Assembly: GCA_041665165.1 (NCBI GenBank)
Contig: JBAYJJ010000001.1
Location: 7,210 to 71,209, forward strand
DNA: 64,000 bases
Origin: Patescibacteria group bacterium
Lineage (GTDB): Bacteria; Patescibacteriota; Patescibacteriia; 2-12-FULL-60-25
Direction: 5' to 3'
The translations under genes and the position numbers were made by a program. Positions 1 to 64,000 of this stretch are shown here, one piece after another; within the stretch, counting starts at the first letter, position 1, and the number at the start of each line of letters is the position of its first letter. The notes beneath the pieces are model-generated. The model saw only the letters and a program-made list of their open reading frames with translations. It did not search any database and was not told the origin of the DNA.

Positions 1-691
1 GCATCATGCTCAGGATAACGACTGATGAAAGGATGGCTACACTGCCATATGCCTTAAGGTCGAGCGGTTTGCCGGCTTCAGCCTTGCCCATCAGCTTGGC
101 CACGAGCAAAGATCCGATGGTGGATCCGCCATACCAAGCAAAGATGAACTGGAAAACCGTCAAACCCTTGAGCGCGAAATACCTTTCGGCAAAACCCACG
201 ACTCCCCAGATGACGCTGTAAATTGCGATCCAGCCGAAGATCTTGAGCGGATAGCCTTTTTGGGACTTATCTCGGTTGCGCATGACCGTGAAAACCAGGG
301 CTCCGCCCAAGCACAATGCCACGCCCAGCAAAAGAACTGGTTTGACCAAGCTGCCCTCGCCCAGGATGATGAGTCCCAAGGAAATGGCGATCAGGTCATC
401 GGCCTGCGTGAACAATGACGTGCCGCTCAGGCTGATATCCATAGCCCTCCATTGGGCATAGGCACCGAAACTGTTGGCGATCCCCAAGCCTGCCACGAGC
501 AGCATGGTGTGGCCCAAGGTCAAAGGCGTCCTTGTCACAAGCAGGAGAATCGCGGACAGGATGAAGCAGAACAGGAACTGGAACGTCAACCGTCTGGTCC
601 GCGAAGGAAGGCCCACCATTCTTTTCAGGATAATGGGAGCAACGCAATAGACAAAAAAGACTCCACAGATAACTACTGCTTGCCACGGCAT
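1..691 (-). CDS. EamA/DMT-family permease; N-terminal ~230 aa, 3' end lies beyond the left edge
   Basis: The minus-strand frame is open from the ATG at 691-689 (preceded by GGAGGAAAGCC) to the window edge. It is absent from the ORF track because it has no stop in the window. Hand translation MPWQAVVICGVFFVYCVAPIILKRMVGLPS...LVAGLGIANSFGAYAQWRAMDISLSGTSLFTQADDLIAISLGLIILGEG is multi-pass hydrophobic and EamA-like. Confidence 0.55.
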   Translation of the reverse strand, partial: MPWQAVVICGVFFVYCVAPIILKRMVGLPSRTRRLTFQFLFCFILSAILLLVTRTPLTLGHTMLLVAGLGIANSFGAYAQWRAMDISLSGTSLFTQADDLIAISLGLIILGEGSLVKPVLLLGVALCLGGALVFTVMRNRDKSQKGYPLKIFGWIAIYSVIWGVVGFAERYFALKGLTVFQFIFAWYGGSTIGSLLVAKLMGKAEAGKPLDLKAYGSVAILSSVVILSMM

Positions 692-816
692 GGCTTTCCT
701 CCAAGTTTCTTATTTCGATGTCCGGCCTCAGCTTACACTCTAAACCGCTTTTGTCAAGGGCAAAACCACTCGAATTTTTGTAATTCTAGCCTTTTTTCGC
801 TTTCATAGAGTTCAGC

Positions 817-845
817 TTGCTTTTAGCCTTGTTTTGGGCTAAGAT
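817..845 (+). promoter_or_regulatory. Possible sigma70-type promoter for the pseI operon
   Basis: TTGCTT (817-822), a 17-nt spacer, then TAAGAT (840-845), 20 nt upstream of the ATG at 866. Confidence 0.3.
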
Positions 846-865
846 TAGAGAATTCATCAAGAGAT

Positions 866-1951
866 ATGCCCCAGCCCATGTTAATCAAAACGCCCAAAGG
901 AGACAGGAAAATCGGGCCTGGATATCCGACTTTTATAATTGCCGAACTTTCTGGTAACCACCAGCAAAGTTATGAGCGCATACTCAAACTGATCGACGCA
1001 GCGATTGAGGCTGGAGTGGATGCCGTAAAGACCCAAACATTCAAACCTGAAACCATAACCCTGGAATCTGACAAAGAATATTTTCAAGTCAAAGTCAATG
1101 ATGCCTGGGCAGGCCAGACCTTGTTCAGCCTTTATCAAAAAGTCGTCACGCCCTGGGAATGGCAGCCGAAGATGAAAGAATATTGCGAATCACGCGGCGT
1201 CTTGTTTTTCTCCACGCCTTTTGACCCTTCGGCTGTAGATTTTTTGGAAAGCTTGGATGTCCCTTTGTATAAAATCGCATCGTTCGAGACCGGCGACATC
1301 GGGCTTCTGCGCAAAATCGGACAGACAAAAAAGCCAGTCATCATGTCGCGCGGCTTATCGACCGAAGAGGATATCAAGCTCGCGTTAGAGACTTTGAAAC
1401 AGGCCGGTTCTCCCAGCGTCTCGGTTCTGCATTGCGTCAGCTCTTACCCAGCCACGATAGACCAGATGAACATAGCCACCATCCCGGATATTACAAAGCG
1501 TTTTGACGTGGTGTCCGGATTGTCCGATCACTCCTTGGGGACGACCGCGGCCGTGGCCAGTGTTGCGCTCGGGGCCAGCATCATAGAAAAGCATCTGACC
1601 CTGCGCCGGACTGACGGCGGACCAGATGCGGCCTTCTCGCTTGAACCCGAGGAAATGAAAGATTTGGTAAAGACTATTCGCGAGGTTGAATCAGCTATAG
1701 GTGTTCCATCATACACACCAGATAAAAAAGAATCCGAAAATATTATCTTTAGGCGTTCTCTTTTTGTGACCAAAGACATCAAGAAAGGTGAAAAATTCAC
1801 AAACGAGAATGTGCGCTCAATCCGCCCGGGCAATGGCCTGCACCCCAAATTCCTGGACGATGTGCTTGGGAAGTCAGCCACGCAAGACATTGAATATGCG
1901 ACTCCTTTAGCCTGGGAAATGGTGGACAAAGAATCAAATAAAAAAATATGA
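866..1951 (+). CDS. pseI: Pseudaminic acid synthase (NeuB/PseI family, with C-terminal SAF domain)
   Basis: 361 aa. Motifs IAELSGNH, KTQTF, YKIASFE and GLSDHSLG are present. The C-terminal RSLFVTKDIKKGEKFTNENVRSIRPGNGLHPKF closely resembles PseI proteins. pseB and pseC lie in the same locus. Confidence 0.8.
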   Translation: MPQPMLIKTPKGDRKIGPGYPTFIIAELSGNHQQSYERILKLIDAAIEAGVDAVKTQTFKPETITLESDKEYFQVKVNDAWAGQTLFSLYQKVVTPWEWQPKMKEYCESRGVLFFSTPFDPSAVDFLESLDVPLYKIASFETGDIGLLRKIGQTKKPVIMSRGLSTEEDIKLALETLKQAGSPSVSVLHCVSSYPATIDQMNIATIPDITKRFDVVSGLSDHSLGTTAAVASVALGASIIEKHLTLRRTDGGPDAAFSLEPEEMKDLVKTIREVESAIGVPSYTPDKKESENIIFRRSLFVTKDIKKGEKFTNENVRSIRPGNGLHPKFLDDVLGKSATQDIEYATPLAWEMVDKESNKKI

Positions 1952-2880
1952 AAAAAATAAACCGAATACTTTTCACTTGTGCCGGCGGCAGCGGCCCGTT
2001 GTACTTGGCAAAAAAGATGCGGAAAAAATACAAAGTCTTTTTGGTTGATGCCAGCCCCAATTCCCCTGCCCCGCAGCTTGGTTTGCCCTTCAGGGTCGTG
2101 CCCTTCGGCAGCGACCCCAAATACATAAATAAACTCAGTGCCTTGATCCGCCAGTGGCGCATCCAGTGCATCGTGCCTGGTGCGGATGAGGAGCTTTTGC
2201 CGGTCAGGCAGCTGTGCGAAAAAATCCCTGGCTTAATGGCTGTGATGCCCAGCGCCAGTTTCACCCGGCTTTGCCTAAACAAAAAAAATCTCATGGTGGC
2301 GCTCGAAAAACTCGGGATTTCATCCATCGAAACTTACCGCAGCCCAGGCCAAGTCAGATATCCGGCCATCATCAAGCCCATTTTTGGGCGCGGCTCAAGA
2401 GGCGTGCACACGGTCAAGGATAAAAAACAACTCTCTGGATATTTGGCGCTTTACAATAAAAAATTCAATGACCTGTTGGTCCAGCCCTATATCCCTGGCG
2501 ACGAGTATACTGTTTCTTTGATAGTAAACAATCGCAACCAATTGCAAGGCATTGCACCCAAGAAAATCATCCAAAAAACCGGGATTACCAAAGCCGCTGT
2601 TTCCCAAGGCCAGCCTGCGATAACGAAAGCCTGCAAAAAAATCGTGGAAAAACTAAAACCTATGGGGCCATGCAACATCCAGCTCAAGATCTGGAAAGGC
2701 AAAGCCTATATCTTCGAAATCAATCCCCGTTTATCGACCACTTCAGTATTGACGGACAAGTGCATGGGCAATGAGGTTGAGCTTTACATCCAATCCTATG
2801 ATGCGCAACCTAAAAAGATGGGCTTTATTCAGGGCATCAAGCTTTTCAGATACGATGAAAATGTTTTTCAGAATCCATGA
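1948..2880 (+). CDS. ATP-grasp domain protein (carboxylate-amine ligase type)
   Basis: 310 aa with a 4-nt ATGA overlap onto pseI. YPAIIKPIFGRGSRGV...LVQPYIPGDEYTV...IFEINPRLSTT matches the ATP-grasp fold pattern. Confidence 0.7.
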   Translation: MKKINRILFTCAGGSGPLYLAKKMRKKYKVFLVDASPNSPAPQLGLPFRVVPFGSDPKYINKLSALIRQWRIQCIVPGADEELLPVRQLCEKIPGLMAVMPSASFTRLCLNKKNLMVALEKLGISSIETYRSPGQVRYPAIIKPIFGRGSRGVHTVKDKKQLSGYLALYNKKFNDLLVQPYIPGDEYTVSLIVNNRNQLQGIAPKKIIQKTGITKAAVSQGQPAITKACKKIVEKLKPMGPCNIQLKIWKGKAYIFEINPRLSTTSVLTDKCMGNEVELYIQSYDAQPKKMGFIQGIKLFRYDENVFQNP

Positions 2881-3569
2881 ACTACATAATTGGAGACATC
2901 CACGGCAATTTTACGGAACTGGAAAAACTACTGACCATCATAAAACCCCAGGCGAACGACCGACTGATTTTTCTTGGTGACTACCTAGACAAGAACTCAG
3001 GCACGAAACGTACGCTAGACCTGCTTCACCAGCTCGCTGATACTCATGACTGCGTTTTCCTTAAAGGCAACCATGAATACGTGTGGGAAAAATATTTGCT
3101 TGGCCATGAATTGCAGCGTCGGGATTTCTTGCTGAAGTTCGGCGGACTTGAGATGCTCAAGGAATTTTCGCCTGAAGCAGAGCGTTTATTGCTCGAGGAC
3201 AAGATTGATGCTATTTCGGTATTTCTAAAGGAATATCTAAATCTACTTCCGCACATGAAAAATTATGCGACTGTTGGATCTTATTTAGCACTTCATGCAG
3301 GAATCACGGATGAACAAATGGATTCGACCCCTCTGGTCTTTGATGAACCTAACTACTTTTTGCGGCCTGATCACATTCCGACTGAGCTCAAATATCTCGG
3401 CCAATACACACTAGTGGCCGGCCATACGCATTTAAGCCCAGAGCCAGTAAAGCTCCCGGGCTACATTAATGTTGATTTAGGCGCTGGCTTTGGCAAATAT
3501 CTAGGCGCTTTTTGCCCTGAAACAAGCCAAGTCATCCGGTCTGACGGCAAAATCTTTGAACTGGGCTAG
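2877..3569 (+). CDS. Metallophosphoesterase (calcineurin-like, PP1/ApaH type)
   Basis: 230 aa. Carries the canonical GDIHGN...GDYLDKN...GNHE...GHTH motif series and has a 4-nt overlap with the upstream gene. Confidence 0.8.
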   Translation: MNYIIGDIHGNFTELEKLLTIIKPQANDRLIFLGDYLDKNSGTKRTLDLLHQLADTHDCVFLKGNHEYVWEKYLLGHELQRRDFLLKFGGLEMLKEFSPEAERLLLEDKIDAISVFLKEYLNLLPHMKNYATVGSYLALHAGITDEQMDSTPLVFDEPNYFLRPDHIPTELKYLGQYTLVAGHTHLSPEPVKLPGYINVDLGAGFGKYLGAFCPETSQVIRSDGKIFELG

Positions 3570-3613
3570 CCCTTGAACTTGTTTGATGGATATGGTAATA
3601 AAAGACAGACATT

Positions 3614-4288
3614 ATGCCTAAAAACATACTAGTCGTAGCCGCCCATCCGGATGACGAGCTGCTGGGAGCCGGGGCCACGCTCCGCAGACATGTCGAGAAC
3701 AACGACCAGGTTTTTGTATTGATACTGGGCCAGGGTGCTTTATCGCGCGATCCCAAGGCGCAAGACGAGGTAAAGAACCTGCAGGAACAAACTCGCCGAG
3801 CAAGCGAGATCATCGGTTTCAAAGGAATATTTTTTGCAGGTCTACCGGACAATGCTTTTGATGCAGTAAGCCTTCTTTCGATCACAAAAGAGATTGAAGA
3901 AGTTTTGGCCAAAATCAAACCTGCGATAGTCTACACTCATCATGAATACGATTTAAATATAGACCACCAACTTGCTTTCCAAGCCGTGCTCACAGCCTGC
4001 CGCCCGTGCAACCCCTGTGCGCCCAAAACAATCTATTCTTTCGAAACTTTGTCCTCGACAGAGTGGCAGACCAAAGACAGCAAGCAGTTCGCACCGAATG
4101 TTTATGTTGATATCGGGCAGCAACTCGAGAAAAAAATCCAGGCGCTCAAATGCTACACATCTGAAATGAGGGAATATCCGCACTCCAGGTCCGAGCAAGG
4201 CGTGCGCATTCTTGCCCAATATCGCGGGCTGGAATCAGGTTTGCGCGCAGCCGAGGCTTTTCGCTTAATCCGCAAAATACAGAAATGA
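3614..4288 (+). CDS. PIG-L/LmbE-family N-acetyl-sugar deacetylase
   Basis: 224 aa. The N-terminal VVAAHPDDELLGAGATL motif and a later HHEYDLNIDH motif are typical of the PIG-L family. Confidence 0.8.
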   Translation: MPKNILVVAAHPDDELLGAGATLRRHVENNDQVFVLILGQGALSRDPKAQDEVKNLQEQTRRASEIIGFKGIFFAGLPDNAFDAVSLLSITKEIEEVLAKIKPAIVYTHHEYDLNIDHQLAFQAVLTACRPCNPCAPKTIYSFETLSSTEWQTKDSKQFAPNVYVDIGQQLEKKIQALKCYTSEMREYPHSRSEQGVRILAQYRGLESGLRAAEAFRLIRKIQK

Positions 4289-4872
4289 ACTCTTTAGCCG
4301 CAGAACTCCAAGACATGGTGCTGGCACAGCCTCCTTGCAAAGCTGACGCCATTATTTGGCTCCAAGGGGACAGGTTTAATCGCGCCCAAAAATGCCTGAA
4401 TCTTTATCAGGCTGGCTTTGCGCCATTACTGGTGCTGACTGGAAACAATCAACTTTTAGGAAAAGACGTACGGCCCGAAGAAGACAATGTCTCGCTCCAA
4501 CAGATGCAAGACTGGCTGATGGAGCGCGGCGTTCCAGAGGGCGACATCTTGATCGAAGATAAATCCTTGAACACACGGGATCAGGCTGTCCAGATGATCG
4601 ACTTGGCAGTTTCAAGAAACTGGTCTGCCTTGCTTTTGGTCGGCTCATCCTACTATCAGATGCGCGCCTTCCTGACTTTCTTGAAATACGCGCAAGAAAT
4701 GAATTGGACAGGAAGAATAGTGAATCAACCTGTCATCATCCCGACTGAATCTATTCCCCAAGGACGCGAAAAAACCGCAGCCGAATATTTTACGCTTGAA
4801 TTGGAAAAAATAAACAAGTACCAAGACCACGTGGCCAGCATCCAGGCTGGCGTGGACTATTTGAACAAATAA
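4285..4872 (+). CDS. DUF218/YdcF-like protein
   Basis: 195 aa. ADAIIWLQGD...LLVLTGN...DKSLNTRDQA...LLLVGSSYYQMRAF fits the DUF218 pattern (E/D-x-S-x-NT...A, then H/Y-x-x-R). Confidence 0.6.
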   Translation: MNSLAAELQDMVLAQPPCKADAIIWLQGDRFNRAQKCLNLYQAGFAPLLVLTGNNQLLGKDVRPEEDNVSLQQMQDWLMERGVPEGDILIEDKSLNTRDQAVQMIDLAVSRNWSALLLVGSSYYQMRAFLTFLKYAQEMNWTGRIVNQPVIIPTESIPQGREKTAAEYFTLELEKINKYQDHVASIQAGVDYLNK

Positions 4873-4896
4873 AAAACCCGGGATTTGGCACCGGGC
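4871..4896 (-). terminator. Hairpin plus T-run downstream of the GNAT gene
   Basis: CCCGG (4877-4881) pairs with CCGGG (4891-4895). On the minus strand this is followed by TTTTTT (the complement of 4871-4876). It lies directly after the GNAT stop codon at 4900-4902. Confidence 0.45.
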
Positions 4897-4899
4897 AAG

Positions 4900-5349
4900 C
4901 TACCGCAGATTCAGGCGGTAATAATTGACATCAAGGCGTTCGAAGCCCAACGAAAGGTAGAGCCTGTTCGCAGCCTCGCGGTCCGGCCAAGTCGTGAGCA
5001 CGACCCTCTTTACGCCCCGCACTTGGGCGATTTTGAGCAACTGCAGCATCATTTCTTTGCCGATTCCGCGGCCTTCATAAGACTGGCTGACAACAACGTC
5101 CTCAACGACTGCTTCATGGCCAACCAGCATCGGCACTTCGATGAGGCGCGCCATGCCGACAAGCAAGCCATTAGCTTCCGGGTCCTTGGCCAATACAATG
5201 TGCATGCCAACAATGGCGCTGATCCGCTTCAGGTCAGCCTCAGTAAGTACCGGGCTATTCGGGCTCAAGCGCTTCAGGAGGCTGTTGATAGCCTCCAGAT
5301 CCTCGTGGCCAATGGAGCTCGGGCTTTCGCTCAGTAAAAGGTAAATCAT
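4900..5349 (-). CDS. GNAT-family N-acetyltransferase (candidate PseH-like step)
   Basis: 149 aa. Has the acetyl-CoA motif YEGRGIGKEMMLQLLKIAQVRG and a GAGGAG ribosome-binding site 4 nt upstream of the ATG. Confidence 0.75.
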   Translation of the reverse strand: MIYLLLSESPSSIGHEDLEAINSLLKRLSPNSPVLTEADLKRISAIVGMHIVLAKDPEANGLLVGMARLIEVPMLVGHEAVVEDVVVSQSYEGRGIGKEMMLQLLKIAQVRGVKRVVLTTWPDREAANRLYLSLGFERLDVNYYRLNLR

Positions 5350-5363
5350 AACTCCTCTTGGGC

Positions 5364-6656
5364 TTATCTGACCTTAAAAATATTGGTTATCGGTTCACCG
5401 ACCAGCTCTTTTTTGAGCGTGCCTTTTTCAAGCACTTGCTTCAGCTTGGGCAGGACTTTGGCATAAGCCCGGATGGTCGTATCCAGATCTTTCTGCGAAT
5501 GGCTGAAGCTCATGTTGTGCTGGCCATACCAAAGGATGCCTTCTTGCAAAATTTCCTGTTGCACATAGCTCTTTATCTCTAAGTCTGAAAAACCATTTGA
5601 CGGCGTAAAGAAAATAACTTGCCAGCATGGTTTGCCTTTTATTTTGATGACCGAGTCCAGGCCGTTCTTCTTGATGAGCGCATTCACTTTCTCCTTAAGA
5701 TATGTGCCTTTTTTCCAGATAGTCGGAATCACATTCTTTTTTTCCATTTCCTTGATGGTGGCAATGGCCGCAGCCAACGAAAGCGCCTCACCTCCATTGG
5801 TGAAAGAATAGAATATGTCTGCCACGCGCTTCATATATATCTTTTTTCCGACCAAGGCGGAGATAGGCATACCATTAGCCATGGATTTTCCGAAAGTCGC
5901 AAGGTCAGGCGTAATCCCGAAATATTTTTGGGCGCCGCCCAGGCCCCAGCGGAAACCGGTTATGACTTCGTCAAAAACCAGGAGCGCTCCGTTTTTATGC
6001 GCGATTTCCTTGACCTGCTTCAAAAAATCCTTGTCCGGCTCATAATAATTCATGGGTTCCATTATTACAGCCGCGATTTTCCCGTGATATTTCTTGAAAA
6101 GCTTTTTAAGCGAGGCAATGTCATTGTAGGCGAACGGGTGGGTCAATTTTTGGGTCGACACCGGAACGCCCAGTTTCCTGGTCGTGGATCCGATATACCA
6201 ATCGTGCCAGCCGTGATAACCGCAAGCAGCCACGTGTTCGCGGCCTGTGACTGCCCTGGCCACGCGAATCGCTCCGGAAGTGACATCGCTGCCGTTCTTT
6301 CCGTAGCGCACCATCTCAGCGCAAGGGATGTGCTTTATGAGAAGCTTGGCCAGCTCATCTTCCAAGGGCGAAGGCAATGGGAAAGCAATCCCCTTTTTAA
6401 GTTGTTTTTTTATGGCCTCGTCCACCGGCCCGTAGCAATGGCCCAAAATGACAGGCAAAAGCCCGTTGATGAAATCAATATACTCATTCCCATCCACATC
6501 CCAGACATGCGAGCCTTTGGCATGGGTCACGAACAACGGAGAGCCGCCTTTGACGTATTGCAGATAGCATTTACTGAAAGTCTGCGCAGCCAAAGGGATC
6601 CTCTCCTTGACAGAGCTGAACATCTTTTGGCTTTTGGCAAATGAACGTTTTTTCAT
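5364..6656 (-). CDS. Class III PLP aminotransferase (glutamate-1-semialdehyde aminomutase-like)
   Basis: The track ORF begins at a TTG at 6740 and overlaps the upstream gene. The first ATG at 6656 gives MKKRSFAKS.... Motifs GSHVWDVDGNEYIDF, EPMNYY, LVFDEVITGFR and FGKSMANG (the PLP lysine) are present. Confidence 0.8.
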   Translation of the reverse strand: MKKRSFAKSQKMFSSVKERIPLAAQTFSKCYLQYVKGGSPLFVTHAKGSHVWDVDGNEYIDFINGLLPVILGHCYGPVDEAIKKQLKKGIAFPLPSPLEDELAKLLIKHIPCAEMVRYGKNGSDVTSGAIRVARAVTGREHVAACGYHGWHDWYIGSTTRKLGVPVSTQKLTHPFAYNDIASLKKLFKKYHGKIAAVIMEPMNYYEPDKDFLKQVKEIAHKNGALLVFDEVITGFRWGLGGAQKYFGITPDLATFGKSMANGMPISALVGKKIYMKRVADIFYSFTNGGEALSLAAAIATIKEMEKKNVIPTIWKKGTYLKEKVNALIKKNGLDSVIKIKGKPCWQVIFFTPSNGFSDLEIKSYVQQEILQEGILWYGQHNMSFSHSQKDLDTTIRAYAKVLPKLKQVLEKGTLKKELVGEPITNIFKVR

Positions 6657-6664
6657 ATTTTCGG

Positions 6665-7621
6665 TTAAGAAAGAATATTTTCTAAAGTCATGGTAGCAAA
6701 AGCGATGGGATTTTGCGAGGCTTTTCTTGTGTTGATGCAAGATAAAAATTCCGACACTTCCTTCAGATACATGTTGTTGTTGTCCGCTTTTTTGAACTCA
6801 ACTATTTTTTTTGTGGTATTTTTTGTTTCCAGCCAGACTGCATTCTGGTTCATATCCCAATTCAAGCTGCCTTTTTCTCCGATGACCCTGCATTTGCGCG
6901 AGTAAGACTGCTGCAGATAATCGCAGGATACGGAACCGATGACCTTGTTCTTGAATTGATAAGCGGCAATGCACATATCCTCGGTCTGGATGCTCAATCC
7001 CCCGACCTTATCGGAAATCAGCGCGCGCTTCTGGACAGGCGAGAAACCATTCAACCAAAACAGCAGATCAAACTCATGGATATCATCCAGGATTATGCCG
7101 CCGCCCGTAGATTTTTTGGCTGCATAGTTCTTCCTGTAATCCTGATGCGGCCTCCAATACGGCAAAAAATAACCAAACTCGTGCCTGATGCTGTAGATTT
7201 TACCCAGCCTGCCTGAATCCAGGTATTTCTTGATGAAGGCTGGCCCAGGATGAAACCTTATGTTGCATCCTACCATGGTAATAAGTTTCTTCCTCTTGCA
7301 TTCGTCGCCCAGCGCCCGGACTCCGTTCAGGTTATGGGACAGTGGTTTTTCAATGAACAAATCGCACCCAGCCTTGGCGCAGATGGCAGCATGTTTGATG
7401 TGCAGGTTATTCGGCGTGCATATAAAAGCGACCTTGAATTTCTTGGCTGTCGCAATATCAAATTTCTGGATCCGGCCGATGACAGCTTGGCTATCAAAAG
7501 CCGAATCCAGCGGGTCAAAGACCGCGATATTCGTGTAGCCCAAAGCCATCAGATTGCTATAATGCCTTTTGCCGATAGACCCGAAGCCTGCGATTAAGAT
7601 TGGCGTAGATTTGCTCAGCAT
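6665..7621 (-). CDS. Gfo/Idh/MocA-family NAD(P) oxidoreductase
   Basis: The track start at 7633 is a TTG; the ATG at 7621 sits right after the pseC stop. Has the N-terminal Rossmann motif ILIAGFGSIGKRH, the EKP motif (LFIEKPL) and a C-terminal alpha/beta domain. Confidence 0.8.
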   Translation of the reverse strand: MLSKSTPILIAGFGSIGKRHYSNLMALGYTNIAVFDPLDSAFDSQAVIGRIQKFDIATAKKFKVAFICTPNNLHIKHAAICAKAGCDLFIEKPLSHNLNGVRALGDECKRKKLITMVGCNIRFHPGPAFIKKYLDSGRLGKIYSIRHEFGYFLPYWRPHQDYRKNYAAKKSTGGGIILDDIHEFDLLFWLNGFSPVQKRALISDKVGGLSIQTEDMCIAAYQFKNKVIGSVSCDYLQQSYSRKCRVIGEKGSLNWDMNQNAVWLETKNTTKKIVEFKKADNNNMYLKEVSEFLSCINTRKASQNPIAFATMTLENILS

Positions 7622-7622
7622 A

Positions 7623-8753
7623 TTATTGGGCAAGGATGTTTTTTAGAGTCTGGATCACAAAATCCTGATCTGTTCCGCTCAGCCCCGGAAACATGGGCAA
7701 AGATATTTCAGCCGCATAATAGTCCTCGGCCTTGGGGCACAGGCCTTTGGCATAGCCGAGCTTTTGGTAGTATGGATGCAGATGAACCGGGATATAATGG
7801 ACTTGTACACCGATGTTGGCCGCGCGCAGGGCTTCAAACACCTCTCTACGGCGCTTGATCCATTCACCCTGCAAGCGCACAGGGTACAAGTGCCAGCCCG
7901 AACGTGCGCCCTGGTGGACTGTCGGCAACTTTAATTCTTTGATGTCTTGGAAGGCTTCGTCGTATCTTAAAGCGATCTTCTCGCGCGCAGAAATGAACTG
8001 ATCGAGTTTTTTCAGCTGGCTCAGACCCAAAGCGCATTGGAAGTCAGTCAGCCTGAAATTTTCTCCCAAAGCCTGCATTTCATAATACCAAGGCCCGTCT
8101 GGCTCGTGTTCAAAATTCTCTTTTGTTATTCCGTGCGTCCGGAAAAGCTTCAGTCTGCGCGCAAAATCAGGATTGTCCGTCAGCACTGCGCCGCCTTCGC
8201 CTGTAGTGATGGGTTTGACCGGATGGAAACTGAAAACCGTCATATCAGACAAGGTTCCGACTTTTTTTCCGTTTTGCGAGGCGCCGAGCGCATGGCAAGC
8301 ATCTTCGATGACGATCAACCCGTGTTCTTTCGCGATTTTATTTATTTCCTCGTGCTGGATCGGGTTGCCTGAATAGTCTATGGGCACGATAGCCTTTGTT
8401 TTCGGCGTAATCAAAACCTTGATCTTTTCAGGATCAATGTTCCCCGTCTCAGGATCAATATCCGCAAATATTGGTTTGCCGCCCTGCCAGATGCCGGCAT
8501 TGGATGTGGCAGCAAAAGTCAGAGGTGAAGTGATGAACTCATCGCCCGGCTGGAAATCAGCGGCAAAATAAGCTGCCTGGAGCGCAGACGTGCCGTTGTT
8601 GAAGACGATTGCGAAAGAAGCTCCGCAATAATCTGCCAGCGCTTTTTCGAATTCTTCGACTTTAGGCCCCTGGGTCAGCCAATCAGAACGCAAAACATCG
8701 GCAACAGCCTTAATGTCCTCTTCGTCTATGGATTGGTGGCCGTAAGGAATCAT
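7623..8753 (-). CDS. pseC: UDP-4-amino-4,6-dideoxy-N-acetyl-beta-L-altrosamine transaminase (DegT/PseC type)
   Basis: 376 aa. Features are IPYGHQSIDEEDIKAV..VLRSDWLTQGPKV, FSFHPVKPITTGEGG (the PLP lysine), NFRLTDFQCALGLSQLKKL, and a C-terminal AEISLPMFPGL. Confidence 0.8.
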   Translation of the reverse strand: MIPYGHQSIDEEDIKAVADVLRSDWLTQGPKVEEFEKALADYCGASFAIVFNNGTSALQAAYFAADFQPGDEFITSPLTFAATSNAGIWQGGKPIFADIDPETGNIDPEKIKVLITPKTKAIVPIDYSGNPIQHEEINKIAKEHGLIVIEDACHALGASQNGKKVGTLSDMTVFSFHPVKPITTGEGGAVLTDNPDFARRLKLFRTHGITKENFEHEPDGPWYYEMQALGENFRLTDFQCALGLSQLKKLDQFISAREKIALRYDEAFQDIKELKLPTVHQGARSGWHLYPVRLQGEWIKRRREVFEALRAANIGVQVHYIPVHLHPYYQKLGYAKGLCPKAEDYYAAEISLPMFPGLSGTDQDFVIQTLKNILAQ

Positions 8754-8754
8754 A

Positions 8755-9933
8755 TTATTTGCTCCCGATTAAATATTTAATCTCGCTGTTTTCTTCAAAG
8801 ATTTTTTTTACGGATATTATCCGCATCTTTCCGCCCAGGCCCTCAAGGAAACTTGTGATTTCGCGGTCATAATCTATGGCGCAGACGAAAATCACGTCTA
8901 CTGGGTCGGACAGCAGATTCTGCGGAGGCTCCACAGGCTGGGCTGAGCACGACATGAACTTGCCTTGCTTGGCCGCGTCCGTGTCGAACAATCGCGGCTC
9001 TACCTTGAATTCAAGCGACCCAATCAATACGTCGCTGCCGGCATACATACCGATTGTCTTGCCGTTATTTTCAAAAACATCAATCAGGGCCTGCAAGCCA
9101 GAAAGATTCTTCTTGAGATTCTGCTGAAAGCTCTCAAATATCTCAAGACCGTCCGCCTGGACAAGATTCTCGCTTTTTTTTGCGTCCTTATTCGAGCCCC
9201 AAGCATAGAGCATGGACCGTTCATCTGAGCTGATGACTTCAACCTCAGAAAATCCGGCGGCTTCCAGGATATTCGTCAGCGAACTTTTTGTGAAATAATT
9301 CAAGTGCTGGTGCGAGATGATGGAAGGATCGCCGATGCGCAATTTCTTCTCGCAATCCGGGACAGCGAAAAAAGCCAAGCCATCGGGAGCTAATATCCGC
9401 TTCATTTCTTGGATAAAAACTTCGGGCTGCTCGACATGCTCCAGCACAAGGTGAGTCAAAGCCACGTCATACTTTTCAATTATCTGATCTGAAGGAAAAA
9501 AATCCCTGAGCATGGGAATGTGATACTTTTCTGAGCCACTTATCCCCTCTTTCCCGGGCTCCACTCCAAGTATTGATTTGGCGCCGGCTTTTCCCAAAAG
9601 ATGCAGCAAATACCCATAAGCGCAGCCTATTTCGATGAAGCTTGAGCCCTGAATTGTTTTATCGGCTTTTTCCAGAGCCTGCTCCAAAATCAAATAGACC
9701 TGGTCTGCCTGTTTGCTGGCGAACTCGCCTTCGCCCAAAGGGGTAGATCCATAGCCGCCCTGTTCATAATATTTGCGCAAGGCTGATTTGGTTTCCTGGT
9801 CAGGCACCTGAGTTATCAAACCGGTTTCTTCGTCAACCTGCAAAGTAAAAGGCAAAAACCGCGGAAAAACAATGCTCCTTTCAGCGCAATACCCGACATC
9901 GAACGGAAGGCGTGAAAGAAAGAGCTGCTTCAT
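8755..9933 (-). CDS. SAM-dependent methyltransferase with an NDP-hexose C-methyltransferase-type C-terminal domain
   Basis: 392 aa. Has the SAM motif FIEIGCAYGYLLHLL. The C-terminal ...FDTDAAKQGKFMSCSAQPVEPPQNLLSDPVDVIFVCAIDYDREI resembles the TylCIII-like C-methyltransferase tail. Confidence 0.6.
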   Translation of the reverse strand: MKQLFLSRLPFDVGYCAERSIVFPRFLPFTLQVDEETGLITQVPDQETKSALRKYYEQGGYGSTPLGEGEFASKQADQVYLILEQALEKADKTIQGSSFIEIGCAYGYLLHLLGKAGAKSILGVEPGKEGISGSEKYHIPMLRDFFPSDQIIEKYDVALTHLVLEHVEQPEVFIQEMKRILAPDGLAFFAVPDCEKKLRIGDPSIISHQHLNYFTKSSLTNILEAAGFSEVEVISSDERSMLYAWGSNKDAKKSENLVQADGLEIFESFQQNLKKNLSGLQALIDVFENNGKTIGMYAGSDVLIGSLEFKVEPRLFDTDAAKQGKFMSCSAQPVEPPQNLLSDPVDVIFVCAIDYDREITSFLEGLGGKMRIISVKKIFEENSEIKYLIGSK

Positions 9934-9936
9934 AAC

Positions 9937-10938
9937 TTATGAACGGATCAGGGCCAATAGCTCCTTCAGGCCAGCATCGTCCAGCCAGTTCGGATTTGTA
10001 TCGCTGCAAAAAGAGAACCCGCTCTCAAGCATCCGGCCGCCTACCCTTTCTTTTGCCTGCTGGTCAAACGAAAACTCCGGATAGATGACATATGTGCTTT
10101 CGAGTTCGACCGCATGGTGCGATTCTTCGGGCGTTATCAAGACTTCGTGCAGCTTCTCGCCAGGCCTGATGCCGATGATCTTCAATTCGCATTCAGGCGC
10201 CAAAGATGTAAGCAAGTCCTTTACCCGCATGCTCGGGATCTTTGGTATGAAAATCTCTCCGCCGTTCATGCATTCCATGCTGTTCATCACCAGCTCGACT
10301 CCTTGGTCCAGGGTAATCCAAAAACGCGTCATGTCCTCGTGAGTCAAAAGGACCACGCCTGTCTTGCGCTGGTCTTCGACCAATTTAAGCAAGCTGCCGC
10401 GGCTGCCCAGCACGTTACCGTATCTGACGGCGCTGAAAAGCGTCTTGTTGTTGGAATAGACGTTGGCGCTTATGCACAAACGTTCGGCGCAAAGTTTGGT
10501 TGCGCCATAAAGGTTCGCCGGATTGGCGGCTTTGTCCGTGGAAATCAACAGCACTTTTTCGACGCCGTTGTTTATGGCCGCAGTGATTACATTTTGAGTG
10601 CCGATGATATTCGTCTGAATGGCTTCAAACGGGTTGTATTCCAAAGCCGGGACTTGTTTGAGCGCGGCCGTATGGATCACAAAATCCACGTCGCGGAAAG
10701 CCAGCTGGAGGCGCGGCAGGTCGCGGACATCGCCCAGAAAAAAGCGAAGGTTGCTGTCCATGCCTTTGAAGGCAGTCTGCATCTGCGATTGCTTCAGCTC
10801 GTCGCGGCTGAAAACGATGATGCGCCTGGCCTGTGATTTTTCGATCAAAGTCCTGACTAGCCTCTGGCCCAATGAGCCTGTGCCGCCGGTCACCAAGATG
10901 GATTTGCCGTTGAGATATTCTAAGTTCATATGTTTCAT
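9937..10938 (-). CDS. pseB: UDP-N-acetylglucosamine 4,6-dehydratase, inverting (PseB/FlaA1 type)
   Basis: The track start at 10950 is a TTG; ATGs occur at 10938 and 10929. Motifs ILVTGGTGSLG, IIVFSRDELKQ, STDKAANPANLYGATK, MTRFWITL and GGEIFIPKIPS match PseB rather than CapE. Confidence 0.85.
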   Translation of the reverse strand: MKHMNLEYLNGKSILVTGGTGSLGQRLVRTLIEKSQARRIIVFSRDELKQSQMQTAFKGMDSNLRFFLGDVRDLPRLQLAFRDVDFVIHTAALKQVPALEYNPFEAIQTNIIGTQNVITAAINNGVEKVLLISTDKAANPANLYGATKLCAERLCISANVYSNNKTLFSAVRYGNVLGSRGSLLKLVEDQRKTGVVLLTHEDMTRFWITLDQGVELVMNSMECMNGGEIFIPKIPSMRVKDLLTSLAPECELKIIGIRPGEKLHEVLITPEESHHAVELESTYVIYPEFSFDQQAKERVGGRMLESGFSFCSDTNPNWLDDAGLKELLALIRS

Positions 10939-10952
10939 TTTAGAAGGCAAGA

Positions 10953-11954
10953 TTAGACGTTTTTCAGCACAATGTCAACAATTTTCAGGATAGTGCTTTC
11001 AGTGATTTCTTGGTGGCAAGGCAAACCGACGCATACCCGATAGTCAGGCTTAAGCATGTTCTGTCGAATGTCAAAATGGTAAAGCCCTGTTTCAATGCCG
11101 CTGGCCTTCAATTTATCAACTACACGTTTGGCTGAGCTGGGCTTCAGGAACAAAGGCATGGCCCAAGGCAAGACATCATCAACATATAAGGAGTGCACGT
11201 CGAACCGGGCAAAAGCCGACCTTAAAAGTTCATAATTTCTTTTCCGCTTCGCCAGCGCCCCTTCGTTCAAGCCTTGGCGTACGATGTTCAGCGATATCCC
11301 TGGGCAAGGAAACAGCCTGTCATAAATCGCGTAGTTCCTCTCGAGTTCGATGCTGTTTTCATGAGTGGAATTCTTTTCGCATAAGAATCTGCGCAAAAAA
11401 ACTTGTTTGGACAGTTTGTCTTCGTGTATTTTTAATTTATCAGCCACAAATCTTTTCAATGCCCTGTTTCTTGTCCAGATAGCGCCTCCGACCACGCTTG
11501 GGAAAAATTTAGCCAAGCTGAAGATTGAAGCGTCCCCCAGCGTGCCCAACCTCTGGTCTTGATAGTTGCTGAAAGCCGCGTGCGCGCAATCTTCTATGCA
11601 GAACAGATTCTTATCCGAACAGAATGCCTTAATGGCTTTCATGTCCTGCGGAAAGCCCCATTGGTGATAGACCAGGATGCCTTTCACTTTTTTATTGAAA
11701 ACCGTGGTCGGGAAACAATGCTTATGCATGGTCATGTACACCCAATAGCCTATCCATTCCGGGACTAAAACCTGCTCTGACTTATCTTTCAAGCGGCCTA
11801 TGCTCCGATAATATTGGAGCAAAATGGCCAGCGCTGACTTTCCGGAAAATGTATACAAGATATCCTTGTCGAGCCCGGCCCCAAAAATGTTGCCTGACAA
11901 GCGGGGCTTGATGGGTTTTATGGCCACTGGAAAAGGGTTGAAATTTATCCTCAT
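10953..11954 (-). CDS. Divergent DegT-like PLP enzyme (fold type I)
   Basis: 333 aa. ILVYHQWGFPQDMKAIKAF...FCIEDCAHA...GTLGDASIFSLAKFFPSVVGGAIWT follows the DegT pattern (vh..G.p.dm, iEDaAhA, fSf..K). It is shorter than canonical members. Confidence 0.55.
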   Translation of the reverse strand: MRINFNPFPVAIKPIKPRLSGNIFGAGLDKDILYTFSGKSALAILLQYYRSIGRLKDKSEQVLVPEWIGYWVYMTMHKHCFPTTVFNKKVKGILVYHQWGFPQDMKAIKAFCSDKNLFCIEDCAHAAFSNYQDQRLGTLGDASIFSLAKFFPSVVGGAIWTRNRALKRFVADKLKIHEDKLSKQVFLRRFLCEKNSTHENSIELERNYAIYDRLFPCPGISLNIVRQGLNEGALAKRKRNYELLRSAFARFDVHSLYVDDVLPWAMPLFLKPSSAKRVVDKLKASGIETGLYHFDIRQNMLKPDYRVCVGLPCHQEITESTILKIVDIVLKNV

Positions 11955-13075
11955 ATTTGCTCAGGCATCGAAAACAACAAAGCGTTATCAACGAACTGGC
12001 CTGTTTTCTGTTTTAATTCGGCTCTCATGGCACCATTGTCCAAATACCCCATCCATTTTATTTTTGGCAAAAACATGCCCCCGTACCGCTCCTTGAAAAC
12101 GCTGATGGAAAGCTCCTTTGCGCTGGGAACATGATAAAGCTGGGGCGTAAAATACCTCTCGCCGATTTCATAGTATTTGAAACCTTTTTGTTTGTAATAC
12201 AGTATCGCTTCCCATTCCAACAAATGCCGTGGTGAATACTCTTTCTCGAATTCATCCAAATTGATTTGGGACCAGCCAAAGGCCATGCAATCGAATTCGC
12301 CGCAATACAAAAAACTGATTGCCTCGTCTTTCAGGTATGTTACGAACAGCGTGGCCTTGCCCTGGCGCATGCCGTCAAGCATGGAATCCCACGTCGCTTG
12401 CGGCCTGGTCATGCGGCCAGCCGACTTGATGTGCGTATCTTCGAAAATCTTGAAGATCCGATCGATTTGGTCCGCGTTGTTCTCTCTATTGAATACACGG
12501 ACCGCTAAGCCCTTTTTGTAACCGCGCTTTATATGCCTCAAATGGTACTTGCTCACATCCGCGCTCAAGTCCTCGATTTTCTTTTCCAGATCAACAGCGA
12601 TTGTGTTCTCGACCTCATAAATCAGGTTGTAGCGGAGCAGCTCGAACGTCGCGGGCTGGATGACTCCTCCCTCGTGCATAAACAGAGTGTTTAACGGATC
12701 CCAAAAAAAAGAAACTTCACTCGCCTTGTTTTCTTTGGCGAAGGCAAGGATTTCCGAAATAATGTTGTCCAGTATTTTCTTACGGTCTTGCCTGGGCATA
12801 GGCGCTACCACCGGCACGCCGCAAGGAGCATGGCCGAACGAAATAGAATGCACGCCCCTGTCTTTCAGATAACTGGACGCCAAGCTACAGATGGCGAGCG
12901 GCTTGCCTGTATGGTCGATGAACGCGAAAGAAGCGTTTTTTTCCACTTCCTCGAATTTCGAAAAATAGTCCAGCAGAGCCGCGGAATGAAAATGACAAGA
13001 ACCTGGCACGTTCAGCACCCAGGCATCCCACTCTTTTGCCGAAACATCAGAAAAAAGTACTTTTTTATACTCCAT
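11951..13075 (-). CDS. FemAB-like / BioF2-like GNAT-fold acyl(aminoacyl)transferase
   Basis: 374 aa with an ATGA overlap onto the next gene. The layout is W..W....HF.....L, then YHLRHIKRGYKKGL, then ATLFVTYLKDEAISFLYCGE....SPRHLLEWEAILYYKQKGFKYYEIGE. This is typical of the FemX/FemAB fold. Confidence 0.6.
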   Translation of the reverse strand: MEYKKVLFSDVSAKEWDAWVLNVPGSCHFHSAALLDYFSKFEEVEKNASFAFIDHTGKPLAICSLASSYLKDRGVHSISFGHAPCGVPVVAPMPRQDRKKILDNIISEILAFAKENKASEVSFFWDPLNTLFMHEGGVIQPATFELLRYNLIYEVENTIAVDLEKKIEDLSADVSKYHLRHIKRGYKKGLAVRVFNRENNADQIDRIFKIFEDTHIKSAGRMTRPQATWDSMLDGMRQGKATLFVTYLKDEAISFLYCGEFDCMAFGWSQINLDEFEKEYSPRHLLEWEAILYYKQKGFKYYEIGERYFTPQLYHVPSAKELSISVFKERYGGMFLPKIKWMGYLDNGAMRAELKQKTGQFVDNALLFSMPEQI

Positions 13076-13077
13076 AC

Positions 13078-14868
13078 CTACTGCCTTACATTATATACCT
13101 TATAAAAATATGATTCTGGATCTTTGAGCAAGTCCTGCGGTGCTCCTTGTTCGATGATTTTCCCTTCGGATAAAGCCATAATCCTATCCGCGCACAATAC
13201 GGTCGAGAGTCTGTGGGCGATGATGAGCACGGTTATCTTGCCCTTGAGCGACTCGATTACGTTTTGGATCTGCACCTCGGACTCGTTGTCCAATGCGCTC
13301 GTAGCCTCGTCCAAAACAAGCAACTTCGGCTTGCGGGCAAGGATTCTTGCGATAATGATCCTCTGGCGCTGCCCGTTCGAGAGCATGGTCCCGCGTTCGC
13401 CGACCAGCGTCTCGAATTTATTCGGCAAAGTCTGGATGAAATCGTATATATTGGCGCTCTTCGCCGCTTCCTCGATCTCGGCGTCGGAAATGCGCTTGTA
13501 GAAACGGATATTCTCCGCAATGGTGCCGTTCAGCAAAAACATGTCCTGTGATACATAGCCGATGCTGTTGCGCCATTTATCGAGGTTTATTTCGCTCACA
13601 TCGCGGCCATCCAACAGGATTTTTCCGGATGACGGATCAAGCAAACGCAAGGCCAAATCCATAAGCGTTGTCTTGCCCGCACCTGAAGGCCCGACTATGC
13701 CCACTATCTCTCCCCGCTTCACCGAAAAACTGACGCTGTTCAAGATTGGCCTGTCTTGGGCATAGGCAAAACCGACATCATCGAAATCAAAACTTTTCTT
13801 GAAGACAAAATCCGAAGCCGAACCCGTCTTTTCCTTACGTGATTTCATCTCATCTTCCAGCATATTCACTGACTGGAGGTAAGGCGCATACTCATTCAAC
13901 GCCCGATAATTGGATTGCATGGCCTGAAAATAAGTAAAAATGCGCTGGATCAAATAGACAATGGCTGCAAAAGCGCCGAGCTGGAAAGCTGCGGTCTTAT
14001 AATAAAATGCGAACAAGAAACAAATAAAGACAACCCCCATCGGCTGCATCAAGGCATCTCCCAGGGAGCGCTGAAATGCGATCTTGACGTAAGCATTCCG
14101 GTACTGTTCAAAATCATTTTTGCCCACGGTCGCGATTGAGTTGGCCACGGCCATGGTCTTGACAGTTTTCATGCCCATGACATTCTCGTTCAAAAAATGG
14201 GCAATGGTTTTGTTAACGGTTTCCATAATCCGCGAATTTTTGCGTGTTTTTCCGAAACTGGATTTCAAGAACCAGAAAAATACGACCCCGAGAATCAAGG
14301 TCATGGCCGTAATCGGCGCAGAGATGCTGAAAGCGATCAGCACATATACGGCCAAATTAGTGACGATTATGATTAGGGAACTGGTGTTCTCCAGAACCAA
14401 GGTCGCATAACGGACATTGGTCATTAAGACAGTTTCCAAATGACCCAAGCGCTGTTTGAGCAAAAACGACCAATCCGCATCCAAAAACAGTTCAAGCAAG
14501 GCCTGCCGCTTGTGATACTCATAGTTTGCCGAAATTCTGACTTTTATCCAGTTGCTCAAAATCAACATCAATGACCTTAAGATAAACAGACCGGCTATGA
14601 AAAGCAAAAGATATTTGAGGGTAAAACTCAATCCCAAAAGATTAAAAAAGCTTCCGATGAATTGGGTGAGCGCGTCTTGAGCGCCTGGGCCGCCAGAACT
14701 TTTGGTCAACAGCGAGAACAGCGGTATGAGCGAGCCCACGCCCACGCCTTCGAGCAAGCCGCTGAAAAAACCCAAAAAGACCATGACCCCGATACCCCAT
14801 TTGTATTTGCCAAATCCGTTGCTGACAAGCTTGATGAAGCGGACTGCGCGCAGTTGGTTCCAAGACAT
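13078..14868 (-). CDS. ABC exporter, fused permease-ATPase (MsbA/PglK type)
   Basis: The track start at 14892 is a GTG; the ATG at 14868 avoids overlap. It has six N-terminal hydrophobic segments, Walker A GPSGAGKTT, signature LSNGQRQR and Walker B LLVLDEATSALD. Confidence 0.85.
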   Translation of the reverse strand: MSWNQLRAVRFIKLVSNGFGKYKWGIGVMVFLGFFSGLLEGVGVGSLIPLFSLLTKSSGGPGAQDALTQFIGSFFNLLGLSFTLKYLLLFIAGLFILRSLMLILSNWIKVRISANYEYHKRQALLELFLDADWSFLLKQRLGHLETVLMTNVRYATLVLENTSSLIIIVTNLAVYVLIAFSISAPITAMTLILGVVFFWFLKSSFGKTRKNSRIMETVNKTIAHFLNENVMGMKTVKTMAVANSIATVGKNDFEQYRNAYVKIAFQRSLGDALMQPMGVVFICFLFAFYYKTAAFQLGAFAAIVYLIQRIFTYFQAMQSNYRALNEYAPYLQSVNMLEDEMKSRKEKTGSASDFVFKKSFDFDDVGFAYAQDRPILNSVSFSVKRGEIVGIVGPSGAGKTTLMDLALRLLDPSSGKILLDGRDVSEINLDKWRNSIGYVSQDMFLLNGTIAENIRFYKRISDAEIEEAAKSANIYDFIQTLPNKFETLVGERGTMLSNGQRQRIIIARILARKPKLLVLDEATSALDNESEVQIQNVIESLKGKITVLIIAHRLSTVLCADRIMALSEGKIIEQGAPQDLLKDPESYFYKVYNVRQ

Positions 14869-14872
14869 AGGT

Positions 14873-15124
14873 TTACCATTTATTGATTTCACTCACGACT
14901 TTGCTCTTGACCTTCAGGTATGATTTCACGGCATTTTTTTCGGCTTCGGGTGAAACCAGCCTCAAGATTTCTTTGCCCAAAATACGGTACTGACGTCCGA
15001 TTTTATTGGCTCTGATCAGGCCCTTTTTCAACAACCTCTTGATTGTACTATTGCTGATGTTAAGAATCGCCTGTGCTTCGCCAGTCGTATAGATAGCCAT
15101 GGGCTTGATTTCTTCTTTAACCAT
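14873..15124 (-). CDS. Small excisionase/MerR-type HTH DNA-binding protein
   Basis: The track start at 15172 is a TTG inside the predicted -35 element; ATGs occur at 15124 and 15100. YTTGEAQAILNISNSTIKRLLKKGLIRANKIGRQYRI is a classic HTH_17-type motif. Confidence 0.6.
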   Translation of the reverse strand: MVKEEIKPMAIYTTGEAQAILNISNSTIKRLLKKGLIRANKIGRQYRILGKEILRLVSPEAEKNAVKSYLKVKSKVVSEINKW

Positions 15125-15143
15125 ACAATAGCAAGTATGGGAC

Positions 15144-15172
15144 AGTTTATCCTGAGTGCCATAAGGTGTCAA
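15144..15172 (-). promoter_or_regulatory. Sigma70-type promoter for the HTH gene and the long minus-strand sugar operon
   Basis: On the minus strand: TTGACA (15172-15167), an exact 17-nt spacer, then TAAACT (15149-15144). Confidence 0.55.
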
Positions 15173-15182
15173 TAAGGTTCAC

Positions 15183-15211
15183 TTGATGCTATATCTTACA
15201 TCTGTTATAGT
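15183..15211 (+). promoter_or_regulatory. Sigma70-type promoter for the kpsS-like operon
   Basis: TTGATG (15183-15188), an exact 17-nt spacer, then TATAGT (15206-15211), 17 nt upstream of the ATG at 15229. Confidence 0.55.
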
Positions 15212-15228
15212 TTTGTTCGAAATAGCAT

Positions 15229-16740
15229 ATGTCTGAACTACAAGGCAAAAAAATCCTCCTTTTACAGCAACGCAGATGGGCCACGAATATCGGCCATTTT
15301 TTAGCCATAAAACTACAGGCCCAAGGTTGCAGGCTCGCTGCGCTGACACTAAAAAGATCTGCCCATGAATTCATCCTTTCGCAAACCGAGGTCCGTTACG
15401 ATTTGGTGATAGGCAACGACGAAATCATGGATGACCCAAAAAAATATCTTGGTAACGACAACATTACCCTTAAGCAGGTCTGTGACGATTTAGGGATTGA
15501 CTCGGTTTGGCCGATAGCAAATGCGCTCAGGAACCATGTGCGCACATACCGCGATAAATTTTATTATGGCTACATGCAGAACGTATCCGATGAAGGAATC
15601 GCGGATTATGTTAAAGCTGTTTATAAATATACTGTATTGATATTTAATGAGTTCAGCCCTGATATAATAATCTCGCCGAACTTCGTATCCCTGCCCCATA
15701 TAATGCTCAGGCTGTATGCTGCAAAAAAAGGAATCAAGATGTTCGGACTGACGGATTCGAAAGTCAAGCACGTTAATATTTTCACTTACGGTGAATACGA
15801 CGACCGAGGTCCTTTTTTCGACCGTTTAGATGACCTGAACAACGGAAAAGCTACGAGCGACAACTTAGAAAAAGCTATCTCATACATCTCGGACTTCAGG
15901 CAACAATTCAGACAACCTACCTACGCTGTCAATCCGGATGCCAAAAAAACCTTGTACCGCGCGATCCGCAACGAACTGAGCCCTTATAAACAGATTTGGT
16001 CATGGTATACCAAGCCGCAAAAAAATTATCTCAAAAGTACTGGCATAACTTTGGATTACCGCCCCCCACGCATTATATTGCGCGATTTTTACTATAGTAA
16101 ATACTACCGGCATGCTGCAAAAAAATTCCCTTACGAGAAAATTGAAAACATCGATAAATGTATTTATTTCCCACTCCAGTTCCAGCCAGAAATTTCAATA
16201 GAAGTCATGGCGCCTTATTTCTGCAATCAGCTGGAAGTAGCGAGGCAGATAGCTATGTCCCTCCCGGACGATTACACTCTGATGGTGAAAGAACACCCGG
16301 CAATGGTAGGCTTAAGACCGCCTTCATCCATGATAAAACTCTCCAGGACACCAAACGTCAAAGTCATTGATTATCATGTCCCGAGCGATGTCGCCCTGAA
16401 AAAAGCCGACTTAGTCATAAGCCCAAACAGCACGGCGCTTGTTGAGGCCTCGTTCTACCATAAGCCAGCAATCCAATTAGGTAATCTTGGCACAACACAG
16501 ATGCTGCCGAATGTAGTCAGACATACGGACATGACTACCCTCTCAGGCACCATTAAACGGCTTTTGACGACCGACTTCAAGACCGAAGATTACGAGATGC
16601 GGTTAAGAAATTATATTGCAGCGGCTTATGATACGGGTTTTTCCATCGATTACACTGCTATCTGGGAAGAGGGCAACAAAAAAGAACTGGAAACGCTGCT
16701 GAATATCTACATAGAGGAAGTTAGGAAAAATATAAAATGA
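15229..16740 (+). CDS. KpsS/KpsC-like capsule-synthesis-family transferase (ulosonic acid transferase family)
   Basis: 503 aa. GKKILLLQQRRWATNIGHFLAIKL at the N-terminus and IYFPLQFQPEISI....LMVKEHPAMVG match the FPLQ...D/E and KEHP signatures of the capsule polysaccharide biosynthesis (KpsS/LpsZ) family. Confidence 0.55.
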   Translation: MSELQGKKILLLQQRRWATNIGHFLAIKLQAQGCRLAALTLKRSAHEFILSQTEVRYDLVIGNDEIMDDPKKYLGNDNITLKQVCDDLGIDSVWPIANALRNHVRTYRDKFYYGYMQNVSDEGIADYVKAVYKYTVLIFNEFSPDIIISPNFVSLPHIMLRLYAAKKGIKMFGLTDSKVKHVNIFTYGEYDDRGPFFDRLDDLNNGKATSDNLEKAISYISDFRQQFRQPTYAVNPDAKKTLYRAIRNELSPYKQIWSWYTKPQKNYLKSTGITLDYRPPRIILRDFYYSKYYRHAAKKFPYEKIENIDKCIYFPLQFQPEISIEVMAPYFCNQLEVARQIAMSLPDDYTLMVKEHPAMVGLRPPSSMIKLSRTPNVKVIDYHVPSDVALKKADLVISPNSTALVEASFYHKPAIQLGNLGTTQMLPNVVRHTDMTTLSGTIKRLLTTDFKTEDYEMRLRNYIAAAYDTGFSIDYTAIWEEGNKKELETLLNIYIEEVRKNIK

Positions 16741-16747
16741 GTATTTT

Positions 16748-18646
16748 ATGATGAACCCTGAACAGATACTGAGTTGCCCAAACTGCAAAAATAATTTCAC
16801 ACAGAACACATGCCGAAATTGCGGTTTTATTCTGGATCAAGTCAACGGCGGCATCTATCAGATGGCTAAAAACAAGAACTTCTATTTCCGCGAGAAAATG
16901 CCCCAACCGATCTTGGCGGAAATAAATAAGTCCGAGGATATATTCGCGGCGACTTATGCGGCATTCAAAAAAACCTTGCCTTGGAAGTACGACTTTTATG
17001 CGCTCGAATCAAACCGCGGGGCCGGCACGATTTTGAGCAAATTAGGTCCTGATTCAATCGTATTGGATTACGGAGCAGGCTGGGGCAACTTGGCAAAATT
17101 CGCCTCTTTATACTGCAAGCATGTTTTCGCCATGGACCTGACTTTGGAAAGCCTAGAGTTCTGCGACAAGACGTCGAAGCATGAGAACATGACATTCATC
17201 CACGGCGGAGACTACAAATATCTTCCTTTCAAGGATAAGTCGCTTGATGCCGTATTTTTGAATGGTGTTTTGGAATGGATACCGGAATATGACCTTTCAG
17301 CGCCCCCGCGCACGATTCAACTCAATTTTCTGAAAGAAATCCGTCGGGCGTTGAAAGATGATGGCCAAGTATTCATCGGCATCGAAAATCGTATCGGATT
17401 CCCCTATTTTTTCGGAAAGTCAGACGAACACTCTAAAATCAGGTTCGGCACTCTCATGCCCCGTGTTCTGGCGGACTTAGTCTCCAGGATAAAATTCCAC
17501 AAACCCTACCGTACATTTACTTATGGGCCTCGCGGCTATAAGCATCTTTTGAAAGAAGCTGGCTTTGAAGACAACGCCATAAATGTCCCCGCGTCTGACT
17601 ACAGGGAAATCATACAGATATTTTTACCTGAAGCTAAAAAAAGCTCAGTCTCGGCTCCGGAAGGTGACCTTAATTGGAAAAGGAAGGTCAAAAACCTTGC
17701 CCGGCGCTTATTCTACCCCTCATTTTTATCCAAATACTTTGCCCACGCGTTCTTGATAACTTCGAACTGGCACGAACCAAACCTGCTTAAAGATGTCTTG
17801 CTTATGAAAGGAGAGCATCTTAAAGATGCCAAAAAAGTGGTCAATAACAATCTCAAAGGCACAATCTTGGTTGAAACGGAAAATTATATCTATAAAATCC
17901 CAGCTCACTCAAAAGCCAGCGCAAATCTTAAAACCGAAATCAACACAATCGAAGAACTCGCAAAATCAGGCTGGATAAGCCCTTATTTGCCGAAGATCGA
18001 GCTTGCATCCATCAACAGCACGAACATCCAAATAATCACTAAGGAAAAACAGGTTAAAAAAGATAAAGGATATTTCGTGGAGATAAAAAAGTTCCTTGAC
18101 CTAAAAAACCGTGACGCTCAATATAAATCGCTTTCAGACGCAATCCAAGACCTGGATCTGCAAAATGTGAGGGGATATCTAAGACTGAACGAAAAAAGCG
18201 ATTTGATTGATCGGCTCATAGCCAAATCCACTGAAATAAAAACTCCAGTCGCGTTCGCTCATGGAGACCTCCATACTAACAATATTTTGGCGACCGCTGG
18301 AGGCATCAAAATCATAGACTGGGAATTTTATGCTAAAAAGGCGCCTACGGAATTCGATTTGATCAGCTTGGTCCTATATGAGGAGACCTTTGTCAAAAAA
18401 ACTCCTTATCACGATTTGATGGAGCGGTTCTTAAACCAGACATTTGTCCCGTCGCCTGAAAATAATTTCTCTGAACTTTTTCCAATCATCAAGGCAGCGC
18501 ATCCCCTGGTGCTGGTTGGACATTTCCTATATCAACTCAGCCAAGCACTAGGAAGATATGAAAACGTGGCGTTCGTACCTTATCAAAAAGATCAAAAATA
18601 TAAGAAAACCTTGGAAATCATCGAAAAATACATGGAATCCATATGA
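16748..18646 (+). CDS. Fusion protein: Zn-ribbon + class I SAM methyltransferase + APH/choline-kinase-like kinase
   Basis: 632 aa. Contains CPNCKNNFTQNTCRNCGF, the methyltransferase motif I VLDYGAGWGNL with LDAVFLNGVLEWIP, and a C-terminal kinase catalytic loop HGDLHTNNIL...IKIIDWEF. Confidence 0.7.
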   Translation: MMNPEQILSCPNCKNNFTQNTCRNCGFILDQVNGGIYQMAKNKNFYFREKMPQPILAEINKSEDIFAATYAAFKKTLPWKYDFYALESNRGAGTILSKLGPDSIVLDYGAGWGNLAKFASLYCKHVFAMDLTLESLEFCDKTSKHENMTFIHGGDYKYLPFKDKSLDAVFLNGVLEWIPEYDLSAPPRTIQLNFLKEIRRALKDDGQVFIGIENRIGFPYFFGKSDEHSKIRFGTLMPRVLADLVSRIKFHKPYRTFTYGPRGYKHLLKEAGFEDNAINVPASDYREIIQIFLPEAKKSSVSAPEGDLNWKRKVKNLARRLFYPSFLSKYFAHAFLITSNWHEPNLLKDVLLMKGEHLKDAKKVVNNNLKGTILVETENYIYKIPAHSKASANLKTEINTIEELAKSGWISPYLPKIELASINSTNIQIITKEKQVKKDKGYFVEIKKFLDLKNRDAQYKSLSDAIQDLDLQNVRGYLRLNEKSDLIDRLIAKSTEIKTPVAFAHGDLHTNNILATAGGIKIIDWEFYAKKAPTEFDLISLVLYEETFVKKTPYHDLMERFLNQTFVPSPENNFSELFPIIKAAHPLVLVGHFLYQLSQALGRYENVAFVPYQKDQKYKKTLEIIEKYMESI

Positions 18647-21333
18647 TTAATTCTATCCTGCTGATAAGGCCTTTCGCAGCGGAGAAAAAACAATTTCCTT
18701 TAGGCTTGCTGTATGTAGGCACTGCCTTAAAGCGCAAAGGCTATCAAGTCCAGATAATCGATTTGCAGGACGAACCCGAGCGTGAGAACGAAATCATCGA
18801 AACACTCAAGTCCCGGCCAGACATGCTGCTCGGCATAAGCGCACTAGCCCCCCAATATCATTGGGTAAAGCGTTTTACGCTCCGCCTGAAACAGATCATC
18901 CCACAGACCCCCGTGGTCATCGGCGGCCATATCGCAATCTGTCGCAAACAACTCCTGGAAAATACTGGGATTGATTATGTGTGCGTAGGCGAAGGCGAAG
19001 AAATGCTCCCCGAGCTGATTGAGGCGCTGAACAATGGTTCTTCGCTCGAAAATATCACAGGAATGGCTTTTAGAGGCAAGGATAGTGCGATGCTGAAAAC
19101 CGCTTGGCGACCACAGATAAAGGATTTCGGATTGCCGGATTACGACCTGATCAATGTCGAAAAATATATAATCCATCCGGATGAGGACAGTTTTTTCCAT
19201 AAATCAACCGAATACCAGAAACAAGCCACTCCGCAAGATAAGTCGTGCGTGATCATGTTCTCAAGAGGCTGTATCGGGCATTGCGGCTTCTGCTACAGGC
19301 ATCATGCTGGCTATCGGCAGCTCACGATTGAGGAAAGCTGGGAGAACCTGATGATCCTTTACCATAAGTATGGGGTCAGATATTTCAGGATCGATGATGA
19401 GCTCTTCACGAATAATCCGGAATGGCTAAAGGCGATTTGCGAAAAAATCCGCGAATCCGGGCTTGGCATAATGTTCAGGATCACCGGGTTGCGTGTTGAT
19501 ACTGTTGACGATGAACGCCTAGAAATACTCAAACAATCCGGCTGTATCGCTATCAATTATGGCATCGAATCCCTGTCCCAAACCACGCTGAACACTATGC
19601 TTAAAGGCGTGTCAGTCCAGCAAAACGAGGACGCTTTGCGCAAGACCCTGGCTCATGGCATGGCGACCATGGCTTATATCATTTGGGGTTACCAGGGAGA
19701 AAACAAAAAAACCATCCTGGAAACCATCGATACCCTGATTTCTTTAGGGCTCCCACCCCACCTGGTATCTATCTTTTATCTTGTCGCCCTGCCTGGCACT
19801 ACCATGTACGCCTATGCTTTGCGCACCAAAAAAATCACGGACGAAGATGCTTACTTGGATTCTTTGAACATACTCATGCAGAAGTGGGGCGGATTCCATA
19901 AACGATATCTCATCAACTATTCCGAGTTGTCGCGCAAAGAACTCAAAAAATACGAAGAGATGCTGATGCTCATCCTTAAGCTGCGCGTTCGTTTCGGAAA
20001 GAATAGTATCTTGTCGAAAATCGTACGCCAAACAGTTCCGAGCCTGCCAGCCAGCCTCTTTCTGGGCCTCACGAACGCCACATACTCGATTTTCAGGAAA
20101 ACTAAATCTTTTTTCGCCCCTAAAAAACCAAGAGCACAAAAAAAACCTGGTTCGCCTCTCTGTGTCTTATGCCTGTCGTTCAGGACCCCTCCTGCCGTGC
20201 GGCCGCAAGCGATATTGATCGGCAAAATGATACCCGAGTGGATCAGGCAAGGTGTCCAGCCTGTTATCGTCAACTACGACAACAATGGCGACTGGGGCAT
20301 TGACGTGCCGATATACAGCGTCCCCTTTTTCAGGATCAACCGTTTCGCAGCCAAGCTGCCTTTTGTGCGCGAAACTTTGGAATACATATATTTGAGGCGC
20401 CTGTGCCGAAAGCTCAAGCCCATAATCCATGAACATGAAATAGATCTGATTTTTTCCTTTGCCAATCCACAAGCCAGCAACGCGCTTGGAGCAATGTTGA
20501 AAAAACAGACCCGTTTGCCGTTCGTAGCCCATTTCAGCGACCCTTGGTATGACATGCCTCTTGAAAAAAAATCCTGGGTTTCCAACCGGCTGGTGCGGGC
20601 TTGGGAAAAATATGTCATCAAGAACAGTGATCGCGTAATTTTTGTTAACCCTATTTTGCGCGATTTGGTCATGAAAAAATATCCGACGGCTTGGGCTGAA
20701 AAAACCAGCATCATACCCCACTGCTTCGATCCTAAGCTATATGCCAAGGTTGAAAAACCAGCCGGTCGTCCTTTCCTCTTCAGCCATCTTGGGGCTTTTT
20801 ATGAGCAGCGTCGGCCAGAGCCTTTGCTGGAAGTCATGTCTAGAGTCGAAAAATCCGGCTTGAATAACTTCAAACTCGAACTCGTGGGCGCAGATCAGGC
20901 CTATACAGGCTTCGCGACCAAAGAGTTGAGCGGTTCTATCCAAAGCTTCGGACTTGCAGACATGGTTGAGGTCAAGCCGGCCGTTAACTATATCGAAAGC
21001 CTGAGGTTGATGTCCGAAGCCGACTGTTTGCTGGTCATGGACGCCAACTTGGCCTCAAGCCCGTTCTTGCCGTCCAAGCTGATTGATTATGCGGGTAGCG
21101 GCACAATGATCGTGGGCTTTACGCCACAGGGCAGCCCGACCCAGCACTTCCTGGAGAAGCTTGGTTACAGATCTTTCAACTATCAACAGATCGACCAAGC
21201 AGCCCAATATCTGGCTGACCTAGTCCAGACAAAAAAACAAATCATTCCGAACCGCGAATACCTGGAAGCTTTCGACGTGAAGCAAACCACCTCTGGATTG
21301 ATTGATGTTTTCAAACAAGCGCAAAAAAGATAG
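18643..21333 (+). CDS. Fusion protein: B12-binding radical SAM enzyme + GT-B (GT4-like) glycosyltransferase
   Basis: 896 aa. The N-terminal B12-binding-like domain is LLIRPF...GLLYVGTAL...VVIGGH. The radical SAM cluster motif is SRGCIGHCGFCY (CxxxCxxC). The C-terminal ~390 aa (DLIFSFANPQASN...FLPSKLIDYAGSG) is GT-B-like. Confidence 0.7.
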   Translation: MINSILLIRPFAAEKKQFPLGLLYVGTALKRKGYQVQIIDLQDEPERENEIIETLKSRPDMLLGISALAPQYHWVKRFTLRLKQIIPQTPVVIGGHIAICRKQLLENTGIDYVCVGEGEEMLPELIEALNNGSSLENITGMAFRGKDSAMLKTAWRPQIKDFGLPDYDLINVEKYIIHPDEDSFFHKSTEYQKQATPQDKSCVIMFSRGCIGHCGFCYRHHAGYRQLTIEESWENLMILYHKYGVRYFRIDDELFTNNPEWLKAICEKIRESGLGIMFRITGLRVDTVDDERLEILKQSGCIAINYGIESLSQTTLNTMLKGVSVQQNEDALRKTLAHGMATMAYIIWGYQGENKKTILETIDTLISLGLPPHLVSIFYLVALPGTTMYAYALRTKKITDEDAYLDSLNILMQKWGGFHKRYLINYSELSRKELKKYEEMLMLILKLRVRFGKNSILSKIVRQTVPSLPASLFLGLTNATYSIFRKTKSFFAPKKPRAQKKPGSPLCVLCLSFRTPPAVRPQAILIGKMIPEWIRQGVQPVIVNYDNNGDWGIDVPIYSVPFFRINRFAAKLPFVRETLEYIYLRRLCRKLKPIIHEHEIDLIFSFANPQASNALGAMLKKQTRLPFVAHFSDPWYDMPLEKKSWVSNRLVRAWEKYVIKNSDRVIFVNPILRDLVMKKYPTAWAEKTSIIPHCFDPKLYAKVEKPAGRPFLFSHLGAFYEQRRPEPLLEVMSRVEKSGLNNFKLELVGADQAYTGFATKELSGSIQSFGLADMVEVKPAVNYIESLRLMSEADCLLVMDANLASSPFLPSKLIDYAGSGTMIVGFTPQGSPTQHFLEKLGYRSFNYQQIDQAAQYLADLVQTKKQIIPNREYLEAFDVKQTTSGLIDVFKQAQKR

Positions 21334-21342
21334 AATCAGTCT

Positions 21343-22440
21343 ATGAAAGTCGCAATCATAATCGGCACTAGGCCTGAAATAATCAAAATGTCCCCCTTGA
21401 TTAGGACCTGCACCGAAAAAAGGCTTGATTTTTTTATTGTCCATACCGGCCAGCACTATGATTATGAGCTTGACGGAAAAATGTTCAAGGACCTTGGCCT
21501 GCCCAAGCCAAAATACAATCTGAACGTCGGCGGCAAGCCATACCGCATCCAAAAAAGCCTGATGATCAGGGAGATGGCTGATATTTTTAAACGCGAAGGA
21601 GTTGATGTAGTAGTGGTCCAAGGCGATACCAACAGCGTGCTGGCCGGGACCCTGGCCGGCCTCAAGACCAATTGCAGGGTCGCCCACCACGAGGCTGGTT
21701 TACGCAGCCACGATCTGGGTATGCTGGAAGAAGTGAATCGCATTATCACGGATAACGTGGCTGATTATCTATTCGCTCCGACCAAGACAGCGCTGAAGAA
21801 CCTCGAGCAAGAGGGTTTGAAAAAGCATTCTTATTTGACAGGCAACACGATTACTGACGCGGTTATCCAGAACTCAGAAATTGCCCGAAAAAAATCCATG
21901 ATCTTGCGCAAACTGAAACTGAAAAAATCAAGCTTTGTCTTGGTCACGACCCATCGTGCCGAAAACGTCGATGACAAAAATAAGCTCAGTAATATTTTGG
22001 CTGGATTGGACGCAGTCTCCAAAAAACTAAAACTCCCGGTCATTCTCCCCTTGCACCCGCGCACAAAATCCAATATCGAAAAATTCAGCCTCAAAAAACC
22101 CAAATCCATCAAATTCATCAAGCCTTTAGGCTATTTGGACTTCCTTAATCTGGAAGCTAATGCCAAATTGATAATCACCGACTCCGGCGGCATCCAGGAA
22201 GAGGCTAGTATCCTGAAAATACCCTGCGTGACCATCCGCGAGAATACTGAACGGCCTGAAACCATAAAAGCCGGGATAAACTTATTGGCCGGCACTGACC
22301 CGAAAAAAATCCTGGCATGTTCTGAACGGATCATAAAAAACAAAAAAAAATGGGGCAACTTGTACGGCAATGGCGATGCAGCTGAAAAAATAATGGACCA
22401 TATCATAAGGTTGGAAGCAGAATATGGCAATTTATATTAG
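21343..22440 (+). CDS. wecB: UDP-N-acetylglucosamine 2-epimerase
   Basis: 365 aa. Motifs are MKVAIIIGTRPEIIKMSPLI, VVVQGDTNS, HHEAGLRS and TDSGGIQEE. Whether it is hydrolysing or non-hydrolysing cannot be decided by eye. Confidence 0.85.
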   Translation: MKVAIIIGTRPEIIKMSPLIRTCTEKRLDFFIVHTGQHYDYELDGKMFKDLGLPKPKYNLNVGGKPYRIQKSLMIREMADIFKREGVDVVVVQGDTNSVLAGTLAGLKTNCRVAHHEAGLRSHDLGMLEEVNRIITDNVADYLFAPTKTALKNLEQEGLKKHSYLTGNTITDAVIQNSEIARKKSMILRKLKLKKSSFVLVTTHRAENVDDKNKLSNILAGLDAVSKKLKLPVILPLHPRTKSNIEKFSLKKPKSIKFIKPLGYLDFLNLEANAKLIITDSGGIQEEASILKIPCVTIRENTERPETIKAGINLLAGTDPKKILACSERIIKNKKKWGNLYGNGDAAEKIMDHIIRLEAEYGNLY

Positions 22441-23146
22441 GCCGTCAAAAACATTCTTTTTCTCTTTCCTGACGAAAGAGATCCAAACCGTAGGCAACGG
22501 CATAGGCTTGGACGCTGCCTGCGCAAACATGAAAAACAGGCACATGTTCAGGACTGCAAGTTATTACGGGGTTGATATCAATCTTGAACTCGTCAAAACC
22601 GGTCTAAACAAATATCAAGATTCCTCGACTTTTGGCATCTTGGCTGACATGTCCAAGCTCAATCCTATCCCCGAAGGCAGCGTTGATCTGATTGTTTCAA
22701 GCAATACTTTGTATACGATACCTGATGCGCAAAGGATTGATGCTATCCAACATTTGATTCGCATCACTGCTCCATCAGGCAAGCTGATATTAGAAGTTCC
22801 GATAGCAAATGATTTTGTGACTATACAAAAATTGACGAACGAATACTTTGAGCAAGTCCAAATAGTCCATTACCAAAACTTCCTGAGCTTAGCTTATGAA
22901 AAGATCTTTGAAAGAAACGGGAACTTAGGATCTCACCCGATTGCCGGATCCAAACCCTTTCTAGTACTGTCTTGGCTGATTAGCCGAGCCGAGTATCTGA
23001 CCAGGTATTTCAGATTCTTGAATAAGCATGTCGTTTTTATTTGCACGCACAAAAAATCACAAATCAAAAATGAGTTTGACTTAAAAAACCTGCCTGTATT
23101 GTCTGATAAAATCTACGTCCTCCCTGGGGTCAAAGCCACTTCCTGA
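22424..23146 (+). CDS. Class I SAM-dependent methyltransferase (tentative)
   Basis: 240 aa with a 17-nt overlap onto wecB. GIGLDAACAN (motif I-like) and VDLIVSSNTLYTIPDAQRIDAIQHLIRITAPSGKLILEVP (motifs II-III) are present. Confidence 0.5.
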   Translation: MAIYIRPSKTFFFSFLTKEIQTVGNGIGLDAACANMKNRHMFRTASYYGVDINLELVKTGLNKYQDSSTFGILADMSKLNPIPEGSVDLIVSSNTLYTIPDAQRIDAIQHLIRITAPSGKLILEVPIANDFVTIQKLTNEYFEQVQIVHYQNFLSLAYEKIFERNGNLGSHPIAGSKPFLVLSWLISRAEYLTRYFRFLNKHVVFICTHKKSQIKNEFDLKNLPVLSDKIYVLPGVKATS

Positions 23147-26039
23147 GCCAAGCCTTCAATTTTTCTGGTGGCTTGATATTGCTTTGGCGCAAACTGCGGC
23201 TCAAACGTTTGAAAGATGTCACTAAGACGATTGATACCGGACTTACGACACTTGCCCAAACTCTCCAAAAACCTTTGGCACGTCCCAAAGAATCAAGGCT
23301 AAGCTTATTTTTGCTTAAAACGTATTCGCCCTGTTTTAAGGCGCTTAAAATCGCGCCAGGATTTAAGTTTGCAGCGTTGACCTTAATTGACGGTCCGCCC
23401 AAATGTTCCTTGCGGTGCATATCCAAACCAGCAAAAGCTTTGAGCTCTGGATCGCTCTTGCGCAAAGTATCCAAGAGCTTGATGGCCTTGGTACGCGGCG
23501 CGTATTTGCCGTCATAATGCGCGTTCCAGATTTCTATGCCATCAAGCAATGCGCCGAATTGTCCTGTCGTAAATTTGTTTCTGTGCGGATGAGCTAGGAC
23601 CACAAGCGCTCCGTCTTTTTTCGCTGTCTCAATCATCTCAAGCGGCGACAGGTTGAGATCCAAATCAGTAACATTGATGAGCATCACGTGCTGGCCATTG
23701 CATGGCACCTCAAAACCAGGGATGAAAACAAAATCCGGATCGCTCTGCTCATGACAGCGACGAATATACTCCTGGACTTTGTCTTGAGCAAAATTCTCAA
23801 TATGCTCAGTCAAACATACAAAAGATACTCCTCGGGACTTAAAAATAGACTTTAGTTGCTCCAGATCCAGTTTCGCATCATAAGAATAGGCTGAATGCAC
23901 ATGCATCACGCCTTTATATCCAGTCTCCGTAGATTTTCCCCGCTGCATCACATCAAACGGTTCAACCAAAGCAGGCTTTAGATCAACCCAAGAAAAAATA
24001 TCACCTTTTGATTCGCTTCTGAAAAAATCAAAAATAAAATCTTTCAAAGAAACCCACTTTGACGGTTGGGGTAAGCCGCTTATTTTTCCACCAAACCAAA
24101 CAGACGTCAGATGCTTTACGTCAGCCAACAAGTGTCGCGAGGTAACTCCCTTCCTATATCCGGACGCGACAACATTGTGTCCTTGAGCCATTCCTAGGAG
24201 CAAAGCCGGAAAATCAACTCCAGAATGGATAGCCAAGGGCAAAGACCCCCAGAAACGCCCATTGATTTCCATGAGCACAAGCTTGCCAAATGCATCTCTC
24301 TTGAACTCGACCATGGCCACACCCGTCCAATCCAGAGCTTTGAGCAGATCAAGCGATGCTTTTCTCATATCTGCCGGCATTTCAATACTCTCACGCACAC
24401 AGCTCGCACCACCATAAGGCGAAATAGATCGGACGCGGCGATGAGCGAATTCTGACTTGACTTCTCCGTTCTGCATAAGGAAAAAGGCTCCGAATTCCTC
24501 GCCTTGGACATATCTCTGGATCAGCGGCCACTCCCCTGTCTTGTCTGCGATCTCTTGGGCTTTTTCTCCCAATTCCTGGGCATTTTGGATAGTGATTGTC
24601 CTACCCGAGGCTCCGCGACCGTTTTTCCACTGACAACTGTGTCGAGGTTTCAGTATGCAAGGAAAATTGACCTCAACTCCCGCAGCTTCTGCTTGTTCGC
24701 GGGATTCTGGCTTTTTTGTCCCAGGAATCGCAATCCCAAGTCTTTGAGCAAGCTCAAGCGTCTTAGACTTATCGAACGCGACCTCAACGCTTTCCGGCGT
24801 GGGCAATATTTTTTCTAAACCTGTAAATAGGTTTCTGTTTTTTGAAAGTGGCAAAAATGTAGCGTCGCTGCACGATAGAACCATCATATTCCCGCCATTG
24901 TCATCGTAGACTTGTTTGATTGCCTTGATAAAACCTTCCGGATCTGTGATTGGCGACGGATAAACAAAGGATTGCGTGCAATATCTTGAATGCAAGGCCA
25001 TGCCTGTTTTTCTTTCTGCTCCGCAAATGACTCTTATGTCTTTCGACCCCAGTGACCTCACAATAGCTAATGCGCTTTGCACACTTCCATCCAAAACCAT
25101 GACAGACTGTCTTGCTGTCGCGAGTTGACCAATTTCGCCCATCACGACCTGATCCATCAAACCCTGACGTTTAAGCTCAGCCACGCGCGCAAATATTTGG
25201 TCCAAGCCGCGCAATAATTCATCCGGGTTTGATGCCAAATTGAACGGATGGAACCAAAGATGAAAAACTTTTTTCTCTTTGACAGCTCGATCTATTCCAA
25301 GCAGGACTTTAGAAACCCGAAATGAAACCGGAAGATATTTCGCCCAGCCGCGTGCATGCGGATAAAAATAACTGCCTGGAATTGACGTCAAGCCGTCTTG
25401 TTGTTTTGGCGATACTGATCGGACTGGAAACACAAGGTAGTTGTCCAAAACGTGCGCAAGTCTTTTTAAGATGCCGGACAACCCCGCGTACCAATTCTCA
25501 TCAGGGGCGCGAAAGACCTCAATCCCCTGCTCTTTCAAGATCGAAGTATGAGCTACATGATTTTTTGGATAAACAAAAGACCTCAACTCCAAGCCTCTAC
25601 TTGAGGCCAAGTTCTTACACGCGATAAGCTCTGACCTGAACCATTCAGGGGTACAGGCAGGATCATCAGCAATGACATGCGAGAAAGTGTGGCACCCGAT
25701 TTCTTGTTTGACCGGACAGGAAAGGATCCGATCGATGATATCTTTGCCATACCAAATCGGATCGGATTGGATGTTTGAATGCGGGTCAATATCAAACCAA
25801 TTCGCTGGTGCAAAAATTTCAGGATGATTGTTGCATGAATCCAAAAATAAATGCCCGACCGTTGCCCAAGTGGCCTTGATGTCGTATTTGACGAACAGTT
25901 CCAGCAAACGAGTGATGGCTTGTCTCGTGTTCAGATAATCGTTTTTCAGATGGTCTGCGCCGCGCGTGCCCCAGGCTAATTCAAAATCAAGAGACAAAAC
26001 AAATGCTCCTTTTTTCAGCTCCAAATCGCGGCTTTGCAT
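23130..26039 (-). CDS. Three-domain protein: CE4 polysaccharide deacetylase + ATP-grasp + PHP phosphoesterase
   Basis: 969 aa. The N-terminal LSLDFELAWG...ATWATVGHLF...CHTFSH is NodB/CE4-like. The middle ILKPRHS...LIQRYVQGEEFGAFF...VAMVEFK...LMEINGRFWGS is ATP-grasp. The C-terminal VMHVHSAYSYD...LTEHIE...LAHPHR is PHP-like. Confidence 0.7.
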   Translation of the reverse strand: MQSRDLELKKGAFVLSLDFELAWGTRGADHLKNDYLNTRQAITRLLELFVKYDIKATWATVGHLFLDSCNNHPEIFAPANWFDIDPHSNIQSDPIWYGKDIIDRILSCPVKQEIGCHTFSHVIADDPACTPEWFRSELIACKNLASSRGLELRSFVYPKNHVAHTSILKEQGIEVFRAPDENWYAGLSGILKRLAHVLDNYLVFPVRSVSPKQQDGLTSIPGSYFYPHARGWAKYLPVSFRVSKVLLGIDRAVKEKKVFHLWFHPFNLASNPDELLRGLDQIFARVAELKRQGLMDQVVMGEIGQLATARQSVMVLDGSVQSALAIVRSLGSKDIRVICGAERKTGMALHSRYCTQSFVYPSPITDPEGFIKAIKQVYDDNGGNMMVLSCSDATFLPLSKNRNLFTGLEKILPTPESVEVAFDKSKTLELAQRLGIAIPGTKKPESREQAEAAGVEVNFPCILKPRHSCQWKNGRGASGRTITIQNAQELGEKAQEIADKTGEWPLIQRYVQGEEFGAFFLMQNGEVKSEFAHRRVRSISPYGGASCVRESIEMPADMRKASLDLLKALDWTGVAMVEFKRDAFGKLVLMEINGRFWGSLPLAIHSGVDFPALLLGMAQGHNVVASGYRKGVTSRHLLADVKHLTSVWFGGKISGLPQPSKWVSLKDFIFDFFRSESKGDIFSWVDLKPALVEPFDVMQRGKSTETGYKGVMHVHSAYSYDAKLDLEQLKSIFKSRGVSFVCLTEHIENFAQDKVQEYIRRCHEQSDPDFVFIPGFEVPCNGQHVMLINVTDLDLNLSPLEMIETAKKDGALVVLAHPHRNKFTTGQFGALLDGIEIWNAHYDGKYAPRTKAIKLLDTLRKSDPELKAFAGLDMHRKEHLGGPSIKVNAANLNPGAILSALKQGEYVLSKNKLSLDSLGRAKGFWRVWASVVSPVSIVLVTSFKRLSRSLRQSNIKPPEKLKAWLRKWL

Positions 26040-26040
26040 A

Positions 26041-28122
26041 TTAAGCGCTCATTTCGTCAATCAATTTGTTGATCAACCTCTTCAAATCATGCTCTTGCAC
26101 GATTCCCTGCCTGGCTCGTTCATCAGTGATTGGATTGGACAACAACCCTGCGAGTTTAACCAGAGCCGCCTCGTGATCAATCAAGGATGTGACTCCTGGC
26201 AATCCAAAATATTCTTCACCTTGAGCGAACACGGGCGTACCACAAGCCAAAGCCTCAAGCACGACCTTATCCAAGCTCCCGGTTTGGCTGGTGCTAATAA
26301 AGGCTGTTGCGCGCGCATAAATTTCCGGAAGATCCTCGCGCTTAATCGCACCAGTAAAAATCAGATGACCATCAACCCCAAGCTCGATTGCTTTTTTCTT
26401 CATCAGCTCCAGATAATCTTCGTGTCCCTCTGCTGTTCCGATCACTTTTAGTTTCCAATTAACATCCGGATGTTTGTGTTTAAACTCAGACATGAACTCC
26501 AGAGTATCTTCCAAGTGCTTGCGCGGATGAATGCGTGAAATCCAAAGAAGTTGAGGTTCGCGTTTCACGTCGAGTACTTTGAATTGTTCTGTGTCGATGC
26601 CATGGCCTACAATCGTCTTTTTCGGATGAGGAAGTCGTAAGCTCAAATCTGAAGCTGTAAAAGTCTTTTTGTTGAACCAGAGCGCGACCTTCAGCCACCA
26701 GGTGACGCTGCGGTGCATATACCACATGTACTTGCGCTTACCCAGCAAAATCCAAATAGGCGCGCCCAAAACCATAAGCTGGGGCGTCATATGCACCAGC
26801 ACAGCATCATATTGTTTGCGCAAGCGGAATGAGTAGTACCAGAGCTTCAGAACGCGCATGATTACTGATTTGCCCAAATCCTGACCCACAGCACCGCGCG
26901 GAAGGTCGGCAACCACCATGTGCCGCGTAAAGACAGCCATCTCACAGCCAGCATCCAAGAATTCTTGGATCCAACCGGCTGTAAACGCCAAAATCGGGTC
27001 ATTCTTATCAACAGACTGAGTCACGAACAATAATCGCAATTTTTTGTGGTTTTGGATTGCTGTTTGTAAAAAATCCATCATCTTGAACTGCGACGCGTTC
27101 CAAACAAATTCTTGTGCGCCTTGTTTGAATGCTTCTTGATTTTGGACAAGCGATTCCATGGCCTCAGCGAATTTTAGGGCATTGTCGATTGGCACAATCA
27201 GCCCGTTCTTCCCTGGCATGATGATTTCTTCAGCGCACCCCACGTCAGTCATGATCACAGGCGTTTTGTTTATCAATGATTCCAAGGCTGTCATGCCAAA
27301 ACCTTCGCGATCTGAAGTGATTAAGGTCGCGGTTGCGTTTCGGTAATAATCCGTCAAACTGTCTGCCCAAGGAATCAATTCAACCCTGTCCTCGAGTTTA
27401 AAATCCGCAATCAAACTTTTGATTTCAGCTACAAGCTGCCCAGATCCGATAATCAGCAGCTTGTATTCAGGCTGATTCGCTGAAAAAATCTTAAAAGCCT
27501 GGATGGCCAGGTCGATGCGTTTGATTTTAGTAAATCTGGCAACCAATAGAAAATACGGTTTCTTGTCTTCTAAATTAAGGCCGACTGGAACTGAATGAGT
27601 ATTCATCAAAGCTACCGGGAACCTCATAATTTTGTCTTGGCGAACTCCAAGCCTTAGCAAAGCTAGTTCTGTTTTTTTGCTTACAGCCCTGATCGCATCG
27701 GCGCGCTTTATTGCCCAGTGCGCAAAAATCGAGCGCAATCGGTTTGAGAATGATTCGCGCGCATAATAATCTCTATGAAAATGGTAGCCATGGTCTTGGA
27801 TGGCGAGCGCGCACTTAAAATATTTAGACGCGAACCAGCCTGCCAAAGCCGATTCTGCCGGGTCATATGTTGTCACAACATCAAACTTTTCTTGGCGCAT
27901 ACGGCGCGCGATCCGAATCGCGTCCCAGACATAAAACCAGCGGCTTTTTGAATTGGTCGAGATTATCCTGGTATTGCCGATGGCTTGGTCGAATTTGTTT
28001 TTAGCAAAAACCAAAATGACTGCTTTCTCAACTTCGTCCAGCTGCTCCAAAATCCTGCGCCTGATCGGCCCATCTTCAAACAGCTTTTTTTCTATGCTGA
28101 TGGATAAGACGCGGATTGCCAT
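26041..28122 (-). CDS. Two-module glycosyltransferase (GT4-like N-terminal half plus second GT-B module)
   Basis: The ATG at 28122 (MAIRVLS...) sits directly after the upstream stop at 28124; the track start at 28173 overlaps. The first module ends with ...LITSDREGFGMTALESL...PVIMTDVGCAEE. The second ends with ...STSQTGSLDKVVLEALACGTPVF. Confidence 0.7.
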   Translation of the reverse strand: MAIRVLSISIEKKLFEDGPIRRRILEQLDEVEKAVILVFAKNKFDQAIGNTRIISTNSKSRWFYVWDAIRIARRMRQEKFDVVTTYDPAESALAGWFASKYFKCALAIQDHGYHFHRDYYARESFSNRLRSIFAHWAIKRADAIRAVSKKTELALLRLGVRQDKIMRFPVALMNTHSVPVGLNLEDKKPYFLLVARFTKIKRIDLAIQAFKIFSANQPEYKLLIIGSGQLVAEIKSLIADFKLEDRVELIPWADSLTDYYRNATATLITSDREGFGMTALESLINKTPVIMTDVGCAEEIIMPGKNGLIVPIDNALKFAEAMESLVQNQEAFKQGAQEFVWNASQFKMMDFLQTAIQNHKKLRLLFVTQSVDKNDPILAFTAGWIQEFLDAGCEMAVFTRHMVVADLPRGAVGQDLGKSVIMRVLKLWYYSFRLRKQYDAVLVHMTPQLMVLGAPIWILLGKRKYMWYMHRSVTWWLKVALWFNKKTFTASDLSLRLPHPKKTIVGHGIDTEQFKVLDVKREPQLLWISRIHPRKHLEDTLEFMSEFKHKHPDVNWKLKVIGTAEGHEDYLELMKKKAIELGVDGHLIFTGAIKREDLPEIYARATAFISTSQTGSLDKVVLEALACGTPVFAQGEEYFGLPGVTSLIDHEAALVKLAGLLSNPITDERARQGIVQEHDLKRLINKLIDEMSA

Positions 28123-28123
28123 A

Positions 28124-30358
28124 TTAAATTTCGCTGACCAAAACCTCCAAAGTTGATTTGGCCATGTCCTCAAAACTATTTTGCTTCATGTTTTGCCCTG
28201 ATATAGAGTTCTGGGCTTGCAAAGCCTCAACCCAGGCCCGCTGGTCCAGATAAGGCAAGACCTTTACGCATCCAGGAAACAATTCAGCGGTTTCAGGATT
28301 GCCTCCGCGATCGCTCACCAAGCAAAATAGATTTTTAGAAACCGCCTCGACTACCACATGCGGAAAACCTTCATAGCCAGACGGCAAAACAAACACATCC
28401 GCGGCTGTGTACCATTTTGCCATTTGGTCCCTGGAGACACGGCCTAAAAACTTGACCCGATTGGAAACGTTTTTCGTTTCTGCAGAGTGTTTCAGATCTT
28501 CCAGCAAGGGGCCGTCGCCAGCCACGATAAGTATATAGTCGCTCGGCAAATCAGCGATGCATGAAACCAAAAAATCAACGTTCTTCCAAGGCACTGCCCT
28601 GACAGCAGTCAAGATCGCTTTTTTGCCGACAAGGCCGAACTCTTGCCTTATCTGCTCGCGGTCTGCGGTCAAAGCCAAAGGCGCAATGCTGTTGTAAATG
28701 ACTTTGATCTTGTCTGGCTTTACTCCCCACTTTTCCACGATTGTCTTCAAGTATTTGCTCGGCACAATCACAGCATCAGACCTTTTTGCCACAAATCTCT
28801 CAATCCCTTCCAAAATCCTGATGCTTCCTGAATGTTTGTGCGCGACAAACTCATCCAACAATTCTAATTTACGTCCTGCGTCGCTCGTCCCACGTCCTGC
28901 GTCAGTTTGATACTTTTCCCAAGCTTGGTCGCCGACGACTTTGATGACAAAACGGACGTTGCGGAGACGCGCGGCAAAATACGCCGGAAGACCGTCTGAG
29001 GCCGCACCCATGGCATATACTACATCCGCGCCTTTGACCTGTTTATAGACTTCCTTGAAAAACCGCCAAAACCTTAGTGCGGATTTGCGCCCAATCCTGA
29101 TGACTGGAAACTCTGTGTTGGTTTTTTCCGGCCTGTCTCCATATGCAACTACAAATGGAGCGTGCCCTATTTTCACAAGCTCTGTTGAAAAGCCTTTGAC
29201 ATATCCAGCTGGCCCGCCAATATCCGGCGGATAAATGCTGGAGGCAAACACAATCCTTTTTTGCGCAGCAAGCTTATCCCAAAGCGTATGGTATTTTGAG
29301 ATACAGGCTGCCCAATCGAAGTTCTCGGCGAATAACTGACCCTCTTTGCCCATTTGTTCTGCGAGTTGTTGGTCGTTGAGCAAAGTGATTAATTTCTCGG
29401 CCGCGGCCTGGTAATCATCGCGTTCGACGAGATAACCAGTCTTGCCATCAATCAATGCTTCTGGGATTCCGCCGACCCTTGTTGCTACTGTCGGCAAACC
29501 CGCAGCCGCGGCCTCAAGCAAAACAATACCTTGACCTTCGCCGCGCGACAAAAGCGAGAAGACAGAGCCTGTACGCAACACGCGCATTGCACCTTCATGA
29601 TCTTTTTTGCCGGTGAATGTCACTTTCTCAGAACAGCCCTGATCTTTTGCAAGCTGCTCAAGTGATGATTGCTCATCACCGTATCCGACCAAGTAGAGCT
29701 CTGCTTGCGGAACTTGTTTCAAGACCAGTGCAAAAGCTTTTATCAGACAGTCCACGCCTTTTTCTTTGGAGTAGCGCGCAATGCACACGATGCGATTTGG
29801 AGTTTTTTGTTCAGGAAGATTCTTGACCAAGTTCAAATCAACGCCATTGGGGATGACCTCGACATTACCGCCACCCCTGATCTTAAGTGCGCGATTTGCC
29901 AAAAATTGGCTGATGGCCGTGACTTCATCTGGCACGGTGTGGATTTTTTCCCAAAGCCAACTCATGGGCCATTTTCTCAATTTAGGATCTTCATCCAAAT
30001 TGCCGCTTTGCAAAGTCAGGACTGCACGGATTTTCGGTCTCAGCCATTTGATCAAAATCAAACCCATGGCCGCATGGCTTTCCATGACTGCATGCACGAT
30101 TTGCGGCTTGAGCTTCAAAACCGGGATTACGCACAAAAACGGATATAGAAACTTATCGAAAAGATGCCCTACCCCAACCCGGATAATAAGCACCCCATTG
30201 TCATTTTCGCGCCTGGCCAGGCTCCTGTCCCTAAGGCCGGCTATGACCACAATCTGCCTGTCGCCATGCCTGTCTGCCAGCTCCTGGACGCATAATTCAG
30301 CCCCGCTGATGAAGGGCTTATAGAACGTGGTTAAGATGACAATCGGACTTTTTTGCAT
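28124..30358 (-). CDS. Two-module GT4 glycosyltransferase
   Basis: 744 aa. Module 1 carries ...LLSRGEGQGIVLLEAAAAGLPTVATRVGGIPE and module 2 carries ...LPSGYEGFPHVVVEAVSKNLFCLVSDRGGNPE (two EX7E-type motifs). The modules are joined by a linker that carries a heptamer array. Confidence 0.75.
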   Translation of the reverse strand: MQKSPIVILTTFYKPFISGAELCVQELADRHGDRQIVVIAGLRDRSLARRENDNGVLIIRVGVGHLFDKFLYPFLCVIPVLKLKPQIVHAVMESHAAMGLILIKWLRPKIRAVLTLQSGNLDEDPKLRKWPMSWLWEKIHTVPDEVTAISQFLANRALKIRGGGNVEVIPNGVDLNLVKNLPEQKTPNRIVCIARYSKEKGVDCLIKAFALVLKQVPQAELYLVGYGDEQSSLEQLAKDQGCSEKVTFTGKKDHEGAMRVLRTGSVFSLLSRGEGQGIVLLEAAAAGLPTVATRVGGIPEALIDGKTGYLVERDDYQAAAEKLITLLNDQQLAEQMGKEGQLFAENFDWAACISKYHTLWDKLAAQKRIVFASSIYPPDIGGPAGYVKGFSTELVKIGHAPFVVAYGDRPEKTNTEFPVIRIGRKSALRFWRFFKEVYKQVKGADVVYAMGAASDGLPAYFAARLRNVRFVIKVVGDQAWEKYQTDAGRGTSDAGRKLELLDEFVAHKHSGSIRILEGIERFVAKRSDAVIVPSKYLKTIVEKWGVKPDKIKVIYNSIAPLALTADREQIRQEFGLVGKKAILTAVRAVPWKNVDFLVSCIADLPSDYILIVAGDGPLLEDLKHSAETKNVSNRVKFLGRVSRDQMAKWYTAADVFVLPSGYEGFPHVVVEAVSKNLFCLVSDRGGNPETAELFPGCVKVLPYLDQRAWVEALQAQNSISGQNMKQNSFEDMAKSTLEVLVSEI
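28869..28903. repeat. Degenerate heptamer tandem array inside a CDS linker
   Basis: Plus-strand units are TTACGTC CTGCGTC GCTCGTC CCACGTC CTGCGTC. On the coding strand these read GACGCAG GACGTGG GACGAGC GACGCAG GACGTAA and encode TDAGRGTSDAGRK between the two GT modules. Confidence 0.7.
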
Positions 30359-30413
30359 ATTTTAGCCAAAAATCAGGCTTTAGCTTGAACTTATTCTACA
30401 GCCAATTAAGCGA

Positions 30414-30442
30414 AAAATACACTAGATTGCGCAATTAATCAA
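30414..30442 (-). promoter_or_regulatory. Possible promoter for the large glycosyltransferase operon
   Basis: On the minus strand: TTGATT (30442-30437), a 17-nt spacer, then TATTTT (30419-30414). Confidence 0.35.
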
Positions 30443-30456
30443 GACTGTTGCCAATT

Positions 30457-31953
30457 ATGCCTTTTCAGGACATAATGCCAAAAGATATGACCATCCTCAT
30501 CACTGGCGGAGCCGGCGCTTTAGGGTCTTACCTAGTCCGCAAATACCTGGCCGAAGGGCACAGGGTTATTTGTTTGGACAATCTGATGAAAACGCGGAAT
30601 ACGGAAAATATCGATGCATTCATGCACGACAAGAACTTCACGTTCATCAAACACGACATAAACGACAAAATAGACTTCTCGGAAAAAATCGATTGGATTT
30701 TCAATGCCGCTTGCCCGGTCTCGTGCATTTCTCTGCAGATCGATCCGATCCACACGGTCCAATCCTGCACAACCGGGGTAATCAACATGCTTGAGCTGGC
30801 GCGCAAGCACAACGCAAAGTTTTTGCAATGCTCTTCGGCTGATATTTATGGCGAGATGGGCGACCATCCGTTCAAGGAGACTGACCGCGGCTCAACCAAT
30901 ACCCTCTCCCCTCGCGCCTGTTATGAAGAGGGAAAAAGAATTGCCGAGACTCTTTGCATGGATTTCCACCGCAAATACGGAGTGGAAATCAAGATCGCAC
31001 GCATCTTCAACACTGCTGGTCCGCACACGCAGATGACGGACGGCCGCATACCTTCGATTTTCATCTACAATGCCTTGGCTCAACGCCCGCTCAGGATCTA
31101 TGGCGATGGAACACAAACACGCTGCTTTCAGCATGTAGAAGATTTGGTTGAGGGCATGGATAAATTCATGAAGACATCAGCTGACGTGACCGGCCCGATC
31201 AATATCGGCAACACGCAAGAAATCACAGTACTGGAGCTGGCCAAAAAGATAGTCGAAAAGACCAGATCAAAATCAGAGATAATCTTCGATCGTGCGGACG
31301 ATGCTCCGAAATTGCGCAAGCCTGACACGTCATTGGCCAAATCTGTTTTGAATTGGGAGCCAAAAAAATCTTTGGATGAATTATTGGATGACATGATTGC
31401 GCACTACAGGTCAAAAGGCCTGCCCGAAAGCACAGTGCTGGTTTTCGCGGTCACCTATTACCCGAACAACGGCCCAGCAGAAAATGCGCTCATGGCTTTG
31501 GCGCGTCAAATGCCAGAAACAGAGTTCCATGTCGTGACTACGCGCTTCAGCCGTGACAACCGCGCATTTGATCATTACGACAATGTCACGGTCTACCGCG
31601 TTGGCTTTGGCTCGCCTTTTGACAGGTTTTTGCTGCCGATTTTGGGCGCAATCAAAGCCAGAAGCCTTAACCGCAAATACCATTACCGTTTCATGTGGTC
31701 TATCATGGCCAGCTATGGCGCACTGATAGGGTTATTTTTAAAACTCCTGGGCAACAAAGCTTCGTTCATCCTCATGCACGATGACAGCGAAAAAATCTCA
31801 GGCTGGCGCAAAAAATTGGCAAACTATATTGAGAAGCGCTCAGACTCTGTGGTAGACAAGGCGCTCGAGACCGACATTTTTATCCATAAAATCCGCGAAA
31901 CATATCACGAGCTGACCGCCAAACAGGAAGGCAAATTACTGAGGCCACTGTAA
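30457..31953 (+). CDS. UDP-glucuronate decarboxylase-like SDR fused to a GT4 N-terminal-type half domain
   Basis: The track start at 30448 is a TTG; ATGs occur at 30457, 30475 and 30487 (MTILITGGAG). The SDR part has GGAGALGS and YEEGKR (YxxxK) with a UXS-like overall pattern. The last ~180 aa (VLVFAVTYYPNNGPAEN...HVVTTR...) resemble only the N-terminal half of a GT-B enzyme. Confidence 0.7.
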   Translation: MPFQDIMPKDMTILITGGAGALGSYLVRKYLAEGHRVICLDNLMKTRNTENIDAFMHDKNFTFIKHDINDKIDFSEKIDWIFNAACPVSCISLQIDPIHTVQSCTTGVINMLELARKHNAKFLQCSSADIYGEMGDHPFKETDRGSTNTLSPRACYEEGKRIAETLCMDFHRKYGVEIKIARIFNTAGPHTQMTDGRIPSIFIYNALAQRPLRIYGDGTQTRCFQHVEDLVEGMDKFMKTSADVTGPINIGNTQEITVLELAKKIVEKTRSKSEIIFDRADDAPKLRKPDTSLAKSVLNWEPKKSLDELLDDMIAHYRSKGLPESTVLVFAVTYYPNNGPAENALMALARQMPETEFHVVTTRFSRDNRAFDHYDNVTVYRVGFGSPFDRFLLPILGAIKARSLNRKYHYRFMWSIMASYGALIGLFLKLLGNKASFILMHDDSEKISGWRKKLANYIEKRSDSVVDKALETDIFIHKIRETYHELTAKQEGKLLRPL

Positions 31954-31965
31954 TTTAGATTTAAT

Positions 31966-32041
31966 CCTCTTCGCTTCTCCTTTTTGTAATTAATCAGTCA
32001 GTCCAGCTTTCAATTAATTAGGAAAGGAGACTTTAACGCAC
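31966..32041 (-). repeat. Repeat family B, copy 3 (reverse orientation, with an insert in the loop)
   Basis: CCTCTTCGCTTCTCCTTT (31966-31983) and AAAGGAGACTTTAACGCAC (32024-32041) are reverse complements of the two ends of the core GTACGTTAAAGTCTCCTT..AAAGGAGAAGCGAAGAGG found at 57385-57420 and 58268-58306. The two ends are separated by a 40-nt AT-rich palindromic insert. Confidence 0.6.
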
Positions 32042-32045
32042 AGGA

Positions 32046-32073
32046 AACAAAAAAGCCGCGAGAAGTTGCGGCT
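32046..32073 (-). terminator. Rho-independent terminator overlapping the stop codon
   Basis: Stem AGCCGCG/TGCGGCT (32054-32060 / 32067-32073). On the minus strand it is followed by TTTTTGTT. The stop codon of the 32072 gene lies inside the stem. Confidence 0.6.
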
Positions 32074-32773
32074 ACGATTCCAGCAGATGCGCCATATATT
32101 GGCGCATCTTTTCGAGATCAGCGAGGTGACCCTTGTCCGTGTAAGTCAGGCGCCGATCGACTTCGGCCTCAGCGGTCTTGACCAACCCGTCGATCCCCGA
32201 GGCGTATCCGGACTGTTTGTGGAGCTCGGAGGCGGCCTTGATCTGCGATCCGATGCCCGTGTCCACCAGCAACGGATAAATCCGCGGAAGCGGCAGACGC
32301 GCCTCGTCGAAGAGCTCAATGCAAGCCTGGATGAACGTGAGATATGAGCGCGGCGTATGCCACGAACCGCCGGTCTGCAGAACTATGCCAGTGGGCGGCT
32401 CGGCGACCAACCTCTTGGCCGCATTCATGGACTGCATGCGTGCGTGGTTTCCGACTTCGTCGGCTTCGATGCGGAAAAAGGGTGGATGAGCGACACCGCC
32501 AACAGCGGCCCACAACTTGTTAATGAGCTCTTTGTTGTACAATTCGCCCTTTTCCCTCTCCTCGGGATTGGTGCCAGTACAGATGAAGCGCTTGGCTTGA
32601 ACACGTTCTGCACACTTAAGCGCCTGGGATACTCGATTGCGCTCAAACACACCAGGCATGACCACCAAAATTTCCGCCCGGCGAATCGTGTTCGCATGAG
32701 TCATAAGGCACATAAGCAAACCGTCGATGATGGCGAGATCTTTCAAGGCCTTGAATTCGGCTTCTGTAGACAT
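32072..32773 (-). CDS. Hypothetical protein, weakly DUF218-like; G+C-rich single gene
   Basis: The start at ATG 32773 is preceded by GAAGGAGG, 6 nt upstream; the track start at 32818 is less likely. It has its own consensus promoter. ILVVMPG...EADEVGNHARMQSMNAAK...LQTGGSWHTPRSYLTF loosely follows the DUF218 pattern. A hand count on 32161-32220 gives 37/60 G+C. Confidence 0.55.
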   Translation of the reverse strand: MSTEAEFKALKDLAIIDGLLMCLMTHANTIRRAEILVVMPGVFERNRVSQALKCAERVQAKRFICTGTNPEEREKGELYNKELINKLWAAVGGVAHPPFFRIEADEVGNHARMQSMNAAKRLVAEPPTGIVLQTGGSWHTPRSYLTFIQACIELFDEARLPLPRIYPLLVDTGIGSQIKAASELHKQSGYASGIDGLVKTAEAEVDRRLTYTDKGHLADLEKMRQYMAHLLES

Positions 32774-32816
32774 CTTGTACCTCCTTCTGGTTGATGGGTC
32801 GAAACAGCGATTCCGC

Positions 32817-32845
32817 ATTTAAGCACTGTTTTTAAGGTTTGTCAA
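32817..32845 (-). promoter_or_regulatory. Sigma70-type promoter of the 32072-32773 gene
   Basis: On the minus strand: TTGACA (32845-32840), an exact 17-nt spacer, then TTAAAT (32822-32817). Confidence 0.5.
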
Positions 32846-32913
32846 TGGAGAAACCACATCAAATATAAGTAAAAATTTGACTAAATACAGCGTTTTCCTG
32901 TCTAATAGGCAGC

Positions 32914-34101
32914 ATGGACCAAAAAGGCCTGACAATGATCCTGGTCACGAGCCAGGATTGGGGCGGCGTACAAGCCTATGTTTTGGATTTGGCTCTGGCT
33001 CTAAAGTCACGGGGTTTGCCGGTGATTGTTTGTGCAGGAAGACCCGAGAAGTTAGAAGTTAGAAGTTTGAAGTTAGACGTAGGACGAGAACTGGGCGATA
33101 AATGTCTAGAAGCAGGAATTGAGTTTATCGAGTTAAAAAGAATGATCCGTGACATTAACCCGATCTCAAATACGCGCGCTTTATTTGAATTGATCTCTTT
33201 GTTTAAAAAACATCAGCCGCATACAGTCCACTTGAACTCCAGCATGATGGGCGCAGTCGGATCTTTGGCAGCAAGAATCGCTGGTATTCAGCGCGTTGTA
33301 TATTGCATTGGCGGCTGGGCATTCAATGAGCAGATCTCCAGCTGGAAAAAAAGTCTTTACATAACAATCGAAAAAATCTCAGCGCGCTGGAAAGATGTGA
33401 TCATCTGCGTACACCCTGGCGATGAAAAACTGGCGTTGGACATAAAAATCAAACCGCGCGAAAAAGTCATGACCATCCCAAATGGCATTGACGTCAACTT
33501 ATTCCAATCTCAACTTCGTGATCGCGAAACCGCGCATTCGTTGTTAGCTGAACGATGTACGATGTACGATGTACGATGTACGGTTGTTGGCACGGTCGCC
33601 AATTCTTATCCACCGAAAAATCTTTTTTGGTATCTTGAAGTGTGCAAAACAATCACAGACAAGCACCCTGATTTCAAATTCGTGATTATCGGAGATGGCC
33701 CGCAGTTTGAAGAGTTGAAAGCCAAGCATGCGTCTCTGAATCTACAAGACAAGGTGATTCTGACAGGCCGCTTTGAATCAAAACTGCTTTACACGGCTTT
33801 TGATATTTCTGTCTTGCCTTCAACCAAAGAAGGCATGCCACTTGCAGTCTTAGAATCCATGGCTGCCAAAGTCCCCTGCGTCGTGACTGACGTCGGCGGG
33901 TGCAGATGGATGCTGCAGGACGAACAAGGCAGCGCTGGACTCGTGATCCCGCCAAACGACGACAAAGCCCTTGAGCAAGCTATCGAAAAACTTGCGTCAA
34001 ATTCCCTATTACGCCAAGAATTAAGCCAGCGCGCCTACAACCTAGTCACTGAGAAATTTAACTTGCAGGACACTCTGAACAAAACAATTGAAACACTGTG
34101 A
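32914..34101 (+). CDS. GT4 glycosyltransferase carrying two in-frame heptamer arrays
   Basis: 395 aa. MILVTSQDWGGVQAYV (an alternative start at 32935 is possible), then ...LPSTKEGMPLAVLESMAAKVPCVVTDVGG (EX7E). Two low-complexity inserts, KLEVRSLKLDVGRE and ERCTMYDVRCTVVG, are encoded by period-7 DNA. Confidence 0.8.
   Translation: MDQKGLTMILVTSQDWGGVQAYVLDLALALKSRGLPVIVCAGRPEKLEVRSLKLDVGRELGDKCLEAGIEFIELKRMIRDINPISNTRALFELISLFKKHQPHTVHLNSSMMGAVGSLAARIAGIQRVVYCIGGWAFNEQISSWKKSLYITIEKISARWKDVIICVHPGDEKLALDIKIKPREKVMTIPNGIDVNLFQSQLRDRETAHSLLAERCTMYDVRCTVVGTVANSYPPKNLFWYLEVCKTITDKHPDFKFVIIGDGPQFEELKAKHASLNLQDKVILTGRFESKLLYTAFDISVLPSTKEGMPLAVLESMAAKVPCVVTDVGGCRWMLQDEQGSAGLVIPPNDDKALEQAIEKLASNSLLRQELSQRAYNLVTEKFNLQDTLNKTIETL
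33048..33089. repeat. Heptamer array, 6 units (42 nt, in frame)
   Basis: GAAGTTA GAAGTTA GAAGTTT GAAGTTA GACGTAG GACGAGA. Confidence 0.8.
33552..33586. repeat. Heptamer array: (ACGATGT)x4 perfect plus one degenerate unit
   Basis: ACGATGT ACGATGT ACGATGT ACGATGT ACGGTTG, inside the GT4 coding frame. Confidence 0.85.
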
Positions 34102-34123
34102 TTTGCACTAGTTTCGAATCTTG

Positions 34124-34151
34124 AGTTACAAGTTACGAGCTACGAGTATTA
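34124..34151. repeat. Heptamer array in a spacer, reaching the stop codon of the convergent gene
   Basis: AGTTACA AGTTACG AGCTACG AGTATTA. The last unit contains the TAA (34149-34151, minus strand) of the Wzy_C-TPR gene. Confidence 0.7.
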
Positions 34152-36545
34152 GCGTCTCGGTCCGCCCTGGGTCGGTTCCTGGACAGTAGTGACAGGCGAA
34201 GCTTGAGTCTGGACTACGTTTATGCCTGTTGGCAACTGAGAAGTGCCGGGCGTGGTGGTAGTAGCCAACTTGATGGATTCATCTATTGTCTTAGCGCGTC
34301 CGTCAATCAAAGCCTGAAATTTAGGCTGGGATGTCGGGTCCATTTTGATGACTGCGCCCAAAATCATATCCCTTTGTTCCATAAGGCCCTGGTGTTCCAT
34401 GCTCTTGGCGATTTCTATATAACTTGCGGCCGGAGCAGCGGCTAAATTAGGAAGCATATCAAAAAGTTTTTTCAATCCTTCTTTGTCGTTTTCCATATCA
34501 TAAGCTTGAGCTACTAAAACCGCATCCTGGCCGCCGCGTAAACTAAACGGATGGGCAGCACTCATGGATTTGATTATATATTTTGCGCCCTCTTTCTGGT
34601 TGCCTAGGTCAAACCAGGTGCTCACGCCCACATACCACCAGCCCTCACCGATGCTCTCGTCAAACGAAGCAGCTTCTTTATATTTGTCCAAACCCTCTTG
34701 CGCTCTGCCCATTTGTATGAGCAGGCGGCCGTAGGCGAAGTACAACTGCTGTCTTTTCGGGCTCGTTTCAATAGCTCGCTTAAAATACGTCTCAGCTTCC
34801 TGATATAGTGCCGTGTTGTTAGTGGCCTGGCCTACGCTTTGTAAAAGGCTGGCATAAATAAACAGCGGATGGGTATTCATTCCATGCGATGCCAAGTGCC
34901 TCTTTGAAACATCCTGGATTAGGGCAAACATCTCTTTCCATTTCGGCCACTGCTGCAATGCTCCTCCATCTATCATGTTGATCATGTTCCTGGAATGCAG
35001 GAACGTCTGTTCATCCAGATACGGGGTTTGAATGACTGCTGCTTCTTTTGCATATGCCAACCACGATTCAGCATCTCCGCTTGCAAACGCATTATTGGAT
35101 TTTATACTCAGATACGAAGCATACGCAGGTAGTACTGAGGTGAAATACGCGATTAGGATAAAAATAACCTGCAAAATACCGAACGTAATCCAGGGTACTG
35201 GTTTTTGGGACGGAACTTTTTGAACGGCATTCGGGTCGGGCTGGCCTGAGAATATCGGAAACCCGATGCAAATCACAAAAGCATATAAGAGGAAGCTCAT
35301 GCTGAACGCAGCCGGATGGTCGAACACGAACAGGTTCTGCAGAAAATATCCGGCAGGCAAACCCATGAGAATTGCCGTGGTCGTAATGTCTATGAAGCGT
35401 TTTTTACGTGCACGAATGATTGACGCGTAAAGCAGGACCCAAACAGCAGCAAAAGTCAGGAAGCCCACGATGCCTGTCATGCTGATAACATCAAAAACCG
35501 TATTGTGCGCCCGGTCAAACCAGGTTTCATAATATCCGCTTTCCAAAGATTTTGGATTATAGTATTTATTGAACAGGATGTGAAAATCATCAAGGCCCCA
35601 GCCTGTTAAAGGCCGGGCTATAAAGCCCTCCCAGGCAATATTCCAGGCAATAAACCGCCCGGTTGTGCCGGTCTGCAAGCTGAACATGCGGGAAGCGGTT
35701 GGAAATTCTTTTGAAAACGATTGGAAAGCTTGGGTCTTGATGCCAACGGTCACAATTCCGACGTAACACAAGACGCCGGCAAAAATCACGGAAAATAGTA
35801 TTATCTTGATTTTTTTACTGCCCACCAGCACACCGACAGTGATTGCGGAAACGGCAATACCGAAAATCAAACCCATGAAAGGGCCTCTGGAACCGGCCGC
35901 GAACATGGCTCCCATGGAAAAAATAAAGGCCACGACATACCAAGCCCTCCATGCTACGGATTTATTTTTTACCCAGAGCAAGGCCAAGAAAAATAAGATG
36001 AAAATCTGGTATGCCCCCATGTAAATCGGGTTGTCCAGCAAGCCCCCTACTCTGCTGGCGGCCGGAAAAAGCAATAAGGCCGGGTAAGGTTTTTGGAGCA
36101 AAGCGACAATGGCCATGAACACGCCGAGAATCACTTGGTAATTCAGGAGCTTGTTCCACTGGGTCCAAGTTTTGATCACTGAAACCGTCATTGTCAGCCA
36201 AATGAAGAAATGCAAAAGCGTAAAAAAGCCGTTCATCCTTTCTTGATTTCCCCACCAGGCACGCACAGGATCCACAGCAAAGATAACCGACAAAAGCAGG
36301 GCTAAAAAATAGGCGCAGATGGCCAGATACAACATAGACTTTTTTGGCCGGAATTCAGGTTCGATCCAGGCTAAAATAATATATGCCGGAAAAGTCAGGC
36401 CGATCAAAACCTGGAAAAAAATCAATTTGGAGAAAACGAACGGGAAGATCACGACCGGCACAAACATCAGAGGCATAAGCAAGCCTCCGTAAATCCCTAC
36501 GTAAACCAATGCTTTCAGCATTTTAATGGCAGATTGTCTTTGCAT
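34149..36545 (-). CDS. O-antigen ligase/Wzy_C-domain membrane protein with C-terminal TPR repeats
   Basis: 798 aa. It has about 12 hydrophobic segments and a central FAAGSRGPFMGLI... region typical of Wzy_C. A soluble C-terminal TPR-like region (AETYFKRAIETSPKRQQLYFAYGRLLIQMGRAQEGLDKYKEA...) and a T/P/Q-rich tail follow. Confidence 0.7.
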   Translation of the reverse strand: MQRQSAIKMLKALVYVGIYGGLLMPLMFVPVVIFPFVFSKLIFFQVLIGLTFPAYIILAWIEPEFRPKKSMLYLAICAYFLALLLSVIFAVDPVRAWWGNQERMNGFFTLLHFFIWLTMTVSVIKTWTQWNKLLNYQVILGVFMAIVALLQKPYPALLLFPAASRVGGLLDNPIYMGAYQIFILFFLALLWVKNKSVAWRAWYVVAFIFSMGAMFAAGSRGPFMGLIFGIAVSAITVGVLVGSKKIKIILFSVIFAGVLCYVGIVTVGIKTQAFQSFSKEFPTASRMFSLQTGTTGRFIAWNIAWEGFIARPLTGWGLDDFHILFNKYYNPKSLESGYYETWFDRAHNTVFDVISMTGIVGFLTFAAVWVLLYASIIRARKKRFIDITTTAILMGLPAGYFLQNLFVFDHPAAFSMSFLLYAFVICIGFPIFSGQPDPNAVQKVPSQKPVPWITFGILQVIFILIAYFTSVLPAYASYLSIKSNNAFASGDAESWLAYAKEAAVIQTPYLDEQTFLHSRNMINMIDGGALQQWPKWKEMFALIQDVSKRHLASHGMNTHPLFIYASLLQSVGQATNNTALYQEAETYFKRAIETSPKRQQLYFAYGRLLIQMGRAQEGLDKYKEAASFDESIGEGWWYVGVSTWFDLGNQKEGAKYIIKSMSAAHPFSLRGGQDAVLVAQAYDMENDKEGLKKLFDMLPNLAAAPAASYIEIAKSMEHQGLMEQRDMILGAVIKMDPTSQPKFQALIDGRAKTIDESIKLATTTTPGTSQLPTGINVVQTQASPVTTVQEPTQGGPRR

Positions 36546-36574
36546 ATGGGCAATAGAATAACAGCCGGTATATA

Positions 36575-36608
36575 CAAAAACAAGACCCTTTGCAGGGTCT
36601 TGTTTTTT
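36575..36608 (-). terminator. Rho-independent terminator after the giant surface-protein gene (bidirectional shape)
   Basis: 8-bp stem CAAGACCC/GGGTCTTG (36581-36602) flanked by A5 and T6 runs. A second small hairpin TGCTTC-TTGC-GAAGCA sits next to it. Confidence 0.7.
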
Positions 36609-36643
36609 GCTTCTTGCGAAGCAGAGCCTATTTCCTTGCGGAA

Positions 36644-39600
36644 TTAGTTGCTCAATGAAGCGCTCGATGAGAGGTCTTCGACGTTGACGTCGTTGGACCA
36701 GTCGCGAGAGATGGTCGAAGGAATGCTACCCACTAATACTGCCGTTGAGGCATGTGGGACTTCCGAGTTGTCTGACCAGACAAACGTACCGAGCTTGAGG
36801 CTTGCACCTGGTGCACCGCCAGCAGCAGATTGATCTAAGTTGAAGATCGATGTGCTGGAGACAGCGAAGATGCCCGTGCTCTTGGTTGACAAGTAGCCAG
36901 TGACCACCGGGGCCGTTGGGTCGCGGTAGAATGAAGTGGTTACGTTGTTACCAGTGCCAGTGTAGGCCACAGTGGCGCGGAGCGAATAGATATTGCCCGA
37001 GCCGCTGATTGAATCCTCACCAGTGAAAGCAACGATAGCCTTAAAGCTGTTGACGCCAGCTTGGGTCTCCTGCTGCGCTGCCTTGATATCCGTGGCCGAA
37101 GTTGAGTTCACGATTGTGTACTCACCGGTCGGGACCAAGGTTGAGCCGCGATACAACCTGAATGAGCTCAAGCCCACGTTGGCTGACTTGGAGATGTTGA
37201 ACACCATCTGTTTCAAGGCAATGGAACCGGCTGAATCAGCGCCCACCTGAGCGCGATAGAGTTCGAGTTCACCGGCCGAGAGAACAGTGTTGGTCAAGTT
37301 CTGCTTGGTGACAACAGGCTTTGTCTTGCGGATGACCTGGGTGTTGCCAGCTGCTGCGCCTGAAGCTGCGTACACGCGCTCACCAGACGAAACGCCTGTG
37401 GTGCGGATGTTGAGCTTGGAAGCATAGTTGGTATCCCATTCACCAGTCTGCAAGTTGTCGCGGATGCCGATGCCAGGAGCATGGCCAGAGCGAGCCACAT
37501 TGGTGGTTGCGCCGTTGACCGAAGATGATGGCGAGACATTGGAAAGCTTGGCCCACAATTCAAAGTTGGTCGAGCTATCCTTAAGAACCGTGAACTCATT
37601 GCCTGTTAAATCAATGTCCACGCTGCCAATTGCGCCAGACGATAATACGTTGGAGCTCTTGATTGCGCCGCCTGTAGCTATGCCGATGGCTACGAAGTCT
37701 GCGTTATCGCCGCCGGTGGTCGAGCTGACCGTGATGCGATCGATCTGCATGTCTTCGTACTGAGCTGTAGCCTTATAGCGAGCAAACGGTACCCAGACGT
37801 CCTTACCAGCCACGACGATTGAAGTGGAAGGATGAGCGTCAGCAGACACCGTAATGTTACCCTTGGACAAGATTGTGGTGTAGACAGAAGGAGCGGCGCC
37901 CAACTGAGTGGTCTTCAAAGCGGTTGAAACGCTTGCAGTCACTGTGTTGGCGTCGTCGTCCTGAGCTGTGATATCACCGTTTGCAGCAATACCGACTTCA
38001 ACCTTGTCAAACGGTGCCGTTGTAGCTGCCGTTGAGGTGAAGGTGGCTTTGACTGTCAAATCCTTGGTCGTGCCCTTGAGAACCTTCAAATTCATGTTTG
38101 TGATTTGTGCGGTTCCAAGAGTCGTGTCCGGAGCCTTGGCAATACCGACTTGCGTGGCGCCATCCCACAGGGAGAGCGAAGCAACGCGGCTTACGCAAGA
38201 ACCAACGGCATAAGCCACACCAGCCAAGCTAGCCTTACAAGTCAAGGTCAGGTTAGTGATCGTGACATCAGACTGAGCACCGGCTGAGAGGGAAATGCCG
38301 ACTACTGACTTATTGATGGACTTTTTAACCACAGTGGCTGACACCGGGTTAGAGGCCAAATCAGCAGTCAAACTGGATGACTTGATGGTTTGCACGTTAC
38401 CAGCTGTTGAAGCATTCGGGACGATCTTGGTGATATCCAGGCTTTCACCAGTGGATACGACCTTGACATCGCCAGCGATGAACGGGCTGAAAGTAGCCTT
38501 GTACTTGTGCGTGCCATTCAAGTAGAACTCGTTGATTACATCTTCAGTGTTAGAGAGGTCAGCGGCCAGAGCCAAATTTAAGGTCGTGCCAGCCTTCAGG
38601 GTGAAGGTGTCATTGAAGACCAAAGCCTCGCTGGTTGAAGAAGCTGCCGAGGTCAATTCCTTGGGACCCATTATTGTTGCGCCCGTATCAAGATTATAAA
38701 TCTTGATGTTGCGGAAGTACTTTGTGCTGGCTGAGCCTACGATCAAGTCGTTGGCTGAGTTGCCGGCCAAAGTAAAGCGCAGATAGCGGATTTCCAAATC
38801 ATTGTCAGCAGATGTGAGTGCGAACTTGTAGAACGGAACTGACAATTTGCCCTTGGCTACGTTAGCCGACGGAGGACCGTTGAAAGCAAATGACAAGTTG
38901 CCGCCCTGAGTTGTGACTGATACGCCCTCAGCTGAAGTATCGAACGCAGAAATCGTGATGCTTGCACCTGAGTTATAGACAGTGTCTGTGGCGTTGATAT
39001 CAGCAGCGTACTCAATGTAGGTAACGATTGTGCGACCAGAGCGGCCAGCCACATCGCCACGGAGTGAGAATACGCGCGTCACACCATTCGGGATGAGATA
39101 CGCAGTGTCGAAAGTGAGCACGATCTGGCCCTTGGCATTGATCGAAGCGGCAGAAGCCACCTTGGTCGAACCCTGGTACAGTTCAAAGTTGCTCAAATCC
39201 GAGTTGTCCACCGTGCCGCCCTGATACAGAGCCACGCGGTTGACGCGGATATCATTGGTGTTGGCTGTGAGTTTGAAGCTTGAGATCTCAACATTCTTGG
39301 AACCGATGACCGGGTTGGCCGGGGTCGGGCCTGGTTGAATGGTGAGTGTGCCGGCCGATGAAGCACCGATGACAAACACATTGCCGCGGACCGGGAAAGA
39401 ACCCGAGACCGTGCCTGTGCCTGTGAGCACTACACTGGCTGCATCAACCAATTCGAAAGCATGATTGCCTCCGGTTACGGTTGGGCTGTTGAAGTCAGCA
39501 TAAACATAGTATGACTTCATGCCTCCAGCCGGAATCGTGACGTTCAACGAGTTGAACTCAGTGACATTGGTGGTGGCATTTACCGAGCGGCCCGTGGTTA

Positions 39601-40519
39601 AACGGTTGCCGTCCTGGTCATACAAGTAGACGTTGGCGAAATCTGAAGTTGAACCGACACCTACGCGATGGAAGCGCATGCCGGAGACCAAAGCGTCAGC
39701 ACTGCCGGCAGTCAAGTTGACCTTGACCATCGGGACGCCCATGGCGTTCTTCGGAACTGTTGCGCCAGACGGGGTATCAGAGGCCAAGGCCACTGTTACG
39801 CTGCCGTTGACTGAAGTTGAACCGCTGCCGCATGAAACGGACCAGAAGTTATCAGCTTCCAAGCCAGTCACGTCTGCACCGTCAGGATACGAGATCGTGG
39901 TGGTGATGACATTGATGGCATTGAACTTGTTGTCTGTTAAAGCAGTACCAGCAAGCTTGCGCTTCTGTCCATTCATTACTACGTAGCGATTTGCATCGCC
40001 GGCATAGGTAACGAGCGAACCATCCGGGTGGACGTTCGATGAGACTGAAGCACCAGTCGTGTAGTTGACGAAGAATGAATCAGGCACGTCGATGACGCGC
40101 GTGGCCCAAGCATCTCCATAGAGGGCCTTGGCAATGGCTTCGGATTCGATCCAATGCAAGGTTCCGCACTTGGTGACGGCATAGGTCTTAGGGTCTGTGG
40201 TGATCTTCACGAGCTTGGTGCCCGGGCGGACCGTCACATTGCCCCCAATCATGATGGCAGCGAGTTCTGCATCTGTAATTGTTTTAACAGCTGAGAAATC
40301 GTTATACCAAGAGAAGTACGTCTTTTCATCTGGGAAAACATAGCGTTTTCCATCGGTGGCGTAGAAGTACACTGCTGGACCCGAAGCCTTGATCAAGTCG
40401 CCATTTACTAAAGTGGCTGCCTGAGCTGAGACTGGGAAAGCTAATGCACCGGCTCCGACTGACCAAAGAATGGTCACGAAAGAGACGACCGCGGAAAAGA
40501 CTTTCTTTAATGAATTCAT
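36644..40519 (-). CDS. Giant secreted surface protein (S-layer/adhesin-like, S/T/A/G/V/N-rich)
   Basis: 1291 aa. Has an N-terminal signal peptide MNSLKKVFSAVVSFVTILWSVGAGALAFPVSAQA and no other hydrophobic segments. Beta-rich repetitive modules are of the type (...SGATV...VKVNLTA..., ...FKLTAN..., ...FALTSAD...). It is moderately G+C-rich (33/60 on 37081-37140). Confidence 0.8.
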   Translation of the reverse strand: MNSLKKVFSAVVSFVTILWSVGAGALAFPVSAQAATLVNGDLIKASGPAVYFYATDGKRYVFPDEKTYFSWYNDFSAVKTITDAELAAIMIGGNVTVRPGTKLVKITTDPKTYAVTKCGTLHWIESEAIAKALYGDAWATRVIDVPDSFFVNYTTGASVSSNVHPDGSLVTYAGDANRYVVMNGQKRKLAGTALTDNKFNAINVITTTISYPDGADVTGLEADNFWSVSCGSGSTSVNGSVTVALASDTPSGATVPKNAMGVPMVKVNLTAGSADALVSGMRFHRVGVGSTSDFANVYLYDQDGNRLTTGRSVNATTNVTEFNSLNVTIPAGGMKSYYVYADFNSPTVTGGNHAFELVDAASVVLTGTGTVSGSFPVRGNVFVIGASSAGTLTIQPGPTPANPVIGSKNVEISSFKLTANTNDIRVNRVALYQGGTVDNSDLSNFELYQGSTKVASAASINAKGQIVLTFDTAYLIPNGVTRVFSLRGDVAGRSGRTIVTYIEYAADINATDTVYNSGASITISAFDTSAEGVSVTTQGGNLSFAFNGPPSANVAKGKLSVPFYKFALTSADNDLEIRYLRFTLAGNSANDLIVGSASTKYFRNIKIYNLDTGATIMGPKELTSAASSTSEALVFNDTFTLKAGTTLNLALAADLSNTEDVINEFYLNGTHKYKATFSPFIAGDVKVVSTGESLDITKIVPNASTAGNVQTIKSSSLTADLASNPVSATVVKKSINKSVVGISLSAGAQSDVTITNLTLTCKASLAGVAYAVGSCVSRVASLSLWDGATQVGIAKAPDTTLGTAQITNMNLKVLKGTTKDLTVKATFTSTAATTAPFDKVEVGIAANGDITAQDDDANTVTASVSTALKTTQLGAAPSVYTTILSKGNITVSADAHPSTSIVVAGKDVWVPFARYKATAQYEDMQIDRITVSSTTGGDNADFVAIGIATGGAIKSSNVLSSGAIGSVDIDLTGNEFTVLKDSSTNFELWAKLSNVSPSSSVNGATTNVARSGHAPGIGIRDNLQTGEWDTNYASKLNIRTTGVSSGERVYAASGAAAGNTQVIRKTKPVVTKQNLTNTVLSAGELELYRAQVGADSAGSIALKQMVFNISKSANVGLSSFRLYRGSTLVPTGEYTIVNSTSATDIKAAQQETQAGVNSFKAIVAFTGEDSISGSGNIYSLRATVAYTGTGNNVTTSFYRDPTAPVVTGYLSTKSTGIFAVSSTSIFNLDQSAAGGAPGASLKLGTFVWSDNSEVPHASTAVLVGSIPSTISRDWSNDVNVEDLSSSASLSN

Positions 40520-40822
40520 AATAATACTAATGTATTGTTGTTTTGCAGGAATAAATTTCCCGCTAATTTTGAATGAGTGACCCTTCCCTCCCGCCGTTGG
40601 CGGGAATCGACCTTTTTTGGAGGATCGTGGTACGTCATTTTTACGAACGACGTGTCGTGGCGAGGATTTAACATCTGCGGGCGCTGGAGTTCGAGATCCC
40701 TGTGTTTGTGGGAGTCCGGCAAGGATACGTTCAAGGCAAACGCCGAGTCCGCAACCAAGCTCTTCTTCCCCCGCCCGTCAAGGCATCCGTCTGAGACAGG
40801 TGCCTTGTTTAGAGGGGAAGAC
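40520..40822 (-). other. 303-nt G+C-rich untranslated spacer upstream of the surface-protein gene (candidate structured leader)
   Basis: There is no convincing ORF. On the minus strand, nested hairpins are CTTCCCC..AAGGCA-loop-TGCCTT..GGGGAAG and CCCGCC-AA-CGGCGGG. There is no Shine-Dalgarno sequence before the ATG, and TAGTAT lies 4 nt upstream of the ATG. Confidence 0.4.
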
Positions 40823-41959
40823 TTATTTTGTTTGTGTTTGTGTTGAGCTGGATGTGTTAACGGGCGATGTGCTGCTGCCTGACGCTGTGCCAGGAAGCGC
40901 CCCCGACGTACTCGAGGCTGCTCCAGCCACCAATTTCACATCGCTTTCCTCTAATGTTTTTTGGGCCGTGAAGACTTGCGTGGTTCCGGTTTTTATTAAA
41001 TCCACTGCTTCATCAATTTTATTTTCTGATACGAGCTTATCTGCACTGGAAAATGTTTTCTGAGCCTCTGCAACCTGCTTGATGGCTGTGCTGGCTGGCG
41101 TTGATGTGCCAGACGCTTGCAACAGATTGCAATTACCGCAAGTAGTGCTGGTCGCCAAACTCAAAGTCTCGGCGATTGTGCGCACCACAGATTCATTGTG
41201 GTTCTTTATGGCATCAACCATATCTTGCTGGGTGACTGCGCCTGAATCTTGCTGATGAGCGTCGGCTAGCACTTCCAAAGCTTTCACAGCCGTATCAGAT
41301 GCGGCCATTTGCGCTTCAGAAACTTTTGCCTTATCTTCGGGAGACAAGTCCTGCTTGCTCTCCTGCAAAGTCTGGACAACCGTAGCAGCCTGTTGATCAA
41401 CAACCTTGGCCACGTCTTTAACCTTGTCCGGCGAAACAACATTCTTCGTATCTTCCAATTGCTGCTTCAGTGTATGCAAATCGCGCTTGAGAACCTCAGC
41501 GGTTTGGACAATTTTATTTGACCTGTCAGCCGAGGGCTTGGCAATCGCCAGCTTCATTTCATCAACGCGGCGGCCCGTAAATTCGGATTTAAGCAAAACT
41601 TTATCTTCTGGATTTTTAGCCAAAGCCAAGCGCGCTTGTTCGGTTGCGAGCTTGACGCTGTATAAAAGATCACCAGGCAAAGATTGTTCTGCCGCAGAAA
41701 CAGAAAGCAACGAGCCGCCGAAAAGGGCTAGCAAAATGCCGACGATCGCGAATGCAGGAGTGCGCAACCATTTGAACGAAAAAACCGGAGCTAAATATTT
41801 CATCAGATCCAAAGGTGAGCTGGCTGTTTCTTTCGGCAATGTATTTTTTACCTGCATCAACAAAATAGACCGAGTGTCTTTCTTCCACTGTTCGTTCGGT
41901 TCGACTTGGCGCACGGCCAGTCTTATATCTTTAATTTTCTTGAAAAGATTGTAGTTCAT
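40823..41959 (-). CDS. DUF5667-type membrane-anchored protein (putative anti-sigma partner)
   Basis: 378 aa with an ATGA overlap onto the sigma gene. It has one TM segment (FAIVGILLALFGGSLLSV) followed by the hallmark LPGDLLYSVKLATEQARLAL, a coiled-coil-like extracytoplasmic region, and an S/T-rich tail. Confidence 0.55.
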   Translation of the reverse strand: MNYNLFKKIKDIRLAVRQVEPNEQWKKDTRSILLMQVKNTLPKETASSPLDLMKYLAPVFSFKWLRTPAFAIVGILLALFGGSLLSVSAAEQSLPGDLLYSVKLATEQARLALAKNPEDKVLLKSEFTGRRVDEMKLAIAKPSADRSNKIVQTAEVLKRDLHTLKQQLEDTKNVVSPDKVKDVAKVVDQQAATVVQTLQESKQDLSPEDKAKVSEAQMAASDTAVKALEVLADAHQQDSGAVTQQDMVDAIKNHNESVVRTIAETLSLATSTTCGNCNLLQASGTSTPASTAIKQVAEAQKTFSSADKLVSENKIDEAVDLIKTGTTQVFTAQKTLEESDVKLVAGAASSTSGALPGTASGSSTSPVNTSSSTQTQTK

Positions 41960-42519
41960 GTTTCAAAACCTTTCATGGCTTTTAAAGCTTTCATGCCCCG
42001 GTGATAAATGACCCTGACATTCCCTGGCGCCTTGCCCAAGACAATGCCGATATCAGAGAATGACAACTGGTCAATCAACCTCAAGGCAAGCACGTCGCGA
42101 TAATCTTCCTTTAACATCTCTAACTGTTTAAGAATCAATGACACCTCTGATCTGGCTTCCATAATCTCTTTACCGCGGCCTACGTCATCTAACAGAGTAG
42201 ACGCGAATTCAGCCTGTTCTGTTACAGAGTCCAAACTAGTAGTCTTGTCTGAGTTGCGATAAAAATCAGCTATTTGGTTCCTGCAAATCCTGTAGAGTAG
42301 GGCCCGAATATTAGTAACTGGCTTAGGTTGTTGCAAAAATTGCCATAATTTAGTAAAAACTTCAGCCGTAATATCCTGTGCATCTTCTTGCTTAGGCAGC
42401 TTCAAAATCGCGAATCTATAAATAGAGGACACGTAGTTATCGTAAATTTTAGCAAAAGCTTCAGGGTCCTTCTTGACCTTAAGCCGGTATAATAAATAAC
42501 GGTCTATTAATTGGCTCAT
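41956..42519 (-). CDS. ECF-type sigma-70 family RNA polymerase sigma factor
   Basis: The track start at 42546 is a GTG lying inside a heptamer array; the ATG at 42519 gives MSQLIDRYLL.... Region 2 is SSIYRFAILKL...AQDITAEVFTKLW and region 4 is DVLALRLIDQLSFSDIGIVLGKAPGNVRVIYHRGMKALK. Confidence 0.8.
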   Translation of the reverse strand: MSQLIDRYLLYRLKVKKDPEAFAKIYDNYVSSIYRFAILKLPKQEDAQDITAEVFTKLWQFLQQPKPVTNIRALLYRICRNQIADFYRNSDKTTSLDSVTEQAEFASTLLDDVGRGKEIMEARSEVSLILKQLEMLKEDYRDVLALRLIDQLSFSDIGIVLGKAPGNVRVIYHRGMKALKAMKGFET

Positions 42520-42530
42520 TTTGCTTATCT

Positions 42531-42607
42531 TAAACGCTGAACGCACAACGCTAAACCCTAAACGCGTCGAAGCCTAAGGGTTAAGGGTTAAGCTTTAAGG
42601 GTTAAGC
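42531..42607. repeat. Heptamer array, 11 units in two sub-arrays, immediately upstream of the sigma gene
   Basis: TAAACGC TGAACGC ACAACGC TAAACCC TAAACGC GTCGAAG CCTAAGG GTTAAGG GTTAAGC TTTAAGG GTTAAGC. Confidence 0.8.
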
Positions 42608-42678
42608 TGATTTAGTAGGTCTAGATTGCCAGAAAAACCCATAAATATCAATGCCTAAAGCACTTATTTTGATGATAC

Positions 42679-42718
42679 TTGACGTTTTTTCTTTTTATGT
42701 CTAATCTATTCTAGACAT
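42679..42718 (+). promoter_or_regulatory. Sigma70-type promoter with an overlapping inverted repeat (possible operator) for the HTH gene
   Basis: TTGACG (42679-42684), an exact 17-nt spacer, then TAATCT (42702-42707). The inverted repeat ATGTCTA-N8-TAGACAT (42697-42718) overlaps the -10 element. Confidence 0.5.
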
Positions 42719-42722
42719 AACT

Positions 42723-42995
42723 ATGGAAAACTCGCCTATCCGTTTAAGTATTTCCCAGGCCGCACGCCTTTTTGGCATATCTGATCGCACTCTGCGCCGA
42801 GCAATCAGCTCTAACCAAATTAGATATGTAGTCGTGAAAAATCGATATCAACTTAACTTCGAATCCGTGCTGTCTTGGTCACAATCCAAACCCAAAGTTT
42901 TAAATAAACTTGAAAAGCAAGGCATAGGCCAATGGGTGGAGAAGTGGAAGATCAAAAATCCAAAATTCTCTCCTCGTCCGCCCCAAACCAACTGA
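42723..42995 (+). CDS. Small excisionase/MerR-type HTH DNA-binding protein
   Basis: 90 aa. LSISQAARLFGISDRTLRRAISSNQIRY is a helix-turn-helix, and the C-terminal tail is basic. Confidence 0.6.
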   Translation: MENSPIRLSISQAARLFGISDRTLRRAISSNQIRYVVVKNRYQLNFESVLSWSQSKPKVLNKLEKQGIGQWVEKWKIKNPKFSPRPPQTN

Positions 42996-43059
42996 CAACT
43001 CTAAACTTACAACTTACAAGAGCGTTCTGGTTACTCTTGTCAGTTGTACGTTGTCAGTT
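42990..43059. repeat. Inverted pair of heptamer arrays forming a long imperfect hairpin between convergent genes
   Basis: The left array is AACTGAC AACTCTA AACTTAC AACTTAC AAGAG and the right array is CTCTT GTCAGTT GTACGTT GTCAGTT. The reverse complement of the right array (AACTGAC AACGTAC AACTGAC) mirrors the left one. The left array includes the TGA at 42993-42995. Confidence 0.75.
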
Positions 43060-43071
43060 TTTGGTGTTTGA

Positions 43072-44289
43072 TCAAATAATTGACTTGTAGATTTTTTCGA
43101 GTTTATCGAGATGGTCATTCCAATTGAATTTTTTAACAAATTCTCCAGCCGCTTTTCCCATTGCGATCCTTTCGCCTTGATACATCCTTTCCATTTTTGA
43201 GATTGCAGCCACCCAAGATTCTACCTGGCCTGGTTCGGCCAAGAAGCCGGTCTTGCCATCCTCAACCATTTCTGGCAGGCCGCCGATTCTTGATGCAATC
43301 ACCGGCAGATTCATGCCCATGGCTTCGAGGACCGTGAGCGGCGCATTTTCATACCAGACCGACGGTATGAGCATGGCCTTTGCATTCACCCGAATGTTTT
43401 CCAGATCTTTGCCTGTTTTAAATCCCAAAAATTCTATGCACCCAGGCGCCAATCCGCGCGCCAAAGTCTCAAGCCTGATTTTTTCCGGGCCCGAACCTAT
43501 GATCTGAACTTTTATGTCTTTCAATAAAGCTGCGGCGCGAATTATTGTTTCAACGCCTTTTTCAGGGTACAGCCGGCCGACAAAAATATACGATCCATTC
43601 TCATTCCCCAGCGCTTTGACAGAATTTTCGTCAGCTGGATTCGGCACATACTGAAATTTGCCGGGTGGCTCGCCCCATTCAACCATCTTGTCCATCAAAA
43701 AGCGCGAAGGCGAAATAAACGTTGAGATTGTTTTTTCGTATGACTGAGAAACTTTAGTCATGCCCATTTCTAAAGCGCCCAAAATATTCGGCGCTATTCC
43801 GTTGAATAAGCATTGATGTGCGATCGCCTGATAATATTTCCCTCCCTTGCATCTTTCGCAAACTTGGCCTTGTGTGAACATCTTATAATTCGGACAAGCC
43901 AGCTTGTAATCATGCAAAGTCTGGACTGCTGGCACTTGCTTTTGCCTGATCACTTTAAGGATGCTGCTTGATAGATGGTGATAGATGTTGTGCAAATGAA
44001 CCACATCCGGCTTGACTTCATCGATCATCCTGGCAAGTTCGCGCGCCGCCTCGCTGTTCCATAAAAAGTTTTTAGCTTTTTTCGCATCTTTCGCCAGACC
44101 TTCGCGCTTGTCATAGGCATAGCGCGTAACGAAGTACTGGCTATCAAGGGATGGACGATTGCCTTCGCTCTTGGTGGAAAATATATGGACTTCATGCCCT
44201 CTGGCCTTTAATTTTTCCATCAAGGCAGGTATGTAAAACTCCGGCCCGCCGCGGTAATCAAAAAATTTATTTACTTGCAAGATTTTCAT
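43072..44289 (-). CDS. GT4 glycosyltransferase with a Cys-rich insertion
   Basis: 405 aa. MKILQVNKFFDYRGGPE, a CPNYK...CERCKGGKYYQAIAHQC insertion, and ...IPSVWYENAPLTVLEAMGMNLPVIASRIGGLPE (EX7E). Confidence 0.8.
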   Translation of the reverse strand: MKILQVNKFFDYRGGPEFYIPALMEKLKARGHEVHIFSTKSEGNRPSLDSQYFVTRYAYDKREGLAKDAKKAKNFLWNSEAARELARMIDEVKPDVVHLHNIYHHLSSSILKVIRQKQVPAVQTLHDYKLACPNYKMFTQGQVCERCKGGKYYQAIAHQCLFNGIAPNILGALEMGMTKVSQSYEKTISTFISPSRFLMDKMVEWGEPPGKFQYVPNPADENSVKALGNENGSYIFVGRLYPEKGVETIIRAAALLKDIKVQIIGSGPEKIRLETLARGLAPGCIEFLGFKTGKDLENIRVNAKAMLIPSVWYENAPLTVLEAMGMNLPVIASRIGGLPEMVEDGKTGFLAEPGQVESWVAAISKMERMYQGERIAMGKAAGEFVKKFNWNDHLDKLEKIYKSII

Positions 44290-46037
44290 ACATGGAAGAT
44301 GGTTGATGTTTTAATGGCTTCGGCCGAAAAAGGCGCCGGTAAATCCCCTTGTCCCAACATTTTTCGATAGAGGCCGGCATAGGCCTGAGCCATTTTTTCT
44401 TCGGAAAACTCATTCCACTTTTCTTTCATGGCCGTGGCATTGGCTTTAGCCACAAAATACATTGGCTTGTTCAGTACCTCTGCCAGCGCCTGCTGCAAAT
44501 CCTCCTCGCTGTTCGGTTTAACGAAAAGGACTTCATCTTGGTCAAATAGTTCTTTCAGCGGCCCTATGTCCGAAGCCACAATCGGCAAGCCAGCGACTGC
44601 AGCTTCAATCACAGCCAGGCCCAAGCCCTCCCACAAAGAGGGGAAGACAAAGACATCGTATTCAGCATACAAGTCAGCTGTGCTCACATTGCCCAAAAAT
44701 CTGACCCTGGCTTCAAGACTGAGCTGAGCGACTAAGCCTTCGAGCGCTGGTCGCAAACTGCCGCTGCCAGCGATATCCAATTTCCAGGGTCGTTTGATAT
44801 TGGCCAAAGCGCGCAAAAGCAGGATTGGATTTTTTTGTTCTTCCAGCCGTCCGACAAACAAGACGCGCGGCACGTCATGGAAAGGGCTAGCTGACCTTTT
44901 TTTGATTTTTGATAGGTCAATGCCGTTGTAAATGACTTTTATCTTTTCCTTTTTTATCCAGTAATCGCGCGCCATGTGTATTTTGACCTGATTGGAAACC
45001 GCCACATATGCGTCGCTGAAGCCGGAAAGCAGAATCAAGCTGACGCGCCCCAAAGTTCCATAATCGCAAAAAACATTATGCTCGGTCGTGATAACTCTTT
45101 CTGCTCCGGCAAACTTGGCTGCCAGCCTGCCCCAAGTATCAGACGCGAAAAGATGGGTATGCACGATCTGCGGCTTAAGATTTTTCAGGATATTGATCAG
45201 CTCGAAAAATATCTTGATTCGGCCATAACCTGGCACACGCTCAAGCTTGATGTAGTTTATGCCTTTGCTTTTTATCCTAGATTCAAGCGCGCCGCCGCTG
45301 ACTAAGCTGAGCATCATTGTCTCAAAACCGAGCTCTGGCAGTTTCTCGGACAGGTTCATGGCCACGATTTCTGCGCCGCCCATCAAAAAAGTCGGGAGCA
45401 CTTGCAAAACCAACGGGGATTCGGAAGAAGGGAAGAGCTCCAAGAGCCAGGCCCTGGAAAAATATTCAGGCAAACAGGCGGCAGTCAGCCCGTCCAGCCA
45501 ATCTGTAAGATGGAAATATTTATCTTTTTTCAAGCCTTTGCTACCGGACGCAATCCCTAAATTCATTGATCTAAAAACTCTAAAAGCATGTCCTCTTGTC
45601 GCATCTCTGATTTTTTCAAGCTTTTCCTTTTTCGATTCGACTTTGACGAACAGCCGGCCATTGTCTTTGATCTTGTTTTTTAATGCATCCAAAACAGACA
45701 AATCAAAATCAGGGGACACGATTGAATTGAATGTCTTGTTCGGCAGCTGCTCAAAATTGCCGATTATTCCGTTGAGTTCCAAGCCCGCGGCCGCAGCGAT
45801 TTCCTTGGCTTGTTCAAGATCCTTGTCCGAATCAAATGTCGCGGTCACTTGCATGCCCAAGGCCAAAAACGGAAGCGCGAGCTGAGGATCTTTGTTGCAC
45901 AAAATCGCGATGCCACAAGCTTCGTCGCTTGATTCCCAATGCCGGAGCGCGCCTTGCACGTAAAAATCCAACTCGCGCAGACCACCGAGCCGACGGTAGT
46001 GATTGCTTAAAGAGTGATAAGGTTGAGTTGGACGCAT
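44286..46037 (-). CDS. GT4 glycosyltransferase with an N-terminal Rossmann/methyltransferase-like domain
   Basis: The track start at 46046 is a TTG; the first ATG is at 46037. The N-terminal ~200 aa is GIAILCNKD...LGMQVTATFDSDKDLEQAKEI.... The C-terminal part is LQVLPTFLMGGAE...FPSLWEGLGLAVIEAAVAGLPIVASDIGPLKE. Confidence 0.7.
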   Translation of the reverse strand: MRPTQPYHSLSNHYRRLGGLRELDFYVQGALRHWESSDEACGIAILCNKDPQLALPFLALGMQVTATFDSDKDLEQAKEIAAAAGLELNGIIGNFEQLPNKTFNSIVSPDFDLSVLDALKNKIKDNGRLFVKVESKKEKLEKIRDATRGHAFRVFRSMNLGIASGSKGLKKDKYFHLTDWLDGLTAACLPEYFSRAWLLELFPSSESPLVLQVLPTFLMGGAEIVAMNLSEKLPELGFETMMLSLVSGGALESRIKSKGINYIKLERVPGYGRIKIFFELINILKNLKPQIVHTHLFASDTWGRLAAKFAGAERVITTEHNVFCDYGTLGRVSLILLSGFSDAYVAVSNQVKIHMARDYWIKKEKIKVIYNGIDLSKIKKRSASPFHDVPRVLFVGRLEEQKNPILLLRALANIKRPWKLDIAGSGSLRPALEGLVAQLSLEARVRFLGNVSTADLYAEYDVFVFPSLWEGLGLAVIEAAVAGLPIVASDIGPLKELFDQDEVLFVKPNSEEDLQQALAEVLNKPMYFVAKANATAMKEKWNEFSEEKMAQAYAGLYRKMLGQGDLPAPFSAEAIKTSTIFHV

Positions 46038-46043
46038 AACTAT

Positions 46044-46155
46044 CAATTAAAAATTCAAAATTGATAATTCAAAATTCAGGAGGCCTTTGGCTTTTATCTG
46101 GTAATCCGCGAAGCGGCACATGAACTTTGAATTTTGCATTTTTAATTTTGAATTA
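46044..46155. repeat. Inverted pair of AT-rich heptamer arrays flanking a 42-nt core
   Basis: The left array (46044-46078) is CAATTAA AAATTCA AAATTGA TAATTCA AAATTCA. The right array (46121-46155) is TGAACTT TGAATTT TGCATTT TTAATTT TGAATTA. TGAATTT is the exact reverse complement of AAATTCA. The right array covers the stop codon and last codons of the 46142 gene. Confidence 0.75.
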
Positions 46156-47647
46156 TTTCAGTTTCATTCGTCTCAAATATCTTAAGCGCAGCGAACAGGA
46201 TTCCGATGGGCAGCCAAAGATGGGCCGTCCAATAAGCTGTGTTGAAAAACTGATAGATGACAGCGCCCGCGGCACTGGCCGCCAAAATCACGCACACAAT
46301 CCGGGCCGTATCCTTCATGGGCTTGATTTTGGAAAACGCCAGCCAAAAACTTTCCAAAAGCACTAAGGCATAGGCAATGAGCCCCAGCGCGCCGGTTTCA
46401 GTCATAAGCTTTTGCGCAAACCCGTGCGCATCCAGCGGGGCGCCGAATTCCTGGGCAAACACTTGGGCATTAGCCACGCGCCCCAAAAAAGTGCCGGCAC
46501 CGCTGCCAATGACGGGCTGTTCCAAAAAAGAATAATAAGCGATTTCAGACAGCATCAAGCGCGTTGCATTTGAATCTTGCGCTGTGCGCGAAAAACTGAA
46601 ATATAATTGGAAGATGGCGAGCGGCGTGATGATCAAAATCAAAGTCGCGATCTCAAAAGCATATTGTTTTATCTTGTGCCTCCACAGAGTCAGCATCAAA
46701 AACACGATCTGGATGATCAGCACGATCCAGGCTGTGCGCGCCAAAGTCAGCAATGCGACAAGAGCTTGGAGGGCCGCCGCACCATACAGAAGATGGCGCG
46801 TGCGTGATTTTTTCGCCAGATATGCCAAAGCCAAAGTGCTCGGCGCAGTGAACAATAAAGTCTCAGCCAAAAGATTATGATTGTTGCCGAACAAATCAAA
46901 TCCAAACAAAGGTATGGGATGGGCGCGCCTGATTGTTTGGTTTGTGAACTCAAGGCTTACCAAAGACAACAACCCATCAACAGATGCGATAAGCCCAACT
47001 GTTGTCAAAATGCCCAGCGCGGCTTTAAGGCGCCGCAGAGATCTGATCAAATTGGCTGGCAAAGCAATGAATGCCACATAGCAAAAAACTACGGGTCGTA
47101 AAATAAATTTCAAGATTAAAACCGGATCCGGGCCATACGAGCTAAAAATTGAAATCAGATGTGCTGCAACCAATCCCAGATACGAACGCCAGATTGGCAA
47201 TTGAGGTTTCCAATTCGTGTCCCTGCGTCTGAACCAAAGAATGAAAACTTTAATGGCCCACGCCCCTATCACTAAGACCAAAAAGATTTCCCCCAGAAAA
47301 AGATCAATTGATCCGGCAAAGGCACTTTCTGCTGTGTCTGAAGTTCCTAATGGCACAGATACGGTCAAACCCAGCATGCAAGACAAAAAAAGCGCTATAT
47401 ATAGAAAAAAATACGTATATCTGTATGCCAAAATCATGCCTAAAATGGCGCAACCCAGCAAAACTGGGCCAAAAGGTAGGCCAAAAGCGACTAAAACTGA
47501 ACCAATGAACAAGACTAAAAACACTCCCCAGGAAAGCAAGGGCAAACTCCTGATTTTTTCGCTCAACCAAGGCGTTTTTAAGGCTTTAACGCTTTCCTCC
47601 ATTGTCCTAAAAGCATACCATGAGTTAGCCCTGGTAAAAAAGTGCAT
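46142..47647 (-). CDS. O-antigen ligase/polymerase-like (Wzy_C) membrane protein
   Basis: 501 aa with at least 10 hydrophobic segments. The central LTLARTAWIVLIIQ... region is typical of the O-antigen ligase family. Confidence 0.65.
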   Translation of the reverse strand: MHFFTRANSWYAFRTMEESVKALKTPWLSEKIRSLPLLSWGVFLVLFIGSVLVAFGLPFGPVLLGCAILGMILAYRYTYFFLYIALFLSCMLGLTVSVPLGTSDTAESAFAGSIDLFLGEIFLVLVIGAWAIKVFILWFRRRDTNWKPQLPIWRSYLGLVAAHLISIFSSYGPDPVLILKFILRPVVFCYVAFIALPANLIRSLRRLKAALGILTTVGLIASVDGLLSLVSLEFTNQTIRRAHPIPLFGFDLFGNNHNLLAETLLFTAPSTLALAYLAKKSRTRHLLYGAAALQALVALLTLARTAWIVLIIQIVFLMLTLWRHKIKQYAFEIATLILIITPLAIFQLYFSFSRTAQDSNATRLMLSEIAYYSFLEQPVIGSGAGTFLGRVANAQVFAQEFGAPLDAHGFAQKLMTETGALGLIAYALVLLESFWLAFSKIKPMKDTARIVCVILAASAAGAVIYQFFNTAYWTAHLWLPIGILFAALKIFETNETEIIQN

Positions 47648-47774
47648 AAACTACTTAAAAAAATGACACAGCTTTCCAAAGCTCCCCTCTTGACAAAGGA
47701 GCCAAATTACTGGTAAGAAGCTCTCACTAGAGATGAAGGAGCGATCCTTCGACAACTCAAACAGGAGGTTGGTG

Positions 47775-49694
47775 ATGCGACGTCAGAATGCGATTCGGTA
47801 CATGTTGTTGGGAGGGATCGTTCTTGCGGGATCGATCGACACCGGGTGCCAAGGGAGCTACGACCACAAGGAGCAGTACAGCCAGGTGCAACAGGCCTTG
47901 TCCTGCGCACCGGGTGTTTTCACCCACGGATGTACCTACGAGCAGCAGAACGAGACTTGCTATTTCGACGGCAAGCCCCTCGTCTGCGCGAACTGCATCT
48001 GGTGGGACCAAGCAGCTCTGACCAAGAGCGGTGGGCACATCCCCGATAATTCCAAATGCCAGCCCAGCGAAGCTGGTGCCGGTGGAACGTCCACGGGCGG
48101 GACTGGTGGAAACCAGGACGCCTCGGCTGGCTCTGGAGGTACGTCTGTCGGAGGAACGGGCGGAACCTCAACCGGAGGCACGGGTGGTACCGACCAGGAT
48201 GCGGCAGCTGGAAGCGCAGGAACCGGTGGAACCGTTTGCTCCTGCACACCAGGAACCAAGTTCGGTCCGTGCGAAGGTGATGGCTGGCAGTACTGTCTTG
48301 CGGACTGCATCAACCTGACCGCTTGTCTCCACACTGGAGCAGGAGGCTCGGGCGGCAGCTCGACCGGCGGCGCAGCAGGCAGCGGCGCTGGCGGGACCAC
48401 GACTGGCGGCAACGCGGGCGCAGCAACCGGAGGCACGGCTGGTGTCGGCGGAACTTCCACAGGTGGATCGTCCGGAACCGGAGGCACAGCAACCGGCGGA
48501 AGCGCAGGTGCAGCTGGTGCTTTGACTGGCGGATCTGGCGGCACGGCTGGCACGGGCGGAACCTCTACCGGAGGAACTGCAGGCCAGGCTGGTGTGGCTG
48601 GAAGTGCGGGGTCCTCGACCGGAGGCACGAACGCTGGCGGCGCTGGCGGGACCACGACTGGCGGCAGTGCAGGCGCAGCAGGTGCTTTGACCGGTGGATC
48701 TGGCGGCACGAGCGCAGGCGGAAGCGCAGGCGCAGCTGGCACGGGCGGAACGTCAGGAGATTGCAAGGGTGGCCAGGAATGCGCCACGTATTCCTTCCCC
48801 CCGGACTACAGCTGCAAGGAAACACTGCCTCAAGAGCCAGGATCAGACGCCGGACTGGAAGTCGTGACGTTCGGCTGCGTCTGTGGCTGGGTTATGTCGA
48901 TCGACGCCATCCCGTACATGGTCTGCCAAGATGGCGGAGCAGGAGGCTCGGGCGGCACCGGAGGCACTTCGTCGACCGGCGGAAGCGCTGGCGCAGCTGG
49001 TGCTTTGACCGGCGGCGCAGGCGGAACGACAGCCGGTGGTTCAGGTGGCACGAGCACGGGTGGCACGGCAGGCAATGCCGGTTCATCCACTGGTGGCACG
49101 TCGGCCGGAGGTGCAGGCGGATCTGGCGGTGTTCTGCCGGACGCAGGTTCCTCGCTCAAGAATCCCGAATTCCTGACCGACCCATGCGTGGACGCGGATC
49201 GCGCGATCTCGCCGACCACGCTCCCCGCAATCGGACTCTGGCTCCAATACCAGGCGCCGATCAAGCTACCGGACACGCTGCTCGGCGAGTACGACTGGAC
49301 CAACTACACTACGCCAGGGTACACGGATACCAAGTGGCAGATTCGAACAGCCACTTCCTCGACCGCGGCCACGAGCATCTTCGCCCTGCTCATCAACACC
49401 CCGGGCCTGTCCTATGACCGCTGGTTCATGGTCAAGCAGATCGACCCTCTGTCCACGCAGGATTGCCTGTTCTACAACAGCGACGGGTACTACTGCAACT
49501 ACTCACCGGATGCCACGCAGACCGGAACCCTGTTCTGCTCTGGCACCTGGACCCTGTGGCTGGACAATGTCCAGGTCACGACCTACACGGATGCGGCAGG
49601 TGTGACACCCGCTCTGCCCTTCGTCAAAACCTTCACGTTCAAGGATGGAAATTGGGCGCCCAAGATCGGCGTCCGTCTCCCCCTCGCTACGTGA
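47775..49694 (+). CDS. Secreted Gly/Thr/Ser/Ala-repeat protein with Cys-rich modules (possible lipoprotein)
   Basis: The ATG at 47775 is preceded by AGGAGG with a 6-nt spacing; the track start at 47733 lacks a ribosome-binding site. It has the signal-like MRRQNAIRYMLLGGIVLAGSIDTGC, then four GGTSTGG/GGSAGAAGALTGG tracts separating Cys-containing modules. It is very G+C-rich. Confidence 0.7.
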   Translation: MRRQNAIRYMLLGGIVLAGSIDTGCQGSYDHKEQYSQVQQALSCAPGVFTHGCTYEQQNETCYFDGKPLVCANCIWWDQAALTKSGGHIPDNSKCQPSEAGAGGTSTGGTGGNQDASAGSGGTSVGGTGGTSTGGTGGTDQDAAAGSAGTGGTVCSCTPGTKFGPCEGDGWQYCLADCINLTACLHTGAGGSGGSSTGGAAGSGAGGTTTGGNAGAATGGTAGVGGTSTGGSSGTGGTATGGSAGAAGALTGGSGGTAGTGGTSTGGTAGQAGVAGSAGSSTGGTNAGGAGGTTTGGSAGAAGALTGGSGGTSAGGSAGAAGTGGTSGDCKGGQECATYSFPPDYSCKETLPQEPGSDAGLEVVTFGCVCGWVMSIDAIPYMVCQDGGAGGSGGTGGTSSTGGSAGAAGALTGGAGGTTAGGSGGTSTGGTAGNAGSSTGGTSAGGAGGSGGVLPDAGSSLKNPEFLTDPCVDADRAISPTTLPAIGLWLQYQAPIKLPDTLLGEYDWTNYTTPGYTDTKWQIRTATSSTAATSIFALLINTPGLSYDRWFMVKQIDPLSTQDCLFYNSDGYYCNYSPDATQTGTLFCSGTWTLWLDNVQVTTYTDAAGVTPALPFVKTFTFKDGNWAPKIGVRLPLAT

Positions 49695-49724
49695 TTCTCG
49701 ACGCGTTCCTAGAACGTGTCTCTC

Positions 49725-49751
49725 GACGCCCTTAAGCAAGGCGTCTTTTTT
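49725..49751 (+). terminator. Rho-independent terminator
   Basis: Stem GACGCC/GGCGTC (49725-49730 / 49740-49745) followed by TTTTTT (49746-49751), 30 nt after the stop codon. Confidence 0.65.
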
Positions 49752-49765
49752 ATTCGCTTCGCTCG

Positions 49766-49799
49766 TACGAATTACGAATTTGTATACGAATATACGAAT
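49766..49799. repeat. Four copies of TACGAAT (two in strict 7-nt tandem)
   Basis: TACGAAT occurs at 49766, 49773, 49785 and 49793. The region is also partly palindromic (ACGAATTCGT). Confidence 0.6.
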
Positions 49800-49824
49800 T
49801 CGTTTGCAAAAAAAACGAGGCATA

Positions 49825-49940
49825 CCAGAGGCTGCCAGTTGGCTCCCCTCCTCCTTCTGTCATTTCGAGCGCTTCCTCCCCTTTTTGTCATTTCGAGCGG
49901 AGTTTGACGGAGTCGAGAAATCGTCGATTCTTGTGTTACC
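49825..49940 (+). repeat. Repeat family A, copy 1 (composite palindromic element)
   Basis: CCAGAGGCTGCCAGTTGGCTCCCCTCCTCC is followed by two TGTCATTTCGAGCG boxes and GAGTCGAGAAATC. It aligns with the reverse complement of 50245-50428 over about the first 75 nt. Confidence 0.7.
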
Positions 49941-49982
49941 ATTTTTCTGCCAAATCTTCCCAAGTCGGATTCATTGAAGTAA

Positions 49983-50216
49983 TCAAATCACCTTCTTTGT
50001 TCTTGACCAGCGCTTTATTTGCTTCTCACGTTCAATTACTGCCATGACATCATTGCCAACTTCAAAATAAACTAGGCGATCACATCCATATTTTTTAGTA
50101 AAACCAGGAACAGCATGCATTCTATGTTCTGCGATACGCCTATTTAGATCATTAGTCATCCCGACATACAAAGTACCCGAAGGAGATGACGTGATATAGA
50201 TAAAATAATCCTTCAT
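49983..50216 (-). CDS. Small GIY-YIG nuclease-family protein
   Basis: The ATG at 50216 gives MKDYFIYITSSPSGTLYVGMTNDLNRRIAEHRMHAVPGFTKKYGCDRLVYFE...AIEREKQIKRWSRTKK, a classic GIY...YVG...R..EH...E.K motif series. The upstream part of the track ORF is read through repeat A and was discarded. Confidence 0.8.
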   Translation of the reverse strand: MKDYFIYITSSPSGTLYVGMTNDLNRRIAEHRMHAVPGFTKKYGCDRLVYFEVGNDVMAVIEREKQIKRWSRTKKVI

Positions 50217-50244
50217 ATAATTAGAATAAACAAAATTTGCATTC

Positions 50245-50428
50245 TTGTCATTTCGAGCGAAACGAAGTGAAGTCGAGAAATCTCCGAATCCAACGTTACC
50301 AAGTAACTTCAGTTTCCGAGATCTCTCGACTGACGCTCGAGATGACAAAAGGGGGTACAGTCGAGATGACAAGGGGAGGAAATAGTCAAGATGACAAAGC
50401 AGGCGGGGAACCAACTAGCAGCCTGTGG
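50245..50428 (-). repeat. Repeat family A, copy 2 (longest copy)
   Basis: Its reverse complement reads CCACAGGCTGCTAGTTGGTTCCCC...TTGTCATCTTGAC...TTGTCATCTCGAC...TTTGTCATCTCGAGCG...GAGAGATCTCGGAAACTGAAGTTACTTGGTAACGTTGGATTCGGAGATTTCTCGAC...CGCTCGAAATGACAAG. Confidence 0.75.
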
Positions 50429-50550
50429 TTATCAAACCGTCCCATTATCAAGGGGACAGCTTTGATGCCCGCATCAAAGCAGGGGATCTTCGGGTATAAA
50501 AAGAGGGCGCGCACAGAGTCGTACGCGCCCAAAGGAAGTTAACTAAGCTT

Positions 50551-52422
50551 TCACCAGTCAGTCACACCGTTGCAGTTCGCATCCGGGCCGCCGACCAAGT
50601 CAGTCGCACCAGGGTGCGTGTCACCGCTCAGGTCATTACAATCGTGAGGAAGAACGAAACCGTCCGTGTCCCAGTCCGTGGCGCCAGAAGCCTGGACCAT
50701 GACCCTGAGATTGCATCCATTGTGCTGGTTGTTCCATACGCCCTGCACTTCGGGAGTGGCATACTTGTTGCCGTTCTTCTCGATGTAGCAGGCGAATTCG
50801 AACTGCAGTTGGGAAGGATTGTCCCACTGACAGCCAGCATACTGCCAGATGTTATTGCTCGGCGGGTCGCGGTAGGTGCTGAACAAGAACTCGTCGTTCT
50901 CCTTGGGGTTCTGCACCGTGAACGTGCCCCACACAGCATTGTATGTTGGCACGGTCTGCGAGCCAGCGCCCCACAGCACGGCATAGTAGTCGTGCTTGGC
51001 AACGTCCGGCAGAAACACGCGGTAGAAGCACACGAGCTTGGTTGCGCTCGGCGTGCCGCAGCCTTCGTCGATCTGCCCGTCGCAATCGTTGTCCTTGCCA
51101 TCGCAGAGCTCAGTCGCGGCTGGCTGATTTCCGTTGGGGCCAAAGATGTTTGCATCGTTGTCGTTGCAATCACCCTGGGCCACGGTCCTGCCGTCGCCAT
51201 CCTTGTCCTGCGAAACGCTGCAGCCTTCGTCCGTCTGGCCGTTGCAGTTGTCGTCGACTCCGTTGCACTGTTCGGCCGCGCCGGGATTGACATCCGACTT
51301 GGTGTCGTCGCAGTCGCCAATCTTGAGGACGTAGCCCTGAGGCTGAAGGTTGGTATACTGCCAGATCGAGCTGACACCATACCCGTCTCCGTCAACATCC
51401 CTGTACCACATCTGTGGCGGAACGCCGCAGCCTTCGTCAACCAACCCGTTGCAGTCATTGTCTTTGCCATCGCAGGACTCGTACGAAACCCCGGGGTTCA
51501 TCGCCGGGTCGTTGTCGTTGCAGTCGCCCTGGGCCACGGTGAAACCGTCACCATCCTTGTCCTGCGAGACACTGCAGCCTTCGTCAATCTGGTTGTTGCA
51601 GTTGTCGTCGACTCCGTTGCAGAGCTCGACGGCCTTGGGATGGACGCTGGCGTTGTTATCGTCGCAATCGTCGTTGCCAGTAATCCAGTTTACGTAGCCC
51701 GGGAGCCACGCGTCGCAGGGGCTGACGAACAAGTAATCGTTCGGGTCCCCGTAGCCATCGCCGTCCTTGTCGTGCAAACGCCGTTCCTTGGTGTTGCAGG
51801 AGTTCCATCCGCCTGTGCCGCCAGTTCCGGATGATCCGCCTTGCGCGGTTCCACCGGTTCCGGACGATCCACCCGTGGGAGTTCCGCCAACACCAGCTGA
51901 ACCTCCTTGCGAGGTCCCTGCTGTGCCGCCAGTCGAGCTTCCGCCCGTGGAAGTTCCGCCGACGCCACTCGATCCTCCTTGTGAGGATCCTCCAGTTGAC
52001 GAGCCTCCAGTCGAGCTTCCGCCCTGACTCGAACCGCCGGCGCCGCCGGCAGACGTGCCGCCGGTTCCACTGGACCCGCCTGTGGAGGGCTGGCCTGACC
52101 CACCCGCACCGGATGTTCCGGCATCGGGCTGGGTGCAATCGCAAGCGCCGTACGTGTTCTGCGCGTTGCAGACCTGAACGCCCTTGAGGCCTCCAGCGCA
52201 ATCACAGACGATCTGCTGTCCCTGCACGCACTTTGCAGGTGTTCCAGCTGATCCGCCTTGTGCGGTTCCGCCGACACCGGACGAGCCTCCGATTGAGGTG
52301 CCGGCGCTTCCTGCACTGCCTGCAGCAGCCGGAAACTCGGCTTCGTCGCCACTGGTGTCGATGCCGCATCCGACTGCAAGAACCGAAAGCACAACCACGG
52401 ACAATGCCTTGATATTTCTCAT
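50551..52422 (-). CDS. Lipoprotein with a Gly/Ser/Thr linker and five MopE-like putative metal-binding motif repeats
   Basis: 623 aa. Has the lipobox MRNIKALSVVVLSVLAVGC and a GGSSGTGGT linker. Repeats follow the pattern D(K/V)DGDG..........DC(D/N)D......PG..E.C(N/D)G.D(D/N)(N/D)C(N/D)G..DEGC, for example DCDDNNASVHPKAVELCNGVDDNCNNQIDEGC. Confidence 0.75.
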   Translation of the reverse strand: MRNIKALSVVVLSVLAVGCGIDTSGDEAEFPAAAGSAGSAGTSIGGSSGVGGTAQGGSAGTPAKCVQGQQIVCDCAGGLKGVQVCNAQNTYGACDCTQPDAGTSGAGGSGQPSTGGSSGTGGTSAGGAGGSSQGGSSTGGSSTGGSSQGGSSGVGGTSTGGSSTGGTAGTSQGGSAGVGGTPTGGSSGTGGTAQGGSSGTGGTGGWNSCNTKERRLHDKDGDGYGDPNDYLFVSPCDAWLPGYVNWITGNDDCDDNNASVHPKAVELCNGVDDNCNNQIDEGCSVSQDKDGDGFTVAQGDCNDNDPAMNPGVSYESCDGKDNDCNGLVDEGCGVPPQMWYRDVDGDGYGVSSIWQYTNLQPQGYVLKIGDCDDTKSDVNPGAAEQCNGVDDNCNGQTDEGCSVSQDKDGDGRTVAQGDCNDNDANIFGPNGNQPAATELCDGKDNDCDGQIDEGCGTPSATKLVCFYRVFLPDVAKHDYYAVLWGAGSQTVPTYNAVWGTFTVQNPKENDEFLFSTYRDPPSNNIWQYAGCQWDNPSQLQFEFACYIEKNGNKYATPEVQGVWNNQHNGCNLRVMVQASGATDWDTDGFVLPHDCNDLSGDTHPGATDLVGGPDANCNGVTDW

Positions 52423-52492
52423 CTCTCACTCAGCCTTTCAAGGTGCTTTTTGCACCAATCTGCCAGTTGTAATCCATTACTGTTAACGCGTC

Positions 52493-52521
52493 AATATAGC
52501 ACAAAATGAAGGTTTTGTCAA
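52493..52521 (-). promoter_or_regulatory. Near-consensus sigma70 promoter of the lipoprotein gene
   Basis: On the minus strand: TTGACA (52521-52516), an exact 17-nt spacer, then TATATT (52498-52493). The leader is about 65 nt and contains the hairpin GGTGC-AAAAA-GCACC. Confidence 0.6.
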
Positions 52522-52638
52522 CCCTCTATGCCAGAATTTGGCTAATTATACACAACCTATAAAATGTCTATTTTATAACAAAAATTGAGTTTTTGGCTCA
52601 ATCATGCGCATTCTTCTTCCAATGTCTGTTAGCGCTGG

Positions 52639-52667
52639 TTGACAATAAGGCAAAATGGTGTTAAATT
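52639..52667 (+). promoter_or_regulatory. Near-consensus extended -10 promoter with no annotated gene downstream
   Basis: TTGACA (52639-52644), an exact 17-nt spacer ending in TGT, then TAAATT (52662-52667). It is divergent from the lipoprotein promoter. Confidence 0.5.
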
Positions 52668-52673
52668 CGAAAC

Positions 52674-53040
52674 GTCCCTCAAAAGGTACCTGATGAATTC
52701 GGGACATGCTCGTTAGGAGAAGTGTCATGTTGTAACTAGCGCCATTGCAAAATATTTTCCGCCGGATCCACAAGTACAGCTGCGGCTTGGAAAGCGGGTC
52801 CAACTCAATGGAATGACATCTCCCGAAAGGGGGAGGCCATGGACTACATTTTGCTCGATGGACAAAAGATACGGGACGGCAAACGTCCCCGAAAACCGTG
52901 GATGAATCTAGTTCGAGCTCCAGGAAGCCCTCTCGGGGGTTAGCCAGGCTCGCATTGAATATAAGCGCGGAAAAGGCCGTTCACTCGTGCCGACGCGCTC
53001 ACTCCAATTGGTACACTCGTTCATTTTTTCAACCTCAGAG
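52674..53040 (+). ncRNA. Candidate structured non-coding transcript or small-peptide RNA (class unknown)
   Basis: It lies downstream of the orphan promoter and has no ORF of 60 aa or more with coding character. Tetraloop-capped hairpins are TCTCCC-GAAA-GGGGGA (52819-52834) and GGGACG-GCAAA-CGTCCC (52873-52889). The box AAACGTCCC occurs twice (52670, 52881). A T-run lies at 53024-53029. Confidence 0.3.
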
Positions 53041-53050
53041 TTTGACGAAC

Positions 53051-53076
53051 AAAAATAAATCCCGGCCCTCCGGGAT
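53051..53076 (-). terminator. Rho-independent terminator of the TrmB/GT4 operon
   Basis: 7-bp stem ATCCCGG/CCGGGAT (53059-53076) with a 4-nt loop. On the minus strand it is followed by TTATTTTT. Confidence 0.65.
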
Positions 53077-53120
53077 CTGTCCTCAAGCGCCTACATGCGC
53101 ACCCTGCGCAACCAGGCGCT

Positions 53121-53894
53121 TTATTTGTTTTCCGATTCAATTGGTTTTGCAATTCTCCAGGCAGATTCAAACATTGCCCTCAATAAATTGTATATTTCTT
53201 TGCTTTCAATCAAAAATATGATTGGCTTAGCTTTCATTACATCAAGCGTTACTTTGTTTCCGTCAAAAAAAATCACTTCGCCTGTAAAAGGAAACTCGGC
53301 ATATGGGATTTCGCGCGTGGGAAAGTTCTTAAAATTGACCCAAGGGAGCTTAGAGCCTTGTTTTATGGCGACTATATTCCTTCCTCTGAGATTATTGTTC
53401 AATTCTATTCTTCTTTGTTCATCAACCCTGATTGAATACGCTTCGGCCGTTTCATCAATAGCTAAAAAACAAAGCATTTCATCTTTTGTCTGCGCATACA
53501 TTTCGCGAACTGTCTTGAACCCCTCATCACCCTCAAAAAACCTGATGGCTGGCTTTTCCTGAGACGAGGAATTGAAAAGCGCCATGAAATTCGGCATTAT
53601 GTTGGCCAAGCGATCTTCTTTTTCCTGAGCCGCGTGCAATTCCGTATCTGCCAAGCGCTTTAATTTGTCTGGTGACTCTGCGACAAATACCGTCTTCCTG
53701 CCCTTTTCATAAGTTGACATCAATCCCCTCTTTTTCAAGGCTTCTATCATCACATATGTTGTCGCGCGATTCACGCCGGCTTTTTTCGCGATGTCCTGGA
53801 CGCTAGCCGGGCCAAGCTCCAACATGGACAAATAAACTTTGGACTCTTTGTCCGAAAGTCCATACTCAGCCAGGATGTCGATTAATTCTTTCAT
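53121..53894 (-). CDS. TrmB-family transcriptional regulator
   Basis: 257 aa. The N-terminal winged helix is LSDKESKVYLSMLELGPASVQDIAKKAGVNRATTYVMIEALKKRGL, followed by a C-terminal effector-type domain. Confidence 0.7.
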   Translation of the reverse strand: MKELIDILAEYGLSDKESKVYLSMLELGPASVQDIAKKAGVNRATTYVMIEALKKRGLMSTYEKGRKTVFVAESPDKLKRLADTELHAAQEKEDRLANIMPNFMALFNSSSQEKPAIRFFEGDEGFKTVREMYAQTKDEMLCFLAIDETAEAYSIRVDEQRRIELNNNLRGRNIVAIKQGSKLPWVNFKNFPTREIPYAEFPFTGEVIFFDGNKVTLDVMKAKPIIFLIESKEIYNLLRAMFESAWRIAKPIESENK

Positions 53895-53903
53895 ATGTTT
53901 AGA

Positions 53904-55034
53904 TTAATTCCATGTTGTTAAAACAGGCAAAGTTTTTTGGGCCGTATTTTTCCAAGTAAAGATTGCGGCACGACTCAACCCGGCAGTCCGTAATTTCTGG
54001 CGCAATTCAGGTTCGCTTAAAATGCGATTCATGCAATTGGCCATTGGTTCAAGCTGGTCTGGCGGAAAAAACAAACCTGCATCCGGCCCGATTACTTCGG
54101 GCAAAGATGCGGCGTTGGATGATAATACTGGACAGCCGCAAGCCATGGCTTGCACTGGCGGAATGCCAAAACCCTCATACCAAGATGGATGGATGAGCGC
54201 TTCAGCCGCATTGATCAAAGCCGGCAAATCAACCTCAGGCACATAGCCGAGCTGGATGATATCCTGCTTCACAGGCGATGTCTCAATTTCTTTTTTGATT
54301 TCTTCGTATCTGAAACCAGGGTTACCGATCAAGACCAGTTTGACTGGATCGCCAATGCCGCGCCGCGCTTTGAGCAGATTGAATGCGCGCACCAAGTTCA
54401 CGATATTTTTTTTGGCTTCCAAGCGGCCGATGCACAAAAAATAAGGCTTGGGCACTTGGTAGCGCCTGAGCTTATCCTCTATCTCAAACATGTCTGCGAT
54501 CGGGCGGTACACATCATGGTCAACTCCATTGTAGGTGATAGCAATGCGAGAAGGATCGATCCCATAGGCCTGGGAGATTTCGCGGCCGGAAAATTCTGAG
54601 ACTGTGATGATCCTGGCTGCGCGCTTGGCAATATCCTTAGTGCTCCATTCATGGAAAGCTTTGTCGCGCGGTTTGTACAGCGCTGGAAATTTATGGAAAC
54701 CAATGTCATGGACAGTGACCACGGATTTTTTCGGACACACGCGCGGCAGAACATGGGCTGGCACGAAAAATACTTCAGTCGGCCTGCGCCACAGTTCCCA
54801 CGAGAGCCTGACCTGGGTCCAGCCTTTGCCTACTGGCCAGTGCGCGCGCACTTCATACCAAGCCTCAGGCAATTTTTCCAAGCCGTTTTTGAGCATTTCA
54901 TTGGTATACAAAACCCAAGAATTGCCATCCCCTGGTGTAATCTTTTTCAATTCCTGGATCAAGTGCCAAGAATACCATTCCACCCCGGTCTTATTGCTTT
55001 TGTTGGCGCGTGAAGCATCAATGCCGATTAACAT
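53904..55034 (-). CDS. GT4 glycosyltransferase (mannosyltransferase-like)
   Basis: 376 aa. MLIGIDASRANKSNKTGVEWYSWHL and ...HPSWYEGFGIPPVQAMACGCPVLSSNAASLPE (EX7E). Confidence 0.8.
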   Translation of the reverse strand: MLIGIDASRANKSNKTGVEWYSWHLIQELKKITPGDGNSWVLYTNEMLKNGLEKLPEAWYEVRAHWPVGKGWTQVRLSWELWRRPTEVFFVPAHVLPRVCPKKSVVTVHDIGFHKFPALYKPRDKAFHEWSTKDIAKRAARIITVSEFSGREISQAYGIDPSRIAITYNGVDHDVYRPIADMFEIEDKLRRYQVPKPYFLCIGRLEAKKNIVNLVRAFNLLKARRGIGDPVKLVLIGNPGFRYEEIKKEIETSPVKQDIIQLGYVPEVDLPALINAAEALIHPSWYEGFGIPPVQAMACGCPVLSSNAASLPEVIGPDAGLFFPPDQLEPMANCMNRILSEPELRQKLRTAGLSRAAIFTWKNTAQKTLPVLTTWN

Positions 55035-55126
55035 GTCAACATTATAACATACCCCCTCTATCCGTCCCTCTATTTACTATACTGCGGGACTGCCTTTCCC
55101 CCCGCCGCAGGGGAAAGGCTGGTTAA

Positions 55127-55155
55127 CCAGAGGCGGCTAGTTGGTTCCCCTCCTC
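55127..55155 (+). repeat. Repeat family A, terminal fragment (copy 4)
   Basis: CCAGAGGCGGCTAGTTGGTTCCCCTCCTC matches the outer end of copies 1-3. It is flanked by the hairpins CCTTTCCCC..GGGGAAAGG and CCTCCTC-AACT-GAGGAG. Confidence 0.55.
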
Positions 55156-55217
55156 AACTGAGGAGCGGGCTAGGGGTGGTCGATACTAAAAAAGCTCATC
55201 AACTGATGAGCTCGAGA

Positions 55218-56015
55218 CTAGGATTTGACCGTGATGTAGCCGTGCGGCTTGAGCCAGCGTTCGGTCACGATTGCGTGATTGATGAGGCCGATGATGCCGC
55301 CGGCCAGCGCGCCAATGATGGCATGGTGTGCCATGTAACCAATGGCCGTGCCAAGCATGGCATCCACTCCGCAGATCAAACGCTTCTCCGAATGGATGCG
55401 GATGAACATCTGCCAGGCAAAGCGTTTGCAGAAACGGGCGAGCCCACCCACGGCCCAGGCTATGCTCATGCAAATAGCAATGGCTGCGCCAGGCAATTTG
55501 CGAGCAAACCAGACCAGTGCGCGCGGAATGTGCCAAAAAACCACGACCGGAGGGAAAGTGGCAATTGCGATTTTCCGTACCTTGGGCCAATCATCTTTCA
55601 TGTCCTCATGGACTGTGCTCACAAACAACATCACTGTGAAGATGCACGCGGAAATGGAGAAGGGCAAGATGATGAGGACCTTGAATAAGGGCGACGTATA
55701 TGAAAGGGGCAGTGACTTGAAAATCATTTCAGATGCACACAGGATGGACACCCAAAACATAAAGTTCCAAGTCAAGACGCCCAGCCCAAATGATATCGCG
55801 AAGCCAGGTCTTGGCAGACGGGCTTTTATTGCTGCGCGGAAAGCGTGCGGCACAGCTTGGACCACAGCCTTCCACTCGTATGAGAGATAGCCGACGATTC
55901 CGCCGACCAGCAAACCCACCCACCAGAACCAGTGGCTGAGCTGGAGCGCGACAAGCGACCCGATCCCGGCGCCGAATGCACAAGCCAAAAACACCTTCCA
56001 AGACTCTTTCTGCAT
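55218..56015 (-). CDS. Multi-pass membrane protein of unknown function
   Basis: 265 aa with about 7 hydrophobic segments. The ribosome-binding site AAGGAGGA lies 6 nt upstream of the ATG. No family was recognised. Confidence 0.6.
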   Translation of the reverse strand: MQKESWKVFLACAFGAGIGSLVALQLSHWFWWVGLLVGGIVGYLSYEWKAVVQAVPHAFRAAIKARLPRPGFAISFGLGVLTWNFMFWVSILCASEMIFKSLPLSYTSPLFKVLIILPFSISACIFTVMLFVSTVHEDMKDDWPKVRKIAIATFPPVVVFWHIPRALVWFARKLPGAAIAICMSIAWAVGGLARFCKRFAWQMFIRIHSEKRLICGVDAMLGTAIGYMAHHAIIGALAGGIIGLINHAIVTERWLKPHGYITVKS

Positions 56016-56100
56016 GGCGATCCTCCTTGAGTTGTAGGTACGAAATCAGGAGTATTTAGACTGAAAACAGAAGGGAAGTCAAGTCTGAAACCTGTCCCCA

Positions 56101-56243
56101 CCACAGGCTGCTAGCTAGTTCCACTCCTTTTGTCATCTCGACTGCAGCGGAGCGAAATGGAGAGATCTCGGAAACAGAAGTTACCTGGCCACGTTAGATT
56201 CGGAGATTTCTCGATTACGTCTGACTTCACTCGAAAAGACAGG
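56101..56243 (+). repeat. Repeat family A, copy 3
   Basis: CCACAGGCTGCTAGCTAGTTCC...TTTTGTCATCTCGAC...GAGAGATCTCGGAAACAGAAGTTACCTGGCCACGTTAGATTCGGAGATTTCTCGAT...CACTCGAAAAGACAGG is colinear with the reverse complement of copy 2. Confidence 0.75.
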
Positions 56244-56254
56244 AATGAGGGGCT

Positions 56255-57262
56255 CTATGAATTTCCAAGTATGCTTCTCTTGTAGGACTCGAGGTTCTCA
56301 AGCGCAATGCCTGTGCCTTTGGCCACGCAATATTGGGGCTCATCAGCTACGAAGGCTGGGATGCCTGTGGCCTCGGAAACAATGCGATCAAGATTCCTAA
56401 GTTGAGCTGAGCCACCAGAGAGCACCACGCCCTTTTCCATGACATCAGCCGAAAGCTCTGGCGGCGTGTTGCGCAAAACTTCTTTCATGGTATCGATAAT
56501 GCCTTGGAGCTCATGCTGGATGGCGTCTGTAATATCATCGGAATTGATGCCGACTGTGCGCGGCAAACCAGTGATCATGTCGCGGCCCTTCACATCCATT
56601 TCCAGTTTGTTCTCCAAATACAAGGCTGAGCCGATGCGGATCTTGGCATCTTCAGATGTGCGTTCGCCAATGGCCAAACCATACTTGCGGCGCACATGCT
56701 CTTGGATGGCCAAGTCCATTTTATTGCCTCCAATCCTGACTGAGGCTGAAGAGACAATGCCGCCCAAAGAAATCACAGCGATTTCTGATGTGCCGCCGCC
56801 AATATCTGTAATCATGTGGCCGGACGGTGATCCGATCGGTATATCAGCGCCAATAGCTGCGACGATTGGTTCTTTGATGATATAGGCTGCGCGCGCTCCA
56901 GCCGCGATGGTCGCGTCAATGACAGCGCGGCGTTCAGTTGATGTGATGCCGCCTGGCACTGCGACCATGACCTCGGGGCGGAAAAACCTGACACTGCCCA
57001 AAGCCTTGTTAAGAAAATACCGAAGCATGGCCTCGGTGGTGTGATAGTCGGCGATTACTCCGTCTTTGAGCGGGCGGCGTGCGACAATAGTGTCTGGCGT
57101 GCGCCCAAGCATGTCTTTTGCTTCCTTGCCCACGGCCAGCACGCGCTTGTCAGCCAAAGATATGGCAACAACCGAGGGCTCGTTCATCACAATGCCCTTT
57201 TTCGGGATATAGACCAAAACGGTCGTTGTCCCCAGGTCAATCGCCACCTTTTTGCCAAACAT
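56255..57262 (-). CDS. mreB: Rod shape-determining actin homologue MreB
   Basis: 335 aa. VAIDLGTTTVLVY, NEPSVVA, VMVAVPGGITSTERRAV, ITDIGGGTSEIAVISLGGIV and VLSGGSAQLRNLD form the canonical MreB motif series. Confidence 0.9.
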   Translation of the reverse strand: MFGKKVAIDLGTTTVLVYIPKKGIVMNEPSVVAISLADKRVLAVGKEAKDMLGRTPDTIVARRPLKDGVIADYHTTEAMLRYFLNKALGSVRFFRPEVMVAVPGGITSTERRAVIDATIAAGARAAYIIKEPIVAAIGADIPIGSPSGHMITDIGGGTSEIAVISLGGIVSSASVRIGGNKMDLAIQEHVRRKYGLAIGERTSEDAKIRIGSALYLENKLEMDVKGRDMITGLPRTVGINSDDITDAIQHELQGIIDTMKEVLRNTPPELSADVMEKGVVLSGGSAQLRNLDRIVSEATGIPAFVADEPQYCVAKGTGIALENLESYKRSILGNS

Positions 57263-57317
57263 AACGGCCTCATCTCACCATCTAAACAACCGCCTGGCAA
57301 GACGCTTTATTAACACA

Positions 57318-57428
57318 GAAAACCCTTGGCCCCTTTCTCAAGGGGCTGTGACCCTGCATGTTAAAACTTTATTGATTAGCCAGTACGTAAAAATCTCCTT
57401 GTGAAAGGAGAAGCGAAGAGGTTTTCCG
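57318..57428 (+). repeat. Repeat family B, copy 1
   Basis: GAAAACCC..GCCCCTTTCTCAAGGGGC...GTACGTAAAAATCTCCTTGTGAAAGGAGAAGCGAAGAGGTTTTCCG. It is a direct repeat of 58228-58313 with a ~27-nt indel. Confidence 0.75.
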
Positions 57429-57509
57429 AGTCTTGCGTATTAAAATAACCCCGCAGTTGACGCAAATCCAAGTTTCGGATTTTTGCATCAAACGGGGGTG
57501 AGAGAATGC

Positions 57510-58094
57510 CTAGGCCGCGAGCTCTTCCTCTTTGCGGACACAGAGGAACCGGTCGTTGCCATGCCAGTCACTGTCGAACCAAACCAGGCGGAGGCGCTGG
57601 CCAGCGCCATCGCTCCACAGACACGCGACATTGCGGTGACCGTCAACGTCCGTCTCGGAGCCGAGAGCGACCATCGGAAACTTTATCTTTTCCTCGGGGT
57701 ACTTGGCATCAAGTGCGAGAAGCTCCTCGGGCAGTGCGGACCGGAGACCGCGCTTATCAATCTCAGCCAGCACTTCCTCATAGGATGCGTTACGATTCAT
57801 GCAGACGTACTCGAACTCAACTTCGCGCGTCTCTCGGATGACATTCTCACAGGCCTTGATAGGTTTGAAAGCGATGCCGTCATAGGCCTGGTTGACGTAG
57901 TCCGGGAACCGGCGCTTCAGCTCGTCCATAGCCGGAATGGCGTAGACGACCAAGGCGACGAACTTTTCGGGTTGCCCTACATCCTCCAGCGCAATCCTCT
58001 TGGTTCGGCTGAGTACAGCATCTACTGCTGTCTCACCGCCGATCATATTGAAAACTGCTTCTACCTGACCAAGCGTATACTTTCCATACTTCAT
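57510..58094 (-). CDS. Hypothetical protein (G+C-rich single gene between direct repeats)
   Basis: 194 aa. The ribosome-binding site AAGGAG lies 6 nt upstream of the ATG, and the gene has its own consensus promoter. A hand count on 57541-57600 gives 38/60 G+C. No family was recognised (C-terminal ...WFDSDWHGNDRFLCVRK). Confidence 0.6.
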   Translation of the reverse strand: MKYGKYTLGQVEAVFNMIGGETAVDAVLSRTKRIALEDVGQPEKFVALVVYAIPAMDELKRRFPDYVNQAYDGIAFKPIKACENVIRETREVEFEYVCMNRNASYEEVLAEIDKRGLRSALPEELLALDAKYPEEKIKFPMVALGSETDVDGHRNVACLWSDGAGQRLRLVWFDSDWHGNDRFLCVRKEEELAA

Positions 58095-58182
58095 GGCGCG
58101 CTCCTTTTGGGCTGAAAGCCCATCCGGTCTTTACCCTTGCCCGGGGTCCAGGGCTCTCGACATAGGTGTAAAGAGCAGTGTT

Positions 58183-58211
58183 TGTATAGCAAAAAAAGGA
58201 CGGGGTGTCAA
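58183..58211 (-). promoter_or_regulatory. Sigma70-type promoter of the 57510-58094 gene
   Basis: On the minus strand: TTGACA (58211-58206), an exact 17-nt spacer, then TATACA (58188-58183). Confidence 0.55.
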
Positions 58212-58227
58212 GTGTAGCTATACCCCC

Positions 58228-58313
58228 GAAAACCCCGCAAGCCCCTTTCTCAAGGGGCAGCTTACTTGTACGTTAAAGTCTCCTTGAGAAAGGAGAAGCG
58301 AAGAGGTTTTCCG
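58228..58313 (+). repeat. Repeat family B, copy 2
   Basis: GAAAACCCCGCAAGCCCCTTTCTCAAGGGGCAGCTTACTTGTACGTTAAAGTCTCCTTGAGAAAGGAGAAGCGAAGAGGTTTTCCG. Confidence 0.75.
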
Positions 58314-58317
58314 TTTT

Positions 58318-60420
58318 CTAGTACTGCACTTCAAACATTCTGTCTTCCAGCGTATCAATTCTATATTCGTAGGCGTTATCTCCCCACTTGGCTTCTGCTT
58401 CGGCTGGGTCTGCTTTTTTGACTGTTGTCGGTAAAATTATTTTGACATCAATCTGAGTGTTGTCTGCGCCCGGTTGCTTGGGCCAATCAAGACGATAGTC
58501 GCCGCTCGTAACGTCCAGCGGCGGAAGTTGATAGGTAAAAGATAATTGACCGCTTTTGCCTGGTTCTATGGCCCAAAAAGCACCGTAGACTGTTTTGCCC
58601 AGCTCTTTCATGACATCTACTTTGCCTGCGACGAAGTTGCCGCCCGTGTTATGCAAATCATCGGCCATGGCGCCTTTGGCTGAAACAAAGGTGCTGCCAT
58701 CAGGTACATAAATGCGTGTGTAACTGCGATAGCGCGTATATCTCCAAGTGGATTGCTTGTTTGTATTCTTATAATTGAATGTGACGGTCGCTACTGGCTT
58801 TTGCGGATCGCGCGCATCCAAAACATATGAGACTGACTTTTGCATTACGCCATCAGTCTTAAGCGCCGCGAGATTCGCATCCACCACCCACAAGAAATCA
58901 CCAAGCGTTGGCTTAGCGCGCCCGCTCCAGCCATATTGATCCAGTTTTTTCTCAACATCCGCATTGCGCGAGTAGATGAGAATCTGCTTGCGGTTCAATG
59001 ACGTGGTCACAAGATCCAATAGCTCTGGCCAGCGCGACTTGGGCATATTTTGGATTTTGGCCATTATGGCCTGACCCACTTCGCCCATAAGCACCTTCCT
59101 ATCTTCGACTGAAATGCCTTGCTTGCCAAAACCGATTTCTACCTGATACTGCAAAGTATCAAAAAAGTTCTGGTCATTATATTCCTGGCCGCGGACATTT
59201 ACCGGCCCGGTTATCTTGAGTAGGGCTTCAAAAAACGCCGGCTCAAAAGCAACATAAACCGTTGGCTCAGAAATCTTGTTTCCAGCCAAGATGTTTTCTC
59301 TGGTATAAAAATCCAATACTTTATCGGCTGAAGTCGGGAAATCCGGCGACCAATTCGCATCGCGCATAAACCAAACTTTTGCCTTGAGATAATCCTGCAA
59401 AGGTTTCGGCGGAATTTCTTTCCAAGTTTGCGCTACTGGATTATCAACTTGATACACATCTGAAAAAACCATGTTCGTCATGTCCCCGCCTGTAACCTTG
59501 GCCGTGAACAAACTTCCGATAAAACCGCCCGAAGGGCGAATCTCGTCCGCATTCTGCAAAGCCACAAGATAATCTTGAGCATCTGGATAGCCAGCCAAAG
59601 GCACCATGACGTCGATCAAAGGAACGGCCTGGGTCAATGATTTTTGCATCACTGGCAAAGCATCAGCCAGTGGTTTCAAAGCTTGCTTGATGGGACCGGC
59701 GATCTGATTTTGCGGCAAAGCATTCCACAACCTGTAGGCCAAATCCATTTTGTCCCTGGCAAGCCTGATGTCTGGCAATGAATTGTATAAAACCCGAAGC
59801 AAGCTTAGTTTATTTTCCGGAGTCAGATCTTTCAGCCTGTCGCTGGGCGAAATCGGCACGCCGAGGCTATTGACTGCCTGCTGGCCAGTTGAAGCTGCAT
59901 CAAAAATCGCTGAAGCGACCTTAAGCAAATCCTCCATGCCTTCCATTGAATCCGCACTCACGACCGAGGCATCCTGCAGAATGCGCAACTGCGACCCTAT
60001 ATATGGGACATCTCTCCAAAAGCCCATGCCATTCAAAGCGACCTCCATGTTATTGAGTTCAAGTTTTGCCTTGGCCGAATACGCTTGGGCAGTGGCCATG
60101 TCCCCGGCCAGCAAAGCTGTCTGCATGTTAGAAAGCGCGACTCGGGCATTGTTGGCTGCCAAGCCAGCTTTAGCCAAAGCTATTCCCGGAGGCACGGTTG
60201 CAATCCCCAGCGCTATCACTAAAAACGCGACCACTATCCAAAAAAGCTTACGCTTCTTCCGCGGATTCGTAGCTCGTAGCTCGTAGCTCGTAGCTCGGTC
60301 TTTGTTTGTCGGCTGTGGTCTGTCGTCTGTGGTCTTAGTGTCGCGAAAAGCGTCCGCTTTGTGTGGCGGTTCGAGCTCGGGCACTCCCGGGCAAGTTAAA
60401 AAATTTGGATGCTCTTTCAT
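58318..60420 (-). CDS. DUF4012-type membrane-anchored protein
   Basis: The ATG at 60420 overlaps the upstream TAA by 1 nt (TAATG); the track start at 60540 overlaps 120 nt. It has one TM segment (LFWIVVAFLVIALGIATV) and then ...AKAGLAANNARVALSNMQTALLAGDMATAQAY..., typical of DUF4012. The N-terminal tail is encoded by a heptamer array. Confidence 0.7.
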   Translation of the reverse strand: MKEHPNFLTCPGVPELEPPHKADAFRDTKTTDDRPQPTNKDRATSYELRATNPRKKRKLFWIVVAFLVIALGIATVPPGIALAKAGLAANNARVALSNMQTALLAGDMATAQAYSAKAKLELNNMEVALNGMGFWRDVPYIGSQLRILQDASVVSADSMEGMEDLLKVASAIFDAASTGQQAVNSLGVPISPSDRLKDLTPENKLSLLRVLYNSLPDIRLARDKMDLAYRLWNALPQNQIAGPIKQALKPLADALPVMQKSLTQAVPLIDVMVPLAGYPDAQDYLVALQNADEIRPSGGFIGSLFTAKVTGGDMTNMVFSDVYQVDNPVAQTWKEIPPKPLQDYLKAKVWFMRDANWSPDFPTSADKVLDFYTRENILAGNKISEPTVYVAFEPAFFEALLKITGPVNVRGQEYNDQNFFDTLQYQVEIGFGKQGISVEDRKVLMGEVGQAIMAKIQNMPKSRWPELLDLVTTSLNRKQILIYSRNADVEKKLDQYGWSGRAKPTLGDFLWVVDANLAALKTDGVMQKSVSYVLDARDPQKPVATVTFNYKNTNKQSTWRYTRYRSYTRIYVPDGSTFVSAKGAMADDLHNTGGNFVAGKVDVMKELGKTVYGAFWAIEPGKSGQLSFTYQLPPLDVTSGDYRLDWPKQPGADNTQIDVKIILPTTVKKADPAEAEAKWGDNAYEYRIDTLEDRMFEVQY
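60267..60336. repeat. Heptamer array, 10 units, inside the DUF4012 coding sequence
   Basis: TCGTAGC x4 (perfect), then TCGGTCT TTGTTTG TCGGCTG TGGTCTG TCGTCTG TGGTCTT. On the coding strand the first block is (AGCTACG)n, the same unit as at 34138. It encodes ...TTDDRPQPTNKDRATSYELRATN.... Confidence 0.85.
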
Positions 60421-61298
60421 TAATCGATCGGACGAACGTGGGAATGCGGGTTTTTGGTCCCGCGGTACTTCCAGAAATAGTATACCGCACTTAAGATGTG
60501 TGCGCGCGCCGGCTTGTGGGTAATAAGGTGCCACGGCCAATCAATGGCACTTTCTCTTTGATGGTAATGAACAAGTTTGGCAGATGGCACATGCACCACT
60601 CTCCAGTTATAAACCCATGCCCTGCGGCAGATATCCAGCTCTTCCATGTACATGAAAAACTTTTCATCGAACACGCCAACTTCTTCCAAAGCTTTGCGCC
60701 TGATCATGATAGCCGAACCCATCATGGCATCCACTTCCAAAGGCTTTTGCTCGGACAAGACATCGCGCATGAAATAATGATGCAGATATCTTTTACCGGC
60801 CGATGTCTTACCCAAGATGGTGCGGCGGTAAAACGGCATCATGACTGTCGGGAATCTGTAGCAGGATTCTTGGCGCGTGCTATCCGGGTTATACAAAGCT
60901 GGGCCTGCCATTCCCACATCCGGGTGCGCATCCATAAACTCAACCAACTTCTCCATCTCGCCCGGAAAAATAGTGAGATCCGGATTGACTAGCATCACAT
61001 ACTCTCCCCTAGCTTGCCTTAAGGCCAGATTATTGCCCGCGCCAAAACCAACATTCCTGACAGAATCAATGACCTTGACCCACGAAAATCTTTCTTTGAC
61101 CATCTTGCCTGTGCCATCACCAACTGCGTTGTCCACCAAAAAATATTCAAAAGAAAAATCAAACTTAGCAGCCTCGGCGCCTTTGAGCAGCATACGGATA
61201 AGGCCCGGAGTGCGGAAGCAAACCGTAACAAAAGAAACTTTAGGATCAGGACCCCGCAACGGCTGTTGCGGGACTGAATTTTGGTTTATTTCGTTCAT
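60420..61298 (-). CDS. GT2 glycosyltransferase
   Basis: The track start at 61307 is a TTG; the ATG at 61298 forms an ATGA overlap with the upstream stop. Motifs are VSFVTVCFRT...YFLVDNAVGDGT...NVGFGAGNN...VMLVNPD (DxD). Confidence 0.8.
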   Translation of the reverse strand: MNEINQNSVPQQPLRGPDPKVSFVTVCFRTPGLIRMLLKGAEAAKFDFSFEYFLVDNAVGDGTGKMVKERFSWVKVIDSVRNVGFGAGNNLALRQARGEYVMLVNPDLTIFPGEMEKLVEFMDAHPDVGMAGPALYNPDSTRQESCYRFPTVMMPFYRRTILGKTSAGKRYLHHYFMRDVLSEQKPLEVDAMMGSAIMIRRKALEEVGVFDEKFFMYMEELDICRRAWVYNWRVVHVPSAKLVHYHQRESAIDWPWHLITHKPARAHILSAVYYFWKYRGTKNPHSHVRPID

Positions 61299-62356
61299 AC
61301 GAACCAAGGCCGGATTTTCTGCGCCCCCTCAGTGCAGATAGCCTTTAATTCTTTGCGCTTTTTCAGCATTTTTGGCAAACCGGCCAAAGCCGCTCCATAA
61401 CCCTTGAGCGATGACCATGAAAACAGCGCGGCAAGCATCTTACCTATTTCATACGGTAAAATCCAGAGCCCGTGCCATAAAAGGTCAGAAAAAGCCAGGT
61501 TCTTAGCCAAAACCCAGATATGATTGCGGCTCGAAAGATAGGTTACAAAAGCAGGATGCCCAAATCGCTTGAGCCAGACCGTAAAAACATTGGATCTTGG
61601 GCTGGAAGGCACACGGCGGTAGTGCCAGGCTACGGCCTTGGGCACTAAAGCTGATTTCATGCCCATGCGGCGCATGCGCCAAGCCACATCCACGTCTTCT
61701 TTATATGAATGGAAATCTTCATCAAAAAATTGACCATTGAGGCTGGAGCGCACCAAAGCTGAAGCGCGATAAAAAGCACAAGCGCCGGTCGGACCGAAAA
61801 TTTCCATTTCCTTGTCATACTGGCCCTCGTCGATTTGACCGGCTTTATCATCATAAGCGCGGCGCGCTTTTGTCATGTGTATGCCCAGCGAATCAATCAC
61901 ATTTGTTTTCTCTGTTTCTGCCCTGTCGCCAATGCCTGGACGCAAATGCGCCTTCAGAAGTTTTGGCATGGCGCTATCTATTTCCAAGTGGCTGTCCATG
62001 AAGCTGACCAATTCAAATATACAGTTTTGGTCCAGCACGATATCCGGATTGCATATCAAGATATAAGCGCGCGACAGATCTGAATCCTGCAGGCCTGAGA
62101 GAGCGAGTTGGATGGCCTGATTGTGAGCGCGCGTAAAACCATAGTTGCGCATGTTGCGCAAAACAGTCATACCCGGATATTCACTGGTCAGCCACTGCGC
62201 CACCCCATCAGTTGAGGCATTGTCCACCAAAATTATTCTATGCTGTTCGTTTTGGGCTTCAAGGCTTTCAAACAAGGATGGTAAATAAGCCATGGAGTTC
62301 CAGGCTACGATATTCACGGAAAGTCTTAGCTGATCCATATCTATTTCATGTAACAT
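61295..62356 (-). CDS. GT2 glycosyltransferase (rhamnosyltransferase-like)
   Basis: 353 aa. LSVNIVAWNS...IILVDNASTDG...NYGFTRAHNQ...ILICNPD. Confidence 0.8.
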   Translation of the reverse strand: MLHEIDMDQLRLSVNIVAWNSMAYLPSLFESLEAQNEQHRIILVDNASTDGVAQWLTSEYPGMTVLRNMRNYGFTRAHNQAIQLALSGLQDSDLSRAYILICNPDIVLDQNCIFELVSFMDSHLEIDSAMPKLLKAHLRPGIGDRAETEKTNVIDSLGIHMTKARRAYDDKAGQIDEGQYDKEMEIFGPTGACAFYRASALVRSSLNGQFFDEDFHSYKEDVDVAWRMRRMGMKSALVPKAVAWHYRRVPSSPRSNVFTVWLKRFGHPAFVTYLSSRNHIWVLAKNLAFSDLLWHGLWILPYEIGKMLAALFSWSSLKGYGAALAGLPKMLKKRKELKAICTEGAQKIRPWFV

Positions 62357-62410
62357 GTATCATATAACATATATCATCCGTCATGTTACATGTTGCGTGT
62401 TACATGTTTC
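62348..62410. repeat. Heptamer array, 9 units, spanning a gene junction
   Basis: ATGTAAC ATGTATC ATATAAC ATATATC ATCCGTC ATGTTAC ATGTTGC GTGTTAC ATGTTTC. It covers the start codon of the 61295-62356 gene, the 29-nt spacer, and the stop and last codons of the 62386-63903 gene. Confidence 0.8.
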
Positions 62411-63903
62411 GTGGATTCTTGTACGCGTTTAGGCGAAACATTAAAACCAAGCCGGCCAACACCTAGCATCATTCTGGTTTGGGCATCAATGGCCGGGAAC
62501 GCCCCGAAAATCACGAACGTCACAGGCAAAAGAAGCCACTGCAAGAATACGACTATCGGAGTCTGCCATTTAGAAACATGTTCTGGCCTGGGCGGTAGCA
62601 AAACCGCGGACAAGATAGCTGATGCGAACAAGCCAATCATGGCAAAACGCATAAGCCATTCCAAAGTAAACGGCGTGTTCTGAAAAATCGCATACGAACG
62701 GAAAGGCTCAGGTGCAAACCAAAACGGCAATCTGCCCAATAAAAAGATGAGCAAAGGCACAGTGGCCCAGGTATACATGCCCTCAACTTGCTTGAACATG
62801 AACCTGATTTTGACCATGAAAGGCATGGCCTTATCGCGCGAAAACTCCTGCGCCATGTAGGGAAAGTTTTCTACGCCCCAGGCCCAGCGCCGCATCTGCA
62901 GATACAGAGCTGTGAGAGCTTTTATATAAGATCCAGACATGACTGTGTCCATGGAAACTGGGAGATAAATAGGTGTGACGCGATAGTGGCCGTGGTACTT
63001 AATCAAACCTTTTAGAAAAATCCTGGAATCTTCATTCACCATATCATATGGATGAAAATCCACGTCCACCAGCATGCGCAAAGTCATGCTATGCGAAGAA
63101 AATGTCATCATGCCCTCGGACCTGGCCAACTCAGTCATGAGCCAAAATGTTGTACCGAACATGCAGACGCGCACCACGGCCGGTGATTCCCACAGATTGT
63201 TGTTATACAAAACAACCGGCTGGTAAGAGCTCCTATGCGGCTCAGGTATGGTCAAAAACTTATACGATACACAGGCCAAGTATTGAGGATGAGCCACTGT
63301 GTCAATATCAAAAGCCGAAACAATCACATCATCGATTTCAATGCCCATGCTCTTTATTTTTTCCAGCGCGGCCTGCTCCATCCAACGCATATTTGAACCT
63401 TTGCCCGGAATCTCCCCTGGCAGATCCTTAGGATGTACAGATGTGAGCAGAGCGGCAAATTTACCCCCGTATTCATTTACGATTGCTTTTGATTTTTCTT
63501 CAAAGCTTTCTTTGGCCCGTTCTTCGCCTCCCAACATCACAATCATCCTGTCTTTGGGATAGGTGGATTTAAGCAGCGAGTCCATGCAATCGCGAATTAC
63601 GATCAAATCTTCTTTGACCGTCGGAAGCATTATCAGATGATAGACTTTATCAAACCTGGGCAAAGCGCTGGCGTCTTTCAGCCAGTTACGCTTTGAGTCG
63701 CGACGGTAAGAATACCAGGCAACGACCACAAACGGCAGGTAGTAGATAACGCGGAACAGCCAATACAGATCGTACACGATCACGAAGTACACGATCCAAA
63801 GCGGCTGAAGAAAAGACAAAACCACCATGCCGATGATAGTAATCCAGACAAGAGCGCCTGGAATGATTTCGAAAAATCTTTTTTCCAATCTTGCTTTGTC
63901 CAT
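62386..63903 (-). CDS. Membrane-embedded processive-type GT2 synthase (cellulose/chitin-synthase-like)
   Basis: 505 aa. It has N- and C-terminal TM bundles around a cytoplasmic GT2 domain (VYHLIMLPTVKE...SAFDIDT...) and the QxxRW-type motif LQMRRWAWG. Confidence 0.7.
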   Translation of the reverse strand: MDKARLEKRFFEIIPGALVWITIIGMVVLSFLQPLWIVYFVIVYDLYWLFRVIYYLPFVVVAWYSYRRDSKRNWLKDASALPRFDKVYHLIMLPTVKEDLIVIRDCMDSLLKSTYPKDRMIVMLGGEERAKESFEEKSKAIVNEYGGKFAALLTSVHPKDLPGEIPGKGSNMRWMEQAALEKIKSMGIEIDDVIVSAFDIDTVAHPQYLACVSYKFLTIPEPHRSSYQPVVLYNNNLWESPAVVRVCMFGTTFWLMTELARSEGMMTFSSHSMTLRMLVDVDFHPYDMVNEDSRIFLKGLIKYHGHYRVTPIYLPVSMDTVMSGSYIKALTALYLQMRRWAWGVENFPYMAQEFSRDKAMPFMVKIRFMFKQVEGMYTWATVPLLIFLLGRLPFWFAPEPFRSYAIFQNTPFTLEWLMRFAMIGLFASAILSAVLLPPRPEHVSKWQTPIVVFLQWLLLPVTFVIFGAFPAIDAQTRMMLGVGRLGFNVSPKRVQESTKHVTRNM

Positions 63904-63905
63904 AC

Positions 63906-64000
63906 TTATTTGATGGTTATATTTGGTTCGCGATCGTACTCAGGAGCCACGAAAGCCTGAGGCTTCATGTGCTCGAGGTCCGCATTTGATATTTTACTCT
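63906..64000 (-). CDS. 3' end of an unidentified gene (runs off the right edge)
   Basis: The minus-strand frame ...SKISNADLEHMKPQAFVAPEYDREPNITIK stays open from the window edge to the TAA at 63906-63908. It is too short to classify. Confidence 0.3.
   Translation of the reverse strand, partial: SKISNADLEHMKPQAFVAPEYDREPNITIK

Follow-up and report, generated by a model that had tools for sequence, protein, structure and literature searches.

A tailored pseudaminic-acid-type gene cluster of a Patescibacteria group bacterium and a DUF218/YdcF-family candidate for its PseG step

The region described here lies in a stretch of 64,000 nucleotides (the window) and, judged from its genes, does encode the synthesis of an extensively decorated surface sugar of the pseudaminic acid (Pse) type, in a probable member of the candidate phyla radiation (CPR). 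It is a variant of the known Pse pathway, and its unusual point is the PseG step, with no PseG homologue in 76 kb. A Pse-type locus with conventional CMP activation is very probable. We also consider it fairly probable that the explanation as a whole holds, namely a tailored Pse locus in which a non-homologous enzyme replaces PseG, a DUF218/YdcF-family protein being the best candidate.

Core genes and layout of the locus

The genes pseB, pseC and pseI, already recognised in an earlier sequence-only reading of the window, all passed their NCBIfam equivalog cut-offs. PseB scored 439.1 with TIGR03589 (cut-off 407.75), and PseC scored 508.5 with TIGR03588 (cut-off 423.5) and 238 with the LegC model (cut-off 420). 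The NeuB-family protein reached 458.3 with TIGR03586 (cut-off 340.25) and 317.9 with the NeuB model, below the cut-off of 399.65; in a PDB search its closest solved relative was the pseudaminic acid synthase 8H2C, with 305 bits versus 181 for NeuB. Thus, this protein falls with PseI. A hydrolysing UDP-GlcNAc 2-epimerase (NeuC/LegG) was not found, the sole Epimerase_2 protein of the window (21343-22440) matching the non-hydrolysing WecB equivalog (361 against a cut-off of 210) and failing the NeuC model (85.5 against 235.9). By homology, PseB and PseC would produce the UDP-4-amino-4,6-dideoxy-L-AltNAc intermediate, and PseI would condense the free sugar with PEP.

The genes are arranged as two convergent operons with a divergent pair just upstream. 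The minus-strand operon begins with the ABC exporter gene and ends with the GNAT gene. Every tailoring gene listed in the sequence-only reading was found by Pfam and NCBIfam scans of the window ORFs; the DUF218 gene had been overlooked there. At least nine enzymes of the locus lie beyond the canonical CMP-pseudaminic acid pathway. The tailoring genes are operonic with pseB, pseC and pseI, and in dozens of other loci ATP-grasp, phosphatase, PIG-L and methyltransferase genes again accompany PseB/C/I. Their membership of the Pse pathway is therefore supported, and with it the heavily modified nonulosonic acid previously proposed.

Table 1. Genes of the cluster, in window coordinates, with the matches on which their assignment is based.
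Feature	Position	Strand	Evidence
Multi-pass membrane protein (292 aa), 3' part of gene	1-691	-	no Pfam match
pseI, pseudaminic acid synthase (NeuB family + SAF domain)	866-1951	+	TIGR03586
ATP-grasp ligase (PRK12767-like), module's first gene	1948-2880	+	domain scans
PPP-type metallophosphoesterase (lambda-phosphatase/PnkP/ApaH-like)	2877-3569	+	PF00149, 58.1 bits
PIG-L/LmbE-family de-N-acetylase	3614-4288	+	Pfam, 85.8 bits
DUF218/YdcF-family protein, candidate non-homologous PseG replacement	4285-4872	+	PF02698
GNAT acetyltransferase	4900-5349	-	Pfam, 58.9 bits
Class III aminotransferase (PRK06209-like)	5364-6656	-	domain scans
Gfo/Idh/MocA oxidoreductase	6665-7621	-	domain scans
pseC, UDP-4-amino-4,6-dideoxy-N-acetyl-beta-L-altrosamine transaminase	7623-8753	-	TIGR03588
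SAM methyltransferase with C-methyltransferase C-terminal domain	8755-9933	-	PF08484, 30.9 (cut-off 23.5)
pseB, inverting UDP-GlcNAc 4,6-dehydratase	9937-10938	-	TIGR03589
Partial DegT-like PLP enzyme (PLP_IMCC1989 type)	10953-11954	-	PF01041, 65.5 bits, part of model only; faint PF27889
FemAB-like (Acetyltransf_6) enzyme	11951-13075	-	PF13480, 35.1 bits; TIGR04421, 71 (cut-off 250)
MsbA/HepA/PglK-like ABC exporter	13078-14868	-	domain scans
Capsule_synth/BFO_1060-like GT-B protein (503 aa)	15229-16740	+	PF05159, 21.2 bits; NF046086, 35 bits (cut-off 200)

CMP activation, tailoring and transfer

The sequence-only reading reported no cytidylyltransferase and suggested a non-canonical activation step. 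Within the window the first statement is correct, as no CTP_transf_3 gene was detected in the ORFs scanned with Pfam and NCBIfam or by iterated and profile searches of six-frame ORFs. As a statement on biology, however, it was not confirmed. The ENA contig k141_526182 (ERZ27249449) is identical to the window across 11,951 nt and reaches 1,947 nt further left, where it carries a minus-strand CTP_transf_3 gene (252 aa, Pfam 109.7 bits, window coordinates about -1077 to -319) lying 319 nt before window base 1. With this gene on the identical contig, the missing pseF is very probably a window-edge artefact, and a non-canonical activation step is not supported. By homology, the encoded enzyme would be the cytidylyltransferase of the pathway. 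It scored 20.9 bits with the PseF equivalog (cut-off 205.7), and its orthologues (39-41% identity) sit within related clusters. A locus rarely has both this CTP_transf_3 subfamily and canonical PseF (27 loci with only the former, 19 with only PseF and 2 with both), and the subfamily would stand in for PseF in those 27 loci. In L024 and L093 it is fused to the class III aminotransferase family. The membrane protein gene, which lies between pseI and the cytidylyltransferase gene, has orthologues (33-35% identity) in the related clusters L005 and L009.

The ATP-grasp, phosphatase and PIG-L genes form a widely conserved, uncharacterised module after pseI. The order pseI, ATP-grasp, metallophosphoesterase, PIG-L is kept in both genome and metagenome loci, with and without PseG. 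Orthologues of the ATP-grasp ligase (51-57% identity) lie 3' of pseI in L005, L007, L008 and L009, and PIG-L was found in 19 of 19 compared loci, regardless of PseG. We infer that the PIG-L enzyme would strip off the N-acetyl group that the sugar has inherited, after which the ATP-grasp ligase would re-acylate the amine. The PPP-type phosphatase would work within the module, for example by dephosphorylating a phosphorylated acyl substrate, rather than hydrolyse the UDP-sugar.

The Gfo/Idh/MocA enzyme and the class III aminotransferase may together convert a hydroxyl into an amine. In the Shewanella Kdo8N pathway, the oxidoreductase and aminotransferase pair KdnB/KdnA turns a ulosonic acid hydroxyl into an amine, which is a functional analogy, although the enzyme families differ. 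The methyltransferase gene sits between pseB and pseC, an order shared with L005 and L009. A SAM core and a Methyltransf_14 domain were detected in its product, but not the N-terminal zinc-binding domain of the TylC3/TcaB9 type; remote PDB matches to the D-mycarose 3-C-methyltransferase 4RV9 and to TcaB9 cover residues 95-361. Homology thus suggests a TylC3-like enzyme and probable C-methylation. The GNAT is a possible PseH substitute; it gave no match to the PseH equivalog at E ≤ 1e-5, resembled neither PseH domains nor the GNATs of related loci and had no orthologue in those loci. Finally, the GT-B protein is a candidate transferase of the CMP-nonulosonic acid, as judged by family and motifs: the BFO_1060 family includes Pse/Leg transferases of Tannerella forsythia (PMC5420450), and KEHP and QPE motifs are common to this protein and to homologues adjoining pseI in L012 and L018. 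The locus would cover biosynthesis and transfer of a nonulosonic acid of the pseudaminic acid type with heavy N-acylation and, probably, C-methylation and extra amination.

The PseG step and its candidate enzymes

The absence of PseG noted for the 64 kb holds across 75.9 kb, from -1947 to +73,903, comprising the window and both flanks. No scanned ORF matched PseG/Glyco_tran_28_C in Pfam or NCBIfam. A profile of 7 PseG sequences gave a best E of 0.12 on the six-frame ORFs of -1947 to 64000 (with --max), and of 2.9 on the right flank (+9.9 kb). By these searches, PseG is truly absent from the 76 kb around the locus, which is the portion of the genome inspected. The PseG step, in which the sugar is released from UDP, may be carried out by a non-homologous enzyme encoded in the locus, and the DUF218/YdcF-like protein would be the best candidate for this hydrolysis.

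This protein matches PF02698 with 59 bits (cut-off 27.6) and is cytoplasmic and stand-alone, belonging to a small clade confined to nonulosonic acid clusters. Its AF2 model (pLDDT 92.8) predicts a nucleotide-binding HUP/YdcF (Rossmann/HUP) fold, with YdcF (3CA8) as best Foldseek match (E = 1.2e-6, TM-score 0.58-0.62). PseG (29 loci) and DUF218 (7 loci) never co-occurred in the 57 related loci compared, many of the metagenome loci being truncated (hypergeometric P = 0.0045); this anticorrelation is confounded by phylogeny, as DUF218 loci are nearly all CPR and most PseG loci are not. Three further loci found via DUF218 itself (L090-L092) also had no PseG. PseG is typically fused to N-acyltransferases (formyltransferase/GNAT), and DUF218 abuts a formyltransferase or a GNAT, or lies between pseC and pseI, so that it occupies the usual place of PseG next to the N-acyltransferase. 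This position and the strict exclusion make DUF218 the best lead for the hydrolase, and we tentatively propose it, from gene content and position, as the PseG substitute. It is usually found 3' of PIG-L and is fused to Gfo/Idh/MocA in L021; hence it could instead be a tailoring enzyme. The literature contains no biochemical function for any DUF218 protein and no link of DUF218 to nonulosonic acids.

A tailoring or accessory role for DUF218, for example with Gfo/Idh/MocA or PIG-L, would fit a locus encoding an ordinary Pse pathway plus tailoring, with canonical PseG elsewhere in the genome. This is a real possibility, but we hold it to be rather improbable. It is favoured by the 76-kb extent of the inspection, by the L021 fusion and by the presence of PseG in some Patescibacteria (P0159, L012 and L018, the L018 protein being annotated as PseG by NCBI). 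Moreover, the well-covered loci L005, L009, L093 and L115 have neither PseG nor DUF218, which implies that PseG can be encoded elsewhere or that further substitutes exist. On the other hand, PseG lies inside the cluster in 29 of the 29 loci that have it, roughly twelve CPR loci, spread over several lineages, have no PseG within ±10 kb, and the exclusion and shared position described above argue for replacement. In a weak test, none of the best 120 relatives of a CPR PseG was on a large contig with a DUF218-type or other PseG-less cluster.

The sequence-only reading had instead suggested the metallophosphoesterase as nucleotide-sugar hydrolase. Its gene is indeed operonic with pseI, and the protein has weak N-terminal matches to the Ap4A hydrolases ApaH and PrpE. 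Some calcineurin-like phosphoesterases, such as LpxH and UshA, do cleave UDP-sugars. The GDxH, GDxxD and GNHE motifs are present (consensus stretches GDIHAN, FLGDYIDK and GNHE), with G6, D7, H9, G34, D35, G64 and H66 invariant. However, the full-length solved matches, lambda phosphatase 1G5B and PnkP 4J6O, are phosphomonoesterases. The orthologues form a tight, almost entirely CPR clade; those of 45-55% identity adjoin a bona fide PseG in L007, L012 and L018, as do more distant relatives in L024, L025, L030 and L031 (seven loci in all), whereas L090-L092, three clusters without PseG, lack the metallophosphoesterase as well. Because it is of the PPP type, neighbours PseG in seven loci and is missing from three PseG-less clusters, we consider this enzyme unlikely to be the UDP-sugar hydrolase; very probably it is not the PseG substitute. 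A model combining UDP-sugar hydrolysis by this protein with non-canonical activation, which the adjoining cytidylyltransferase also opposes, is highly improbable.

Both proteins could also act in turn, DUF218 cutting the UDP-sugar into UMP and sugar-1-phosphate and the PPP-type phosphatase then freeing the sugar. The predicted DUF218 fold resembles HUP-class (nucleotide alpha-hydrolase-like) enzymes acting at the alpha-phosphate, the phosphatase belongs with the monoesterases, and both genes share the pseI operon in the window and in L008, L016, L017, L019 and L021. Such a two-step route is nevertheless unlikely, as DUF218 occurs without the metallophosphoesterase in L090-L092 and L121, and the metallophosphoesterase is kept in PseG-bearing loci. 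Altogether, for a non-canonical PseG replacement, the evidence points to DUF218 rather than to the metallophosphoesterase.

Comparison with known systems and implications

The locus shares PseB/C/I equivalogs, a family-level cytidylyltransferase and a GNAT with the canonical CMP-pseudaminic acid pathway of Campylobacter jejuni and Helicobacter pylori (PseB, PseC, PseH, PseG, PseI, PseF). It differs in having no PseG homologue in 76 kb, another CTP_transf_3 subfamily and a GNAT not recognisable as PseH. As in the Tannerella forsythia Pse5Am7Gra/Leg locus (Tanf_01245/BFO_1060; PMC5420450, PMC5378307), a tailored, N-re-acylated Pse would here be combined with a dedicated candidate GT-B transferase with an HP motif; the 503-aa protein matches the BFO_1060 model weakly and has the KEHP motif in common. 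Orthologues of the ATP-grasp ligase, PPP-type phosphatase, PIG-L and methyltransferase (45-57% identity) lie beside pseB/C/I in the Peribacteria loci L012 and L018 and in L007, a flagellin-glycosylation Pse island in a genome of 4.77 Mb that also encodes Maf and flagellin. These three loci have a PseG-PseH fusion and no DUF218; in the window, DUF218 is present and PseG absent. Amidotransferase and HisH/HisF genes, which occur in related loci, L005 and L007 among them, are absent from the window.

The E. coli proteins YdcF, SanA and ElyC belong to the same Pfam family and fold as the window DUF218 protein, but identity to YdcF is just 13-14%, and the window clade has no invariant histidine to match the proposed Thr-His-Glu triad of SanA. 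In the intermediates of peptidoglycan and ECA synthesis the sugar is linked through a diphosphate, as it is in a UDP-sugar. An enzymatic action on intermediates of these two pathways has been proposed for SanA and ElyC, both DUF218 paralogues (PMC12176290).

It is conceivable, though doubtful, that in CPR-type clusters a cytoplasmic DUF218/YdcF enzyme has taken over from the GT-B hydrolase PseG and releases 2,4-diacylamino-2,4,6-trideoxy-L-altrose from UDP, and that an AP_endonuc_2 TIM-barrel protein takes the same slot in a few other lineages. If true, DUF218 would thereby gain its first assigned catalytic activity, the hydrolysis of a sugar linked through a diphosphate, and this would hint at an action of SanA and ElyC on lipid-linked envelope precursors in E. 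coli.

Gene order and core enzymes of the locus

The genes at 866-14868 form two convergent operons, in which neighbours mostly overlap by 4 bp or lie at most 14 bp apart; the sole wider gap, of 44 bp, is found 5' of the PIG-L gene. The sequence-only reading had described this inventory correctly, its list being without the DUF218 gene, and was right to see a heavily tailored pseudaminic acid (Pse) locus. Its suggestion that the GNAT could serve as PseH finds no support from homology. The NeuB homologue scored 458 bits with the PseI equivalog of NCBIfam (curated cut-off 340) and stayed below the cut-off of the NeuB model (318 vs 400). Its best solved relative is the pseudaminic acid synthase 8H2C (305 bits; SpsE 196, NeuB 181). 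By equivalog scores and by 8H2C, this protein thus groups with PseI, the placement on which the earlier assignment had been made to depend.

Positions of the features discussed. Negative coordinates lie left of window base 1; L numbers are related nonulosonic acid loci in other genomes or metagenomes; bit scores are followed by the model cut-off where one applies.
Feature	Position	Strand	Remark
acetyl-CoA synthetase gene, end only			leftmost on k141_526182
CTP_transf_3 protein, 252 aa	about -1077 to -319		second gene leftward on k141_526182; Pfam 109.7 bits
membrane protein, 292 aa	3' part 1-691		first gene leftward on k141_526182; divergent from pseI
pseI	866-1951	+	plus-strand operon
ATP-grasp	1948-2880	+	plus-strand operon
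metallophosphoesterase	2877-3569	+	plus-strand operon
PIG-L	3614-4288	+	plus-strand operon
DUF218 gene	4285-4872	+	plus-strand operon
ABC exporter	13078-14868	-	minus-strand operon, transcribed first
FemAB-like	11951-13075	-	second
DegT-like, partial	10953-11954	-	third
pseB	9937-10938	-	fourth; NCBIfam equivalog 439 bits (408)
methyltransferase	8755-9933	-	fifth, between pseB and pseC
pseC	7623-8753	-	sixth; NCBIfam equivalog 508 bits (423)
Gfo/Idh/MocA	6665-7621	-	seventh
class III aminotransferase	5364-6656	-	eighth
GNAT	4900-5349	-	last
SAM methyltransferase fused to choline/ethanolamine-kinase-like domain	16748-18646	+	632 aa
B12-binding radical SAM enzyme fused to GT4 glycosyltransferase	18643-21333	+	896 aa
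WecB-like Epimerase_2	21343-22440		
ATP-grasp/PHP fusion	23130-26039	-	969 aa; N-terminal ~300 aa unassigned; ATP-grasp (PRK12767-like) aa 325-636; PHP/CehA-McbA metallohydrolase aa 708-912
protein without Pfam match	36644-40519	-	1,291 aa
DUF5667 protein and ECF-type sigma factor	40823-42546	-	adjoin the 1,291-aa protein
region of shifted composition	47733-52422		GC content ~0.47 to 0.62 at 48-50 kb, over a 653-aa ORF without Pfam match
small GIY-YIG gene	49983-50414		after the 653-aa ORF; next comes a 623-aa protein with copper-binding repeats of MopE type
CTP_transf_3 fused to class III aminotransferase	L024:5008-7080; L093:2470-4512		
PseG-formyltransferase fusion	L030:10725-12470		likewise in L031
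DUF218 fused to Gfo/Idh/MocA	L021:2431-4062		
AP_endonuc_2	L005:14332-15084; L009:14331-15083; L093:10669-11430; L115:12388-13146		
family without Pfam match	L016:2959-3909; L021:5299-6345; L091:1437-2429; L092:460-1425; L114:17923-18930		

Further along the window, the two SAM-related fusion proteins are encoded just downstream of the putative transferase. The DUF5667/sigma factor neighbourhood (36644-42546) is presumably a gene pair common in CPR (candidate-phyla-radiation) genomes. The stretch at 47733-52422 is possibly of foreign origin or simply unusual in composition.

The cytidylyltransferase and the window edge

Scanned with Pfam and NCBIfam, none of the sizeable ORFs in the 64-kb window matched CTP_transf_3/PseF, and an iterated search seeded with canonical PseF found nothing there. 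A public contig (ENA ERZ27249449 k141_526182) encodes the very same PseI protein; it agrees with the window at every base over 11,951 nt and runs 1,947 nt further left, ending at -1947 within the acetyl-CoA synthetase gene. The closest structure to the CTP_transf_3 protein encoded on this extension is 6OEW ("Cytidylyltransferase", E = 3e-39). By the PseF model, the contig protein is not an equivalog (20.9 bits, cut-off 205.7). Orthologues with 39-41% identity occur within related clusters. Among 48 related loci, 27 carried only the window-type CTP_transf_3 and 19 only canonical PseF, while 2 carried both; such near-exclusivity is the pattern expected for two isofunctional types. Therefore the claim that pseF is missing from the 64 kb holds inside the window but is an edge artefact, as indicated by the contig gene, its orthologues and their distribution relative to canonical PseF, with the low PseF equivalog score as a caveat. 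That one of two "missing" genes sat 319 nt beyond the edge is a caution for window-based scans. Fusions of CTP_transf_3 to a class III aminotransferase in two related loci tie this cytidylyltransferase subfamily to the amination step.

Absence of PseG and candidates for its place

The other reported absence, that of the UDP-sugar hydrolase PseG, was confirmed. The same scans of all sizeable ORFs in the 64-kb window gave no match to Glyco_tran_28_C/PseG, nor did an iterated search seeded with canonical PseG; the unfiltered PseG profile reached at best an E-value of 0.12 against all six-frame ORFs with 40 aa or more. A second public contig adds 9,903 nt to the right, with housekeeping genes only, so that PseG is absent from 75.9 kb overall (window and both flanks). 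A PseG gene may lie elsewhere in the genome. A search seeded with CPR PseG gave none on the relevant large CPR contigs among the best 120 of 3,188 matches, a comparison that is not decisive for being confined to those 120. The WecB-like Epimerase_2 protein was rejected as a hydrolysing epimerase, since its equivalog score marks it as non-hydrolysing and related loci are without it.

The metallophosphoesterase, proposed in the sequence-only reading as nucleotide-sugar hydrolase, is unlikely to have this role, judging from three observations. A bona fide PseG is encoded in the same cluster as the phosphatase in seven loci: L007 (from a 4.77-Mb genome that also encodes Maf and flagellin), L012 and L018 from Peribacteria (NCBI protein name UDP-2,4-diacetamido-2,4,6-trideoxy-beta-L-altropyranose hydrolase), and L024, L025, L030 and L031, whose phosphatases are more distant relatives of the window enzyme. 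The PseG-less clusters L090-L092 are without such a phosphatase. Finally, its sequence resembles lambda phosphatase, the PnkP phosphatase domain and calcineurin-type PPP enzymes. PseG usually occurs in these seven loci as a fusion with either a PseH-like GNAT or a formyltransferase.

Clustering of all ORFs from seven PseG-containing and 12 PseG-less loci yielded two families confined to the latter: DUF218 and one of ~300-350 aa without Pfam match. PIG-L, which both kinds of cluster possess, served as the anchor for a metagenome scan. Among the 38 resulting loci (6 kb or longer), 22 carried PseG, 1 DUF218 and none both. Over the 57 loci obtained without DUF218 as bait the counts were 29, 7 and 0 (hypergeometric P = 0.0045); many loci in this sample are truncated, and the pattern is confounded by phylogeny, since the DUF218 loci are nearly all from CPR bacteria. 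Three DUF218-baited loci also lacked PseG. Position supports DUF218 in the PseG slot as well: the gene adjoins a formyltransferase in L008, L017, L090 and L121 and a GNAT in L019, L091, L092 and, convergently, the window, which mirrors the PseG fusions. In L016 it lies between pseC and pseI. hhalign found no homology between DUF218 and PseG, so any replacement would be non-homologous. Its predicted structure (pLDDT 92.8) matches E. coli YdcF and next HUP-class nucleotide-binding enzymes. Besides YdcF, the E. coli proteins SanA and ElyC belong to the DUF218 family. SanA and ElyC have been proposed as enzymes acting on peptidoglycan and ECA synthesis intermediates (PMC12176290); the DUF218 literature that we found assigns no biochemical activity. 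The fusion of DUF218 to Gfo/Idh/MocA counts as a weakness of this lead. Through their fusions, PseG and DUF218 are each linked to adjacent steps of the pathway.

The second family, with members in CPR nonulosonic acid clusters, was rejected as a divergent PseG: hhalign gave a probability of 0.4%, PseG co-occurs in L114, and the family is missing from the window. It adjoins pseB or pseF in L005, L009, L016, L021, L091 and L092, and a search for a PDB relative found none. Conserved SEP and R-x-HPSE motifs are present, and its HP- and QPE-like motifs recur in a 503-aa Capsule_synth/BFO_1060-like putative transferase. The family is probably a small CMP-sugar-binding transferase; DUF218 is the better candidate for the PseG slot. 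An AP_endonuc_2 TIM barrel (xylose-isomerase-like) was found only in the four well-covered clusters devoid of both PseG and DUF218 (L005, L009, L093 and L115). This three-way exclusivity suggests one pathway slot occupied by alternative enzymes. There remains a Pse pathway variant without PseG that recurs, chiefly among CPR bacteria, and for which there is a specific candidate for non-orthologous displacement.

Tailoring module and proposed pathway

The metallophosphoesterase belongs to a tight orthologue clade (45-57% identity), almost all from Patescibacteria (Chisholm-, Peri-, Komeili- and Magasanikbacteria, Saccharibacteria, Paceibacterota). The closest relative, L010 (84% identity), and L013 (50%) come from records labelled "uncultured Gammaproteobacteria", one of them a 597-kb contig; all other listed orthologous loci with a named bacterial lineage are from Patescibacteria, so these labels are probably taxonomic mislabels. 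From the make-up of the clade, the window itself likely stems from a CPR bacterium. Every related locus has the order pseI, ATP-grasp, (SDR in some loci), phosphatase, PIG-L. The enzyme is thus part of a widespread, PseG-independent and uncharacterised tailoring module of ATP-grasp ligase, PPP-type phosphatase and PIG-L. We found no literature linking pseudaminic acid to a metallophosphoesterase, ATP-grasp enzyme or deacetylase. With the 969-aa fusion, ATP-grasp and phosphoesterase are paired in the window for a second time, a hint that ligase-phosphoesterase coupling is functional.

Homology assigns PseB followed by PseC, PseI, a cytidylyltransferase at family level, and a GT-B protein that carries an HP motif and shows a weak match to the family of T. 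forsythia Pse/Leg transferases. The TylC3/TcaB9-like methyltransferase, encoded between pseB and pseC in the window, L005 and L009, would C-methylate the 4-keto intermediate, and the GNAT or FemAB-like enzymes may acylate the hexose N4. The sugar would be freed from UDP by DUF218, or by an unseen PseG. After condensation with PEP, PIG-L could take off an N-acetyl group and the ATP-grasp ligase install another acyl group, with the phosphatase acting on a substrate or intermediate that bears a phosphate. An amino group might be added by the Gfo/Idh/MocA enzyme together with the class III aminotransferase. Assembly and export of the glycan would involve the ABC exporter and the many downstream glycosyltransferase genes.

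Nonulosonic acids rank among the major surface determinants, and the PseG reaction is viewed as indispensable for making Pse and as a possible drug target. To our knowledge, the glycobiology of CPR bacteria is almost unexplored. Altogether, this work defines a widespread uncharacterised tailoring module and suggests that CPR bacteria display a C-methylated Pse derivative with an extra amino group on their surface. Recurrent PseG-less clusters, with DUF218 as the candidate for the place of PseG, offer a directly testable function for DUF218.

Follow-up and report, generated by a model that had tools for sequence, protein, structure and literature searches.

A single reading frame of 896 amino acids encodes a class B-type radical SAM enzyme fused to a glycosyltransferase of the GT-B fold, and it lies within a glycan cassette that is conserved in Patescibacteria. 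Our main reading, to which we assign a probability of about 0.55, is that the protein is bifunctional: the glycosyltransferase (GT) half would add a ManNAc-type sugar to a lipid-linked glycan capped with pseudaminic acid (Pse), and the tethered radical SAM half would tailor it. A preliminary description of this DNA had already proposed such a fusion in one reading frame, which was borne out by the Pfam domains, the AF2 folds and homologous fusions found elsewhere. The features of the gene are listed below by their positions in the window, i.e. the whole 64-kb stretch of DNA that was analysed.

18643..21333, + strand: fused radical SAM-GT gene, 896 aa, single ORF; 4-nt overlap between its ATG and the stop of the gene before it
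18691..19017, + strand (residues 17-125): B12-binding-type Rossmann domain (PF02310, E 4e-20, 72 bits against a cutoff of 32.1)
19255..19734, + strand (residues 205-364): radical SAM core (PF04055, E 1e-17)
19270..19293, + strand (residues 210-217): CxxxCxxC [4Fe-4S] motif CIGHCGFC, with C210, C214 and C217
20116..20157, + strand (residues 492-505): flexible Lys/Pro-rich linker, low pLDDT
20158..21330, + strand (residues 506-896): GT4-like GT-B module (from Pfam, AF2, Foldseek and alignments)
21070..21090, + strand (residues 810-816): PSKLIDY motif, in place of the canonical GT4 EX7E helix (hhalign)

The modelled boundaries divide the protein into the radical SAM half (residues 1-491), the linker (492-505) and the GT half (506-896), close to the approx. 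470 and 390 residues estimated before. Since alignment A1 misplaced the rows of the standalone radical SAM proteins, which MAFFT set on the GT half, the radical SAM half of the full-length AF2 model based on it was unreliable. This half was therefore modelled alone from alignment A2, and the pLDDT of the GT half was taken from the full-length model. The 14-residue linker is variable: it shares only 14-21% identity with that of the homologs which are 60% identical overall and differs from theirs in length; all the insertions and deletions against homologs are in-frame and restricted to it. The identity to homolog P0002 drops from 67% in the radical SAM half and 53% in the GT half to 14% in the linker, and the key residues were all kept. 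Neither module is degraded, and purifying selection acts on both.

An identical protein is present on ENA contig ERZ27249449 k141_526182, a 95% identical fusion on CAZPAP010000037.1, and fusions of 59-60% identity in Candidatus Uhrbacteria GCA_016222815.1 and in two Logan assemblies. The occurrence of the same architecture in five other assemblies from different samples, at 59-100% identity, confirms that the fusion is genuine. The two separate genes of distant relatives could raise the suspicion of a sequencing or assembly error, of a wrong joining of two genes or of a pseudogene; however, the ORF is continuous in the window as well as in these independent assemblies, and the frame is kept through the indels of the linker. 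Such an artefact is hardly conceivable and was rejected. Separate genes in related genomes, which the preliminary description had named as evidence against the fusion, do exist in distant relatives but not in the close ones. The architecture is also as unusual as had been suggested: when 1.84 billion representatives were searched exhaustively, both halves were spanned by a single 50%-identity cluster among the best 150 matches. The fusion is lineage-specific, and it may be a mere loss of the stop codon between two coupled genes. In the literature we found no specific report of such a fusion, and nothing specific on radical SAM enzymes in Pse or surface-glycan clusters or on cobalamin use in CPR.

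In the radical SAM half, the B12-binding-type domain precedes the core and contains the SxL (S66-A67-L68) and GG (G94-G95) motifs; inspection of the conserved residues showed that the His ligand of the DxHxxG motif is absent from this domain (residues 17-125). The three cysteines of the cluster motif are invariant across 61 homologs and in alignments A2 and A4, which, together with the 72-bit match to PF02310, upholds the earlier description of a B12-binding-type domain next to an intact CxxxCxxC. The AF2 model of this half alone reached a pLDDT of 95 and a pTM of 0.91. Foldseek matched it to the solved structures of TsrM (6wte), OxsB (5ul4), MgmA (9ccb), CysS (9n1d), TokK (7kdx) and AprD4 (6fd2), with E-values from 4e-22 (TsrM) to 7e-14 and sequence identities of 15-19%. 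The highest target-normalised TM-score in this search was that of AprD4 (0.71), and OxsB was also among the top matches. At the level of sequence, residues 4-142 match the B12 domain of TsrM, whereas AprD4 matches the core only. AprD4 is a cobalamin-free sugar diol dehydratase, thus a similar fold can do without cobalamin. By its cysteine motif, B12-binding domain and fold the radical SAM half is of the class B type, and cobalamin binding is predicted for it.

Among the named class-B models of NCBIfam that were scored, none reached its equivalog cutoff with this half. The best was BchE (155 bits against 481), followed by HpnJ (94 against 578, although this model aligned along almost its whole length), MJ_0865 (88 against 360), KedN5 (50 against 700) and AprD4 (40 against 500). 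The C-methylation put forward in the preliminary description is thus an argument by analogy, as no equivalog cutoff was reached and the cobalamin-free AprD4 is among the closest folds. An Rfam scan of the window returned no RNA families, and thus no cobalamin riboswitch; genes for the transport or salvage of cobalamin were not seen within the same 64 kb.

The GT half had a pLDDT above 90. Its N-domain (residues 531-697) matches Glyco_transf_4 with an E-value of 4e-14 (53.4 bits, cutoff 28.5), and the match of its C-domain (residues 705-827) to Glycos_transf_1 stays at 22.2 bits, under the cutoff of 26.4. Foldseek found MshA (E 3.6e-15, target-normalised TM-score 0.75) as well as GlgM, BshA, PglA and WaaG. 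When the family alignment was compared by hhalign with a canonical GT4 alignment of 47 sequences, built locally, the probability was 99.6%, while alignment A3 against one canonical GT4 sequence gave a non-significant result (probability 0.2). A PDB search with the GT half as a single sequence found nothing relevant; in the PDB profile search the matches to designed PPR repeats were judged spurious, and those to SPS and GlgM were weak.

Invariant residues of the GT family are R520, K528, D633, E655, H693, R723, D800, K812 and D815, and its own invariant motifs are PPxVRPQAILIGK, FSDPW, IPHC and PSKxxDY. According to hhalign against the canonical GT4 alignment, the position of the first Glu of EX7E is occupied by P808 and that of the second by D815; the family form of this region is SPFLPSKxxDY, in which K812 and D815 do not vary. 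R723 (IGAFYxxRNPE) aligns with the canonical diphosphate-binding Lys of GRxxxxKG. Judged from these sequence features, the GT half is a divergent, non-canonical GT4-like enzyme, in which the first EX7E Glu is gone and the second is an Asp. The earlier assignment to a GT4-like two-Rossmann module agrees with the GT-B fold found here and with the basic residue at position 723, but not with the altered EX7E motif, and Glycos_transf_1 remained below cutoff. With the first Glu missing and Glycos_transf_1 under its cutoff, any type of donor assigned to this half is putative.

The setting of the fusion in a glycan-biosynthesis operon was supported by the following genes of the window.

866..1951, + strand: pseI, pseudaminic acid synthase (TIGR03586, 458 bits against a cutoff of 340)
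7623-8753, - strand: pseC, pseudaminic-acid precursor gene, above cutoff
8755-9933, - strand: TylC3-like C-methyltransferase, between pseC and pseB
9937-10950, - strand: pseB, pseudaminic-acid precursor gene, above cutoff
13078..14892, - strand: ABC exporter (ABC_membrane and ABC_tran), divergent and conserved beside the cassette; candidate flippase for the lipid-linked glycan
15229..16740, + strand: p503, opening gene of the operon, a GT similar to Capsule_synth / BFO_1060; candidate CMP-pseudaminic-acid transferase (PMC5420450)
16748..18646, + strand: Zn-ribbon, class I methyltransferase and choline-kinase/APH-like domain fused in one protein, in the slot of the pyruvyl transferase of most relatives
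21343..22440, + strand: WecB, non-hydrolysing UDP-GlcNAc 2-epimerase, supplying UDP-ManNAc (TIGR00236, 361 bits against 210)
22424..23146, + strand: class I methyltransferase MT240, conserved final gene of the cassette

The conserved order of the cassette is p503, pyruvyl transferase or methyltransferase-kinase, radical SAM, GT, WecB and methyltransferase, and it adjoins pseB/C/I, the ABC exporter, many GT4s and Wzy_C-type ligases or oligosaccharyltransferases. WecB stands directly downstream of the GT at 31 of the 37 family loci. The p503 protein scored 35 bits with the BFO_1060 family model (cutoff 200) and 21 bits with Pfam Capsule_synth (cutoff 20), and its HP motif (H356-P357) does not vary among 32 homologs. 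We also considered whether the methyltransferase-kinase arose by a domain swap from the methyltransferase-(alpha/alpha)6 proteins; this was rejected, as the methyltransferase parts have no detectable relationship.

In most relatives, which are other Patescibacteria, the radical SAM enzyme and the GT are encoded by separate, abutting genes (loci L004, L012, L006 and L091-L143) with a spacing of -26 to +17 nt. The radical SAM gene is present at only 9 of the 38 GT loci, and the GTs that have it as a partner are interleaved with those that lack it, so it is an optional accessory. The two kinds of GT can be 76% identical; a separate clade of radical SAM-partnered GTs was unsupported (permutation p ~0.06, driven by near-duplicates). 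Since the partner occurs at so few loci and the GTs with and without it are so similar, the GT seemingly has no need of the modification. The earlier suggestion that one protein modifies the very sugar it transfers was not borne out by these loci. Elsewhere, members of the same radical SAM clade carry a fused NodB polysaccharide deacetylase or (alpha/alpha)6 GH127/GH88-like domain. At three loci of the clade (L010, L011, L013) this GT is missing nearby, which speaks against the main reading. The link of the radical SAM enzyme with sugar chemistry is supported, and was strengthened, by the abutting GT genes and by the NodB and (alpha/alpha)6 fusions.

On this basis we propose the following model. 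The fusion would have originated by the loss of a stop codon between two abutting genes of the conserved glycan cassette, an ancestral pair that was probably translationally coupled, as the spacing in the split relatives suggests. At the cytoplasmic face, the GT half would transfer a ManNAc-type residue to a lipid-linked oligosaccharide from the UDP-ManNAc made by WecB; UDP-ManNAc is inferred as the donor from the adjacency of WecB alone. The p503 protein may then cap this residue with pseudaminic acid, as in the O-glycan of Tannerella forsythia, in which ManNAcA receives the Pse. The radical SAM half, on its flexible linker, would perform 5'-deoxyadenosyl radical chemistry as an optional tailoring of the same part of the glycan. 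The likeliest step would be the cobalamin-dependent methylation of an unactivated carbon, our leading guess by analogy. Since the radical SAM partner comes and goes while the GT is little changed, it most likely acts after the glycosyl transfer or on a position tolerated by the GT, and does not make an obligatory modified donor. A wider and more tentative extension, well short of an even chance, concerns the whole Patescibacteria-restricted class-B clade: it would carry out radical tailoring, by C-methylation or skeletal rearrangement of a ManNAc-type residue, of a Pse-capped surface glycan on its lipid carrier, and here it would be tethered to the GT that installs the residue.

The fusion itself could be neutral. 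The loss of the stop codon would then have left two independent modules, without channeling and possibly acting on different residues, and the fusion would imply only a shared pathway. The single fusion cluster among the best 150 matches, the split relatives with their narrow gaps, and the short, unconserved linker, which begins near the end of the standalone radical SAM proteins, are consistent with this, as are the ability of the GT family to do without the radical SAM enzyme and the many other fusions of the cassette (kinase-GT, formyltransferase-GT, methyltransferase-(alpha/alpha)6 and radical SAM-NodB). However, the fusion has persisted down to approx. 60% identity with its frame kept through the linker indels, and the GT is repeatedly fused to whatever tailoring enzyme stands upstream, which suggests that proximity is advantageous. 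We consider a neutral fusion quite possible, though somewhat below even odds. It is improbable, in our view, that the true partner of the radical SAM enzyme is the pyruvyl transferase, so that a pyruvate ketal or a pyruvylated ManNAc would be modified and the adjacency of the GT would be secondary. A PS_pyruv_trans gene is immediately upstream at most loci of the clade, often overlapping the radical SAM start, and since this enzyme is the commonest upstream partner it could set the substrate in place of the GT. At L011 this pair stands alone, and the pairing of WecB with a pyruvyl transferase of the CsaB type is reminiscent of Gram-positive secondary cell-wall polymers, which contain 4,6-pyruvyl-ManNAc. 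Nevertheless, the radical SAM gene is kept in the window and at L009, where the pyruvyl transferase is absent (as it also is at L010, L093 and L096), and in the window it is fused to the GT.

The chemistry of the radical SAM half might also be different from methylation, perhaps even without cobalamin: an AprD4-like dehydration or deoxygenation, an epimerisation, an oxidation, a ring rearrangement like that of HpnJ or OxsB, or a TunB-like C-C coupling on the sugar. The leading TM-score of AprD4, the presence of OxsB among the top matches and the almost full-length alignment with HpnJ, at 94 bits only, would fit such an enzyme. The partners GT, NodB deacetylase and B12-type radical SAM resemble the HpnI/HpnK/HpnJ trio, class I methyltransferases are already plentiful in the cassette, and cobalamin synthesis is not known from Patescibacteria. 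Against this, PF02310 is well above its cutoff with SxL and GG kept, the sequence of the cobalamin-binding domain of TsrM is matched while AprD4 is matched in the core only, and methylases make up most of the class-B members characterised so far. At other loci the (alpha/alpha)6 partner domain is joined to a class I methyltransferase, a weak hint of an equivalent methylating role. A non-methylating enzyme appears less likely, and cobalamin-dependent methylation is kept as the leading guess within the bifunctional model.

To our knowledge, sugar tailoring by class-B radical SAM enzymes is known only from a few antibiotic pathways, e.g. that of gentamicin. Here such an enzyme belongs to a surface-glycan cassette that is conserved among uncultivated ultra-small bacteria, and three independent fusions (to the GT, the NodB deacetylase and the (alpha/alpha)6 domain) tie an orphan radical SAM clade to carbohydrate chemistry. 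This clade thereby gains a testable substrate context, a lipid-linked glycan containing ManNAc and Pse. The large GT4-like family marked by PPxVRPQAILIGK, FSDPW and PSKxxDY, which WecB nearly always follows, was previously undescribed. If the wider extension is true, no earlier radical SAM step would be known from the assembly of a bacterial surface glycan outside antibiotic pathways, and the surfaces of CPR cells, through which they probably attach to hosts, would be predicted to bear a sugar not seen before. Whether tethering helps the hand-over of substrate could be asked with a ready-made set of constructs, the fused protein on one side and its split orthologs on the other.

In gentamicin biosynthesis, GenK and GenD1 act as cobalamin-dependent radical SAM C-methyltransferases (PMC4340712, PMC4039129, PMC5819394). 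Like the present enzyme they are of class B; their target is an unactivated carbon of a sugar or aminosugar, and they work in one pathway with GTs and class I methyltransferases. However, they are standalone proteins of an actinomycete antibiotic pathway with free pseudo-oligosaccharide substrates, whereas the protein described here is fused to a GT in a Patescibacteria surface-glycan cassette and, no NCBIfam equivalog cutoff being reached, showed no close sequence relationship to them. With TsrM, OxsB, MgmA, CysS, TokK and AprD4 it shares the Rossmann domain and the partial TIM barrel with CxxxCxxC, but these act on unrelated substrates (Trp, nucleotide, protein Gln, carbapenem, paromamine) and none has a GT domain. 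The GT half resembles MshA, BshA, PglA, WaaG, PimB' and GlgM in its GT-B fold (TM-score ~0.75), the basic GRxxxxKG position and the second acidic position; it differs from these retaining GT4s in its identity of only 12-17%, the replacement of the first EX7E Glu by Pro and of the second by Asp, and its own motifs.

In the hopanoid cyclitol-ether pathway of HpnI, HpnK and HpnJ, the HexNAc that a GT attaches is the target of a deacetylase, and a B12-type radical SAM enzyme then remodels the sugar. The combination of enzyme types is the same as here, but HpnJ scores 94 bits against 578, the GT and the deacetylase belong to other families and the substrate is a hopanoid. The protein O-glycosylation cluster of Tannerella forsythia consists of pseBCFHGI, GtfS, GtfI, wecB/wecC and MtfJOY; GtfS, which belongs to the BFO_1060 family, is the candidate for transferring Pse/Leg to ManNAcA, and the GT-B enzyme GtfI with WecB and WecC supplies the ManNAcA residue (PMC5420450, PMC6120980). 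Both systems combine Pse biosynthesis and WecB with a GT-B enzyme to which a ManNAc-type residue is assigned (here by proposal), a candidate NulO transferase that has the HP motif, several methyltransferases, a flippase (here a candidate) and a lipid-linked route. The cluster of T. forsythia, a member of the Bacteroidota, differs in that it includes wecC and a Wzx flippase (here an ABC exporter), it has no radical SAM enzyme, pyruvyl transferase or domain fusions, and the match of p503 to the BFO_1060 model is weak.

The radical SAM-glycosyltransferase (rSAM-GT) gene reads as one unbroken ORF of 896 residues (18643-21333, plus strand). The stop codon of the preceding gene (16748-18646) and its own ATG overlap by four bases, and the start of the next gene lies 10 bases beyond its own stop codon. 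The following modules, domains and motif were distinguished, the module boundaries being set by the AF2 models and by the ends of standalone homologs:

Residues 1-491, rSAM module
Residues 17-125, B12-binding domain (Pfam, E 4e-20, 72 bits, cutoff 32)
Residues 205-364, Radical_SAM domain (Pfam, E 1e-17)
Residues 210-217, cluster motif CIGHCGFC
Residues 492-505, flexible Lys/Pro-rich linker
Residues 506-896, GT module
Residues 531-697, Glyco_transf_4 domain (Pfam, E 4e-14)
Residues 705-827, Glycos_transf_1 domain (Pfam, 22 bits, under the cutoff of 26.4)

The single ORF, its domains and its intact cysteine motif, as read from the sequence in the preliminary description, were thus borne out; the domain limits given there (about 470 and 390 residues) were roughly right and are slightly shifted here. 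Cys210, Cys214 and Cys217 are invariant in an alignment of 61 homologs. The two-module protein is real and both of its modules are conserved.

An identical continuous protein was found on the ENA contig ERZ27249449 k141_526182, and the same continuous ORF, 95% identical at the protein level, on CAZPAP010000037.1 (P0001, locus L009). P0002, 60% identical, is encoded both in Candidatus Uhrbacteria GCA_016222815.1 and on a Logan contig, and P0003, 59% identical, on a second Logan contig; both are continuous as well. Comparison with P0002 gave 67% identity in the rSAM half, 53% in the GT half and only 14% in the linker, whose length changes are all in-frame, while every cluster cysteine and every family-invariant GT residue is retained. 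Two domains under selection with an unconstrained linker between them would be expected to show such a pattern, and an artefact would not. The ORF also recurs in several independent assemblies, and the fusion is genuine. Two separate genes, which had been considered for related genomes, are what is found outside the fused lineage, where they abut or overlap, while P0001-P0003 stay fused.

The architecture is rare, in the sense of this rSAM family joined to this GT family. An HMMER search, run exhaustively over 1.84 billion representatives of 50%-identity clusters, gave one representative (P0002) spanning both halves among its 150 best hits. Of the 381 retrieved proteins, all checked locally, only P0001-P0003 span both, and the fusion was absent from all 80 metagenomic loci examined for the GT family. 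As an event of the Rosetta-stone type, the fusion is confined to one lineage.

The first full-length AF2 model was flawed by a MAFFT misalignment; modelled alone with 61 homologs, the rSAM half gave a pLDDT of 95 and a pTM of 0.91. Its nearest solved folds are TsrM, OxsB, MgmA, AprD4, CysS and TokK (Foldseek E 4e-22 to 7e-14, 15-19% identity). The cobalamin domain of TsrM is matched in sequence, and the match to AprD4 comprises the core alone. Inspection of conserved residues in the N-terminal domain showed that SxL (66-68) and GG (94-95) are retained and the DxHxxG histidine is absent. SxL and GG are elements of cobalamin-binding Rossmann domains, and a missing DxHxxG histidine is usual in class B. 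No NCBIfam equivalog was approached (BchE 155 bits, cutoff 481; HpnJ 94 bits, cutoff 578). The rSAM half is a class-B-type radical SAM protein outside every named rSAM equivalog. Its clade is small, with about 30 clusters above 40% identity, a level exceeded by only 5 of the 80 best loci from GTDB species genomes. Some members are fused to an (alpha/alpha)6 GH127/GH88-like domain (P0004, P0005, P0007, and P0006 by similarity) or to a NodB polysaccharide deacetylase (P0010, P0015, P0017), so that carbohydrate-active modules are recurrent fusion partners of the clade.

The (alpha/alpha)6 toroid of about 400 residues, weakly similar to GH127, GH88, pectate lyase and C5-epimerase, behaves as a mobile cassette module. 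It is fused to rSAM in some loci and joined to a Zn-ribbon and a class I methyltransferase in loci without rSAM; it is absent from the window. It was located at:

L006, 8001-10685
L007, 8001-10664
L100, 4355-6520
L012, 6648-8852

The glycan clusters of relatives hold further radical SAM genes (L007/L008, 1-1012 and 15572-16987; L004, 10455-11276), namely two more B12-binding enzymes and a small rSAM/SPASM protein adjoining a CMP-NulO synthetase. The use of radical chemistry for glycan tailoring may be widespread among CPR bacteria.

The GT half was modelled with a pLDDT above 90 and superposes on the retaining GT4 enzymes MshA (3.6e-15, target-normalised TM-score 0.75), GlgM, BshA, PglA, WaaG and PimB'. 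Standalone proteins of some 400 residues make up the large family to which it belongs (386 search matches; 42-75% identity among the 120 of these listed), and all matches carrying a source name are from Patescibacteria; it is by the names of homologs that the organism was assigned to this group. The motifs PPxVRPQAILIGK, FSFxNPQxSN, FSDPW, IPHC, GAFYxxRNPE and SPFLPSKxxDY are invariant. A local profile-profile comparison aligned the family to canonical GT4 (probability 99.6%, E 1e-23), placing Arg723 at the diphosphate-binding Lys of GRxxxxKG, Pro808 at the first and Asp815 at the second Glu of EX7E. The donor-binding scaffold is thus largely present, and nucleotide-sugar-binding residues, looked for in the C-terminal module, are not lacking, though their motif is atypical. 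Judged by sequence, the GT half is a divergent GT4-like group, an atypical member of GT4 and not a textbook one. Other members of the family are joined to a kinase-like domain (P0124) or to a formyltransferase domain (P0207), and in loci without rSAM a kinase-like gene of about 255 residues often occupies the slot directly upstream of the GT.

The window is a large glycan island, which also holds aminotransferases, ATP-grasp and FemAB-like proteins, a PIG-L deacetylase and many GT4 genes. Its main features are:

866-1951, pseI, over its NCBIfam equivalog cutoff
7623-8753, pseC, over its NCBIfam equivalog cutoff
8755-9933, minus, TylC3-like sugar C-methyltransferase (Methyltransf_23 with a Methyltransf_14 C-terminal domain), between pseC and pseB
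9937-10950, pseB, over its NCBIfam equivalog cutoff
13078-14892, minus, ABC exporter
15229-16740, plus, p503 (about 503 aa), first operon gene, weakly similar to Capsule_synth and the BFO_1060 family
16748-18646, plus, Trm112-like Zn-ribbon/class I methyltransferase/choline-kinase/APH-like fusion (632 aa), second operon gene, overlapping the rSAM-GT gene
18643-21333, plus, rSAM-GT fusion
21343-22440, plus, WecB, non-hydrolysing UDP-GlcNAc 2-epimerase (361 bits against a cutoff of 210)
22424-23146, plus, class I methyltransferase, last operon gene
34149-36545 and 46142-47647, both minus, Wzy_C (O-antigen ligase/PglL-like) membrane proteins

The position of the TylC3-like gene suggests a pseudaminic acid precursor that is C-methylated or otherwise branched by conventional, non-radical chemistry. 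In p503 the HP motif (His356-Pro357) is invariant in 32 homologs and a PLQxQPE motif is present, and the protein is a candidate CMP-pseudaminic-acid transferase of Patescibacteria; homologs occur in L001-L012 and L093-L135. The Zn-ribbon/methyltransferase/kinase-like fusion sits where most relatives have a pyruvyl transferase and may add a phospho-substituent, e.g. phosphocholine. The Wzy_C proteins, found here in a presumably monoderm CPR organism, may serve as O-oligosaccharyltransferases or polymer ligases for the product of this island. Neither a cobalamin riboswitch (Rfam scan) nor cobalamin transport genes were found within the 64 kb.

The island holds several further ORFs of note. A 969-residue protein (23130-26039, minus) combines ATP-grasp (Ter-operon type) and PHP phosphoesterase domains, an unusual architecture. 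Two tandem double-GT4 enzymes of 710 and 744 residues (26041-28173 and 28124-30358, both minus), with two Glycos_transf_1 stretches each, overlap by about 50 nt. The ORFs at 36644-40519 (minus, 1291 aa) and 47733-49694 (plus, 653 aa) gave no Pfam match; the latter lies where the local GC content rises to 62% (48001-50000; about 48% elsewhere), and after it comes a protein with four metal-binding repeats of the MopE type (50551-52422, minus).

The order p503, pyruvyl transferase (or methyltransferase-kinase), rSAM, GT, WecB, methyltransferase recurs in Uhrbacteria, Kuenenbacteria and many Patescibacteria contigs. Outside the fused lineage the apparent gaps between rSAM and GT are -26 to +17 nt, figures that rest on crude start calls, as in:

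L004, rSAM 2415-3914, GT 3924-5165
L012, rSAM 10001-11479, GT 11485-12690

Pairing of rSAM with GT genes is a conserved trait. In a census centred on the GT, WecB directly followed the GT in 31 of 37 loci and p503 lay upstream in 19 of 28; rSAM was immediately upstream in only 9 of 38, a frequency biased upward because the loci were picked through the GT. GTs that have an rSAM partner are interleaved with GTs that lack one; those of L101 (with rSAM) and L105 (without), for example, are 76% identical. Thus p503, GT and WecB form the cassette core, to which rSAM is an optional addition. Upstream of rSAM, the neighbour seen most often is the pyruvyl transferase. In three loci of the rSAM clade (L010, L011, L013) this GT is not nearby; L010 has an FkbM methyltransferase and a GT2 downstream of rSAM, L011 only the pyruvyl transferase. 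In distant GT relatives (L144-L168, identity 30-37%), of which many come from soil metagenomes, the trio is retained in another order, WecB, GT, p503-like gene, so that the GT/WecB/NulO-transferase-like module is older and broader than Patescibacteria. The MAG contigs of L009 and L011 (CAYPPF010000017.1) bear the title 'uncultured Gammaproteobacteria bacterium', but the cassette on them is of the Patescibacteria type, with 95-98% (L009) or 46% (L011) identity to the window; their bin taxonomy is probably wrong.

We propose that the cassette would assemble the outer portion of a lipid-linked glycan. UDP-ManNAc would come from WecB, the GT half would add a ManNAc-type residue and p503 would cap it with pseudaminic acid. 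Class I methyltransferases and the kinase-like domain or pyruvyl transferase would decorate the glycan, the ABC exporter would flip it and a Wzy_C protein would move it onto the final acceptor; rSAM would then perform a facultative radical tailoring step on its outer part. Since gain or loss of rSAM leaves the GT little changed, we favour its action after transfer, or at a position that the GT tolerates, rather than the making of an obligatory modified donor. By the family precedent of GenK and GenD1, which carry out cobalamin-dependent C-methylation (PMC4340712, PMC5819394), this reaction is the leading candidate, AprD4-like, HpnJ-like or OxsB-like chemistry being possible instead. The tether may allow substrate hand-over between rSAM and GT, or the fusion may reflect the neutral loss of a stop codon.

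Literature searches found no published account of the rSAM-GT fusion, the rSAM clade or the cassette. More interesting than the fusion is the conserved, facultative class-B rSAM within a pseudaminic acid/ManNAc surface-glycan cassette of Patescibacteria. By its sequence the protein would combine the action of a class-B rSAM tailoring enzyme with that of a GT4-type transferase. The proposed pathway follows the same logic, a ManNAc-type residue and then a NulO cap, as the experimentally studied O-glycan cluster of Tannerella forsythia, where ManNAcA is made by WecB and WecC and added by GtfI, and a BFO_1060-family enzyme is the candidate transferase for placing Pse or Leg on that residue (PMC5420450, PMC6120980).

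Follow-up and report, generated by a model that had tools for sequence, protein, structure and literature searches.

A reading frame in the 64,000-nucleotide stretch of Patescibacteria DNA analyzed here (the window) appears to join a deacetylase, an ATP-grasp ligase and a metal-dependent hydrolase in one polypeptide, raising the questions of whether this combination is real and what the three activities might accomplish together.

An authentic three-domain reading frame behind two glycosyltransferase genes

ORF calling on the window places the target at 23130..26039 on the minus strand, with an ATG start and a product of 969 amino acids. The preliminary description had placed this ORF last in a glycosyltransferase operon, and our annotation bears this out: the target is the last of three minus-strand genes, and the two that precede it each encode two GT4 modules. 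The first of these (28124..30358, minus strand; Pfam) encodes a 744-aa protein, and the second (26041..28173, minus strand; two stretches matching Pfam Glycos_transf_1) a 710-aa protein whose gene stops 1 bp ahead of the target start. A 240-aa SAM methyltransferase gene (22424..23146, plus strand; Pfam Methyltransf_11) is convergent to the target and overlaps its 3′ end by 17 bp.

Pfam scans of the window reveal a surface-glycan setting with Wzy-type, ABC-transporter and nonulosonic-acid genes, and a FemAB-like gene at 11951-13075. Exosortase-type EPS loci had been named earlier as a place to look, and an exosortase/PEP-CTERM setting was not upheld for the window: no exosortase model appears in Pfam scans covering its main (non-nested) ORFs of 150 aa or longer, and up to E = 1 the target has no match to an NCBIfam model associated with PEP-CTERM. 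Elsewhere in the window, one gene (16748-18646) joins a methyltransferase to a choline/ethanolamine-kinase-like domain, and there is a second, non-homologous set comprising an ATP-grasp protein, a Metallophos protein and a PIG-L deacetylase, which is conserved in a related locus (L090).

In most relatives of the target, the three functions reside in separate genes whose stops and starts overlap, so that a single indel might in principle join them. We therefore considered whether the ORF is a pseudogene in decay, or three genes merged through an error of assembly or sequencing. The window and two further loci are three independent assemblies that carry gapless ORFs of identical length (969 aa), with 92% identity to the target in one (L010) and 82% in the other (L001), and with unchanged neighbors. 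Both double-GT4 genes are syntenic in L010, and the 240-aa methyltransferase gene is the next gene after the target in each of the three triple-fusion loci. Across all five segments of the target, including the junction and the tail, dN/dS lies between 0.05 and 0.26 at dS values of up to 1.5. Moreover, all predicted catalytic residues are kept, and an AlphaFold (AF2) model of the protein is confident throughout (pLDDT 93). These data refute the assembly fusion that had been raised beforehand as a concern, leaving an artefact with practically no probability for this ORF; the fusion is authentic and under purifying selection.

Three apparently catalytic domains and a conserved C-terminal tail

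[quoted passage not shown] The target scores 17.2 bits against PF01522, below the gathering score of 23.1, and several close homologues have a precomputed match to the same model. A profile built from 20 family members retrieves only CE4 structures from the PDB, the best being H. pylori PgdA (3qbu; E 5.6e-6), and HHalign comparison with canonical CE4 neighbors gives 94% probability. Residues D18, E20, H117, H121, H260 and H264 are invariant in the family alignment, H260 and H264 being candidates for the catalytic His of motif 5. Motif 2, H117-T-F-S-H121, is likewise invariant, contains the metal-binding pair H117/H121 and aligns with HGYSH of 3qbu; HHalign pairs the family with the canonical EIGCHSxTH and P motifs, the latter holding the proline of motif 3. 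Motif 1 is an invariant D18-x-E20, in place of the T-x-D-D of neighboring canonical CE4s, and the substrate could therefore be atypical. Like PgdA (3qbu), HfsH and the PEP-CTERM-locus deacetylases that are paired with FemAB-like proteins, the subfamily has a NodB-type H-x-x-x-H metal motif and occurs in polysaccharide loci. Unlike the PgdA/HfsH-type enzymes, it falls below the Pfam cut-off in the target, has the D-x-E motif 1 and a Cys-rich insert at residues 66-95, and is found fused to ATP-grasp, methyltransferase or GT4 domains (the last in P0009, P0022 and P0024). Judged by these sequence features, it is a divergent and apparently catalytic subfamily.

The central domain (residues 310-700; 23940..25112, minus strand) is an ATP-grasp ligase by Pfam, NCBIfam, invariant residues and Foldseek. 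It passes the PF15632 cut-off (33.2 versus 29.1 bits), and NCBIfam PRK12767 matches residues 325-636. Foldseek searches with the domain return 2pn1, biotin carboxylases, RizA and PylC with E values of 1e-14 to 1e-17. Across 50 family members K424, E578, E591, N593 and R595 are invariant and K464 is nearly so, and the residues that bind ATP and Mg2+ (Lys, the E-x-N pair and Arg) are retained in the target. The best NCBIfam and structural matches are PRK12767 “carbamoyl phosphate synthase-like” proteins (2pn1, a structural-genomics entry deposited without a function), RizA and PylC. Enzymes of this group form amides through acyl-phosphate activation of a carboxylate, and RizA and PylC among them are L-amino-acid ligases, a kinship that we count in favor of an amide-forming role. 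The target family differs from 2pn1, RizA and PylC in its fixed partnership with a deacetylase and a phosphoesterase, and in about 60 additional helical residues at the C-terminal end of the domain (about 640-700); stand-alone homologues of about 390 aa span target residues 312-700.

The third domain (residues 708-920; 23280..23918, minus strand) belongs to the PHP superfamily of metal-dependent hydrolases. Its matches to PF02811 (25.1 versus 26.4 bits) and to the NCBIfam CehA/McbA model (65.9 versus 80; E 4e-18) fall just under and under the respective cut-offs, and most stand-alone PHP homologues have a PF02811 match. The AlphaFold model of the domain (pLDDT 94.7) matches TM0559 (2anu; E 5.7e-14, TM 0.69) and BVU_3505 (3e38) in Foldseek, in agreement with a PHP barrel fold. 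The metal-ligand motifs (HxH...D, H, E, H, H, DxH) are complete in the target: in family alignments H713, H715, D721, E777, H784, H817, D873 and H875 do not vary and H746 is nearly invariant. E836, W838, N839, R849 and R876 are invariant residues specific to the family. Together with the other two domains, this confirms the preliminary description of a single ORF with three catalytic domains, whose predicted catalytic residues, including the His and Asp residues at issue there, are invariant in the family alignments. TM0559, BVU_3505 and the CehA/McbA domain are the nearest relatives in sequence and structure, with an E of 6e-8 by profile. Both structures were deposited as predicted phosphoesterases, and they lack the hydrophobic and basic C-terminal tail of the target, judging from matches confined to the catalytic domain. 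The name-giving members of the CehA/McbA family are carbaryl (carbamate) hydrolases; with CehA/McbA as the best curated match, the domain might hydrolyze something other than a phosphate ester.

The remaining residues (921-969; 23133..23279, minus strand) form a conserved tail identified from predicted helices, hydropathy, homologues and dN/dS. The hydrophobic C-terminal segment noted earlier is indeed present as a moderately hydrophobic helix (F924-F943), followed by a cationic amphipathic end with a net charge of +6 in the last 25 aa. Structure models predict helices at 924-952 and 959-968. Hydrophobicity is borderline (KD-19 maximum of 1.4, versus a family median of 1.56). Stand-alone PHP homologues have this tail too; K944 and R966 are invariant in it, and its dN/dS is 0.08-0.26. 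On these predictions, it is probably a peripheral membrane anchor.

The gene set across bacteria and archaea

The triple fusion is rare, forming one cluster among 1.84 billion representatives. We examined its components in a census of 80 species-level loci that carry the target-type ATP-grasp. A phosphoesterase is fused or adjacent to the ATP-grasp in 57 of these, either a PHP protein (42 loci) or a low-molecular-weight LMW-PTP (15 loci). A neighborhood search for the CE4 plus ATP-grasp pairing, as proposed at the outset, found a CE4 deacetylase no more than about 7 kb away in 55/80 loci, 50 of which have it within 2 kb. All three components lie close together in 37 loci. In addition, every pairwise fusion of CE4, ATP-grasp and phosphoesterase occurs. 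ATP-grasp-PHP fusions form at least 12 clusters, three of which are extended by a GT4 domain (P0057, P0066 and P0098); two loci (L002 and L009) encode a CE4-ATP-grasp protein followed by an overlapping PHP gene, whose products are 40% and 32% identical to the target C-terminus with the tail included; L003-L005 encode CE4 followed by an ATP-grasp-LMW-PTP fusion; and in L011, L013, L016, L043 and L058 the CE4, ATP-grasp and PHP genes overlap one another in the target’s order. The functional link proposed for the three activities is thus borne out by neighboring, translationally coupled genes and by all pairwise fusions in many bacterial and archaeal phyla; culturable carriers include Steroidobacter gossypii S1-65 and Haloferax marinum MBLA0078. 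The triad, for which the preliminary description knew of no characterized example, is rare only as a triple fusion: the three-gene set is common. No paper on this three-enzyme module was found in the literature searched.

The unrelated LMW-PTP proteins that stand in for PHP all retain an intact C-X5-R-S loop, which argues for hydrolysis of a phosphomonoester and supports the earlier suggestion, at the level of sequence, that the PHP domain removes a phosphate. The suggestion does not extend to every locus: 23/80 have no recognized phosphoesterase beside the ATP-grasp, and a CE4 plus ATP-grasp protein (P0003) occurs in three loci without PHP, such that the phosphatase step may be non-obligatory or encoded elsewhere.

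PHP (CpsB-like) and LMW-PTP (Wzb-like) proteins are the two known phosphatase classes for bacterial tyrosine (BY) kinases, and the alternative partners of the ATP-grasp are exactly these two families. The PHP domain could therefore dephosphorylate a BY kinase that controls polysaccharide export, with the fusion reflecting gene proximity alone. In line with this idea, P0034, a CE4 homologue, carries a fused P-loop domain of the BY-kinase type (PF13614), and the LMW-PTP of three Steroidobacter-type loci is encoded on the other strand, as expected of an independent gene. However, a BY-kinase homologue is found within 10 kb in 3/89 loci and the window scans show none; the module is present in archaea and Patescibacteria; and PHP is fused or translationally coupled to ATP-grasp in dozens of lineages, in a fixed order. 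The target also shows no CpsB-family Pfam match, its nearest PHP structures are TM0559 and BVU_3505 with no CpsB/YwqE among the top 50 Foldseek matches, and the other ATP-grasp/deacetylase set of the window comes with Metallophos, a third type of phosphoesterase. Weighing these points, we regard such a regulatory role as improbable.

A proposed amide exchange on surface-glycan amino sugars

The neighbors of the ATP-grasp gene bear on which group it would acylate. A CE4 or a DegT aminotransferase lies beside it in 59/80 loci, versus 15/80 for a UDP-sugar dehydrogenase, which favors a sugar amine as the nucleophile. Loci that lack a nearby CE4 often have a gene for a DegT aminotransferase or a FemAB-like aminoacyl transferase at the flank, again fitting a sugar amine; FemAB-like genes are present in 10/80 loci. 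The part of the preliminary description in which deacetylation is followed by acylation is consistent with this prevalence of amine-generating enzymes.

We propose, with about even confidence, that the target is a trifunctional glycan-tailoring enzyme that would combine amide exchange with phosphate removal, and that it arose by end-to-end fusion of normally adjacent, translationally coupled CE4, ATP-grasp and phosphoesterase genes. The tail would hold the enzyme at the cytoplasmic face of the membrane, where the acceptor may be an N-acetylated amino sugar of a glycan under assembly by the upstream GT4 transferases. The CE4 domain would strip the N-acetyl group to leave a free amine, and the ATP-grasp domain would convert a carboxylate to an acyl-phosphate and couple it to this amine, giving a new amide. 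One coupling partner would bear a phosphate “handle”, with 3-phosphoglycerate or phosphoserine as the preferred candidates, and the PHP domain would hydrolyze the handle after coupling. We infer the substrates, the order of reactions, the direction of the amide and where the phosphate sits. The examined neighborhoods contain no conserved gene that would make a dedicated phosphorylated co-substrate, which makes the phosphorylated partner a guess.

More tentatively, and at clearly less than even confidence, the triple fusion may serve as a “Rosetta stone” for a widespread, undescribed pathway that swaps the N-acetyl group of surface-glycan amino sugars for the acyl group of a phosphorylated acid. 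A deacetylase, a PRK12767-type ATP-grasp and then a PHP or LMW-PTP phosphatase would act in that order, yielding for example N-glyceroyl groups from 3-phosphoglycerate or N-seryl groups from phosphoserine. If so, the fused protein points to an uncharacterized route for re-decorating amino sugars in Patescibacteria, Acidobacteriota, Nitrospira, Gemmatimonadota, Gammaproteobacteria and several archaeal phyla, and it could explain a share of the unusual N-acyl substituents that have been described for microbial glycans.

A characterized capsule system suggests a different chemistry. In the Campylobacter jejuni HS:2 capsule, the C-terminal ATP-grasp amidoligase of Cj1438, which is fused to glycosyltransferase domains, couples a phosphorylated co-substrate to a sugar, and the phosphatase Cj1435 then removes the phosphate (PMC11800379). 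The likeness to our proposal lies in an ATP-grasp-made amide on a growing surface polysaccharide with a dedicated phosphatase acting next. Cj1435 is not known to be a PHP or an LMW-PTP enzyme. With this direct precedent, the target ATP-grasp could instead activate the C6 carboxylate of a glycan uronic acid and couple a phosphorylated amine (ethanolamine-P, serinol-P or a phospho-amino acid) that PHP then dephosphorylates, leaving CE4 to act independently on another residue. UDP-glucose/GDP-mannose dehydrogenase genes in L002, in L003-L005 and in the 15 census loci would suit such a scheme, as would the methyltransferase and choline/ethanolamine-kinase-like fusion of the window. So would the closer tie of ATP-grasp to phosphoesterase than to CE4 (57 versus 50 loci, with more fusions).

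The Campylobacter system, however, has no deacetylase and its sugar provides the carboxylate, whereas the target neighborhoods favor a sugar amine, and Pfam scans found no dehydrogenase across the 64-kb window. The resemblance is also functional only: Cj1438C is a TupA-like ATP-grasp, and the target matches PRK12767/ATPgrasp_Ter models only, with no TupA-like model among its Pfam matches up to E = 1. Finally, the neighborhoods have no conserved gene that would supply a phospho-amine, and uronic-acid amidation leaves the fusion of CE4 into the same polypeptide unexplained. We consider it unlikely, if less far-fetched than kinase control.

The stepwise logic of our proposed amide exchange also recalls the low-molecular-weight thiols. 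In mycothiol synthesis, the GT4 enzyme MshA transfers GlcNAc, the phosphatase MshA2 and the deacetylase MshB follow, and MshC ligates an amino acid to the freed amine in an ATP-dependent step (PMC4360819); along with Cj1438C and Cj1435, we take this pathway as a precedent for a phosphate handle in our proposed scheme. By analogy, and in the same four-step order as the mycothiol and bacillithiol (BshA/B/C) pathways, a GT4 could join GlcNAc to a phosphorylated acceptor, PHP dephosphorylate the product, CE4 deacetylate it and ATP-grasp add an amino acid, giving a small glycoside. The GT4 extensions of ATP-grasp-PHP and the CE4-GT4 fusions described above are compatible with this route. MshB and BshB are PIG-L/LmbE-type rather than CE4 enzymes, and MshC is not known to be an ATP-grasp; none of the thiol enzymes is homologous to those of the target. 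The thiols are soluble, whereas the context here is that of a polymer or lipid-linked glycan: the target tail resembles a membrane anchor, and the related loci are rich in Wzy-type polymerases/ligases, Wzx flippases and multiple glycosyltransferases. A small glycoside product is accordingly a poor prospect in our estimation, on a par with kinase control.

Domains and authenticity of the fusion protein

The target of our analysis, a 969-aa protein with an ATG start, appears in the ORF listing at 23130..26039 on the minus strand. Upstream of it, in the same orientation, are double-GT4 glycosyltransferase genes at 28124-30358 and at 26041-28173. The latter ends 1 bp from the target's start, and a convergent gene for a 240-aa methyltransferase overlaps its 3' end by 17 bp. 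The target's domains span residues 1-306, 310-700 and 708-969, so that the linkers are just a few residues long. ORF positions, domain searches and tail analysis thus agree with the preliminary description, which had portrayed the final gene of a glycosyltransferase operon, with three domains and a hydrophobic C-terminus.

Homologues and substitution rates together rule out an assembly artefact. A Logan contig (L001) encodes a 969-aa protein with 82% identity to the target and matching flanking genes. A metagenome-assembled genome (MAG) contig (L010) encodes a gap-free protein with 92% identity, preceded as in the window by Wzy-like, glycosyltransferase, epimerase and two double-GT4 genes. Moreover, pairwise dN/dS stays within 0.05-0.26 in each of five segments, the ATP-grasp/PHP junction and the tail among them, with dS reaching as much as 1.5.

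Because two of the three domain calls are sub-threshold in the target, we used family profiles as the test. For the N-terminal CE4 region, Pfam Polysacc_deac_1 gives a weak match and a single-sequence PDB search only a marginal one (E 0.34), making a family profile necessary. The profile of alignment A1 (20 CE4-region homologues), in which D18, E20, H117, H121, H260 and H264 are invariant, matches CE4 enzymes exclusively in the PDB. Its top match is H. pylori PgdA (E 5.6e-6), in an alignment that runs through the H-x-x-x-H metal motif. HHalign comparison with canonical CE4 genes from related loci gives 94% probability.

The central domain exceeds Pfam's curated cut-off for ATPgrasp_Ter, and NCBIfam PRK12767 "carbamoyl phosphate synthase-like" models match residues 325-636. 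Across 50 ATP-grasp sequences (alignment A4), K424, E578, E591, N593 and R595 are invariant and K464 nearly so. The full-length target model (pLDDT 93, pTM 0.67) resembles 2pn1, biotin carboxylases, RizA and PylC in Foldseek searches; the top 50 matches are ATP-grasp proteins only, and the search therefore yields neither a CE4 structural neighbor nor a clue to the substrate.

The C-terminal domain falls slightly under the Pfam PHP cut-off and matches an NCBIfam CehA/McbA-type metallohydrolase domain at 708-912 (E 4e-18). All of its metal ligands (H713, H715, D721, H746, E777, H784, H817, D873 and H875) are invariant or nearly so in 53 sequences (alignment A3). Its AlphaFold model (pLDDT 94.7) is most similar to TM0559 (E 5.7e-14) and BVU_3505, both PHP proteins, with RNase AM and PsfC next. 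With metal and catalytic residues this well conserved in A1, A4 and A3, all three active sites first recognized from their motifs appear to be retained.

Helices are predicted in the tail at 924-952 and 959-968. Its first 20 residues are moderately hydrophobic (KD-19 maximum 1.4, against a family median of 1.56), and the last 25 residues of the protein carry a net charge of +6. The tail is a feature of the PHP family, also found in stand-alone 265-aa PHP homologues, with K944 and R966 invariant. We infer that it is a peripheral membrane anchor.

Architectures and distribution of the gene set

The target is a rare triple fusion made of known enzyme families. When 1.84 billion representative proteins were searched with phmmer, full-length coverage was confined to the query's own cluster. 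The same search recovered the modules as separate proteins (CE4, ~300-340 aa; ATP-grasp, ~390 aa; PHP, ~265 aa), CE4+ATP-grasp fusions (clusters P0006 and P0008), and ATP-grasp+PHP fusions in at least 12 clusters (for example P0037, P0038 and P0042). The ATP-grasp+PHP clusters P0057, P0066 and P0098 extend into a GT4 glycosyltransferase. A word-indexed search added fusions of ATP-grasp to LMW-PTP (P0023, P0027 and P0028) and to a FemAB-like domain (P0026), as well as homologues in which CE4 is joined to methyltransferases or GT4. We also observed a CE4 of the target's subfamily at the C-terminus of an 835-aa BY-kinase-like protein with a Wzz-like region and a PF13614 P-loop (P0034).

Related loci show the same parts in other arrangements. 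Locus L002 carries a CE4+ATP-grasp gene followed by an overlapping gene for a 266-aa PHP protein, which is 40% identical to target residues 709-969, tail included; L009 likewise pairs a CE4+ATP-grasp gene with an overlapping PHP gene (32% identity). In L003-L005, a stand-alone CE4 gene overlaps an ATP-grasp+LMW-PTP gene. PHP is absent beside the CE4+ATP-grasp protein P0003 in three loci. A separate conserved neighbor of CE4/ATP-grasp/PHP genes in related Patescibacteria loci is a ~1,290-aa protein that has no Pfam match and adjoins a Wzy_C-domain protein (window 36644-40519, minus strand; L002 1-3632; L009 1-3329).

We took a census of the gene set by scanning one genome per GTDB species, which gave 80 loci with the target's ATP-grasp family; HMM scans on all their ORFs and then neighbor clustering supplied the counts. 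The loci represent Patescibacteria, Acidobacteriota, Nitrospira, Gemmatimonadota, Gammaproteobacteria and archaea, and include the cultured Steroidobacter gossypii S1-65 (Gammaproteobacteria) and Haloferax marinum MBLA0078 (archaea). The S. gossypii locus (L067) carries CE4, ATP-grasp and LMW-PTP genes; the H. marinum locus is L046. The domain-architecture and neighborhood searches that had been proposed for this gene thus reveal a rare triple fusion and a widespread set of separate genes. Three related loci (L010, CAZPAP010000021.1; L043; L058) have record titles naming "uncultured Gammaproteobacteria" MAGs, labels that look doubtful. For L010 the doubt comes from its synteny and 92% identity with the window, whose MreB groups with Patescibacteria/Parcubacteria: proteins at least 90% identical to this MreB come from MAGs of those groups.

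PHP is fused or adjacent to the ATP-grasp gene in 42 of the 80 loci, nearly always directly downstream with overlapping stop and start, and LMW-PTP in 15, with the C-X5-R-S loop intact in every LMW-PTP. Any CE4 is present in 55/80 loci, canonical CE4 in 43 and target-subfamily CE4 in 13. Both a CE4 within 2 kb and a phosphoesterase within 1 kb accompany the ATP-grasp gene in 37 loci; 20 have the phosphoesterase only, 13 the CE4 only, and 10 neither. Where the phosphoesterase is missing, the ATP-grasp gene is adjoined by a canonical CE4, a DegT sugar aminotransferase, or a fused FemAB-like domain. Recurrent neighbors across the 80 loci are glycosyltransferases, CE4, DegT, Wzy, UDP-sugar dehydrogenase, AsnB, epimerase, flippase and FemAB-like genes; CE4 or DegT occurs in 59 loci, compared with 15 for UDP-sugar dehydrogenase. 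Overall, the CE4, ATP-grasp and phosphoesterase activities are a conserved functional unit, of which the window's gene is a complete fusion.

A proposed glycan-tailoring reaction

Bacterial and archaeal surface glycans bear a wide range of unusual N-acyl and amide substituents, many of which have no known installing enzyme. The recurrent partnership of this ATP-grasp family with enzymes that create sugar amines suggests that the amide is formed on such an amine. Similarly, the exchange of PHP for an unrelated phosphomonoesterase suggests that the third step hydrolyzes a phosphate ester; given its CehA/McbA affinity, the PHP domain may instead hydrolyze a non-phosphate bond. We propose that a glycan intermediate at the membrane would be deacetylated, then N-acylated in an ATP-dependent step in which one partner bears a phosphate, and finally dephosphorylated. 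Clustering of all neighbors in the 80 loci revealed no conserved gene for making a phosphorylated co-substrate, which leads us to favor a common metabolite as the phosphate-bearing partner. Against the scheme stand the minority of loci without a phosphoesterase and the atypical motif 1 of the target's CE4.

Two known pathways pair a phosphatase with an amide ligase, as we propose for the target. In one of them, which builds the C. jejuni HS:2 capsule, Cj1438 uses its ATP-grasp domain to amidate glucuronate with either serinol phosphate or ethanolamine phosphate, and the phosphate is then cleaved off by Cj1435 (PMC11800379). Mycothiol synthesis uses a GT4 transferase, a phosphatase, a deacetylase and an ATP-dependent ligase in succession (PMC4360819). 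The assembly-line interpretation in the preliminary description is partly supported: the three activities are linked by their recurrence as neighboring genes and in fusions, the amine-generating neighbors lend indirect support to deacetylation followed by acylation, and the PHP/LMW-PTP exchange supports the phosphoesterase reading. The chemistry itself stays a proposal. The phosphoesterase might instead be the phosphatase of a BY-kinase, a reading that we down-weight since, in an iterative search of all loci, only 3 of 89 had a BY-kinase homologue within 10 kb. The fusion and the census also show that a tyrosine-kinase phosphatase annotation should not be automatic for LMW-PTP or PHP genes in polysaccharide loci.

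No account of a CE4/ATP-grasp/PHP or LMW-PTP module came up in full-text literature searches; in the lipocone paper, ATP-grasp and PHP figure solely in unrelated operons. The main value of the fusion is that it exposes a widespread, uncharacterized three-gene tailoring module: together with the census, it defines the module and a testable reaction scheme across dozens of species-level lineages, uncultivated Patescibacteria among them. It also provides a concrete hypothesis for three unnamed families, namely the ~265-aa basic-tailed PHP, the ~390-aa ATP-grasp and the divergent CE4 subfamily. Since culturable carriers exist, the idea is open to genetic test.

The surrounding glycan island

Pfam and NCBIfam scans show that the window, 64 kb long, is a glycan-biosynthesis island. 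Alongside NeuB and further genes of nonulosonic-acid type, it encodes DegT aminotransferases, a UDP-GlcNAc 2-epimerase, numerous GT4 and GT2 enzymes, two Wzy-like proteins, an ABC exporter and a FemAB-like protein. No exosortase system is evident among its main ORFs of 150 aa or more, at odds with the exosortase-type setting considered earlier, and no tRNA, tmRNA or Rfam family reached threshold across 1-64000.

A second ATP-grasp/phosphoesterase/deacetylase set, with a target-like logic and non-homologous to the target, lies at 866-4288 on the plus strand. Here a NeuB-type nonulosonic acid synthase (866-1951) adjoins genes for a PRK12767-type ATP-grasp (1948-2880), a Metallophos phosphoesterase (2877-3569) and a PIG-L/BshB-like deacetylase (3614-4288), all on the plus strand. 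A metagenome scan with this ATP-grasp found one relative only, on a groundwater contig (L090) that keeps the set's gene order at 57%, 48% and 53% identity, respectively. Alternatively, the Metallophos protein could act on a sugar phosphate, as a phosphatase in the nonulosonic acid pathway.

The island encodes several further proteins of note. An 896-aa fusion (18643-21333, plus strand) joins a methyltransferase-like B12-binding radical SAM enzyme, whose top NCBIfam matches are of the BchE, HpnJ and PhpK types, all under cut-off, to a GT4 glycosyltransferase; we know of no described pairing of this kind. A 632-aa fusion (16748-18646, plus strand) of a SAM methyltransferase and a choline/ethanolamine-kinase-like (APH-fold) domain could be the source of a phosphorylated small molecule that decorates the glycan. 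At 47733-49694 (plus strand), a 653-aa predicted secreted protein without a Pfam match is encoded in a locally GC-rich stretch (62% versus ~47%) and has long Gly/Thr/Ser/Ala-rich low-complexity runs (GGTSTGGTAG-like) between Cys-containing modules; it may be a surface protein with heavy glycosylation, and is a candidate to receive the glycan made by the locus. A 623-aa protein (50551-52422, minus strand) has four Cu-binding_MopE-like putative metal-binding repeats. Finally, a 503-aa Capsule_synth-domain protein (15229-16740, plus strand) matches the BFO_1060 family glycosyltransferase model weakly (35 bits against a cut-off of 200), and the adjacent NeuB pathway genes suggest that it may be a nonulosonic-acid transferase.
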